From Raillietiella orientalis (Eukaryota): a stretch of DNA of 64,000 nt. Where the stretch lies: NCBI GenBank assembly GCA_036172245.1, contig JAYWIR010000055.1, positions 744,001 through 808,000 of the forward strand. Reading direction: 5' to 3'. This document shows positions 1 through 64,000 of this stretch, piece by piece. A model generated the notes under the pieces. That model saw only the letters and a list, made by a program, of their open reading frames with translations, made no database searches and was not told the DNA's origin. The number at the start of each line of letters is the position of its first letter. Position 1 is the stretch's first letter. The position numbers were made by a program, and so were the translations under genes.

Positions 1-2484
1 ACTGGATCAAGCTGAAGCATCTGCTACGCTTGTTGTTCAAGGTGGGGTGCCATGTCTTCAGCACTATGACTAGTTTTTTCCATTCCTTTAGATGTACCAA
101 ATCCACCAAAGTTGATATCGGTTCAGTGTAATGACAAAGATGCTGTTGTTGAATGGGAACCCCAAGGAGACAATCGCGCTCCCATTTTGTATTACACAGT
201 GCAGTATAATACAAGTTTCACAGCTGATTCTTGGGAAATAGCTTATGACAATGCCAATGCTACAGATCGCAGTGTTCGTGTTGGCATGAGTCCATGGGCA
301 AATTATACCTTTAGAGTCATTGCTCGTAATAAAGTTGGTCCATCTGCTCCATCTCCACATTCTTCACCTGCATGTGAAACTCCAGGAGATGTTCCTTATA
401 GCAATCCAGAAAACGTGGAAGGTAGAGGAACACGGCCTGATAACCTGCTCATATCGTGGACGGTAAAGAAAAAGTATGAGTTACGCATAAAGTTGATGTG
501 AATGCAGCCTACTCCCGAAATCGAGCAAAATGGCCCAGGATTTCTTTATGTTGTGCACTGGATGCAGGACCAACCTGGAGAGGATTGGAATATTCACCAG
601 ATCCGTGACTGGCGAGTGTCACAATATTTGGTGCCCAATCAGCCCACGTTCCAACGCTATCGTATTAAGATTACGGCTCAGAATAACTTTGGCCAATCTA
701 ATGTAGCGGCCAAGGAAGTTATTGGTTATTCAGGAGAGGATGTACCTCTTGAGGCTCCAGCAAACTTCACACTCATTAATATCACAGATGCCACAACTGC
801 AATTTTTTCGTGGGAACCTGTAGATCCTTCATCATTGCGAGGACATTTTAGGGGTTATAAGGTAAGCAGGTACCCAAATAAAGTTCATTCCTTCATTAGA
901 TTTGTAGCTGCAAACATGGACAGACCAGAATGGTGAAGATAAAGTACAAGAAATGCGTGTCGAACCTGGTACTCACACAGTCACATTCAGGAAGCTTATT
1001 CCTTTTAGTGTGAACAAAGCTCATGTAATGGCATTTAATGGGCAGTACAGTGGTCCAGCAAGTAACGTTTTGACATTCACGACCCCTGAAGGAAGTAAGT
1101 TATTTTCCACTTAAACACCATATTCCAAAATTATTGCTAGGACCTGGACCTGTCGATGCATTTGAAGCATATCCAATGGGATCTTCAGCTTTATTATTAG
1201 TCTGGAAACGACCGCGTCAGCCTAATGGAGTGCTGATCGGTTACCGAATTTTTTATCAGTTTGTGCAAGATACACAACTGGGGCCGCTGATTGAGCGTTT
1301 TCCTGCTGTCCACAACCCTGATACTACTCGTGTTAAGTTAGCTGGATTGGCGCCTGGCACAAAGTATCGCATTACAATACGAGCTGCCACAAAGGTTGGA
1401 CAAGGAACCGAGTTGTTTATTGAGGAATCCACTCGTGCCCCGGATCCAATGCCTCCCGACAAACCTCATTTTACATTGGATCACATACCAGCAGAGGATG
1501 GCTTAGCAGCTGTCATAGTGCGCTGGATCCCACAGGGCGAGAATTTAGGATCTCACTTTTATGTTCAGTATCGCCCACGTGGCGAACCTATCTTTTTATC
1601 ATCTGAAGAAGAGATGAACGAGGATTATGTTATCATAAAAGGCTTAAATCCAGGATCGCTGTACGAATTTCGTGTTGTTGCTGTAGATGGTAATCACTCT
1701 ACAGAGAGTGACATAGAAGAATTTCAGACATGGGCTCCAGGTAACTGAAATAAACGCTACAATTCTGTGAAAATGCTTTACTTTCTCTCAGGAGGCAGTT
1801 TGTACGTGCAACAAGAAGACAATCTGGCTACTGCAGGATGGTTTGTTGGAATGCTCGTCGCGATCGCATTGCTATTGCTTGTTCTCATTCTGGTGTGCTT
1901 GATTAAAAGAAACCAAGGTGGGAAATATCATGTTTATGAACGAGAAGTTGCACAGGGTGGTGACGTGGAAAGCACGAAATGCGATGAATACAGTAAGCCG
2001 TGAGTAAAACATCCATTCCTTGTTCCCATCCTTTATTTGCTTTCCAGCCTGACTGACAGCAAGGTGGGGCACGATTCCTTTAGCAGTGTGAAATCACCTA
2101 TAGAAAGTGAATCAGATTCGATGGCTGAATATGGTGAAGGAGAGACGGGTAAGCTTTGGCATGCATTGCCTGGATCTACATAGAGTAGTGGTGCTCAATG
2201 CATGTCTCTGTGCTTATTAGAGGGCATGAATGAGGATGGATCCTTTATTGGTCAGTATGGTCATGGAAGACCAATACAAGGAAGGCCTGTAGGTACAAGC
2301 ACTCTGGTGTGAAATGGTGCGTAATAAGAGTTTCAAATATTTCAAATGATCAATAATTCCATTATCCTAGTTTACCAGAGAATATGTTTTAGGAAAATTC
2401 ACAGAAGATGGTTCCTTTATTGGTCAGTATGGAAAAAGCCATAAGAGTCAGAATGCACCAATAAACAAGACTACTTTTGTATAG
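1..2484 (+). CDS. Nrg: Neuroglian / L1-CAM family cell adhesion molecule, 3' part (FN3 repeats, transmembrane helix, ankyrin-binding FIGQY tail); 5' end outside window
   Basis: GT-AG exons 1-41, 92-462, 508-861, 908-1094, 1141-1740, 1792-1999, 2048-2148 join in frame. They encode FN3 motifs (SPWANYTFRVIARNKVGPS), a TM segment (GWFVGMLVAIALLLLVLILVCLIKRNQGGKY) and ESDSMAEYGEG. Alternative last exons 2221-2312 or 2393-2484 both contain EDGSFIGQY. Confidence 0.96.
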
Positions 2485-2679
2485 TACAAATCGTATCATT
2501 CCATCCAGTTTCACTGCTTTTCATGCTTGATAAGTGTTTTGGTAATTGCCCATATCTTTGTGATAAGCTTCCATGCCTTTAGCACAACTATTTTTTTTAA
2601 GCTTGTGTTCAGGAAAAACGAAAATATGAGAATGCTCATTTATTTCTATACTTTGTGACATTGAAATACAAAAAAAACT

Positions 2680-4088
2680 TTATTTCTTAAGTATGGATAT
2701 ATGATTTGCATTTGGTTGTTTACCTTTCAGTTTTTCATAAATCAAAGTGTATAATAATGGCCTAGAAATTTGTAGAAATTAATGTTTGTGTGTGTATGTT
2801 TTTTTTTTTTTGTTACTTTACTCACAGATCATTATTCCGCATCCCTTGGAGGTTATGGTCTTTCAAGAGTTCAGGATCTTTATTTTGGTGCCCTGTCTCT
2901 AGCGGGAACATTGCATGTCAATTCAAAGTTAACGTACCTGCTGAAAACACGGAAAGTGTATATCTGTACCCATTCCATTCAAGATATTCTTGTATCAAAC
3001 TATTTATTATATCGTTTTCTAAAGAGGGTTGCACACGATCCCCCACTTCTCCTTCCAGAATCGTGAACAACTCTGCTCGCACACAACTGCGCAGCCTTTC
3101 CAAAGCTCCACTCGCTGCCATGCTCTGCCGGATAACTAAACATTGTGATCAGCGTCATTCCAAAAGAACAACAACAACAACTTTGCTTTGTAAAACACGA
3201 CCACGAGAGAACGAAATCGCATGTAAGAATCGCACTGGACCGATCGAGAATGCAAAACTGACACCGTAAGGATGCTGAAAAATTTCGCCATCGTTACGGT
3301 GGACGGGCACGAATGGGAAGTTGCGTGATGCCCTTTTTCTGCAAAAGGGCGTAAGAAAAAGGATCACCGCGAGTACGTTCGTTTTAATCTGCCGGGAGGA
3401 AGGCACATATCAACCGTCGGCAACGCACCCCAGAAACAGACGCACGTGGATGGACATTGCAAGGCGAAAAATGCATTTTTGCACACGTTCGATTTTTGTC
3501 TTTTGCCATTTGGATGGATTTAGGGTTCCCGACGGAGCTGCAGATTTCACGTGCAGCAGGTGCAAAGAGTTTGCGCGGTAACATTCACCGAAACAGCTTT
3601 GCAACAACTCTTCCGGGAGAAAAGGTGTCATGGAATGGCAACACCTCCATAACAGACGTGCGATCAACTGAGTGAACGACCCCCGCAGACTTCCATGAGA
3701 CTTCCTCATGGAAACATACGGCAGGCTGTTTTTTAACCATGCATACGAAACGAATGAGGCTGGCAAAACAATCAGGGCAACTGCACGTGCGAGGACCTCG
3801 GCTTTTAGCAGTCATCAAGGGAAAACAACAAACACACAGAAAAATTTGGTTTTAATAGGAGCTTCAAATCGTTTTCGACCGCCATCGAAAATACCGCAAT
3901 GATTTATGAGTTTCAGGCGCTCCTGCCGATTCCCAATTCACACCATTACTTTTGCAGCTGTTCAAAAGAGTTTTTTTTTTTTTTTTTTTAATCTATTTCA
4001 TGAGATTGATTACATTCACTGAAAATGTCAAATTACTTTTTAAAAGGTTTAGCATCTCGGCATCTCTCTTTGGATCATCCATAATCAT
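2680..4088 (-). CDS. CEP20: LisH-domain centrosomal protein FOPNL/FOR20/CEP20
   Basis: Exons 3135-2938 (IRQSMAASGALERLRSCVRAELFTIL...ENDIINSLIQEYLEWNGYRYTLSVFSAE), 2898-2826 and 2761-2680 (LPLLYTLI...stop) match the FOPNL pattern. The best canonical first exon is 4088/4082-4037 (MDDPKRDAEMLNLLK, phase-1 GTAATT donor); this exon is less certain. Confidence 0.85.
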
Positions 4089-4179
4089 CAATCAGAAACT
4101 GAAAATCATAAATAATACAGTGAGCAATACAAATCTGTGCCTTAAACTTCTAAATTTCAAGCAGTCTTTCGTTAAAGTG

Positions 4180-7100
4180 TTAGTTCCCAATTTCTTCCCC
4201 AAACTTTCGCCAAAACACACTGGGTATGAATGAGTCCTTTGATGACTGGAAAGGTACAAACTGATTCGAAAGATTGCAGACAACTGCACTCAGTAAAGGA
4301 GAGACGGTGACTGGAGGCACACGTGTAAAGGATACATCCTGAATAGTGGTAGTCTGACCCGGATAGGTTCCACATGATCCCCGTAATTTTCTGATACAGC
4401 TGTAGTTTGTTTCTAAGAGAGTTCAAGAAACAACGATGACTGATAATAAGCTGCTAACCTAAGGACGTTTGCTTTTCGAAACTCTTCATCCAACTCCCGT
4501 GATTCGTTCACCAGCTGCTCTAAACGCCGCAGTTTTGCTTTCTGCTCGTTTTCCAACACAGTCCGTTCGTCATGGGCACGTTCCTATTTCGGGGGAAAAA
4601 CACGTAAACGCTGTATTGCTTCCCATTTGAAAATCCAAACTGCTTTCTCTTACTACTTTCTCTGCAGCAAACTGTCAAATCGAAAACGTAAGCCAACGAA
4701 ATGTTGCACCTCGACTTTGGCAATCGAACTGCCAACAGCCAACGCATTTCATGCAGCATGAAAAACTAACGCTGCCTTCCACACTGCAACACCACCGACC
4801 GCAACATCGTTCGTGTAAAGCGACGCCTTTTGACGAACCACGGAGTCCCGAAATGTTTTCCGGTAATGCTCTCATGCATGCTTTCGACTTCCTTGAAAAT
4901 GGCTATCCACAAAGGCTGCATTTTGGAGATTTCCGTTTATGGCATGGCTTGCGGATGATACTGAATAAATCGATTTCCTTCGGCAAATGTGGAAAATTGG
5001 CTTTACTCTGCCAGATCCATTTTATTCCTATTCCTAGTTTTACTCAACCCTATCTTTGTAAGCTCATATCCTTAGGAAGGAACAGGGATAAAACCACTGC
5101 GAGGGGGAAATAACGAAGAGCATTTACTTGCGTTGAAACAGAACCAGAAAAGTGCACTTTTTTCAAGAAAAAATAACTGCTGGCAACAAATACCCTGAGG
5201 ACTCCCACAACAACATTTGAAACCAAATCTGATGCAAACAGGTGATGAAGTAAATCTAAGAGTAGATCTAAGAATCGGAGAAACCTTGCCTTAGACAAGA
5301 GTTAGGAATTTTACTAAAATCATGCAGTCTGTATCCAGTGTGCAAGCTAAAATTTCCAAGGTGGGTACAGGCCACAACTCCATACTTTGCTTTCCCTGCA
5401 CTCTATGTTGTCCATACGAAGAGTTTTTTATCTTTTTTTTTTTTATAGCACTTACAGCATGGCACTCTGATCCTAGTTGCGAGCAAAGCCGTACTTGTAT
5501 TGGACTCTCCAACATGAAAATGATTTGTCCCGACATGCTCATTTTCCTTGCATTCACTATCTTTTTATCGATCAAAAGCTCACCAATTTTCCGTTCTGTA
5601 CATTCTATTTTATCGAGGTGTTGAAAGAACCTCAATAGTCATCTTTAGTGTTTTCTTTAAACCTGCATAAAACTTTTATATCATGAGAAATTCAAGAAAG
5701 GCATGCTGGAATGACTGATGGAAACCGGAGTAAACTTGTATCATTGCAAAGCACAATATTCAGCACTTGAGAGAATTGCCACAGATAATAACATTTACAA
5801 CATTCATTACCCTAAATTTTCTCTTTGAAATGCAGTGTCATTCTAAAATTCGGAAGTGGCCAACTGAAATGTGATCTTATATTGGAAATACAATGTGCAG
5901 CTGTACATCAGTTTCTCTACATTCATACCTAACCACTAGCTTTAAAATTCCCTTTGTTAATGGTGGAAATTGAGTAGAATGCTAGACATTCAACATCAAC
6001 GAAACTATGCTTCCAATCTTCACAAAGCACCATATCCATGAGCAACGTAATCAACCAGGTTAAGTTTCATTTTTGATAACTCATATCAGTATCTCATTTC
6101 CAACTGACAAATATTTTCAAGCATCACAAATCCCTCATCTAAATTCATATAGTAAAATTCCGGAATGCCATGATAGAATTCCTTTCAAAGTATCTTATTT
6201 CCTCCTTCTCTCCAAAAACGGATTATCTGGTGGAATTACTATTATCTTATTCTCTCCATTCACAATTTTTTCCTGCTGCGACAAAACTCAGAAATCTGCA
6301 CTACAATCGCCTCACAACATTCTGAAAAATTGATTCCATGGTAAACCATATGCAAGAATCCACGAGCCTGTATTTCAAACTCACATTAATGCTTTCCTTT
6401 GCAAGGCATTTGCCTTACAAAGGGTCAAATATATTTTGCGGATGTTTCACAACTATTGTAAAGATTCACATGTTTACAACTATTTTTTACTTTTTCCTTA
6501 CATATATGTAAGGAAATTCCTTTCCAGTGGAAGTACCCCAAATCTTAATATACGTATTCCTTATTTTTTTTTTTTCTCGGGGGAAAACAAAATCGGTTGT
6601 AAGAACAGCCTAATTATTATTCATTAATTATCGGATATCCGATATATGACTAATTATACATCATTATTTTCTGCAAAAACCGAAACAGTGTACGATTCAA
6701 CACATATATAAACAATAAACTAGAATGTGCGAAAGAAAGAGATAATAACTAAAAATCCAAACAACATGCAGCTATTACTGATTTTTCAATATGATTACCA
6801 AAATCATTCTTAAAACCTAAAATTCTGTAAAAAATGTAAATAAAAATAAAAACAAAAAATAAATTAAAAAGGCACACTTTATGAAAAAAATCTGCAAGAT
6901 TACCAAATGAACTACACCAGTTCAGATGAAGATTGGATCTAGAAAAAGTCACTTACTGATTCTTTTTGCTTAGTTTGTAATTGTGTTAGTAACATCTCTC
7001 TCTCTTGCACCATTAGTTGCTCTTCAGCCAATCTCTCTTTCAGAGAATCTGTGGAGTTTGTTTCTGCCAAAGGCAAGGCACACACACCTGGTATCTTGCT

Positions 7101-7202
7101 GTAACATATTTTCTGTTCTTCACTTAGGAATTCAATTAAATTCAATGATGAATGAAAAGGTTTTTGCAAACTTATCTGCTTAAATTTATAGTTTGTATTC
7201 AT
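4180..7202 (-). CDS. SPC24: Kinetochore Ndc80-complex subunit Spc24-like (coiled coil plus RWD-like C-terminus)
   Basis: Exons 7202-6957 (coiled coil, GTAAGT donor), 4583-4459, 4412-4336 (KLQLYQKITGIMWN, an Spc24-type LYxxITxIxW motif) and 4283-4180 (FVCNLSNQFVPF...PSVFWRKF) join in phase to about 184 aa. Linkage of the first exon is inferred from phase and coiled-coil character. Confidence 0.72.
4284..4335 (-). other. U12-type (minor spliceosome) GT-AG intron, 52 nt
   Basis: The 5' end reads GTATCCTTT (U12 consensus). A branch-like CTCCTTTAC lies about 10 nt before the CAG, with no polypyrimidine tract. Removal shifts into a frame that gives an Spc24-like C-terminus. Confidence 0.75.
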
Positions 7203-7344
7203 ATTTAATTTCACTAAAAATCATATTAAAATATAAACATTAATTCAATTCATTAAAAATGTGAAAACAAAATGGTATATAGCATTTAGAAAAGTCACTG
7301 CTAATGATAGTTTCCACACTTCAATAAAAATGTGGAAAATACAA

Positions 7345-10300
7345 TCAATAAATGACACTGCTCAGTAACTGCTCATCACACTCAAGTCCTAGTTCTTCAC
7401 AAAAGTCTTTTTTTTTTTTTGGATAATTCTCCAGAATTATATCAATAATGTCCGTAGCTATTCGTTTACGTTTTTTCCATTCTTTTTCATATTTGTCAAT
7501 CTCATCTTGCAATTCTGATTTCTGCTGTGGACAAACTTTTATGGGATTCTGTGACAAGTTTAGAAGTTTATTTTGCAGTTTTGCAGTTTCTTCATCTACC
7601 TATGTTTTATAAATGCAATCATTATTCCATTTCCATATTAAATCGAAAACATACACCAATAAATTAATTAAAAGTGTGTAATTAGTGCAGTAGTATTGTC
7701 AAATTCAGCATTCCCAGTTCTTAAAAACGAAAAATCAATTCCTCAAAAAAATTGCTTTCTTTCATTAACAATGAATAAATCTTTCATTTCATCAGATTTT
7801 TCCTAATTAATTTTCTCATAACTCCTCACACAGATAGGTACAAGTCCTCATTTTGTGATTCACCATCACTGTAATAAATTTGCATTGATTATATGAATGA
7901 AATTAATCCTTGGAGTATTTAATAATATTCATTCGAAAAAAGAAAAAAAAAAAAAAGGGCACAGCAAGTTACTAGAGTTTGTTTAGGAAACCCTGGCTAC
8001 TTCCTCAGATATCCAATTATATAATCACTCCTCCAACAACCTATACTCAGCCTTTTTACAGAACTTTTGGATATTCAAAAGGAATCCCCAATAACTTGTT
8101 CCTTTTTCATACTTATAAATACAAGTATTAACTCCTATTTTATTTGCAATTATACCCTTAAACTGTACACTCATTTCTTAGGTACAGTGTAGACCGTGTG
8201 TCTTGTCTTAATACAATCTTCTAGCCTGAAGTATAAAATATACACTACACTGTAATGTTGATGCTTCAGCAGTTTTCTTGAAAGAACAAAAGAAAATGTA
8301 TTTCTGACACTACAAAATTATATACTAAAAATTAATGAAGCATAACACAAAGTCAAACAAACATTTATCCTTAATTTTTTCTTTTCAATGACTGGTCATG
8401 CTTTTATTCATCTCACAAGTTTGTTCTGAATCATCAGTGCATTATTATGATACTGGAAACTCCACAATTACAGGAACCAAATGCCAAATATTTTTGAAAT
8501 ACAGATTGCCTTTTCTGGCATTCTAGTCAAGTCCATTATCATGTAGTTTTCCTTCATCTTTAAATAAAAGATACACTACTACTAAAATCACAGAGTGCAT
8601 GAGCAGCTCCTGGATCTTGAAAATGCATCTTATTGGCAATGCTTTTAACTAATTCTGCCAATGAACGTCAAATGGGGGAAAAAAAAAAAAAAGGCGAATA
8701 GGCCTAGATTATTTTTTTTTTTTTCCAATTAAAAATTCGTGCTTGAAATCATGAGAATTGTGAATGGTTACACAATAAGTCATTAACATGCAATAAAGTT
8801 TGATACTGAGAATTGATTCATGCTCAAAAATCTAAATATTACAAGATTAGATAACAGATTTCAAATTTACATAAATTAGGCAAAATATAGAAGCTGATTG
8901 CATTTCATAGCATTTCCTTGTGATATGTCCAAGAAACATCAGCATGTGCAAAAGTTGTATAGAATCATAATAAGCATTAGACCATAATAACATAGAAGTC
9001 ATTGAGTACACCAATATGTTGCATTATGAAAAGGAATGAGTTCTGAACATATGGTCACATGGACAAGAGTGATTGGCATTAACTCTTTGACATTAACAAT
9101 CAAGGAAGATGATGGAAATATCAAAAGAAAGTGTTCCAATTAGATGGAGTTATGTATTCCATTAAGCAAGCAGAGGAGGAAATGGCTGTGTATACTCGAA
9201 TTAGTTTTGTTCAACCTTTGTATCATGATAGAATTCATTAGGCATGTCACATGCAAAAGATGCAAAACTCTTTCAAGTAAAGTTCATGCAATGAAAGACA
9301 TTAAACACCTAAGGAGTCAATTTACTTATTCCTCTGCATGTACATAAATTACGTCATAATCATTCACCATGGATTAATTTTATCCAGAAAATTTAAAAGC
9401 ATTTTTGTTTATGATCATCTGCATATTTCTGTAAACAATTTTTAAAATTCTTCGAAACATTCATGTTGCAAGAGCAAAAACAATTGTATTTGTATTATAA
9501 TTAATAATATTTAATAATACTCCATGATTGTTACTAGATACACTTTTTTTATATACACATTGCAAATACTGTATAAAATTAATACACACAACAAATACTT
9601 TCAGAAATACTGTAAGCACTATAAGTCCCATGTAATTCTGGAATAAAATTAAGTTTGGAATGCACTTCTCCGTCATAATTTATAACTTTTGAAAAATTCT
9701 AATGAACCAATGTTTGTTCTGAATGGTTTTAAGATTATGTAAGAAAATGTACATGCTGTATTCTGGAAAAAAAAACAACCTTTTGACTATCTATTATCAC
9801 CAAAATTTGCTTAAAATCTCTATGTACGTCAATTGTACAATATATTTCGACGATAAGTTGTCAATATTAAAATAAAGCATATCACACAACAGTTCACAGG
9901 AATCTATTCAGAAAAAATCTAAAATGCCGGATAGAAAAAGGGTAAAACATTCAAAACTGACCTATCACCAAACAATCTAGAACAAGGACTTACTAAAATA
10001 AAAGATAAAACCAATATTAATAATTTCTATAACCAAGATTTGTTGATTTCTTAATGACTGAATGTTGACCCCGAATAATGCTGCATAAGTAATAAATGAT
10101 GAATTAGTAACAATCTGGGTCCAAAACTTCTAGTAAAAACTTCTAGTAAATTCCAAATATGTTTCTTTTTCGTGTCTTTATGTTAACAAAAAAATACCAA
10201 TTAATAATCCAAAAACCATGTCAAACAAACAAAATCTTAATTGAGAGAGATGTCCCGAATTATAAGCCAGTACAAACTGAATTCGAACCAATATTTCGTC

Positions 10301-10783
10301 AAAATTTTCGCAAGTCTCATTTTTTTTAAAATCAAATCGAAATTACCATTTTGAGCTGTTCCTGAATTTCTTCAACTGTAAGAGTATTTGAAACTTGCTT
10401 TAATTGCTCTTGCAATGGTTTCAAAGCACTCTCAGTTTCTTTAACTTCACTTGATAATTTCTCAATAACAGAATTCATACTTTCTATTTCTTGTTGGGAA
10501 ACACTTGGTGAAGCATACTGATTAACAACATAGATTTTCTGTTTTCCATAAGTTTTCTCAATAATTTTGGCTTGCTTGAAAAAATTCATTCACAAAACTG
10601 TCATTCTCACAATAATTTTTAAAAATCCAATACCTGAACTAAAGTGTCCAGAGCTTTCTGAACTGCTGTTTTTCCTATTTCTTTATGTAAATTTTGAAAA
10701 ATATCCATTACGCTATACGGTCTATTTTGTGCAACAAGGTATTCATAAACAGCATCTGTGGGATTAGTTTTTGGCTTGGCCAT
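7345..10783 (-). CDS. PSMC3IP: Meiotic homologous-pairing protein HOP2 (TBPIP)
   Basis: Exons 10783-10634 (VYEYLVAQNRPYSVMDIFQNL), 10574-10347 (KIIEKTYGKQKIYVVNQ) and 7599-7345 (KEWKKRKRIATDIIDIILENYPKKKKDFCEELGLECDE), all joined at phase 0. Confidence 0.95.
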
Positions 10784-10879
10784 TGGCTTGCACAAATGAA
10801 CTGACAAATCGAAAACAGAATATTAGCTGTATTATACAGTTTTGTGAAAAGATACTCTTATAAGACTAATAAAAATACT

Positions 10880-11130
10880 ACTTGTAAGAAGCGTTTGCGC
10901 AAAAACAGTGAGTGGCCGTTTTCTTAAACTACAATGCTATGGATGATATACTCTAGTTTTAAACTGTGTGATTCCATAAAATCCGTCCGGGGTAACCACT
11001 GTTTGGCACTCCGTTCAAATTTCGCGACCTGCCCGTAACAAATGCAGAAATGGCAGAGCACATCCATGAAATTCAGCACAATTTGCACAGAAATCTGAAA
11101 AACACGGAAACGCAGATGCTATGGAGGACC
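10880..11130. promoter_or_regulatory. Candidate CpG-richer divergent promoter region between HOP2 (-) and the Tudor gene (+)
   Basis: Local cluster of CpG dinucleotides just upstream of HOP2, in otherwise CpG-poor AT-rich DNA. No specific motif identified. Confidence 0.3.
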
Positions 11131-13600
11131 GAAAAGGACATTTAAAAAATGCGATTCCCTATTCAGCTACAACCTTAGAGATTTTAAGGCACACTTGAAA
11201 TTCAATGGGACTACTGCACGCATCAATGTTGCATTTCATTCTGTCACAAGCATAAATAGTTGGAGTGTTTGCATAGAACTGTAGAATCGTCTGATAGCAC
11301 GTTTACACAATGGTGGATGCTGTCACAATACAGTAGGACGAATTCATGATCCTTAAAGAAACGCTAATTCCATAAATCATTAGTAATGTTCGTTTTCTTA
11401 TGCCAAAAACTCCTGTTGAATCCTGTACCCACATTGGGAGGTACTGTGTAAATATACTTTTTATTTCAGGACAAGTTGAGTGGTGAATATTATTATTTAC
11501 TTCCGAATTCCAAAGTCATTATTACAGCTGAATTAAAGTGTGCATATTATTCTGACATTGCTTATTCCCTTTAAACTGCACCCATTAGGAATCAGGCATT
11601 TAATGACCACTGTTAACGAATTTACTTTCAGAAGTATTTCTACTAATAGTATGGAAAGGAATGATCTGTAGCATTGAATCTTTATGATTTATCACTTAAG
11701 TCATGTCATGTAATTCACGAGGGATAATTCTCCAACTAAAGCTTCAAGGCAACTACAGAATATATATAATAGGGAACTGCACTGAACAAGGATTATACGA
11801 AAATAATACATAATAATATGAACTTATTTTTTTTATTTATCTTGAAATATCAAAAAACTAGTTCGGAGCTATTCTCTATGAGCAGCATATCGCCTTTATG
11901 CAATCCAACTAAGCTACAAAGTGATGATTCCCAAATTATTTGAGAGCATTACCCATAGATGCCATCAAATTTTCCACAGTCGTACATTGTACAAACAAAT
12001 TTTCCGTATAGAACAATTCCTTAATAACAACATTAAAGTACTGCTTCAACATTAAATTAAGATACTCAAAGAAATAATATAGAAGTTTGCATCATAGCCA
12101 AGGAACAAAACAGTAAGACATTAAGAATATTTGAAAGAATTAAGTATGGCCAATTATTAGTATATGGATAGGTATCAATCGGTACAGTGAAGATGTTATT
12201 AATATTCAGATGTATCAAAATCAATATCATCTAATCTTCTCGATGTGAATGAAAACAGTTATCATTATGAGAATCCCTTCACGCGCATCCACATATGAAC
12301 AGCAGCAAAATGTGTAAAATATTAACACTTGGAATGTCATATAAATATAAGTAAGAAGGCAACAACAAAAAACTGGAAGTTAGCACCAGATTTCAGTATC
12401 TCAAGTTTCCAAATGAAACCAAATTTTTACATTAGTGTTGTGAGTACATAGTAGGGTTGCCTTTAACTTACATTGCCAACTCAAAAAAGTCATGAAAACT
12501 TTAGCTGTGATTACGTTTCCTTGAAAATTTCTTGGTATAATCAAACATTCTTCCTGGATAAGGAAAACGGTAATGTAGTGGATGATTCAAAATAAAAGTC
12601 CCGGAACATTTTTCTCCTACTTTATGAAAATGAACTAACACCTTCTCACCTTTATTGACGTAAAGGTGAGAATTAATTTGTTAGAATGCTCATAATGCTT
12701 GATAGTTTCTGAATAACTTTGATCCATTTCTTCCTCTTTTCATCTGAGTTTATGTCTTGTCTCTTCGTCAGTAAGAAACATTCATGAAAATTCAATTATT
12801 TATAATATTTTATGATTCAGATGCTCAAATAACTCTAATGTATGTAGCTATTTCTAATCATATTTCAATGCCCATTATTTTGTCAACAGATAATTTACAT
12901 CCACAAAGATCAAGTTAATTAAAAATGATTTCCTAAATATTAATACCTTCCTAAATGTTATGATCCTCCAATTCTTGAGTTTGATTTTTAAAAATGTTAA
13001 AATATTTCGACAACATTTAAAAAAGAAAACAATTTAAAAATTCAATGCTTTTATGTTTCTGCTTGGGAAAGTGTTGCCGTGCTAAGGAATGCACTAGGGT
13101 TTCCGTTAATGCAGTAAGGAATTAATACACAGACGAAAAGAGAATATAAAGCGGGAAGAAAATGGAAAATGATATGAGAAACAAAAGGAATTTCAAATAT
13201 TTTTTGAATTCTACCTTGAGTGATGCTGACATTTGTGAGCCTCATTTCCTGACGTATAATTTTTTTTCTAAACATCTTAAATCTTCATTAATGGGTTTAG
13301 GACGTTTACATTAGACAAATAAGGATTTTGCTACATATTTCGTTGAATGTTTGAAATCCTTTTCATTTCAGTATCTACTGTGCATATTTGAATTCAATTT
13401 GATACTAATATATTAGAAATGATGAGGTTCACAGGAAATATAATTTCATTTTGGTCAGAATTGCGGATGTTGGCAAGCTTTATTTACTGTACAGTTTGAA
13501 TTGCAGCGAAAGATTTATACATCGGCAATGTGCATCAGTATTGTGAATGTGTTTTTGGCTGTGAGGTGCTGTCATTCTGATGTCGCATTTAAAAGGAAAA

Positions 13601-16600
13601 ATGACTAAGTGTTCAATAAAACTTTATATCAAGAAAGTTGATAAAAATATCCGCGCATCCGGCATGAGGAATCTGCTTTTGCGAAGAGGATTGAGAATTC
13701 CATCGTCTTTTAAGAAAGATGCCACATACAAAGATAAAGATTTTTCCGCATGGTACATTGAGTATGAGACACAGAAGTATGTAATTTGAAACTGAGGACA
13801 TAATCATCAGGTTCTTTTAGTGAAGCGTCCAATGTTATTGCCGTTCTCCATCGTAAACCGCCTTTGTATTTGGATGTTGAATTAGATCAACAGAGATTAG
13901 AGAGGAAGAAACGAAAAGAGAAAAAACAAAAGTAAATTTGACAAAAGTTTTACTTAGCTGACAGAGTTCACGTTTCTTACAGAATGGAAGATGAAATCAA
14001 TTCTGAATTGCATTCTAGTTCATGGAAAAGAGAATCCAAAGTTGAGAATTCATCCATCTTTGATAGAGTTTCTGATAAGATGTATGTTATGTTGTCTTAA
14101 GAAAATTTATTATTTTCTTTCAGTGTAATGACAAGTAGCACATTAAGCATCCCACAGAAAAATCATGAATTAGCTCAAAACCATTCCTCCTATCCTTCCT
14201 ATGGTGTTATTAATGGTCTGATAAAGCATCAGGTACTATTGTAAAGTAGATGTTAAATTTATTGGATGCTTTAAATCTTGCATGCAGAATAGTATTCGAA
14301 TTTTAGGAGAACCTGAAGTATTTTTGGAAAGTGCTGGTTCCTGTGCAGTGTGTTTTCGAATTGCTCTTTTGTATTGCAAAAGGTGTTGTGAGTTCTTTTG
14401 CTCTCAAAGATGCCAGGTTGCTGGATGGCCTCAACACAAGAAATTTTGCAGGTGAAGTGAACAAAAATTCAATGTTTTAGTAAAATGAAAGTGATTTTTA
14501 CAGAAGAAAGATCAAAACAGTGAACTTTTCCCCTTATTCTGCCTTTACAGAGAAATGGTTGGAAAGGATGACTGATATGAAAGAAGCAAAAAAGACTGAT
14601 TTGTTTGGGTCCCACAAACAGGTGAACTTCATAATTCTTCCAACTTTTCGATTTTCTACTTTTGGATAGGTGATTGCTGTTCCAGTACAAATTTTGCCAA
14701 GCAATGTATACACCCGTGTAATTGTTGGTGATATTTTTAATCCAGATTTCTTTTTTCTTAAATTGATGGAGACATCTGTGAAATTGCCAACTGCATCTAC
14801 CAAACAGACAGCTGTCCAGAGTTCACATTTGGTTCCCAACTGTTTGGTGCTTGTAAATGATGAACATAATAAAAATCAGTAGTAAGTACAATATCATTGT
14901 GAATGCTGCAGTTGTTAGTTTGAATGCAGCAATCGAATGTTGGTGCATTCTGTTGCTGCTGCTGATGTTTTTGGACTTCTTATTGATCATGGACAAATGG
15001 TCACAGTATTGGCTGATCAGTGCTTTCCTTTGACTAGTTCATTGATGGACTACCCAGTTCAGGTTTGTAATTTCTTTTCCTTTAAAGAAATTTTTTGCTT
15101 CAGTCATTTTCTTGTGGACTGGCAGGTATTAAACCAAATTCAGGAAAAATCTGGGATGAACATAGCATTGCATCATTTAAAAAACTGTTTGATGTCTCTG
15201 GAAAGGATGCATCGTATTGGGTATCAGTTGGAGGACAGGTTTGTTTGCATTTTTGCTTCTGTAACCCTATATGATGACTTTAGGATGAGGGGGGAGTATT
15301 AAGAGTGCAGTTGTTATATGGCACTGATCCTATGAGTTCTTCCAATATTAGTATGATGCTTGTAGAGTCAGGAGCAGCATCAGAAGACGACATGAGCAAT
15401 TTGCTTACTAGTACTACTACCTTTTTGTGAGTAATTTTACCATTTCCTACTTCAGAACATGTTTATGTGTAGGCATGGTACTCTAGTGCCAGAGGCATGG
15501 AAAACATGTAGTTTCCCTGCGTTTCTGCATCCAGAAATACAATATCCAGGAACCATATTTGAAGATGCAGTTTCTAAGGTGCTGTGGCTTCAGTTATTAC
15601 CATCCCCTGAGGAAATACCTCTGCATCACTTGCTTTCATTACCATTGGATATGTTGGAAGCTTATTTAGAAATTGCAGTATCTTCACAGTCATTTTTAAT
15701 AGCTGCATTCTCAAAAACGAAAAACTGTTGGGGTCGTGCCTATGTGCTTGACAGTGCTGGCATCAAACTGAGTGTCCAGTTTGTAGATTGGGGGTTTCAA
15801 GAATGGACAGAACAGCATGCTGCCCTGCCACCATCGTTTCAGTGCTTGCCTCCTCTTTGCTGGCGTATGCAAAACACTTTACAAGCTACACTACCATTCA
15901 AGGGCACTGTTCTTTTCAAATATGTATCTCCAGCATTTGCCAAAGTACAACTATATGACCATAGCAATGAGTTTCTTTGTGAAACTGTAGTGCACCCTTG
16001 GTTTAAGTGTGTTCCATCTCAAAGAAATCCCCACTACCAGCTAGAACATGTTCATCAGACCCCTTTTCCTGAAAGTAATTGTATTGAAGTTGATTTGGTT
16101 TCTATGCCACACCATTGGCTGGCTGTTGTACAGTTGCAGAGTGATCAGGCCATGTTGAATGTGCTTTCACAACACCTTGAAAATATCTATCAGCATCTTC
16201 CTGCTGAATCTAGTTTTGTACCACGATTAGGTGAATTTGTAGCCAGCAGTTATGCAGGCAAATGGTACCGTTCACTTATTGTGAGGATACAATACACCCA
16301 TGCATGGATCATCCATGTAGATTATGGTAGAGCAGATGTGATCCACATCAACAAATTGCACCCACTTTTTGAAGAGTTTCTTCAATATCCTATTTATGGA
16401 CGGGAAATCATTTTAGAAGGCACACTGAGTGGCAAGTGGAATATGAGTTTGGCAATCAATCTCTCTCTCTATTATCAGAGAAAATTTTCCCTCACTTTGG
16501 TAAGTTTTTCAATAAATATTGCTCTGTAGTCTCCCACTTAGAATACTGGAAAAACAAGTGCCATAAGGGGAACTTTGGAATTATGGGAGCATTCTTTATG

Positions 16601-17177
16601 CTTGAATGAATTAATTAAAGAGTGTCTCCATAAACCCATAACATTTTTCATCCAAGAGTGCAAACAGGAAGAATTCCCAAATGGGTGTCACTGTGAAATG
16701 TTATTGACAGATGTAAAGAATGATTATGTTTCTGCTGTAAAAGTAGAACGATTACCAGAGCTTAAAGCTATTGCAGAAGAGATAGAAAAGCTGAGTGAGT
16801 TTGTAGGTAATGAAATACTATCTCACATGCCAAAGGTGCAAGAAATGTGTTTAGCACGCAGTTATGGTAAGTTTGCATTGCTTACAATTAGCTGATTCAA
16901 TATTGCAGAAAACCAAGCCTGGGGACGTGCATGTTGCATTCAGTTTTGCAGTAGTTATTGTTTGTTGTACTTTGTTGATTATGGAACAGTAGAAGAAGTT
17001 TTTCCACTACAGATGCTGCCAATCAATGCACGATACATGACCTTGCCTTTACAAGCAGTTCAGTGCAAGGTTCTAAACAAAAACAACAACTTGCAGAAAC
17101 TTCGCTATACTTGTCAAAAGCTGCGGTTTATCAAGAGAGATCCAGAAAGAATTACACATACTGTACTGTTAATGTAA
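13601..17177 (+). CDS. Vreteno/TDRD1-like piRNA-pathway protein: RRM + MYND zinc finger + multiple Tudor domains
   Basis: RRM-like KLYIKKV...WYIEYETQNEASNVIAVLHRKPPLYLDVEL (exons 13601-13776 and from 13821). MYND CAVC...CKRC...FCSQRCQVAGWPQHKKFC at about 14340-14450. Four Tudor-like cores: GLLIDHGQ, WGRAYV..VQFVDWG, WYRSLI..IHVDYG, WGRAC..LYFVDYG. Stop at 17175-17177; start codon uncertain (13580 or 13601). Confidence 0.85.
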
Positions 17178-18000
17178 AGTGTATGACTAGTTGATACTAT
17201 TTCACACATCACAGTAATGCATCCATTTACTTAAAATGATTTATTATTAGTGATATTGATTTTGCTTGTATATTTCCTGCACATAGAGTTGAAATATACA
17301 TCCAATAGCAAGAGCATTTGATTTTTCCTCAAAGATGTTTGTTTTAAGTACTTAAATAGCAATGAGAAATTGGGAGCTTACACTACACATCAGGTCAATC
17401 TTTATAAGTAAACCTATTTTTAGTGAAATGTACCAAACCTACATTTATTCAATTTTAAGATGGTTAAGACTAACAAAAGTATACTAAAGTTTTTATTTCT
17501 GTTGATACGAATATAGCAACATTTTGGTGAGGTAAATGCATTAAGGGAAGGTATGTTTCTTGTAAGTTTAAAATATTCAAAAACATTTTTAAATTTGGAA
17601 ATGGCAATGCAAGTACACTTCAGTTAAATAGAGTAACTTCAATTGACTGCTTTAAAAGGTTTTTGGAATCTTTCATTTTGTGATAAGAATTTTCCTTTTA
17701 ATAGACTAAGTGAAATTATAACAATACAACTGTAACTGTTGACTGATTTTACAAATATCACAAATTAAAATGCAAAATATATTAACCACTGGAAAATAAT
17801 TCACGTACTGTAGATAAAAGATAAACCTATAGAACTAATTTATATTACTATAAAATCCAATCTTGTCATTATTAGTTTTAATTTTAAATCAATGAATATA
17901 TATATCTGGCACACCAATATGGTGCTATTATACCATTCTGATAGTGTCACTGGGTACTAAGAAATAAAGTGCATAGATGATAGATAATTTAAATCTAAGA

Positions 18001-19086
<1,086 letters not shown>

Positions 19087-19972
19087 TCATCTTCTATCAT
19101 CAAAGGAATCATTGGTGGAACTTTCCACGTGTTACGAACTGAAAGGTATTTCAAATAACCGGAGAATGAGTGCTTAACTGCGTTGAATTCCACCGCGCCA
19201 CCTAAAATCACACGTCATTTGTACACGGGGGACCTGCAGAAGTTTCTCGCAACGGTGCACGGCCCACTCGACTACCACGGCACGGGGAAGCATCAAAGAG
19301 CAGCGCAATTAAGAAATTGGGTCTCGGGTTAGGCGCTTCCGGAAATGCAATTGTTTTGCATACGTGCCAAGCCAAATTTTTCGGAGGGAGGGAGAGGGGG
19401 GGAAGAAGAAGAAGGAAAGAAAACGTTTCAGGAAAGAACTATTCCAGTATATCTTAAGCAATTCGTGCAACTGGAACTCTGCTCGAGAATTACAGCGTTC
19501 AAAAACACGATCAAGTAGAAGTTTGTATCGAAAAAAAAAAAAACGAATCATTTTGAAACTTTCGAATCGCAAATCCATCGTACATGAAAAGTCGAATGTT
19601 TTTCAGGTATAAAAATTGTTAGACATGTGGAATTTGTGATTTATGGAATACTCTTTACAGCTAGGATGAAACGAAGCAAGACAAAAATTTGATTACAACG
19701 TCCCTTTCACATAACCGACTTGTTGATAGACTGTACGTTAATCTATCAAGTTTAAGTGACTTGGAGCACAATAAACTCCCTTTACAAGTTTTCCAGCATC
19801 CAATTTTTAGCTGCTATCTGGTACTTTACACTCGACGAAAGTTGTCTATTAGAATTAAATGTAGATGACCCAGTTTGAGGAAGCCCTCACGCACGCTTCC
19901 ATGCCAATTATGCATCTTAATATTGAGTAAAAACAATGATTCTAGTAGATGAGTCCTTCGTAGATTAAGTTA

Positions 19973-19998
19973 TTTTCTTAAGCTCGAGCTTAAGAAAA
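19973..19998. repeat. Perfect 26-bp palindrome
   Basis: TTTTCTTAAGCTCGAGCTTAAGAAAA equals its own reverse complement. Confidence 0.9.
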
Positions 19999-22900
19999 GA
20001 ATGGCGGTCAGTTCAATTACATTTGTAGCAGACTAAATGCAATCGAACTCCCCAAATGGTTTTCCAAAGTAAAGGTTCCACAAAGGCGACTCTTTCAAAA
20101 AGAAATTAAAACATGAGAGGCTCCAAATTTTCTCGTAAGCTGGGAAAAGAGACATTAGATTTTCCAGCTTTTTGTTTTTTTTTTATGCGACACATTACAG
20201 TGTTTTTGTGAAAGAGAGAATAAGTGTTACGAGTCCCACGGTATCTTGATGGCAGAAGCACAGGTAATGTAGATTTGTTAAAAACCAAAGTATCCAAAGT
20301 TATCTTGCCAAATAGAATTGGAACGCTGTTTCTCAAAAGTAAACTGGAATCAAATTTCAACGATTTTTAATGAAAAAATTTTTTTTTATTTTTTTTCCCA
20401 TAGAAACGATTCTTTTTTAGTGAGATTAGATGAAATTTTTACACTCCGAACCTTGGGTGGTCAATAATCGTTAATACTGAAGGATATTTTTGAAAATAAA
20501 ATTGAATGATTCAAAAAACACAATTTAATGTGATGATGATTTATGATGAACGAGACTCAAATCCGCACTGCAAAACGGATGTTTTGGAAAGATCAATAGA
20601 ATACTAGACAAATGCAATCTAGATGTAAAATTAAAAAAGAAAATCTTTAGGATTCTTGCATAGTTGAAAAGCAGTTAGGAAAGATCCTAAAACATTGCAA
20701 GAAAATGGTGTTTAGTGGATGAAAATAATGACACGCATAGTCACCATTTTCATCTTCCCTAATCATGTTGTATGTTAATCATGTTTCAAAACATCGCCTT
20801 GTAATGTCCGACTGCAGGCGCAGGACCTGTGCTTGTTTCGATTTAGCAGAAATTTTCAGTCACGAGGCCGTATGCTTCTTCTACAAAACAATCCTCCGAT
20901 ACAAGCACTCATTCCTTTTCCCCAAACGGACAATTCTAAAAAATTCCTCAACTGCAGGAACGCAAACAGTAAGGCGAAAGCAGAAACTTGTCCACTGACT
21001 TGAAACAACCATTACGACAGGAACTACAAATGCACTATTCACTCAAATACTGCGAGCTAAATTAAGCATCATTTCATGCAATTACGTTTATTTATGTCAA
21101 GTAATCAAGAATGAACGGTTGAAAAATCAAGGTCTGTTGAGAAGAACAAAGCTTTCTATAATGTACAATTTTTGGAGCTTTACTAATAAGTGCTTCGAGA
21201 GCAATCAAACCTTTCAGTCATGCCGCAGTTCCAAGCATGGAATCTGAATAGCATTTGCGTTTTTCCATCGAGAGTTGGATGAGATTTCTGTGGATAATTA
21301 ACTGCATCGTAATTGTAGACTTTTTTTTTTTTTTTTTTTGGAGGGAGGGGACTATCAGCCAACTAAGAATTAAAATGTACACTTCTAGTTTCCATTATTT
21401 AGTTTTTTCTTCTTTCCGATGCCCCATAGGAGTCGAGAATCGGTAAAGCCACATAATGTCTCCAAGCTTCCACAGGAATTTTCATTCAATCACAAGTATC
21501 TATCTTTTCTATCAAACTACAAATAGTCCCGCGTGCATGTCCATCTACATTTTCTATACAAGTCGATATTATACTTTCTTCTGAGTGAATATCTAAACAC
21601 GATCTACTTTTGAAGTGTTCTTTCATAAGCTGTGCTTTATTATCTTTACATCCCGCGCCCTCCGGAAACTGCTCTTTCTTCCGTTTCAACCTACGCCCCA
21701 GTTCTGAAAATTGTAATCGTTGCTTTCCCACGGATGCAGAGTTCTTCGTAATTGGAAGATCTGTGTTTTCGATCAATCCGTAGCGAAAGTTTCTCATTAG
21801 TGCAAACACTAATGAGCACGTGATGAACGCACGAGCAAACCCGGGCGGGTTGCAGTGCATACCGTTACCGTCGTAAACGATGTAATTCGTATATAGTATA
21901 TTCACGTTGCATAGATACAAGTGCGTAACATTTTCTAAATAATGCACTAATGATCTGGGTCCCCTGTTTCTCCATTTTGCCGCTTTTGAACAATGCTTGC
22001 GAGAGAGGGGGCTTCGAGCATTGTAATGGTCGGTCGCGTAAATTTTTTCCTTTTCATTATTGCGTAAGCATCATCGATCTACAAAATGGAATCCAACTCG
22101 GCTGCACGGTGTCCGCGAGTCTCCACTTTGGTGTGAAGCTGTGCTTTTCATCTCAATCCAGGAACAGGAAGACACTTCACTGCCATCAGATCTAGGCGCA
22201 GGTTTTGAGGAGCTCTACGTATTCTCTTTCATGCTTCCCCCTTGCTTGTCACTCGGAATTTTTGTCGGAATTCTTTGGTCAGCAGCTCATGAATTGAGTT
22301 TGGTACTTCTGCGTTCCTGTCTTTCGCCATTCAAACAAGGAAAACTCCGCTTTGAAATTTTGCTCCCTCTTTTCTTTTCTTCTTTTGAAGAATAGAAGAA
22401 TCCTAACGCACATCGTCACGTGGCTCTCCGTCGTGTCTTCGGCTCTCTGGCGGACCGGACCACACGTGTCTTTTGCAATTCTCTCGGCAGAATCCTTCAA
22501 TGGTGAGGTTATGAGCCGACTGATTTCGGCATGGCCTGCGAAAGAGCCGCTCAAGAACTCAACGCGACTCGATTTACGACGGAGTCCACGAATCCCAGAT
22601 GTGATGAGGGAGTCGCGCCGTGCATGGGAACGCGGAACCGGAAGAGATCTGATGGTACACTTGAACGTTAAAATGCCTGTCGCCATGTTTGCTGCACAAA
22701 AATGATGACAGGCAGTACACGTATGTGGCCTGCAAACAAAGCAAAATGCAGAGAACGAAATGTTCGAGTGGAAATCAGCAAAAGCAGAACGGTTGCTGCG
22801 ATGTGCGCCACGGCGCCATTAGGCGCGCCTTCGGATCGGAGTCATCAAGCGCCATCCGCTAAATTAGAAAAGTCGCTTTCAGGAAATAAGGGGGAAAATG

Positions 22901-24899
22901 TCATTTCCGAATGTCAATAAATTAGATGCAGGATGTGGAATGATGGCGAAGATGAGTTTTTTTCATCCTCCCAAGGCACTTGATTTGCACACGTGAAAAC
23001 ATCACTAACTGAAAGTGGCTTCCCATTTACATGTACTCTAAACACATTAACCGGATCGATCGCTATTTAGTGAAATTTATTTATATGTTGCTTTGCATTT
23101 TATGTAATTCGATTACCACAGCGGGGAAGAGTCTACCATTGATTACTGCCAAGGTGGCAAAAAACACGTGCGTTCAACGTGAGATCCAACTACGCCGAGG
23201 TCGCTGCCAGCAACGAACGGAAACCCTCCGTCTGCCATTATCTTTCATGAGATGGCGGGCACGAAGAAGCTCCGATGTTTGGGTTTGAACATGGAAAGAA
23301 TCAGAGTCGGCGACTAACGAAAGCTTTTCCTGATAATGTGCTAGCAGGTGGAAATAAAATGAGTTGATGCCAGCACCTTTCACTTTTAATGAAATTACGG
23401 GTTTTCTAGAGCACATACGATAAGCAGATAGGTGAATTGCAAGTAGAATCAGCTATTTTAGTATACGTCGAGGAGGTATGAAGCGTAGGGGCACTTACAT
23501 AATTTATCAGTGGTGACAACTACTTGGGAAGTTCGTTTTCTAATTGATTATCTGCGTGGAACATTCCTCCGTGTTATTTTCATATTGCTGTATTGAGGAT
23601 GAAACGGTATTTTTAATGAGCAGTTATTCTAATAAAAGTTCGCAGTCAGGATGTAATGTCAGAAAGAATAAAGTAAACTACGATGGTTACGTCAACGTAC
23701 ATTTATGTCGAAATGCGATTGAATTGCAAGTTTATTCGAGGACGTTTTATTGAATTCAACTGAATTCTATAATTGCTGAATCAAAATCGTCCCGGCTCTT
23801 ACATGAGAGTAGATAAGTCGTACATCGTGGATTTGCCGGACGATGCATTCAGACACTCTCATGTGCATCCGCTAGTCCCCTTCTTCCAAGGGGCCGGGAT
23901 CTTTAAGGCAAGGGAATGATTCCGACAATTGATTCCCCAATCCCAAATGCTGTTAATTATTTTCCAATCCAAGTGCTGTTATTCTGCGTTTCTTTAGGGA
24001 TGTTTCTCTATTCTCCAGTTCCAAATGACCAAAATGCTAATTGGTTGATAGTTTCAGTATGGGATGGTTCCATATTTCACAAAATTCTTAGAGATACAAG
24101 AGACGGATTTCAAAAATCATAAAGTCCAACAAATTGAATAATCTTGCATACAAGACACGTTGATTCGCCAACAGTTTCCATGGTTTTTTTTTTTGAAAGA
24201 CAATCTTCCAGGGAACCCACCTTTAGTCCTAAGGAACAAAGGGAACAACAAATATGAAAGGAAAGTGAAACCCATCTGTAGTGTGGGTTTCCTAATTAAA
24301 AATTCCCCACCCGGTGAGAAGCAAGTCATGTCATTTCATAGAGAGCAACTCGAAGAAATGATTTGAATTTTTATAAATACTGCATTACAAACATAGTGGG
24401 GTCACGACACTGTAGAAACAGTGAAAGAGAGCAGCTTCCTAAAACGAACAGAAACAGCACTTATTCATGTATTCAAAAAAGTACTTGCTGGCTTTTCAGG
24501 GTATTGATTCCGCAAGATGAAAAACAACAGACAGCGACGCAAAATTTATTCGGGTTTGCATGCGTTAGGAAAAATTTCAACGCATTCGTGGGATGCCAGT
24601 TGCATATCTCAAAAGCAAAATCTGTGAATGTGAAGGAAGAAATTTTTCCAAACTTGTTACTCTCCCAAAATAAATGAAAGGTGCTCATCGTAATAAGTTT
24701 TACATCGCTAAATATTCACTCCTAAGGGGACTTGCCGATGAATTTTCGGGAACTGAATGATTTCCATGATTTTTCCACCTGAAAGCTCGGATGTCTAAGA
24801 TCACTTTTGAGGCCTATTTAAGACTGAACTATGCAAAGGTTCTCAGTAAAAATCTTATAAGTTCTCAAGAAGGTTGCAAATGATTGTGATGACTTCGGG

Positions 24900-25900
24900 A
24901 AAAATTGTTTGTAGCAATGATGGGTGCGAAGTAGTCATTGATCAGAAGGATGAAGTTGTCCAAACTCCTTCGAAGATCGGTGTACCAAGAAAAACAGACA
25001 TTATAAGAGAAGCAGCAAGGGAATTCCATTGATACAAGCTTAGAAATGCAATGGTTTCAATAGAGTTGCTGATGCGAGAAGAGCATAAAGCACTAGAAAT
25101 TGCTGAATTACCCTTCCAGTTTCTGGTATCTGAAACTTTCTGGGACTTCAAGACTACTTCGAATTTCCAGAGATCGGACGTGCTGGTATTTAGAAGGAAG
25201 CGCTCTATGCAAGTTCAATCTTTTTGAGGACACACAGAATCCTAGTTTTGCCTATACTCAGAACATGCCCTTACTCCCCAAAGATACTGCTTCTGGATCG
25301 TTCGATTTAAGGGCAGACTGAAGCAAGAGGGCATTTTTTCTCCGGAACGTTTCTCCCTTGGCTCGTTCTCAAAGTGGGATCACGAATTAACAGCCTTGAC
25401 TATCGTATTTTCCCTTCAGTAGGGAAAGTTACATTCCGCTATTGTGAGTCATTCCAATGGGGCAAAGGGAATCAACCGAATGATTTCCGATTGGCTTCTG
25501 ATGAATACGACATCATCGAACAAGACGTTGAGCTACGGTCTCATAATGGGTTCTGCAGCAAATAACCTGAAATTATCAAAAGCTTCGCCGTGGACATAAT
25601 GGTGCTTTTTCTTTCGATAAAGAGATAAGTTCCGTGATTTATTTTCGTATTTACCAGGATAGGAAGCTCAAGAAAAGGCCATTAAGGAAAGGAAAATATA
25701 TGGTAATCATAGCCCCAATAGATTCCATATCTTTACTTGTCAGGATGGTTGTAGACGCTTCATGAAAGAAAGCGAAGGTTGAATAACGATTTACCTTATG
25801 TCTTTCACACTGCCATTCCACTAGATTTTGCAAACTTCATCGAGACTAAACATAAAGTCTACACGGTCATATTCTGCCTTCATTAATAATTGCTGCATTG
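24900..25900 (-). mobile_element. Highly decayed non-LTR retrotransposon reverse transcriptase relic (RTE/CR1-like)
   Basis: Broken minus-strand frames give motif ghosts in the expected order: DFMFSL (DHIFTL-like), AFFHEASTTI (FIDFEKAFDTI-like), LNVLFDDVVFI (FADD-like), QYL(G), KRLNLHRASF. Many stops and frameshifts. Confidence 0.35.
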
Positions 25901-27300
25901 CTTACTGCATGAATATTCTGAAGAAGACATTCTATTTTTCTTAGAGTTATGGAGAAGGTTATTGCATGAATGTGCATTTTCACACCAAGAATTTGAATTT
26001 TGAATTTTGAATCAGGCTACTTGACTTTAATTCAGACTGAGATGATTGTGACAGTCGTGCTGTTTTAATGGCTTAGTTCTCATCCAATTCTCGGGAATCG
26101 TTCTTTCCAAATTATTGCAAAAGAGGATCTGATCCATCATTATTTCCCGAATAGATTGGATTACATTCTTCTATGTGAGCACTGCTGTGATACCACGAAC
26201 TGTTTAGGTTAAGCTGTACTGTTGACTCGGCCTCCTTCAGGTTCAAAACATAAGGACTCATAAAAAAATGTTGATACTTCGTTTCAGACAGCCTGAAAAC
26301 ACTTCACTGTTTTTTTTTTTTTTTTTTCTCGTGGAAGACATGATTCTCAAGTTCGCTGATCTACAAACTACAGATCAGTGAGTGATCCATGTTCCTTCTT
26401 GGGGAGGAACCTTAGAAGTGTTTCATTTTAGAGTCTTATTGACTGCATCCAGCACTTTCATTTACAATGGAAATCGCCGTCACAACGGAAATGATCGAAC
26501 CTCCCCCCCCCTTCCTCCCCGCTAAATTTTGGTGCATTAAAATTCTTTTGAACCTAGGTGTTTTTATTTACAAATATTACATGCAAAACAAGAGTAATAC
26601 TGAGATAAAATATTATGAAAGTTGGGCAACATGTGATTTTCAGGTTCGAGAGAATTAGAAAAATCAAAATTATGTGCGAAATTTGATGGATTTTAAACAG
26701 AAAAGGTGAATTCAATTGAGAAATTCGCTACACAATGTTGTTTAATGAAACCTATTGCTTGGTTTAATAATTGCTCTTTAAATAATTAAGAAGCCGGCAA
26801 TCACTGCACTGTACATCTAAAACCACTTGCTTTCTACTAGTTTGTAACCGTCTGTAATGCAACACATTCTGTATTGTTTCACACAGGAAGCGCTCAGTTT
26901 GATTTTCAGTAATCTTTCACGTTTTTTTCACCAATTGCTATGATTTTCAAGACTGATTTTGCTAGCTGGTAGCCTAAGGTGGTAAATGTGAGATTCATTT
27001 TCATGTGTTTCCCCATAATAGTTACCAGTAATCATAAGTTCACATGTGTTGGAATGGGGTGCATTATTTACAGAACAATCAAGTAATCAATATATCGAAT
27101 CTATATAGAAGTTTCAGTCATCATTCTATAAAAATCATATCAAATGTTAGAAATATTTATGGGAATGTGAAGCTATGTGGGAATTGTTAGGATGTTAGGT
27201 ACTTGTTGGTTTTCATCTACCAAGACAAACAAAAAGTATTTATTTTGCATTTTGAAACAAACATTGGTTTTGCAGCTTTTGTTTCAATGAACAGTATCTC

Positions 27301-33019
<5,719 letters not shown>

Positions 33020-33059
33020 AATTATCATGAAATGAGATTGTAGAATACTCACTATATTT

Positions 33060-33495
33060 CTAAACCCTGTTCAGAAAGGAACTCCTTAATGCGATGCAAT
33101 AACTCCAATTTAATGGAATCAGGAACTGTTTCTAGAAAATGTGATAAAGTTAAAGCACACAAGCACATGCTTACCTCTTCCTTTGGGTGTTATTTCAGCA
33201 ACAAGTTCGTCAACAGTTATGTTGTCTAAACCTTTTTCTTCAATTTTTTCCCTACAGTACGTCTTTACCTCCTCTCTCCAACCACATTCAATCAAACGAC
33301 ATCGCAAAAGCTCCTTAAGTCTGTACATATGATTTGAAAATCAGCACTCATAATGCATTGTACATTTTACCTCTCCTTCTCTCCTGTTTCTATAAGTTTC
33401 TGCGTTATTGCTGCTCTTAAATGATTTTCTTTTCTAACAAGGGAGGCATGCGCAACATCGTAATTACTCCAAAAGTTCTGTAGTACTTACTCCAT
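33060..33495 (-). CDS. ENY2: Transcription and mRNA export factor ENY2 (Sus1/e(y)2)
   Basis: Four exons, the first with only 5 coding nt (ATGGA|GTAAGT). They give [42 protein letters not shown]...[34 protein letters not shown]. Confidence 0.96.
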
Positions 33496-36400
33496 CACTT
33501 GCTCAGATAATCCTATGAACTTTCGTTCACGATCCTTGGGTGCATGGGTTGATTTACGTTTCGATTTTATAACGGGTAACTAAGTGGAATAGACAGGGCT
33601 TATTACGACATGCGAAAATTTATTTCCTTGACTTAAAAGCAATGTTGCATTTTCTTTTTCAAAAAAATATTAATCTTGTCTTTTAGCAATATTAGTGACT
33701 GCAAAGTTTTGCAAAACTGTGTGCACAAAAACGTTGTTTCTGATATCTTTTCCTCATGAAAGTGAGTACTGCAAATTCCACACTTTTCGCAGTCACTTTC
33801 CTCGACTGAGGCAAGCAAGCTTGCAACACGATTTTTTCTTTTAAAATTTGTAGATCGAACAGCTGAGATGGTAATATCGAACGAAGATTTTCATCAGAAT
33901 TTTTCCGTCATTTCCTTAAATAACTTTAAGCAATGCTTTTTCTTCCAAGGCTGAAATGATAAAGCGTCAATACAATAAATGAAAAATTCCGCATGCAGTA
34001 GGTTATTTGTAAGGGAAAAAAGTGCCTTTCCCAATAACAAGCTAGGAAAAGACTAAAACGAAATAGATCATAATTTCGGTTTATTATACGCCAGTATTAA
34101 CTAACATATTTTGTTCCATTTAATTTCAATTCGGTCAATTTTCCAGCACACAATTCCTATCGCGACCTGTAATCTCTATTCTTCCTAAAGTCATGAATTT
34201 GCCACCATTCCTTCTTTGCTCTATTTAATTTCGCAATTTTCTTTTCCAAGCTCAAATAACGTGTACAGATAATGTAACAAATGCTATATTATATTCAGTT
34301 TTGGTAATCCTAGGAACGCTTAAGAATATTTCAACTTATCAGCGAAGCAAGGAGTCCATTGTACTTGACCGATATTGTAAAGTATATTGCTGACTCACAC
34401 GAAGTTTCATTTCTCTTGGAATTCTAATAAAGTGTTACTTCAAATGATTATATGTAAAAGGTTGTGGCTTGCTTAAGCTCATTTATGTCATTATTTATTA
34501 TTTAAGCGCACTCAAATTACTCATTTAAAACTGAACACTTCTTGTCTTCATGGATGACTCTTCAAGCCTTCAGGGACTTAATCATGCTCCCTTTTTCTTT
34601 TCCACTGATTTCTTTTGATTTCCATATTAATAATAAGATCAGTCAGCCAATTCTATCAGTTTTTTCTGCTTTTATTAACAAAACCATGCTTTGCAAAAAG
34701 ATAAACAAAGCATTCAAAAAAAACAATTTTGAATTCAAATAAAACTGCCAAAGAGGAATTAAGAGAGGTGCGGACATTATCATTAAATCTCCAGAATTAA
34801 TGAAACCTGAGGAATTCATTAACATTAATAATCCATAAAGAATTCTTTGATAATATAAAATAACCTACTTGAAAGCCTAAAGCTGCCATTTCAAGTAAAC
34901 TTCGAGTATTTTGATAACCGAGTCCATTTAACTTTCATGTAAACAAGTTGTGAGGATTCCTTCCGTAAAGTAGGAGGATTTTTCTCTTCCGTATGAAAGT
35001 AGCTAAACACAAATCCGTGATCTGGAGACCGACAATCGTCAAGGTGGGAAAAAAGGAAGGACAACAAGTCAAGAACGACGACATTTCCACGAACACATTC
35101 GAAGTGATAGATAAGGAGAATTCCAGCGCTCCAAGTTGTAATTCGATATGAGCAAAGAGTTCTTGAACCATTAAAATCTTTCTTTTTACTATCTTTCATA
35201 AATCTAGTCCAGGAACCTCATCTGTAGCTTTATAAAGAATTAAAACTAAGCCCGTTATTCCCCTTTCTGAACACTTTCTTTGTTCAGCGATCAAAAAGGA
35301 AGCCACGCGAGCTACAGGAATGCAGAAGGGAAACCCCATGTTGACATTCTGCTTCTACTCGAGCTGTGTATCCAGCACATTAGAGGTCTGCCACGAATCT
35401 ACATTGGATGTGTGTGTTCTTGGAACTCTGCAGCTTCTTCAAAACACCTTCCTTGCACTGTGGCAACCACCTTGTGTTACACATCAGAGCGTTGTTCTCT
35501 TTGGAATCTTTTCCGTGCCTCGGATGAGGCGAAAATCCTGCATCTCCTCGAGAGTGGCGCAGCGAATCCGCCGTTCCAGCGCGACGAGCAGAGTGCCCGC
35601 CGCGGTTGCTGTTTCTGCACGAAATGTTGTGATGCGCGGAAGGACAGCTGCGTTTAGACAGGGGTGTCCTCGCCATTGCGTGCTTCCCGCCTATACAGAG
35701 ATGACGACGACGGGACAGTGGGCTTGCTTCTTCAACGAATTTCAACGCATTCAATGAGGAGGACTCAGGAAGCAAAAACGTCCGATTCTCCGGCTTCCCA
35801 AGCTGAAGAAACGGACGGCTTATACAAACATGAGCGCAGTCAGAGATTTCGGGAAGCGCGTCCCAACAACACCGGTGCAAGAGAAATGAGGAAGAAGAGA
35901 ATGAAGAAATGCAAGAAAGCTGCTACCAATCCCTCGTGATCTGTCCAGCTTCGCCGTTGTTGGTGGAGGGCCGATCCACGAAGGGTGCCCAGGAGCGGAG
36001 GTGTGCCTTGCTGAGGCGAGGCGCTCCTCCTCACCCTTGGAGACTGCGGAGCCGCGGCTTCCTCTCGGCGCCGTGGCTCCTCGCAACTAGGTCCAGTCCG
36101 CCCGCCCGCTTTCCGGTGGCTACTAGTGCCCACGAAAGTCGGCCTGCGGCTGGGCCTACGATCGCGGGGCATCGATCCGCATCATCGCGCAATGGGCTGG
36201 CCAAAAGTCCGCTTCCAGGTTCGACGGCACCTCTTTCCTCCCCTTGGCTACCCGGGTGGGCGGCGGCCAGACCGGCCAGACCGTCCACCCGGCCATGTCG
36301 GGTTGCTCACGGCGCCATCATCTCGCTGCATTGGCTTGCGCACGTTCCCAGATGCTTCGATCTCTCGTAGGCGGCACCGATCGTGCGATGCCGATGACCA

Positions 36401-37149
36401 CCATGTGATCTCTGAACGCGGAACGACGCCCTGGGTTGCCCTTGTGTGAGAGAGACGTGGAGAGGACCGTAGCCCTGGCGATTTCCTATTCGCGTCTTCC
36501 GGATGAGCTGAGCGCGACGAGGCAGTTCCCCTTCCCACGGGGGGAGGGGTTGGGCCGCGGCGACGGATCCCCGCCGGCTGTCTGTCCAATGCTAGCCCCA
36601 ACCCCCATTTCCCACGCGTCACTTTCTTGATGCAGTAGCACTGTCTGGTGCAGAATTGAGGGAGTCACGGTGCCGACTTCTAGGAGATGGTGTTCCATGT
36701 GTTTTCAGAAGCCTACCGAGGTAAGGTCGTCTCTCTGAGGTGGCGGGGCTGTGAGCTGCATCGCGGCTCAGCTCTTGAAACGTCGCTTCGTCCACGGACT
36801 CAGAGTGGGCGTTTTATCGATTTGCTTTGGCAGCCGTGAGGCTGAGGTCTCCGCGCACGGTAACAAATCGTTGCGGGTCTTCCTGATGAGCTTTCGTAAG
36901 GCCGAGAGAAAGCGACGCGGGGACTCCGGGAGACGCATCCTGTGAGAGATGTCATCCAGAGCACTATGCGTGGGAAAGGCATATATTAGTTTTGGTGGAT
37001 GTCCGCATTTCGTGAGAAACCGGGGCTGAGGGGGCTACATGTGAAGTTCCGGGCGAAGCACCCCCCACCCCGAAGCACGAAGTGAACAGGAAGATCTCAA
37101 ATTCTTGTCGCTCGGAGCGCACCGACGGTGAGACGCGGCAGCGGGGACC

Positions 37150-37820
37150 TCTTTACCCGCTCGGTCAACCCCCTTGTCCCAGAGCTGCTCTCCTCGAAAA
37201 CGCAAGCGACCCTCCGGCCGGACGCAGGTTCCAAGGCAGAAAGAAACTGTTGAGAGCGTGGACAACTCGGGAGGTCACGGACGCTGCTACCCCGAGGTTC
37301 CCGCCAGGAGGAGGGTTACTTTGTGTCGAGCTGCTCGCGATGCCTCCGGAGGGGGTGAAGTGCGTCCCCAGCATGCTGAAACAGTGGTGCCCTCCCCCTC
37401 AAATGGAGGGATTTGGAGTTGCTGGTACTGCATAGGGGAATCCCGTGCAAAGCGCGCCTCCATCATTGGACAGGGGGGAGCGTGGGAGCTCAGTGCGAAG
37501 GTTGCGAGAGGAAGGCGACCCCCCCGCACCTGCTGTTGGACTGTGCCGTCTTCCGACCCGTTTGGGATCGCTGCTCGACGACCCTAGGATTCGCGGCGGG
37601 CGGCCCCAGGGACATTTTCAGACGCCTCTTCGCGCGTGCCGCATTGCCGCCAGCCGCGTCCTCTTCTCGCAGTCCTCTTCTGTCCCGTTCGTGGGATGAC
37701 GGCGGCCCGGAACACCAAAAGAGGCTGAAATAGGAGAGACGCCAGCTGTGCGTGTTTGTTTGTTTGTTTTTGTTTCGCCTCCCTCATGCTGCTGCAGCGG
37801 ACCTCGCCGGTCTGCCGTGC
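37150..37820 (+). mobile_element. 3' fragment of an L1/Tx1-like non-LTR retrotransposon (zf-RVT region plus 3' UTR), degenerate
   Basis: LHRGIPCKARLHHW...CEGCERKATPPHLLLDCAVFRPVW fits the zf-RVT CxxC..HLxxxC motif. It is followed by a GTTT-rich tail shared with the copy at 39,000-39,950. Confidence 0.7.
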
Positions 37821-38699
37821 CGCTTCCCTGCGCGTGGTAAAACCAGCGGTCCTACCGCATCAAAGTACTTTTAGTACTTTCAGTAATCCATGCCCCGGCC
37901 TGACCGGGTGATAATCATCACGCGCCTCATTTTCCGGGTTTATGAAAATGCCTAGCTATTTTCCCGGAATGGATGTTCCCCTTTCCCAGCCTTCCGGGCT
38001 TCCGCATTCTCCCCGGAACGTCTCCGGCGATGTCTTGTCTGCCGCGAATTCGCACGCTCCGCTCTCCTACCTGCAGCCATCGAAACGCCTGGCGGCTCTT
38101 CGGCATTCCCATTAAACCGCGGCGCTCCCGGATTCCAGAGAGGAACCTTCCCCATCAGGCACACGTCATCTTCCGTGCTTCCACGGACCGTGAAATCTGT
38201 TCCCCTTTATTCACTTAAACACATGATATTATTTTTTCCAGATTCCTCCCGAATGCTTTGGCATTCCCGGGATGAATGTTTGCGGACCTAGAAAGGCCGG
38301 AGTCCCTTCCGCCTTTTGTGGGGTGCATATCTGCTGCACACGCAACCATCACGGAGCAATTTGAAGGCAATTTGCTGCTGTGAATGGGATAGAAATCCTC
38401 ACCTGCAGATTTATTTTTGGAACCGGGAAAATGGAGAATCGATTCGCCACCCCGCTGGCTTGCGAAACCATGCAACAGGGGAGTAGGAATCATCCTCCAC
38501 GACTGGCGGAGAACGCCCGAAGCTGAAACCGCCGAGGAAGGCAGATCCGGGACTCGGGGCCTCCCGGCGCTAGTGCTGGGTGGAGGAACGCCGGTGAACG
38601 ACCCCTCGCGACTTGCCCTTCTTCCTGCCTTCATGGGCAAGGGATGGCCCCTGGAAGGTTAGTCATCAGCAAGCAGGAGCAGACGGACCATCGGCTCTG

Positions 38700-38860
38700 G
38701 GTTTGATGCTCCCGGGGCACGAGTTATGGGGCGGAGGGGGGCGAGGGCTCATTCTCAGAGGGAGTCACACAAAGCGGAAAGCAGGATTGCTCGCCAACAG
38801 CCAGCGAGGGGGATGGAGGGCGATCGGGGGAGGTTTGCGGCCCGTCCCATGCGCCCCAGC
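38700..38860 (+). mobile_element. Possible RTE-clade LINE C-terminal remnant
   Basis: LLANSQRGGWRAIGGGLRP resembles the RTE ORF terminal motif (LAQDRxxWRxLVGGLC). Short match only. Confidence 0.25.
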
Positions 38861-38999
38861 CACCGCTGAACGCTCCGTAAGCTGGTCTCGGCTCCTCGAA
38901 CTTTGGGGCAAGGGAGGGGCTGTCCTCCTGCCCCTAAGCAGGGAGACTCGTTTTTCCCATCCCTCAAGCTGCCTGGCTTTTCACCCGGAAATGACGGGG

Positions 39000-39950
39000 C
39001 ATTTTTTATTAAAATTTCAATAATATAAAATTTCGTAACAAAGTCTTGAGGTTCATTCGGGCAGAATACGTGGTTCTACCTGTCTTGAAACACTTATCTT
39101 TACAGACCCTCAGGCCGGTGAGGTCCTCTTCGCTGGCGAAGGGGGGGGGGAAAACCACAAAACAAAAACAAAAACACGAGGGAAGGGCAGGAAAGGGATT
39201 ACCGTTCGCCGCGAGTGGTCCTCTGCATCCGGGTTTGGATGAGGACAAGTGCTGGTCGAACAGACCGTAGCCGGCACCATCGGAAAGCCTTCTCCATGGA
39301 GATGGCTGCCCAGTGAACGGCATCCCGGCTGTTGTGGCCTTTCCTCGACTCGGTCCATTTGTCCAGGATTCCGCGTGTGCTGCAGAGAACTGCTACACAC
39401 GCGGATGCTGGCAGGGCGTCCCGAATCAGGAGGCGACGGAAAATGTCTTTCGATTCGCCCACCGGAATGTTTTGGATCGACGATGGTCGATTCCACATTG
39501 GGCGGAGGGCGACACACTCGATGATCAGATGCGGGGAAGGTTTCCCGTTCCCCGCAGCCTGCACAACGAGCATTCACACTTCCGAGTGTCCAGTGGGAGA
39601 GGCGTGCTCTGCAAAGGAGTCCCCAATAAAACACAAGCAGGGCCGTCTCTGCAAGGAAAGGGTGCCATTGTCCCAACGCGCTGGGGGCCACTTCACCTCC
39701 TCCGGAGGTATGCCGAGCAACTCGCCCCAGCGCACAAGTCCTTTCGGCGGGACACTCGGGGTTGCAGCGTCCGGTAGCTCCCGAGAGCCTCCAAGAGTTT
39801 TTTTTTTTTCTGCCTCCGATGAGGCAGGACGATTTCCACGATGCCTCTTCCTGGCTGCCCTGGCGTTCCTGAGGGAGGGCAGCACAGGGGCAAGGGGGAT
39901 ACATAAAGCCCACAGCAGTTTCCGCGGGTTGGAAACGATCTCCTGCAAAG
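39000..39950 (-). mobile_element. Second copy of the same L1/Tx1-like 3' fragment, with 3' UTR and AATAAAAAA end
   Basis: Frameshifted WGLLCRARLSHWTLGSVNARCAGCGERETF/PHLIIECVALRPMW...KDIFRRLL, then a GTTTT-rich UTR and an A-rich terminus near 39,002-39,012. Confidence 0.72.
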
Positions 39951-40435
39951 ACTGTCCAGCGTACCTGCCTCTACGGAGGCAGGAGCATTCTGTATCGCAG
40001 GAGCCGCTGATCTTAGCCCACGCGGAAACTGACTCCTGAAGCCACGTAGTGCAGTTCGCAGGAGGCAGGCAGGAGATTCATGTGCCCTCCCTCACCAGGG
40101 CAACAAAGTCATGCAGCTGAAAACCGCAATGGTTCAGACTGCGGTCGTTAGTCACGTTATCCCCCTCGCTGGCTGTTGGTGAGAAATGCCGCTTTCCGCT
40201 TTGGGACTCACTCTGAGAGCAATCCCTCTCCTTACCCCTCCCACCTCTCACCTAGCGCTTCATCCCGAGAGCACCGATCACGGGCAGCAGCTTACCCTCC
40301 GGTCAGGTCCTCTCAGTCCCTGCGGGTGGGCTCGGTCCCGGAAAGACGCACGGCATCCTCCGGACCGGTCTGTGCTAACAGCAGGCTCATCGACCTCGTG
40401 AGGACCCCGCACCCCATCCATCCCTCTCCCCGGGA

Positions 40436-40605
40436 GCGAAGAGGAGGAGAAGGGGAGGAAGAAGAAGAGAAATGGAGGAAAAGAAGATGGAGGAGGAAGA
40501 AGAGAAGAGGAAAGGAGGAGGAGGAGAGGAAGGGATTAGAAGGAAGAAGAGGAAAGGAGGAAGAGGAGGAAGGAAGCGAAAGGGAGGAAGAGGAGGAAAG
40601 GAGGA
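40436..40605 (+). repeat. Purine-rich (GAG/GAA/GGA) low-complexity tract
   Basis: About 170 nt almost exclusively G/A; it produces spurious E/R/K/G-rich ORFs. Confidence 0.85.
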
Positions 40606-40745
40606 CGTCGGCGACGATGAAAGGGACGCCGTCAGGACCCGCGGACCAAACTGTAGACCTTCCGGGCAGGCGGGAGCAGCACCGCCTCTTCCTGTCCCTC
40701 CCAATCCCGACTCCCTTCCCCTAAGCAACGTCTCTCTGTGGTCCC

Positions 40746-40960
40746 TCATCCCCTGCTCCACAGATGCTGCACCTCTCCCGGTGGGTTCGTGGCACCTCCA
40801 GGGCATGGGAGCCTCGAGTCTGCGGTGAAAGCCTGCCACATCCTAAGCAGAGCACGCATCTTCATCTTTTCTACCGGCCATGGAAACACCATAGAAACGA
40901 CCTCTACCGTCCCCTCCTTCCCCTTCGGGGCAACTCTTCCCCCCTCTTCCCCAGGGAGAC
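40746..40960 (-). mobile_element. Possible Ty3/Gypsy RT-RNase H connection remnant
   Basis: GRVAPKGKEGTVEVVSMVFPWPVEKMKMRALLRM resembles the GxxxPxPxKVEAIxxFPxPxxKKxxRxFLG motif. No LTRs or other domains seen. Confidence 0.3.
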
Positions 40961-41107
40961 GAGGGAGGCCTGTTCCGTAAGGAGGCTCGTCTCCAGGGCA
41001 ACCCCTGGGCTCCCGTGCCATTCCTCCGATACCGGCGCTGACGCCCCGCATCCCTTTATTGCAAGTGTGCAAAGGGAAGGGGGAGTGGCGGGACGCCTCT
41101 GTCGCCG

Positions 41108-42482
41108 TCACGCCAGCTTCTCCCGCAGCCACGACCTCTGGCAGGACCTCAGGAAGCCGAGCGATCGCGTCATCTCCCTCTCCAGGGCGCTCGGCCGACC
41201 ACTGGGGGACGCCGCCACGTCTGCGGCGAGAGGAGGGGCAGTGAGTAGGTGGGGGGCAAAGGGGGAAGAGCTGCTCACAAGGGGAGCGGAGAGTCTTCTC
41301 CAGGAAGCTCTCGTCTGCTTGCAGTTCCTGCAGGGCCTTCCGGGTGCGCGTCCGGGGCCCCTCTCGCTCCTGGGTCCGCGGCACCGCCGGCGCTGCGACC
41401 TCTGCGTCTACGTCGGAGGCTCGGAGTGCCCACTGATCTGGAAGAGTCGGTGCGAAAAGGCCCCCGGGATCTCCCCCCCCCCCTATGTAACCTCCAAGGA
41501 CGCTCCGGATGGCGTTCTCTGCCTTGTAAACGCCCGTGGCGAAGCTCTCCTCCCGGGGATGCCGGCGCAGCCCCCTCCGGAAGAGTAGCAGCGCTCCCTC
41601 GAAGTCTCCCAATCGGTAGAGGGCCTCTCCTTTCTGGGAGATCCCTAAAGGAAGAGGAAGAGAGGATGGGGACTCGGTGAGCCGCCTCTCTGACCCTTAG
41701 TGGAGAGCGGACGGGAGCCCGGGAGAGGCGCAAGGGGTGGTCGGGGGACGGGAGAGGGAGGGACGTGTGCCCGGGGTAGGGCGGGGGCACGCAAACGGAG
41801 GGCTTCTCACCTTTCGAGAAGTCCGGGTCCAGCCTGAGGACCCCCTCGGCGTCGCGAAGCGCTAGGTCCGCCTCTCCCAGAGCCAGGTGGCAGGCGCTCC
41901 GGGAGACGAGTGACAGCTTGTGGTCAGGCCGCAACTCGAGGGCCTACAAAGGGCGACGGTCGTGAGGCAGGACCCCTCTTGCCCCTCCCCCTGCCTATCC
42001 CTTTTTCCTGGACCAGAGGGTCCGTGCAGGAAGTGAAATCAGGAGCCGGAGCCTCTGTGTCTCTCACGGGGCATCGGTTCCCGCGCCTCACGCGGCCGGA
42101 AGGACCGCGGAGGAGCGCGAGGGAGTTTCGTGGCTCTCGAGGCGGCACCGGGCGTGCAAGTGGAGAGAGCGATGGGACGGGGGAGGGATGAAAGCGCGAG
42201 AAGAGTCCCCTGAAAACGGCCCCTAAGAGGGGGCACGCCCTCAAGTCCTCCAAGCGGGGGTCGTCCGAGGCGAAAGGGGTCGCCCCGATTAGCGGAGGGC
42301 AATTTGCCGCTCCCACAAGCTTTCCCCGCTCCGCGCCGCAGGCATGTGCGGTGCCCGCTCACCAGGTCAAAGTTCTCGATGGCCTTGCGGTGCTGCTGCT
42401 TCTGCAGAAGATACAGACCGACCGAAGAGTAGACGCTGAACGTGCATGGGTGTCTCTCTTCCTCTTCCTCTTCCGGCTCCAT
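41108..42482 (-). CDS. Short TTC25/ODAD4-like paralog (N-terminal TPR half only)
   Basis: Exons 42482-42363 (CTFSVYSSVGLYLLQKQQHRKAIENFDL), 41943-41811 (ALELRPDHKLSLVSRSACHLALG..ALRDAE..L.LDP.F.K), about 41645-41279 (GISQKGEALYRLGDFEGALLLFRRG...ELQADESFLEK) and about 41220-41108 (SLGFLRSCQRSWLREKLA*). All have GT-AG ends. Confidence 0.78.
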
Positions 42483-42859
42483 CGATCGACTGCAAAGGGC
42501 GCCAGGGGTGGACGGGGGGCGTCGGAAGGCAGGGGGACCTCGAGGCAGAGAGGTAGAGGAGGGGGAGGGGAAACAAAAGAACGCTACTCGCCGTAGCGTA
42601 GCAACGGAGACAATCTGCCCGAGGACAGCAGAAGAGGAAAGACGGGGAAGCCGGCGTTCCTGTAGAGAGCCCGGAGGCACCACAGCAAGGGGGGGGGGGG
42701 GGCTGGACTCGCTCCGAAGAACCGTTTCTTACCGCCGGAAAGAATGCCCCCTCCCTCCCCTCTCCCGGAGGAGGCGCGAGCGTGACCTGAGGGAGGCCGC
42801 CACGTCTGCGCGCTCGCGTTCCTCCCCGAGAGGGGGGCGGCGGGATCCCTCTAGGAAGC

Positions 42860-43300
42860 CCGTCGTCGGGAAGGAAAGAGGATGGGGAGAGTCTGGGCTG
42901 CGGAAAGGCTCTTCAGCGACTCCTTCGGTGACCCGTTCCCGGAGAGGGATGCAAGATGATGCCCCGGGGCAATGTTCCCGTGGGCACGGGTCGTCCTGGA
43001 CACGGCACCTGGCACAGAGCGGATGGGGGAGAAAGACAGTGCACACAGGAAGGGATCTCCCCCGTCATTCCTCCCCTCGAGGACCTGGATGTGCCATCGA
43101 TTGGGATCCGTGCCTTCCTGGAAGCGCACGGGGACCCAGCAGGCTGCCTCGCGCGCGAGCTTTCAAGGGAAAGACAACACGAACGACCTAGGTCACGACC
43201 CTCGTGAAGCCGCCAGAGGTGTGCATGCCATCCCCGAGATGGGCTGCCTCGACGCCCCGGACCTCGAGGAGTTCGTCGAAGGGATCGGTTCTGACCCGAG
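42860..43300 (+). mobile_element. Decayed RTE-like RT remnant between the two TTC25 copies
   Basis: ESGLRKGSSATP (QAGFRKGRS-like), LEDLDVPSI (LEDLDYADD-like), LEEFVEGIGS. 42,870-42,985 is visibly similar in nucleotide sequence to 44,097-44,230. Confidence 0.4.
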
Positions 43301-43833
43301 AGCGCACCCGTGGGTGGGACGGAGGGGCAACTGCTGGCGAGAAGGGCCCCGTCGGAAAAGAGAGCTGCTGCCTGTTCCCCCTCCCTCCCTCGAAATTCCC
43401 CCCTCCCCAGGGGAGAATCCGCGGGATTCCTGAAGGAGTTCACCCGGAGGGCTGCATGCCCCTCCCTCTCCTTCTCCTCCTTCCCGCTTGCCGCTGGGGG
43501 ATGCGGCAGTTTCGTTCCCCCCTCGGGTGCCGCCCATCGCTTCCCTCGCGTGATCTCTCCCTCTTCTCGGGGACTTCTCCCCCCTTTCTTGGCGCACAGG
43601 GCTCGGGGCTCGCGTGACCGCTCCTCTCCTCCCCGTCCCGCTAGGGCGGGATGCCGCCGCCGCATCCCGCGGACGACAGGAGGCGGCGTCCGCGCGGCGG
43701 TGACACGCGCGGGCGCGCGCGCGCGCGCGATCGATCCGCCTCGCCGCCGGCGGCCGCTCGGCGGGGCCGGGCGAGAGGCGGGCGCGGCGGAGCCCAGCAG
43801 GCAGGGAGGGGGAGCCCCCCTGGCCCGAGGACG

Positions 43834-46800
43834 ATGCAGGCCGGGAGCAGCGGTGGCAGGATCTTCCCGGACGACCGCTTCGGTGCCAGGTGCCCCCTGT
43901 CGGTCTACGTGGCCGAGGGTGCCCGGCTGCTGCGCAAGGACGACCCCCGCAGGGCCCTGGAGAAGATCGAAACTGTGAGTGGCCGACGACCCCCCGCACC
44001 GGAGGGAGAGAAATGACGTCCTCCCTCCTCCCCTTTCCCACTTTCGCTCGCTCCCTTGTGGCACCTCGGGCCGGAACTCCTGGGAAGCTCCTCGGCAGGA
44101 AGGCAAGAGGATGGGGTAGGGGGGGGGCAATCCGGGCTGCGGAAAGGTCCTTCGGCGGCGCCTCTCTCAGTCATCCGCTCCTCCCGGAGAGGGCAGCGAG
44201 TTATTGGCCCGGGGCCGTGTCCCCTCGGACTGTTGTCGGTGGGCGCGCGCTTGGAGCGTTCCCCGCAGGCGAGCCCGCAGCCTCGTAGGGAGGGAGGACC
44301 CGTGGTCCCCGGGAACAAAGGTGTCGGTTCCTTCTTCCTCTGCTCGTTCCCGCGGAGGCGGTGGAAGGGTAGATCCGCCGCTGCCACCGCCGCCCGCGTC
44401 CGCGGGCGTCCGGTCACCTTGCAAATCCCGGCGGCGTGATACCCCCGCTCGCAGGAAGGCTGGACGAAAGAAGGGGGCGACCTCGACCCGTTCGCGGCAT
44501 GGCGCGTGACCGGCGTCAGAGGGCGCTTCCGCGAGCTCCGCCCTCTTACGGGATCAGCCGCAGCAGCGGCGGAGACCCTAATCCCTCCGGCAAACCCTCA
44601 AATGGGATTTCGGGGCTGCGAGGGAACGAGGGGCTACGGGAAGAGGATGCTCCCTCCCTTCTCCTCGATGTGGGCGGAGCAGGAAGTTCCCGGATCCCGG
44701 GAGAGAGAGGGTAGGGCGCAGGGGGTCTCCCACGTTCGGCCAGTCGCATGGAGGTGCTGAGATGCGAGGCCAGACGCGGAAAGAATGGGCGCACCCAGGT
44801 CGGCACCCCCGATTCTACCCTCTCGTTAGTGCAGAAGGTCCATCCCGTGGCGACGGGGCGCGCGCTCCCTTGGGGAAGGGGGAAGGGGGGGCGGAAGACA
44901 GCACCGTCTGGGAGATGGGACGCCTGGGAGTCCTCCCATACGAGAGCCGGGAACGAAGCGATCGCCGCGCAGCATCTGGAAAACCGCCGTGAGACTGCCG
45001 GAAGGTCGGACCGGGAGGCACCACCCGGGTCGGATGCGTTCGAATGCCCTGGAGAATAGGAGGGGGGAAAAAGGGGCGTCTCTAAGAGCTGCTGCGCCTT
45101 CACCCCTTCGGAGCGGGTCCGGGTGGCTTCTTTCTTGCCTCCCTGCCTTCCTCTCGAGGCCCTTCCGGTCTGCTCGTCGACGGAGCGCTTCGGGAGTTGC
45201 CGCTTCGGCGGCGCAGACTCTGCCGCGGGCGTCGCGCCCACCGACCAAGCGAGATGAAGGGAGGGAGGGGGCGGGGTCTCGGGGAGAGTTTCGGCTCGCT
45301 ACCGGCCCGCTACCGGGCGCCCTCGCTGCGCGTGGAGTGGGAAGAGAGAAGGGCGCAGCGGAGCGCCGGCAGCACCGCGGCGGCGACGGAGGGAAGTTCC
45401 GAGCCGTGCGAACGGCAGTGGTAGTCGCGCGACTCGGCGGCGGCCCGGATGGGTCCACGACGCTGCTCTCTCCCCACGGGGTGCCAGATCGAAGGAGGGA
45501 TTGGGCGCACGTGGAGACCAAGGGGGAGGGAAGGCTCCCACCGCTCACGGCCCCCTTCCTCATGCGCGCTGTCTCTGATGACCCTCGGCAGCGCTGCGCT
45601 GTATCCCTGTGGAGCGCACCTCCCTCCCCTCGTGCGTGAGCAGGAACGGGAGGTGGGGTAGATGGGGCTGGCCATCGCAGGATCGCTCTCAGGACCTCTC
45701 CCAGGTCCGGCCCCCAGACTAGAGCGTCTTCCCGGGTGGAGTGGGGTGGGTCATCCGGGCCGTTGCAGAGTCGCGGCTGTGGTCCGTCCCGTCCCTCGAC
45801 GTCTTGTCGGCCCCTCTCGATCGCCAGATTGCCGGACCGGGGTCTCATCAGGGTGCGGAGGCCGTTTCCCTGCCCACTCCCGCCGGACCAGCAAAGGAAA
45901 ACCCCTCCCGGTGGACGCGACCCCCGCAGGTTCGGGGCCCTAGGGCGCTCGGCTCTGTGGCACGCAATCCTGAAGGGAGAAAAGTGCCGGGGAAGGCGGA
46001 GCTTCCGACCCCCCACTCCACCCCTATCTGATGGGAGAGCTCCTGAAGTGCGCTTTTTTTCAGTCGGGGAGGCGCCGCTCGCAGCGCCCGCCTCGACCGG
46101 GCGTAACGAAGCCGAAGGGCGGCAGCGGTCTGGCGCCTCCTGGAGAGGGTCTCCCTGCCTCCCCCCCATGGGAATCACGTCTAAATCGCCCTTCCCCCAT
46201 CCCGGATGCGGAGGAGGTTCCTGGTGCTCCTCCTCCCTCCTCCTGGTCCCTCCCCCTCCATCCAGAGAGGGGGGCGCGTCGCAGGTCGCTCGAGCAGGCA
46301 GCTCCGATCCACTCGGCACTTTCTAGGGAACACTTCGCCCTCGCCCCTCTCCCGTTCCAGGCTCCAGACTCCTCGTGTCCATCGGGAACGCATCCCCCGC
46401 AGCGAGTGGGAGGGCGCCGCGAGCTCTGCCATGTCCCCTCGTCGCAGGGTTCCCTCTCCCTGTGGCCACTTCAAGGATTTTCCCTATCTGGAAGCAGACC
46501 CTAGCCAGAACCACGGAAGGAATCCGCTTCCCACCCCTCCCTCCAGTCTCTCTCTCGTTCGCGCCCGTGCCGTCTCCAGGGAGATCTGCGGCGTCGATCC
46601 CGCCGGCTCTGCCTGCCGAAAGCGACGGGCCATTCCTCCCCTTGCCTTCCAGGAGGGGCAGAAACGGCCTCTGACGCCTCATTACCTTCCTCTCCCTCCC
46701 GAAAACCACTCGGAGGGCTCCCTGCGGCAGCGGCGAGGGAGGGAGGGGGAGGGGAGGAAAGGAAAGCGGGGGTTGCTGGGGACGCCGCCAGGAACGCTAT

Positions 46801-49800
46801 CGACAAAACAAGCGCAGGGGGACGCCGCGGGCGATCGCGCACGCCCTGCGTCCCCAGGTGGTGAGTGGTCCTGCTTGCGCGCGCTTCCACCAGTGGTGCT
46901 CGTGGCCCCCTCTCCTTCCCCTCGGCGCCACCCGCTGTTGCCTCCCGCGACCCCATGGTGGGGCGGGAGGAAGGCGAAGGGGCGGAGGGGGGTGCCTTTC
47001 CCGCCCGTTCCCCATCGCAGTCGCCCATGCCGGCCGAGGAGACCCCTGCTGACGGAGGAGGGGGCGGCGGCGGCCCCCAAAAACCGCAAGGGGCGAAGGC
47101 GGCCGCGCGGTCAGGGAGCCTGGACAGCTGCGCCCCCCCGGTGGACGCCAAGGCGATGTTGCTGAAGCTCAACCGGAAGCTGCGCGAGAGGACCGCCGGG
47201 AAGAAGGGGGAGATGTACGTGGACAAGGACAGAGGGGCGGCGGTGACCTTCGGCGACCGGGACATCAAGGCCATCCTACGGGGGAGGCGCGGGGAGAGGA
47301 GGAGTCTGGCGGCGGCGTTCCTGGACGCGTCACCGCCGGACCTGCTGCCCTCCCTGGCGCGATTCGCCCTGCGGCGCAGCACCACCGGGGCCGCCATGTC
47401 GTACCTCAACCAGGTGATCAACTTGTGCTTCTTGGGCGGTGTGGGGGCGAGGAACGGGGTAGCTTCCGGCTGGGAGTCGCGCGCGTCTGCCGCAGGCTGG
47501 GTGTGGAGAACGAAAGGGCAGGGGCGGTAGACTTCACATTGGCGCTCCCCCTTGTAGGAGGAGCTCTCTGGGGGGGCGTGGGAGCGCCCTGACAGTCGTT
47601 GCCCCCATGGAATGAGGGGTTAAGGGCAGAGGACGCCCCCCCTTTGCCTCCTGCTCGCCTCTTTCCCGCGAACAACCCGGAACGGTCCGCGCCGCTGGCA
47701 CCACCTCAGGCCCGACTCCGGAGGGATGCTAGACGCTCCCCTCTCTCGAGGAGCGGCTGCCCCAGCCTCGGCAGTGATCCAGCTTCTTCGGAAGCCCCCC
47801 GGTCCAGCGCTGCGCCTCTCGCTCTCTCCAAGGATAGCGTCAGGGAGGGGGGCGAATACGCCGCTTCCTTTTTGCCTTCCCCGGGAGCCCCTTGCGGCGT
47901 TTACCTGGCAACGGCGGCGTTCTTCCAGGCCCTGGAGCTCGAGCCCGGGAACAAGGAGTGCCTCGTGATCCGCAGCACCTGCCTGCTGTCGCTGGGCAAC
48001 CAGCAAGCTGCGCTGCAGGACGTGGAGAAGGCTCTGCGGATCGACCCCTCCTACCTCAAAGGTGAGCGGAAGGACCCACCTTCCTTCTTCCCTGCCCTCC
48101 CTGCAGCTCGGTCTCACGACGATACGGGGACGGGGAGCTGTGTCTTCAGTGAGGCATCCTCCGGTTACGTGCGCACGATACCGGATCTATTTCGCGTTCC
48201 CTGAACCGAAAGGTTTTGATTGCTCCGGGAGCAGCAACGCACTTGCGGGGAGCGGGGACTCGGCGGGACTCCTTGGGGCTTACAACAGGGCAGGGCGCTT
48301 CGAAGGACACGCGCGTTCTGGCAGCGGCGGAGGCCCGCCGAGAGAGAGCCTTCGGATGTGGCGCCGGCATCCCTGCGACGGAAGAGTCGGGATGGATGGG
48401 GGGGAAGGGGGGGGGGGAAAAGATGTGTAGCGCCTCGCCCTTCTCTAGCGTCACGCACCGGCTCGGGAAAATGGGAGGGGACGGAAGCATTCGGGCAGTG
48501 GACCAGGAAACCCCTGGGGACCGACGACCGGGGAGCGTCCTTGGGCGGTCCACATCGGTCGCGGATCCGTTTGCAGTCTCGATGTGACAGCGGGCTTGCG
48601 GGAGGTCGATCTCAGCGCACGGGCCTCCCGCCCGCGGCGGAGTGCAGGCGGGAGGAACTCGGCTGCCCCGCGCGCGATGACCGGGGAAAGGGCCAGTTTC
48701 CCGCCAGCTCGCGTACTAGACCGCAGATAGGTGCGAGGCGGTCGGTCGCCAATGCGACGGCGCGCCCCACGGCAAAGACTGCACAGACCACCACCCACTC
48801 GTGACGAGCAGCGCATACTCGCTCGCCCCTTAAGCAGCTCCGGAGCTCGGAGGGGCGGGGAAATGTCGAGGGGACTTCGCGACTTCCTGAGGGCGAGGCA
48901 GGATGCTGACGAAGCAGCAGCAGCGGCGAGTCGCCTCTGGGTCCCGCCGGGACCTGCTGCAGCGGGTCTTTGTTGAAGCTGGAGACCGCTGCCCGCGGTA
49001 GAGCTGGCGGGATCGGGACCAAGCGCAGCCTGAACGGGATGCGTTCCGACGCACTTTCGGGAGCGCACGTGTTGCCTCGTGCGTGGCCGTGTTGACGATT
49101 GCCCCCGAGGCGCGCTCCATGCGCTCTGGCACTTGCAGTGGGCGGTCCACTTCCTCCAGCCGATTCCAGAAGAATCCTTGCGGGGGGGGGGGGGGAAGAG
49201 CGGTCGGTGAGGATCGGAGCACCGGCAGCAGCTGCTGAGATCGGGTCACGGCAGCGCCAAGGGAGGGGACGAAGGGTGGAGGTTCCGACCGAAGAGCGCG
49301 TACCATTTTTTTCTTTTGGTCCAGTGCCGAAGGGCCGTTCGCTTCCTCAGGGAGAACGGTCAAGAAGTTCTTCTTCAGCACGGTCCATGCCACCCGAAGA
49401 TGCGTGCATGCCGCTCCTCAGGTCAGGATGCGACCCCTGTGAATCCAGGAAGATTTCCGGAGGGAGAAGTCCATTCCTCTCTTACGTTTGGGAGAGGAAC
49501 CTCCGCCCTGGTTGTTTCCAGAGGGGGTCTCCTGGTGGGGGGCGATCTCCGTTTCCTCCTCCTCTGAAGAGAACCCCGAAGGGACGCTTCCCAATTTTTT
49601 CTCTGTAGGGCGCTCCTCTAAGGGAGCGCTCAACCAGATCCATCACGAGGGGGGAAACCCGAAGGGCTCCTCGATATATTGGAAGGACTCCGGAGGGAGG
49701 GTCGACTTCCAGTCCCGGCCGGTCGACGGGGGTACCCGGCGTCTACCAGCGCTGCTCTTGAGCCCGTGATGGAAGTTCGACGTGGAAGACGAGCGGCTGA

Positions 49801-52800
49801 GGCTTTGGACCGCGCTGGCAGTGGCTCCGCGGGTCCTATCTCCCCTGGAGCTGGGGGGAGGGGAAGGGGGAAAGCTCCGGAGAAGGCCGCCTGATATAGA
49901 ACACCTCAGAGGAAGGTTCACGCCCACGAGTCCTTCCTTCCCATGCTGCCCGGCCGCTGGACGAGGGGCGTCGCCATCGCCGCCCCTCGGAGTCAGGGGA
50001 CGGAGGAGCGAGACCTCACCGAAGAACTCCGCTTCCCTGCACCCTTGCGTCGCCGTGATGATCGGAGGAGGAGTCCCCTGCGGGCGAGCGGAATCGGGGA
50101 GGGGCGAGTCGTGGGTTCCGAAGGAGAGACTCGGGAACCCCGACACACACCCCGTTCTCGGTGTCGCCGCTCCCTCGAGTGGGATTCGAACCCGCGCACC
50201 ATCTTTTGTGGGAACCGCCACAACCTGCTGTCGGATCCTCTGGATTCGCCAGCGGGTGGTTCCTGCGGCGCCGCAGTCAGGGAGGGCTCTGCCGGAAGCG
50301 GCGACCTCCCGGACGGCGCCCATTCCCGGAACCGAACGGGCGAGGGAGGCACCGGAGCCGAGCGTTCCCGGCTCCACGCCGCTCCCTCCCCGTGGCGCGG
50401 CCCAGAACGGGCTTTCGCGGAGGGCCGATTTCATCCCCTCGGCGCAAAAGGGGCGGGGTGGGCCTATTGGCGAAGCCTGGAAGAGCCGCCGCCGGCGGTC
50501 CTCGGTAACCAGCGCGGAGATTCCGCCGCATTCAAGCGCGCGCGCGAGATCAGACCGCGTGGCGTGCAGAGCGGCGCCTCGTTAACCGGCACGGGGCCCG
50601 CAAAGAAACGGGAGCAAGCAGGCGGCCCCACTCCGAGGGGCGAACCAGTCCTCGGGATGCTGCGTGCATCACCGTCCTCGTTTCCCTCCCAGAAAGAATG
50701 TCTGTCGAGGGCGGGAGATCGCCGCGCTTGCGGGAAGTCCGCCCGCGCCTCGCTCAGGGAAGCGAATGGTGCCTGCCCCCTGATGCGAGAGGAGAGGCGG
50801 CCGCCCCCTCTTCCCTCCCCTTCTCCCAATCCTTTCCGCAGCATCCTGCAGTCGGTACGAAGGAAGGAGGGCATTCTCGGAGCCGCACTGCCAACCCAAG
50901 GGGCGACGGGGAGAAGGCGGCGTGCTTTAGGCCAGGAAGGAGGGAGAGGCGACCTGCTGCTCACGCTGCGCACGTGGGAGCACCGCCGTTCCTGCTCACG
51001 TGATTAGGGCATTCGAACGCCACAGCATGGATGGAGCGATTGCATGGATGGGGGACCACCTCTCAGGTTAGGGGTTGCTTTCAGCCTCCTCCGAATGCTG
51101 CGCGCCGGGTCTTCGCTCCGACCTCGGGGTCTAATGGGAAGAGGGTACTGCCACCGCGGGGGATGAGTAGGGGACATCTGTAGGTCTCGGTTGCGAGCGG
51201 AAGCGCGCCGGGAGTCGAGGGAGGAGTCGCACCCATCGACTCCGCACCGCGAGGAAGCCCACCGGAAGATTCGCTTCAGTCTCGGCTGGACGGGACGGGA
51301 AACGCGCGTGTGTGCGCGCGATCTGGGGAGGAGGAAGTCCCGGACTCCCCTCTCGTACCCCGGAGGCATCCCGAGCCGAAATGACCGGAAACGACTCTGG
51401 GTGACACACGCCCTGGAGTTCGCGGGCAGGCGAAACGATCGACACCCTCCGACGACGAAGGTGGTCCTTCCGGGAAGGGTCCTCGGTCCCTGACTTCCCT
51501 CTCGTAGGCTCCGTCCGTGGTTCCGGGAGCTAGGTCGCTCCTCGGAACCCGCGCACGTCTCAAGGGCCCTCCTGGAGCCCCCACACGACCCGGGAAAGCA
51601 AAGTCCGTCCGAGGGAATGGCGTCTAAGGGAAAGAGGCGCAGATTGCAGCCACCGCTGGGCGCTCGCTGCAAGTCGGACAAGGAAAGGGGGGGGATTTCT
51701 CAGAATGCAACGGAGGTGGTTGTGATGCCGAAAACGAACGCGAGGCACCCCGAAAGAGGGGGAAAGAGGGTGCGCGGGAGATGGTGCACCCCTCCTCCCC
51801 TCGTGCCCTCTTTCCGTTTGATCTTTCGTCAAGAGTGGCTCCCAGGCGGTGGCTCGTCGCACCCCCGCGAGGGGTCCGAAGGGAGCTTAAATCATCAGCC
51901 TCAAGCCCAACTCTGAAGGCGTAGCAAGGAATCGGCTGCAGTTGAGGCACATCCCACTGCAGGTGAGGTTCCTGGATACCCGGCAGCTCCGGACGGTGGG
52001 TGGGGATGGAAAGCGGGCCGTCCGGAAGTCTTCTGCCGCCGTTGAGGTGGTCCCGCTTGGATGTTCGTCGGTCTGGGGGAAACCACCAGAAGGGAAGAGC
52101 GAACCGAGAAGGGCTGCGTCACGTCACGCGACCCTCCTGCGGGGCGTAAAGCTTCGTAGGGCGCACCTGGCTGTTCTGTGAGCTGCTGTAGACGCGCGTG
52201 CAAGCCACGCAGGAGGAGGAGGCGGACTCAAGGTGCAGCAAAAGAACTTGGAGAGTCCCCACTCGGGCGGACTGGAGTCTACTCGCTGCTTACAGATGGA
52301 CCCGCCGCTTGCGCCTCAGTCTATGGAGGGAGACACCTCCGTTTTCACCCGCCAAACTTCAACGGAGCACACCGTGGAAAGCACAGAGGAGATGCGCTGG
52401 AGGCTCGCGAGGAAGGGTGAGTTGCAGCAGTTGCTCCAAGACGGCTCTGGGAGACGAAGAGGAATTGTTGCTGCGAGACGGAGCTCAGAGGGAACCAACG
52501 CGAGGTGGAGTGGACACCTCTCCCGGCAGATCTTCGCGAGAGAGGGCGAACCACAAATAAGAAACGGCACAGCTCGTTGCTCGCGCACGTCAGCCAGCCT
52601 TCGCTGCAGCGGACACCGCGTCATCGTTCGGCCCGTTAGTCTCCATCCCATGGGACGAAGTCTCCCTACATGAGGGGTCTCATGAATCCATCCCAACCGG
52701 TCAGCGGCGACTCTTAGAGCTTGCCGTGAATCCGGCCAGCCCCTCAAGAGATACGCTGCAGAGTTTTGCTTTTGTCCGCGTCGGAGACCTTGTGGTTACT

Positions 52801-55363
52801 GTATGTCGGCGTGGCACCACAAAGTGTCGCGGGTTCGAATACTCGATAAGAATTGGCGTCGAGGAATTAAAATCCTTGGGCGTTCTCAACATTTTCAACA
52901 CAGCACGCACGCCCCGAGTACTCAGCTTTTGGCCAAGACTTACGAGAGGAGCCCGACTTGCAGCCGTGGCAACAAAGAAGCAGCAGCAGCAGCAGCAGCA
53001 GCAGGTTGTTGAAAGACTTTATTACGGAGATGAGGAACAAACAAGTGAAACAAAGAAACACTGCGTCCTTGGATGGATTGCGCGGCTACCATCGGTCTCT
53101 GCCACGTTGCTCTTAGAGCGCTCGTTCCATATTGACCATTTCTTCGTTTTACAGGGATCCCTCAACTTTTTATTTCCGTTTCAGAATGCCAGTCCTCCTC
53201 CTCCCACTGATGGACCGCTGGATTACGACTCAACTCCTCGAGTTCCGCTCCATCGTTCTGCGGATCGATTCGCACCGCTCCGGACTCAAAGAAGCGACTT
53301 TGGCCAAACTTTCGGCTGCCAGCAAATGAGACGTCAGCTCTAAACTCCCTAACGAAGATGGAGTTTTGGCTCTAAGCAGGGACCCCAGTTCGTGGGGAAA
53401 GGGCCGCCAATTTCTTGCATGCCAGGGCCAACTTTCTTGGAAGAGTCCGTTCACCTACTCGCGTTCTTTTGTCTTCGAAACATGCGGGGTAGAGTCAAAA
53501 AGTCACGGACAAAAATCTACAGCTGCCGGAGATGGCCGCAACCGATGCTTCAGACATTTCATTATGCATGCAACAAGTGCCCGGCCACGCACGCAACCGA
53601 CGTACTCGACGTGCGAATACCAACATGCACTTCCGTCGGCGAATCAATTCGTTCCTCATGAGCCCGCCCTCCGCGAAAATCAATCCTGGCAGGCGATGCT
53701 TTTTTTTTTTTTTTTTCTTTTTCTTTTAGCCATCCTTCAGAAAGCGGAGATTCTCTACAGCATGGGGGACTTCGAACACGCACTGATGTTCTTTCAGCGC
53801 GGGTACCAGACGCGACCTTACAACGAGAGCTTCAAGATGGGCGTCCGAAAGGCGCAGAAGGCCATCGAGAACGCCCTCGAAGGTAGGCCGAAAAGGAACG
53901 GGAGCTTCGGGACCGCCTGCGGCGCTTCCAAGGTAAAGACGTCCTGACGTTTGGCAGCCTCGACGTCGCGCCGACGGACGCAGACCGCGGGAACGCGGAA
54001 GACGACAGCAAACACTCGGAGTGCCAGAACGCGAAAGAGAACTCGTCAGGGCTTGACGAGGTCATTTCAAAGAAAGTGCTGGAAGAGCTGGATGTGGACA
54101 AGCGCTACTTCGAAAGCTTGATCAAGTCGCCTTGTAAGGAGAGCATTTTGACCCGCCCCTCCTGAGCGTTCCTTTGAAAAACAAAAACAAACCCTCAGAT
54201 CTTTCCGACGAGGACTGCGCCGCCTCCAAGATGGAAGCGCACGAAGCGTTGAACTACTTGTCGTCGCGCCAGCGCTTCTGGTTGCAGCAGAGACCACTCA
54301 ACCTGCGGAAGCCGGGGAGAGTGACCATCTCGTTCTCCGTAAGCTCGTGGGGACTGCGCGCCTGCGGCGACAACCGGTCTTTCAGAGGAGCCCGGACAGC
54401 CACCGGGGTGGCGCGCGGCAGGAAAAGAGCCCGGCTAGGAGGAAGCCGCAAGCATCGCGCGACCTCCTGAGGCAAGCCGAAGCAGGTTCTGAATGCGTAT
54501 GTCCTGGAGCCGCGCCATCGTTCATCCGGGAGCTTTCCAGCCTTCCGGAGGGCATCCTACGACAGCGTCCTGCAAATCACCGGCAGAATGCTCAAGGAGT
54601 GCAGCTCGGACGACGTCGGCCCGGAGGAACTCATCCGCGTGTACCTTCTGAAGGGGAAGGCACACCTGCAGCTTGGGAGCTACAGGCGCGCACTGTCGGC
54701 CTATCGTGGCGCCCTGGCTCAGGCGACGCAGCAGTTGAGAGGGGAGGGGGGGAGTATCGATGGTAACGGGGGGTGGGTCCTCACACGCGGCATGCGCAGG
54801 AAACTGGACCAGGAACGGCGCCACCTCGTGTACCACATCGGCCTGGCGCACCTGCAGGCGAAGTGCTACCGGAAAGCCATCGAGGCGTGGGAGGAGTTGA
54901 AGAACGGGAAAAACGCTGTATTGACGTGCTACTTGGCCTGGTGCCACCTGAGTAAGCGCCGGGGCAGAGGGGCCTCCGGCTGCGAGCGTTTCAGGTGCCA
55001 ACCAGACGTGGGCGACGAGGAGAACGCCCGACTGTACGCGCTGCGCACGCTGGAGATGGAGTCGCCGTCCGACGAGCAGACGTCCTACGCGATGGCGTCG
55101 TCGCTCATCATCGAGGGGCAAGTCCAACGTGAGAGGGGGATCGAGGGGGGGGGGGTCGTCATCAAGGGATCGACGCTCCGATCCCCCACGTTGCAGTGCG
55201 GCAAGGGCACGCCGCGGCCTGCTCGGAACGGTTGCTGAAAGCGGCCGGGTTCGCGAAGCGCGCAGGTCAGGCAGGCCACGCCGCCCTGCTGCAGGAGCTG
55301 GCGTGCGTGGTGGCCGAGGAGGAAGAGGTCGGAACGCCTGCGGACCATCAGGAGCAAGGGTAG
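43834..55363 (+). CDS. TTC25: Outer dynein arm docking complex subunit TTC25/ODAD4 (TPR protein), full-length copy
   Basis: First exon 43834-43974 or one ending at 47413; then 47929-48061 (ALELEPGNKECLVIRSTCLLSLG..AL.D.E.AL.IDP), 53730-53882 (AILQKAEILYSMGDFEHALMFFQRG...GVRKAQKAIEN), ELDVDKRYFESL and YLSSRQRFWLQQRP. C-terminal TPR exons end in 55197-55363. Confidence 0.88.
44090..45000 (+). mobile_element. Decayed RTE-like LINE relic in TTC25 intron
   Basis: Ordered motif ghosts GQSGLRKGPS...VIR, TGVRG..ELRPL, MRGQTRKEWAHPGRH, ALPW..KGGRK..P..RW, AAQHLENRR across shifted frames. Confidence 0.4.
52981..53004 (+). repeat. (CAG)8 microsatellite, intronic
   Basis: Eight tandem CAG units read directly from the sequence. 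Confidence 0.9.
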
Positions 55364-56496
55364 CTCCAGTCCTGGCCGAACCCACAGGCCGAATCGGAGT
55401 CGGAGTCCTCCTTGATGCGCGGAGGCGGGCGTAACACGGAGAGCACCTGGTCCGCCTGCTTCTTGCTCTTCTTTCGCTTGAAAGACATGGTCTTCGGGGG
55501 CGGCATCCTGCGGGAGTCGATCTGCAAAAAAACACTCGCAATCAGCGGGAAGGCCGTGTCAAGCCGTGAAAAAAAACAACAACAACAAAAACAAAAAACT
55601 GACCATGGCTTGCAGGTTGTCGATGGAGCTCCAGTTGCGACCCAGGGTGGCGCCCGCCAGCAAGTTGTTGATCACCTCGGTGGTCTTTTTGACGCGGACG
55701 TTGAACGAGCCCATCCGGAGGAAGCTGGTGCCGATGCCATGCTCGTGGTGACGCCTCCTGTCGTGCAGACCTACGCAAAAAAATAAAAGGAAAAAATCAG
55801 AATGATTGGCGAGATTCCTGGTGGGGGAAGCCACACATGCTCTCACGGTCATCTCGGCTGCAGCGGCGGCGCGGCATCCCTAGGGTCACACACCGAATGG
55901 CAGAGTGGCTGAGGAAGTCGAACGAAAGAGTCCGAGGAGCAAGGCGGAAGCTGGCGCGAAATGCAACAGCTCTCAAGAGCAGGAAACAACTAATAGGCAA
56001 TCCAGATTTTTAATAGACAGAATCACGTGGCATATCGGTAACACAGTTGCCTCAGGTGAAGACGGGACTTTCGCCGCTTTTGCTCATCGTTGTCCTGGCT
56101 GCTAGGAGAAATTCTCCGACGTCGCTTATACTCACTTCCAAGCACCTCGCAGAAGATTTCTTTGGCTGTGGTGTACTGGTGCGGCTTCTTCCCGCTGTAG
56201 TCGCGAGCGTTGTTGTCCGCATCTGAAAATCGCGTTGCCGGTGAGCCCGTTTCTGCGTGGGCGGAGGGGAGAGATGCCTACCGTACGTCTGCACGAGCAG
56301 GTCGAGGGCCTCCTGGCTGTTGCACTGCGCCGCGATGTGTAGCGGGGTGTAACCCTTCAGAAGGAAAAGAAATTTCGGTTTCGGCGCCCGTCCACCTACA
56401 CCTGGTCGTCAGAAGTACTTACCCCGTGCTACAAGATGCAAAACGATATCAGCACGGGAAGGAGCACGCAGGCATCCGCAACCAGGAGCAAGCAAG

Positions 56497-56534
<38 letters not shown>

Positions 56535-59500
56535 CTGCCTCCGGCTGTTGCACGAATACGCGCCAAGCAAAAGGAGGGGGGCAGAGGGGAGGGGGGGTCC
56601 AGGTTTTCGACCAAACGCACCAACAGATGTTTTCCGGAGAAATGCAGCACGCGGGCGACGGGTGCGCACAGTCGCACGGAAACCGAGGTCGGGTCGTGCG
56701 CGATCTCTACCGCGGATCCACATGGATGCGGGACAGGATATGACCCCAGGGAAACGTCCGCAGAACGGAGATAACTTCTTCTCGAACGAGGCGTGCCCAG
56801 CGTCTTGCCTAAGGGCTGCGGAGACGAACCGCCGGGTGTCGAGGGTGACTTCACCGGCGAAGTCACCCTCGACATCTCCACCTAGAAGGAAGGGTTGCGG
56901 CGCCCGGCGGGGTCCGTCAAGGAACAAAATGAACCATGAGGGACAGCAAGTGAGTGTTCCGGTGTTTCCAAAAGCAGTGCCGTGAGCAAGGCGAGCGAAG
57001 AAAGTCAACATGGGGTCAAGCGTCCCTGCTTGCTGCCGGCCAAGTCCCCCGAACTTTTTCAAAAAACGCGGCGCACCGAGGCGATGGCCGCTACGCACTC
57101 AGAGCGTGGATGGTCAAAAACGGGGAACTGCAAGCGAGAAGACGGATGAACGTCATGGGAACACCGGGAGACGGGGTGCTCCTCACCCCACGCCACTGCA
57201 TCCTTCGCAGGAAAGGGAACAACAACGAGCGACGTTTCGTAAACGAAAGCGGCGAGGCAAACCGCGACGATGGCCAAAACATTCACGCGCGCATGAAGCA
57301 GCGTGACCCGGTAGGAGGACTTCACTACATGCAGGGAGGGACAGCAGCCTGGTGAAACACCAGGGAAACCGAATCCGCAACTCGTCTCGATGGCTCCTGA
57401 GGAGGTGGCGAGGGATTCGGAACGGATTCGATCCTCTTAAGGAGGATCCGGAAGCAATCAAGGGGGTTTCAGAAGTGCGCTGCTGCAAGGTGACCCTGGG
57501 TTTGGAGAGCAGCTTAACGCAATGGCACATCCACCGCACGAACGGGGGTCCAAGGAGACTTAGTCGCATCCAGAGCCAGGGCACAATAAACGCTTCGCTT
57601 CTTTCACCCTTCCCCGTAGCGCTGCTGGCGCCCGCCGCCACATGCGCTGCACGCCTTCGGTTCCAACGGTCAGTTTGACCGGCACAACTTTCCGATAGGA
57701 CATCACTGCTTACCGATCTCGCGTTGACGTCACATGCATATTTGCCGGCAAGGAGCTTCACCATGTCCGTGTTGTTGTGCTTCGCCGCCCAGTGGAGTGC
57801 AGTCTGAAAGTACCAAACACATGAGATCCAGGAGGCAAATGCACAGCACACAGTCTGCGTGGGTGGTGGCGGCAGAGCGCTTGTCGCAACAGCTACAACG
57901 AAGAAAACAAAGACTCTTTCTTAACGAGAATTCGGCTGTGGCGGGTTCCCGTGACGAATGCGTCCCCGTTTCGTGTCGATGGGATCCCCCAAAACGTGGC
58001 GACGGAAGAGGAATTCGCGCCCGAAGCACCGCGACCTTTACATTACCGGCTCGAATGCCTCCGCAAGAGTTTTCACAGGACCGCCGCATCGTTTTCACCA
58101 GAGACCTTTGCGGTGCTGCTGCCTCCTCTGGCACAGGGATCGCCACGGCGCTGTCCTTTTACGTAGGGCGGCCCACCGTTCGGTGAACTCGTAGGCACTT
58201 GAACTCTCATGGAAACACAGGGAAACTGTTGCCCAACGGCTGGAGCTCCTTGCAGCCGCTTCCGAGCTTCGAACAGGAAAACGTCCGTGGCCGCAAACAA
58301 ACTCCGCCGCGCGTCTCCTGGAGATTCCCCCCCCCCCCCGCTTCTCCAAGAGTCGGAAACATTCTTCTGCACTTGCAAGAATCGAAAGCAAAGAATGAAT
58401 GTTTTCTTCATCCCTCATTTCACCCATGAGTTATTCTTCATGGGGGGTTCCGTCTTCACTGACTGAATTCGCGTGGCTCTCCGTTGACTTGTCCGGGACT
58501 TGCCGACGTAACCGTACAGATGGCCGCGAAGCAACTTTGCATCAAAGCCGCATTCTAAAGCAAGTCGCCCAAGATTCCCCGTGCTGCCCGAGTGGGCAAG
58601 GTGCTGTACAAACACGCACTGACCACAGTGACAGTCTCGTCGGGAGATCGGCGAAAGCTCTTTTCTCTATTTGATGCTTCCCATCGCTTTCGCGCGTCTG
58701 CAGCTTCTCGGGTCTCGTTTCCATGGATTCCTCCGTACACTAAAGTCACGGTTTTCTCGTACTTCGTCAGCAAGTTTTTGAAGTGATCCCGGGTCTCGTT
58801 GGGTGCACCCTTTCGTGTGGCCCACTTCCGGGCCCCTGCGCCATGCCGCATTTCTCCCGTTCTACGTGCTGTCCGTTTTCGGTCTGCCTCTCGCAGCTCG
58901 CATCATAAAGAAATGGTCCACACAGCGCCAGGAAAAACTTTCACAACTCCACCAGCACTCCCACGTCAGCAATCAATGGGCTGGAGAGTACGGCTGACAA
59001 GTAAAGCGGAAGCTAACTTGAGACAGATGCCATCCCGAGTTCCTCATGGCAACCTACTCCTCGGTCCTTTCGGAATGTAAAACAAGATAGTGAAAGAACG
59101 GAAGACAATTCCACACAGATAATACGTAAAGTCATTCAAAGTTCGAGAGCACCATTTCGCAGCTGCCAGAAGCTGACATCTCTTCCTCCATGAAACCCGA
59201 TGCTGCTTTCCCGGCTGAGCAAACAAACTTGCCGAATTCAATGCGCCTGGGCGGGGGACCACGAGCGGCTAACGTCTTATCATCACTTACAGTAAACTGC
59301 TCCGTGGCAGCTCATCGGAGATATGCGCAGTCATCGGACGAGTCTTAGCATGCACAAACAGGCCTAACCATCAGCGTGTGTCAACATTTGAGAATAGGAT
59401 AAGGCTGACAGAATGGAGGAAAAGTGGGGCCGTTAGCGAAGGGAGGGGGGGGGGGGTCACAAAACGGTTCACTCCGCAGTTCGGGGTCTCCATGGAGTTA

Positions 59501-62500
59501 CCATGGGGGGAACGGTCCCGGTTGCGACGAATGAGACCGCGATGCGCGCGCAAGAGGTCTGCAGAGTCTCTGCATGAGGAGAGGCCGGTGAGGGCGGGAC
59601 GACTGAGCGCACACTTCAAGCAGAAATTGGGCAGAAGTTCGCGGGGCAGTAGCAACCTTACACAGGCAAAAACCGCCATTTCCCGTTTCGGCACTTTCGG
59701 GGATCCTCAACCGAACCAGAGCTCCGGAAGAACCGGTGGCGTCTCTGGACCGAATTGTGGTTCCGGAGGGGAAAATAACGGCAAGAAAGAAAGGAACCCG
59801 CACCTTTCTACAGCACAAGAAGTGATGGACATGATAACCTCCAGGAATAATCTGAAGTGCCTGCGCACTGCTGGTACGTACGGTATACAAAAGCACGTCC
59901 ACTGCTGCCGAATGACCCTTGTTTTCAGCGAATCGGAGTCAGGGCATCTCGCCTTGTTCCCAGACGGCGAGTGAACACAGAACGAACGTCCCGAGAGAGG
60001 AAACCTCCCTGTGGCACATATAGGGGCGAAGTCCAGAAGAGGCACATGCCGTGGCCAGCGTTAGGCGGCTCGGGTTCTATGAAGGAAGTATGGATTTCCG
60101 AAGAAGCACGAAGGTTTCCGAGACAGGGTGCCATTTTGTGAATCCTTTGAGAGTAAGCAAGGAAGTAGCAGGTGCCACGAAGCAAGCAGCCAGCCCAGCA
60201 TGAGGGCTCACCCTGGGAAACTTGCGTGCCTAGATTCGTTCCAGGCTCGCGAGTCGCGGGCGGCAAGCGGAGAAACTCCGAGTAGCCTCGACGAAGATAT
60301 CCCCGCGGCTCGAACCGAAGACTCCCGGCACAGTTTCCCGATCGTATCCCGAGTGAATCGAGGTGTGTTTTTTTTTTATCCCCACGGTTGGCTGGGAAAC
60401 ACACGAACGGCGGCAGGCCGAGCTCATAAGGCTGACCGCACTGAAGGTGGAAGACAGCAGAAGCAGCACTCCCTGGAGTGCCATCGTCATCCGACACGCA
60501 AGTGCACTCGCTCCTTGGAGCAGCATGCGAATCCCAATTACACGGAGTGGGTGCACATGTGGTGGAGGATCGAACGAGTTTCGTTTTGGACGGCACGCAA
60601 CGGGAATGCGGCAGAACCCCGGACGACGCTCCTCAATTCTTCCGAGCGACAAACAGACGTCTGCCTGAGCGAAAAGCAAAGCGCCTGAAGTCACGCACGC
60701 ACGGGAAAGTTGCCGCGTCCAGGAAAGGAGCCGCGCGGTGTACGAACTTTTCGCTGCCGGGCAAAAGGCGGCGCTCCCCCCCTGCACCACACCGTGCGCG
60801 CTCTCTTTCGCATTTAACTTTCAGAGAAGGAAAAGACATACTTACATACTGAAATGGATATGCAGGTTCAGTTTGCACGTCCGCCAGGGGGACGACGGGC
60901 GACATGGAAAGCAAAAAAACAAATTAGAACCGCATGCATTCGTTCACTGCGGCTGATCTTGCACGGCGACAAGGCGGAGAACAACCCTCGGGACATGCAG
61001 ACGAAACTGCCACTTCACTTAGGCGCAAGAGAAGCCGTCGCAAAGATGCTTTTTTCGGGATGCAACCGATGAAAAAGATCACGGGACATCCAAGGTGCGG
61101 GGAAGAGACCCCACGAAGCAGGAAGCAATCGCCACGGTCCCGGGGAAGGGACGCCATGCAGTGGTCAAGGGCGGTAGACTGGCTCTTTGGAGAAACGAGA
61201 CTGCGGAAAAAAAAAGAGTGCGCTGGGACGAGGGAATGCACCGCGTTCCATAGACCATGGAGGGGACGGCTCGATCAGACCGCAGTTCCCCTTCCTGAGG
61301 AAGGAACTGCAGCACGCCTGTTTGGGATCCGACCTGCCCGTGCCGAGTGCACCAGATTTTGTTAGCATAGAGGGGAGAAAATTCGAATCGGGAGTCAAAG
61401 GTCGTCCGCATTGGTAGCACGACAGGGGCACGAAGGAGCTAGGAAGATGCAGTAGGGGTGGCCGCTTCCGCAGCCTAAAGTCATTCGGCCAATGTCCACA
61501 GGGCAGCACACCGCCGAAAACACCGGCGCCAGTGCGGCACACCGCGATCGCGGCGCTGTCGGCGGCGGACTGGACGGAGGAAGGGCGGGGGAGGGCAGGG
61601 ACAGGGAGCACAAGCTCGTCGCCGTGCATGCGGAGAACTCGACGAGAAGAGGAGGATCGGGAAGAGGAAGCTTCCCAACGCGCAGCCCGAGTTTTCCTTA
61701 CGGGAACGGGCCGAAACGGGTCGTACACCGGCACCGGGGCTCGCGCCTTTCGCGAAGCGTTCTCGGGTCTCTCGTCTGTGGGCAGCTTCGGAGATGCCGA
61801 AAAGAACAACGGGGGAGCGAAGGACAGAAACGCGCGCTCTCTCAAATTTTCTGTGCCGACAGTCCGACCTGCCCCATCTGTCGATCGACATTCGCAGCCG
61901 AAAAACAGGATGAGCGCGCGATGCAGGGAGTCCCCAAGAAACCGACCAGCAAGCGCGCGGGCTTCTCTCTCTTAAACACTGCAGGAGCAGGATCTGAAGT
62001 GCTCTGGTTGCCGGGGCCGGGTTCGGTCTCCAGACAGCCGAGTGCACGTGGACCCCGCGCACTTCCGCGTCTGGCCACCGCCTACCGGAGAGGCCGATTT
62101 GGGCGAGGGTCGAGTGCAGAGGAGATGGTTGGATCACCGGAGGATGCAACGCGACGCAGAAGGGACGCCTCGGGCTTCCTTCGGATACCGACTGCACGGG
62201 ATCGCTGAGCTGGAGCAACGAACGAACGCTTCGCGTCTGGTCTCCGGGGACGCGGGAGGACTCGGCTGAGGCAATGCGCCGGAAGGAAAGAACCCGGTGG
62301 GGAAACCACACTCTCGCGGAGACCCATCTTTCATACGCAGAGGACTTCCCCTCCCTAATCGTGATACTCACACCCTGGAATCACATGTCTCCGTGAGAAG
62401 CACTCCGTGCAGCAGTCGACAGTCTCCGTGAGATGCACATAGAAAAACACAAAGCAGTTATTTCTGTTGGGAAAACTCCACATCCAAGACTTCCAACCAC

Positions 62501-62571
62501 AGCATGCAGAAGCGTTCAAAGCATCAGCAATCAATCACTAAGAGCTAGTTCCACCTTACCGTAATGATGTC
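55348..62571 (-). CDS. sowah: Ankyrin-repeat protein sosondowah (SOWAH family), 3' part; upstream exons not identified in window
   Basis: Exons 57803-57714 (TALHWAAKHNNTDMVKLLAGKYACDVNARS), 56354-56282 (GYTPLHIAAQ), 56222-56136 (ADNNARDYSGKKPHQY), 55770-55604 (FLRMGSFNVRVKKTTE) and 55521-55348 (MPPPK...DSDSDSACGF). Microexons at 62571-62560, 62374-62372, 60848-60846 and 56428-56423. Confidence 0.9.
56423..56428 (-). other. 6-nt microexon CACGGG (His-Gly) of sowah
   Basis: TTTTGCATCTTGTAG|CACGGG|GTAAGT; restores the motif DVNARS-HG-GYTPLH. Confidence 0.85.
56498..56532. repeat. (CA)n/(TG)n microsatellite about 70 nt upstream of the 6-nt microexon
   Basis: Uninterrupted AC dinucleotide run. 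Confidence 0.9.
60846..60848 (-). other. 3-nt microexon TAT (Tyr) of sowah
   Basis: CTGAACCTGCATATCCATTTCAG|TAT|GTAAGT: consensus acceptor and donor around a single codon. Confidence 0.72.
62372..62374 (-). other. 3-nt microexon GGT (Gly) of sowah
   Basis: TGTGATTCCAG|GGT|GTGAGT; the pyrimidine tract is modest. Confidence 0.65.
62560..62571 (-). other. 12-nt microexon GACATCATTACG (Asp-Ile-Ile-Thr) of sowah
   Basis: TCTCTTTTGCTGTCTTTCAG|GACATCATTACG|GTAAGG. Confidence 0.75.
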
Positions 62572-64000
62572 CTGAAAGACAGCAAAAGAGACACATCACA
62601 AACGGGCAGCGTGAACAAGCACTGCGAAGCACAACGGCAAAGTCACGATCTCGTCAACCCGCGTCAGCGGGAAAGCGTCCCACCCAGGTATCCAGGATTC
62701 CTACATGGGAAGCCCATGTCTTGGGACAGTGAGTCACGAGCATCGCCCTCCTGTGGTGACAGCTTGGGTGCTTTCGAGAACGGGAAATTTAGGAAATGCA
62801 GCGAACGGTGAGCCGATGCACAGTGGCTGCAATAACCGAAAGCGGCGACTGGTGGAGCTTGCAAAAAAGAAAAAAAGAAAGAAAGAAAAGCAGCAGCACG
62901 TAGGAATCGACAGCAGTTCAGGTGAGAAACACAGATGCTTCGAGGGAAGAGCAGATAACGCGCTAATGGATTCTGTGGCTTCAACTGCAGAACATCAACA
63001 CACGTAGACGCACGCACCTCGACCCCAGAAACAACAGGAGGGGAGGAGCCAGCACTTTTTCCCTTTTTTTTCCTTCAACGCACGAAAAGCACAGCCGCAC
63101 TGGCTGAATCCAACCGAAACATTCAACGAGCATGAAATGGCCGCGGACGGAAGTCCTCAGTGGGCATCCTCTTCCGTCAGTGGTACTGGGGAAAGGGTGC
63201 CTCCGAACGGCTTTCGGAAAAGATGGGGGCAGCTGTGCGCCCTGTGGAACGCCTTCACCGGCACCGCGGGACTCACGCCGCCCCGGAAAGATTCGGGAAG
63301 ATGGTCCGCTGCGGTCATCTCTCAAACCGCCGGCAATGGCGCCGTTGATCCCGTGTTTCCTTTACCGATCCGTGGATGGCGCCCCACCTCGCTTGCTCCC
63401 TTCCGCGGAACCGGCGGGCTCCTCCAGGCTCTCTGCTGCTGCAATACACGCACTACAGCACGATACGTATCCCATTTACTCCAAATGGAAGCACCCGCAC
63501 CCACTTGGGCTTCTTATCCTGCTTGCTGTCACGCGAACTGAGTGATTGACGAGATTTCGATCGGGACTGCTCCCTCCCACGATCGCGTTGTGCGGACGCC
63601 GACGGATCAGCCTTACAGGTTGGGAGCGAAAGGGCTGGGCAAGCACGAAGGTGCGGTGCACGCCCAACAGCCTTTCAACGAACGCTGGGCGAAATTCAAG
63701 GGCAGTCAAAGGCATCTCCTCCGTCCCCGGACGGGATGGCTCTCCTGCTCCCTTTCGTGGGATGTACTGGCTTCCGGGTACGAAGCTTTCCGAGCGCATC
63801 CCAAGCTGCACCCTCGGAGGTGAAAGAGCCCCTCGCGCCCCGGGGCGTTCGTCGCCCTGCAAACCATGCGGGAGAGCTTTTTAGCCTTCGTCGCCGGAGC
63901 CGGACCGTCGTAGGGCGGAAAATTCGCCCGTCGTCGGAACGTCCCACGCGCCTCGGCGTGCCCCAAGTCCGAGCGCGCTCAAACCACCCACGATGCGTTC

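Follow-up and report, generated by a model that had tools for sequence, protein, structure and literature searches.

A probable chain of coding microexons, with two adjacent single-codon exons, around ankyrin repeat 1 of a SOWAH-type gene

Among the closest described systems is the microexon trio of mammalian RPS24, of 3, 18 and 22 bp (PMC12207440, PMC11162997, PMC12686416). As the available parts of these sources present them, the RPS24 exons sit at the 3' end of the coding sequence, where their alternative use alters the C-terminus. One-codon exons with normal splice sites have been described singly in mouse Ncam, in Drosophila TnT (PMC8042270) and hth (micro-Ex8; PMC7392893), and in human MAP4K5 (PMC8632122). 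A different group, the neural eMIC/SRRM4 microexons, measures 3-27 nt, encodes surface loops and is tissue-regulated, with strong donors and weak acceptors (PMC10250204; PMC8797185); a UGC near the 3' splice site is given as characteristic of it (PMC10250204). The accessible sections of PMC10250204 and PMC6224609 discuss how very short exons are spliced step by step. Our literature search found no paper connecting SOWAH with microexons, and the portions of the papers on 3-nt exons that it reached contained no back-to-back single-codon exons.

Judged by its encoded sequence, the minus strand of the 64-kb stretch of Raillietiella orientalis DNA analysed here (the window) carries a gene of SOWAH type (sosondowah ankyrin-repeat family), of which the 3' two thirds are present. 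The gene contains the family signature D-x-x-x-G-Y/F-T-x-L-H-W-A-A-K ... S-H/N-G-G-Y-T-P-L-H. Its 90-nt exon (57714..57803) encodes both helices of ankyrin repeat 1, is 63-83% identical to SOWAH family proteins, including Penaeus SOWAHA and SOWAHC-like, and matches Pfam Ank (PF00023) with E 1.6e-8, exon residues 1-29 lying on positions 4-31 of the 33 in the profile. The Pfam Ank matches on the 90-nt and 73-nt exons are repeats 1 and 2. The C-terminal motifs of the family (R-D-Y-S-G-K-K-P; G-S-L-x-V-K-V-K-K-T-T-E; M-P-P-P-K-F ... K-K-R-K-S-K; D-S-D-S-E-Y-G-F) are also found in the window, the last three as G-S-F-N-V-R-V-K-K-T-T-E, M-P-P-P-K ... K-R-K-K-S-K and D-S-D-S ... G-F-G in the C-terminal exons. 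A tblastn search of the window with protein P0003 matched 56220-56158, 55729-55619 and 55518-55363. A winged-helix domain at the N-terminus, SOWAHA-C (PF25877), is a further feature of SOWAH proteins; in this gene it would belong to the 5' part, which falls outside the window. Scans of the window for Rfam families and tRNAs gave no match. Among named proteins, the best match of the FAN exon was a beetle protein at 53% identity, and an ESM Atlas comparison of the Tudor open reading frame pointed weakly to Arthropoda. In the direction of transcription, the features are as follows.

62560..62571, minus strand: 12-nt microexon GACATCATTACG (D-I-I-T), phase 0; acceptor ctgtctttcag, donor gtaagg
62375..62559, minus strand: 185-nt intron from the 12-nt exon to the G exon
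62372..62374, minus strand: 3-nt microexon GGT (Gly); acceptor ttccag, donor gtgagt
60849..62371, minus strand: 1523-nt intron from the G exon to the Y exon
60846..60848, minus strand: 3-nt microexon TAT (Tyr); acceptor ccatttcag, donor gtaagt
57804..60845, minus strand: 3042-nt intron from the Y exon to the 90-nt exon
57714..57803, minus strand: 90-nt exon T-A-L-H-W ... N-A-R-S (ACT...TCG); acceptor ctttcag, donor gtaagc
56429..57713, minus strand: 1285-nt intron from the 90-nt exon to the 6-nt exon
56423..56428, minus strand: 6-nt microexon CACGGG (His-Gly); acceptor gcatcttgtag, donor gtaagt
56355..56422, minus strand: 68-nt intron from the 6-nt exon to the 73-nt exon
56282..56354, minus strand: 73-nt exon G-Y-T-P-L-H ... 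Q-T-Y plus one base, ending in phase 1; ankyrin repeat 2 begins here
56136..56222, minus strand: 87-nt exon (D)-A-D-N-N-A-R-D-Y-S-G-K-K-P-H-Q-Y ...
55351..55729, minus strand: C-terminal exons with the stop codon; borders approximate, from tblastn with P0003 and the open reading frame list

Five consecutive phase-0 introns split the coding sequence around ankyrin repeat 1 into pieces of 12, 3, 3, 90 and 6 nt, followed by the exon of repeat 2. All four microexons lie in frame and in phase 0, each with YAG as acceptor and GTRAG as donor, and their lengths are multiples of 3. The first-pass annotation had placed the 12-nt, G, Y and 90-nt elements on the minus strand at these positions, with these borders and this phase, and reading the sequence confirmed it. 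Its estimate of about 4.8 kb holding 18 coding nt also agrees with the introns of 185, 1523 and 3042 nt, which give 18 coding nt in 4768 nt.

The 6-nt H-G exon is a fourth microexon, absent from that annotation. It was the only candidate in the 1358-nt intron between the 90-nt and 73-nt exons, in a scan that kept 6-nt segments with a final G and 3-nt segments coding for H, N or G. At this position SOWAH family proteins show S-H-G-G-Y or S-N-G-G-Y. The spacing from the T to the next G-Y-T-P-L-H is 32 residues in 56 of 62 SOWAH-like proteins, which equals the 30 residues plus H-G of the window.

G-Y/F stands directly before T-x-L-H-W in 59 of the 62 proteins. The spliced reading D-I-I-T-G-Y-T-A-L-H-W fits this pattern and bears out the earlier proposal that the tiny segments are, by their sequence, coding exons of a SOWAH-type gene. 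All three exceptions are genome-derived gene models, one of them flagged LOW QUALITY; in two of the three, precisely the G-Y/F residues are missing. The Gly of the G exon is position 2 of the Pfam Ank profile and is invariant in 26/26 aligned family proteins. None of the 62 family members, protein or transcript, was seen to have lost G alone, Y alone or H-G alone, and no transcript without both G and Y was seen. AlphaFold2 modelling of the homologue P0005 (pLDDT 90.8) places D27-Y32 in the stretch without helix that precedes helix 34-40, and H63-G64 in loop 54-67.

Public gene models miss the chain, as had been suspected. Compared with Folsomia candida, the model of Orchesella cincta is short of exactly G-Y; G-Y is also missing from the Nilaparvata lugens model. 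The Nezara viridula model lacks exactly D-P-T-N-G-Y, the equivalent of 12+3+3 nt, whereas these residues are present in transcripts of its cluster; K-D-P-T-N-G-Y-T-A-L-H-W is found in transcript assemblies from pentatomid bugs (517 aa, contigs of 1.7-1.9 kb) and in a Halyomorpha RefSeq protein. In Montipora, the gene models break off exactly behind D-F-M-L. The deletions in Nezara and Orchesella could just as well represent one missed 18-nt exon or one missed 6-nt exon in those genomes.

The same arrangement is found in related metagenome loci. The ag-T...S-gt borders of the 90-nt exon are common to 14 of 80 such loci (11 distinct sequences). Strict 3-nt G and then Y/F exons occur in 5 of the 11 distinct loci (L006, L013, L025, L039 and L052), as the first-pass annotation had anticipated for related introns, and in each of the five they are the only strict matches on the gene strand of the whole locus; the background was 22 matches in 510,456 nt of antisense strand. 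The second exon codes for Y in L006, L009, L013, L039 and L052 and for F in L025; in L009 it lies at the contig edge. Between loci the Gly codon varies among GGT, GGC and GGG and the Tyr codon between TAT and TAC, as expected for residues that must be present. Upstream of the G exon, 12-nt D-x-x-x exons encode D-F-T-S in L039 and D-F-V-M in L052, and 6-nt N-G exons follow the 90-nt exon in L006, L009, L013 and L052. GTRAG donors are present at 22/22 microexons compared with 4/7 for the neighbouring 90-nt exon. The introns around the microexons measure 60-134 nt in L006, L013 and L039 compared with 1.5-3 kb in the window.

Six phase-0 intron positions within 40 codons are common to loci that share only 53-70% identity with the window in the 90-nt exon, which indicates that the microexon layout is old. 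The arrangement was not recovered everywhere. No G-Y/F pair was found in L001, L014, L043 and L056 (2204, 4656, 708 and 33 nt of upstream sequence, respectively), and L001 gave no Y/F exon with a GT donor. In L011 the sole piece recovered was a G exon 2.9 kb upstream; no Y/F followed by a GT donor was found there, and a TTC at its position 7391, whose donor is GC, was rejected as too weak. In L017 and L021, which belong to the same sequence group, the reading frame runs through without a break, a sign of wholesale intron loss. A separate observation concerns L014, which has a strict CAC exon 6.4 kb downstream and, after another 0.7 kb, a weaker GGG, the next exon being off the contig; going by their sequence, these might represent a split of S, H and G into successive exons.

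We consider it probable that the conserved microexon chain consists of real coding exons of the main mRNA, and that it is old and mainly constitutive; its splicing is probably stepwise. Three other explanations need to be weighed. The motifs could be accidental and the gene model wrong, since by our arithmetic minimal AG-GGN-GT and AG-TAY-GT are each expected about once per 4-8 kb. With realistic site strength, however, the candidates shrink to 2 per strand per 64 kb: strict YAG-NNN-GTRAG has exactly 2 matches on the minus strand, which are the G and Y exons with the required codons in the required order, and 2 unrelated matches on the plus strand. Across both strands of the window, YAGGGNGTRAG has 1 match against 0.36 expected; for YAGTWYGTRAG the window holds 1 against 0.24, and for the 6-nt H-G pattern 1 against 0.00. 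As the arrangement was also found again in 5 other loci, we regard an accident as extremely improbable. For the 12-nt piece there are 5 strict candidates on the minus strand of the window, and the D-I-I-T exon has the best pyrimidine tract (13/15). None of the 4 strict 6-nt candidates on that strand codes for G-Y. In 57804-64000, tblastn with 13 family proteins gave nothing above chance and no alternative exon for G-Y was found; the exon that precedes the 12-nt piece falls outside the window. A weak look-alike of an upstream exon at 60370-60344 was rejected, as an Asp codon comes next and there is no donor. The short elements might instead be ratchet points through which a long intron is removed and which leave nothing in the mRNA, so that the protein would lack G-Y or obtain it from elsewhere. 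Juxtaposed acceptors and donors in long introns are given as the signature of recursive splicing in Drosophila (bioRxiv 10.1101/006163), and the introns here measure 1.5 and 3 kb. But ratchet points have zero bases between AG and GT, and here there are exactly 3, which encode G and Y/F in 6/6 sequences (the window and 5 loci), the codons varying synonymously. L006, L013 and L039 carry these elements too, and their introns of only 60-134 nt need no ratchet. Moreover, the family spacing requires the G-Y residues, and the window offers no alternative exon for them. Ratchet points therefore appear very unlikely.

The third explanation is that the chain is a regulatory device. As no piece shifts the frame, the 12-, 3-, 3- and 6-nt exons could be skipped in any combination, which would yield loop isoforms differing by single residues and retune the binding surface. 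The residue-by-residue combinatorial editing suggested in the first-pass annotation is, however, only an arithmetical possibility that follows from all junctions being phase 0 and all lengths multiples of 3. The idea gains from the predicted position of the encoded residues in loops rather than helices, from the alternative single 3-nt exons reported for Drosophila TnT (PMC8042270) and hth (PMC7392893), and from the presence of TGC in the 16 nt before the acceptor in 3 of the 4 window microexons. Against it, TGC occurs at only 3 of about 13 microexons of the other loci, near chance level, the splice sites are strong rather than weak, none of the 62 family members was seen to lack G, Y or H-G alone, and the G-Y/F deviants are all genome-derived gene models. 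The invariance of the Gly also argues against combinatorial skipping as the main role of the chain. We therefore think such a device unlikely. A related view holds that the 12-3-3-90-6 chain predates the split of the sampled lineages, and was kept because the single-codon exons are included or skipped, shifting the register of the first ankyrin loop by 1-2 residues. The chain might then go back as far as the cnidarian-bilaterian ancestor because the Montipora coral models break exactly after D-F-M-L. This view also strikes us as improbable; if it were true, there would be a residue-level splicing code for a binding surface.

Our preferred reading, a chain of mainly constitutive coding exons, leads to a model of how the pieces may be joined. 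We infer the inclusion of the microexons in the mRNA of R. orientalis from their homology and conservation, and we infer likewise their constitutive status and the order of intron removal. In the protein, the microexons would provide the loop ahead of helix 1 in repeat 1 and the hairpin that links repeats 1 and 2. A 3-nt exon presumably leaves no room for the 3'-site and 5'-site complexes to bind together, so its recognition would depend on near-consensus sites: a pyrimidine tract with YAG on one side, and a GTRAG donor with long U1 pairing on the other. One flanking intron may be removed first, which would merge the microexon into a longer exon, and the remaining site may then be used in a second step, as in recursive splicing.

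Adjacent one-codon exons with introns from 60 nt to 1.5-3 kb are a natural limit case for exon recognition by the spliceosome, and the pair in SOWAH allows a direct test of stepwise, recursive-like splicing. The chain also points to a systematic annotation error, in which SOWAH models are short by precisely 2 or 6 residues (Orchesella, Nilaparvata, Nezara) or are split (Montipora). Finally, the SOWAH loci inform intron evolution through shared phase-0 positions on the one hand and the intronless L017 and L021 on the other.

How does the chain compare with known systems, as far as the available parts of the sources describe them? It shares small size, strong donors and loop location with the neural eMIC/SRRM4 microexons, but its acceptors look good and its UGC is inconsistent. 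The ratchet points and cryptic microexons controlled by the EJC (PMC6224609; bioRxiv 10.1101/006163) have near-overlapping acceptors and donors used in two steps, which is the mode proposed here; ratchet points keep no bases in the mRNA, whereas in SOWAH 3 coding bases would stay. The exons of Ncam, TnT, hth and MAP4K5 resemble the SOWAH pair in being one codon long with normal splice sites; in the accounts consulted each is a single 3-nt exon with no back-to-back partner, and those of TnT and hth are alternative. In land plants, microexon clusters and 1-nt exons are likewise ultra-short, long-conserved and pervasively unannotated, carry strong GTRAGT donors and can be adjacent, as in a 5-nt plus 12-nt pair in rice (PMC8831610). 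They belong to other genes, in plants, and are mostly single, and the available text of that study describes no run of two single-codon exons. RPS24 resembles the SOWAH chain in having several consecutive microexons, one of them 3 nt, that are hard for standard tools. Unlike the RPS24 trio, the SOWAH chain combines two adjacent 3-nt exons with 12- and 6-nt exons inside a folded domain, where they encode family-invariant residues and are probably constitutive.

The four segments and splice-site sequences that the first-pass annotation had proposed for a SOWAH-type gene were matched exactly on the minus strand, and a fourth microexon was found downstream of the 90-nt exon. The elements, with slashes at the splice sites, are:

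62571-62560, minus strand: 12-nt microexon, tttcag/GACATCATTACG/gtaagg
62374-62372, minus strand: 3-nt G microexon GGT, ttccag/GGT/gtgagt
60848-60846, minus strand: 3-nt Y microexon TAT, atttcag/TAT/gtaagt
57803-57714, minus strand: 90-nt exon, ctttcag/ACT GCA ... AGA TCG/gtaagc
56428-56423, minus strand: 6-nt H-G microexon CACGGG, cttgtag/CACGGG/gtaagt, inside a 1358-nt intron

The pieces of the proposed chain are all multiples of three, every join is phase 0, and the introns separating the 12-nt, G, Y and 90-nt exons measure 185, 1523 and 3042 nt. The 90-nt exon encodes an ankyrin repeat (Pfam PF00023, E 1.6e-8). As its residues 1-29 fall on profile positions 4-31 of 33, G and Y would take positions 2 and 3. 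The H-G exon was the sole candidate from a scan of the 1358-nt intron that retained 6-nt segments with a final G, as well as 3-nt segments coding for H, N or G. At this place the sequence of family proteins is N-A-R-S-H-G-G-Y-T-P-L-H or ...S-N-G-G-Y...; in the window, S closes the 90-nt exon and G-Y-T-P-L-H opens the next exon (56354-56282). Because the H-G exon sits before the latter, the exon chain runs 12, 3, 3, 90, 6 and 73 nt. The pattern YAGMAYGGNGTRAG had one match over both strands of the window, compared with 0.00 expected from 100 shuffles. Further downstream exons carry the C-terminal family motifs. The exon that precedes the 12-nt piece falls outside the window; a tblastn search of 57804-64000 with 13 family proteins gave chance-level matches only. 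Immediately before the 6-nt exon, the intron contains a (GT)n-type microsatellite (about 56450-56520, minus strand), seen as a C-V-C-V repeat in ORF translations.

Over the full 64 kb, the minus strand has two matches to the strict motif for a 3-nt exon (YAG acceptor, exon bases, GTRAG donor): GGT and TAT, placed in the order that the protein requires. The plus strand also has two matches, both unrelated. YAGGGNGTRAG and YAGTWYGTRAG each matched once over both strands, compared with 0.36 and 0.24 expected. When these fixed-codon expectations were scaled to 4.8 kb on one strand, with the order required, our arithmetic gave a probability of the order of 1e-4 or less that an ordered G and Y would arise in a 4.8-kb intron by chance.

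The chain also fits the SOWAH family. The nearest proteins found were transcript-derived SOWAH proteins without names, which reached 83% identity across the 90-nt exon; named matches included Penaeus SOWAHA and SOWAHC-like, and a second search added members from copepod, barnacle, springtail, bug, bee and vertebrate. Family counts were made on the 62 SOWAH-like proteins, out of 130 stored, that a script could parse. G-Y or G-F immediately preceded T-x-L-H-W in 59 of the 62, and the distance from T to the next G-Y-T-P-L-H was 32 residues in 56, matching the 30 + 2 of the window. In a 26-member alignment (two vertebrates included), the G of the 3-nt exon and the D that opens the 12-nt exon were invariant, and the G of the H-G exon was at least 90% conserved. 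In an AlphaFold2 model of the stored homologue P0005 (92 residues, mean pLDDT 90.8), D27-Y32 is non-helical and precedes helix 34-40, and H63-G64 lies within loop 54-67, between helices 44-53 and 68-74. Thus, by this model, the microexons code for loop residues and the 90-nt exon for the two helices.

Elsewhere in the window, base composition shifts abruptly, from 32-42% GC in 1-36000 to 56-68% in 36001-64000, which holds the SOWAH gene; the shift near 36 kb may reflect an isochore-like organization or a join in the assembly. Other genes occupy the AT-rich part: exons of fibronectin type III / DSCAM-like type, a Tudor-domain ORF of 364 codons, and a FAN-like gene with PH_FAN and BEACH exons. 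The FAN exon reached 53% identity with its best named match, and the ESM Atlas gave a weak pointer towards arthropods.

70-1745, 15435-16526, 27291-27725 and 31032-31430, plus strand: other genes of the AT-rich part

Within 40000-52000 (GC 65-68%), both strands are rich in overlapping stop-free frames, each 370-500 codons long. These are probably non-coding; Pfam gave no match for four of them.

Metagenome contigs were scanned with an alignment of the 30-residue exon. At least 591 stretches matched, relatives were encoded by 124 of the matches listed, and the best 80 of these 124 were kept as loci (L numbers). A SOWAH-type exon with the same borders (ag/T...S/gt) was present in 14 of the best 80: L001, L002, L006, L009, L010, L011, L013, L014, L025, L039, L043, L052, L053 and, by the acceptor only, L056. 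Merging the duplicates L001/L002, L010/L011 and L052/L053 left 11 distinct sequences. L023, L049, L051, L065 and L071 had AG before the T codon, but lacked the SOWAH-type exon end and next repeat and were dropped.

The first-pass annotation had suggested scanning sowah introns of other arthropods for G and then Y exons. Strict 3-nt G and then Y/F exons lie just upstream of the main (90-nt) exon in five of the 11 distinct loci, and no other strict match occurs on the gene strand anywhere in these five. As background, the antisense strands of all 80 loci gave 22 strict matches in 510,456 nt.

Single-codon exons upstream of the main exon in related metagenome loci
L006: G exon GGC 4727; Y exon TAT 4864; main exon start 4958
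L013: G exon GGC 421; Y exon TAC 532; main exon start 605
L025: G exon GGG 219; F exon TTT 1403; main exon start 2391
L039: G exon GGG 1488; Y exon TAC 1579; main exon start 1643
L052: G exon GGC 2925; Y exon TAT 3623; main exon start 4178

In L009, TAT occupies bases 7-9 and the place for G lies beyond the contig edge. Other loci count against the reading. L011 has the G exon only (GGA, 6802); between it and the main exon, no Y/F exon is followed by a GT donor. No pair was found in the 2204 nt upstream in L001 (a close relative of L011), the 4656 nt upstream in L014, or the 708 and 33 nt upstream in L043 and L056, respectively. L014 has a strict CAC (H) candidate at 11163-11165, 6.4 kb downstream of its main exon. 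A weaker candidate, GGG (G), lies another 0.7 kb on (11903-11905); the two may represent an S/H/G split whose following exon would be beyond the contig end.

L006, L009, L013 and L052 have a 6-nt N-G exon after the main exon. Ahead of G, L039 and L052 carry a 12-nt D-x-x-x exon (D-F-T-S and D-F-V-M, respectively); in L006 and L013 these residues instead close a larger upstream exon (...K-D-M-Y/ and ...K-D-V-N/). L039 splits the hairpin otherwise, as S, CAT (H, 2020-2022) and G-G-F-T-P-L-H from 2101: the intron position is shifted 3 nt, the dipeptide is split one codon earlier, and the gene has three single-codon exons. The introns that flank the microexons range from 60 to 134 nt in L006, L013 and L039, and from 370 to 2368 nt in L052. 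Across the window and six loci, microexon donors were GTRAG in 22/22 cases and GTRAGT in 20/22, and the donor of the 90-nt exon was GTRAG in only 4/7 of the same sequences. Two DNA contigs in the sequence group of L039, L017 (9.9 kb) and L021 (75 kb), carry one uninterrupted frame from the N-terminal domain through both repeats (3974-5413, 479 codons; 8411-10309, 632 codons). Thus, the introns of the microexon region are all absent there, and a region split into six pieces elsewhere is intron-free, a wholesale absence in some species.

It had also been suggested that annotation misses these exons, and gene models of relatives do lose, or break at, the exact residues. The transcript evidence comes from relatives. 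In pentatomid bugs, the assembled transcripts that cluster with P0057 at 90% have the sequence ...K-F-K-D-P-T-N-G-Y-T-A-L-H-W, as does the RefSeq protein of Halyomorpha halys. These transcripts code for 517 aa, and their contigs (1.7-1.9 kb) leave no room for introns. By contrast, the gene model of Nezara viridula (P0150, 515 aa) lacks exactly D-P-T-N-G-Y, or 12 + 3 + 3 nt. The Orchesella cincta model reads ...R-R-R-D-M-N/T-C-L-H-W, whereas Folsomia candida has ...R-R-R-D-M-N-G-Y-T-A-L-H-W, and a Nilaparvata lugens model (LOW QUALITY) also lacks G-Y. One missed 18-nt or one missed 6-nt exon would explain the bug and springtail losses equally well; the upstream exon of L006, L009 and L013 resembles springtail proteins, and G and Y are separate exons there. 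Montipora transcripts read ...K-R-D-F-M-L-G-Y-S-A-L-H-W ... G-R-T-N-G-G-Y-T-P-L-H. Montipora RefSeq models end directly after D-F-M-L, or after D-F-M-L-G plus apparent intron read-through, and others begin within repeat 2. Models P0140, P0142, P0141 and P0139 are broken in two, whereas the transcripts clustered with them at 90% run through without a break, as they also do for Nezara P0150. Because some RefSeq proteins already include the microexon residues, a few public models contain the exons implicitly.

The tiny exons are real, as first proposed; their anatomy, splice-site strength, coding constraint and conservation are plain. In the mRNA of this organism they are presumably included, and constitutively so. 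The earlier idea that they are skipped in frame in varying combinations finds no support outside the arithmetic of their lengths. Because the G is invariant and codons change synonymously, the residues seem to be needed in the main product, and we consider such skipping quite improbable. For very short microexons, the Insplico paper (PMC10250204) argues for a steric clash between the two sites and finds that one flanking intron is removed first. Blazquez et al. (PMC6224609) show that a donor lying a few bases beyond a newly formed exon junction can serve in a second step. A 3-nt exon would be unable to hold complexes at both its sites simultaneously. Based on this steric limit and on second-step donor use, we propose that constitutive inclusion may proceed by stepwise, recursive-like splicing, driven by near-perfect donors.

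A TGC lies 16 nt or less upstream of the acceptor at three of the four window microexons (62572-62587, 60849-60866 and 56429-56442, minus strand), resembling the UGC element of eMIC-dependent microexons; it is near the acceptor at only about 3 of 13 microexons of the other loci. A full-text literature search found no paper with 'sowah' together with 'microexon', and the available portions of the literature on 3-nt exons gave no description of two adjacent single-codon exons. Known cases comprise single 3-nt exons in Ncam and TnT (PMC8042270), hth (PMC7392893) and MAP4K5 (PMC8632122), a microexon run of 3, 18 and 22 bp in RPS24, and microexon clusters in plants (PMC8831610).
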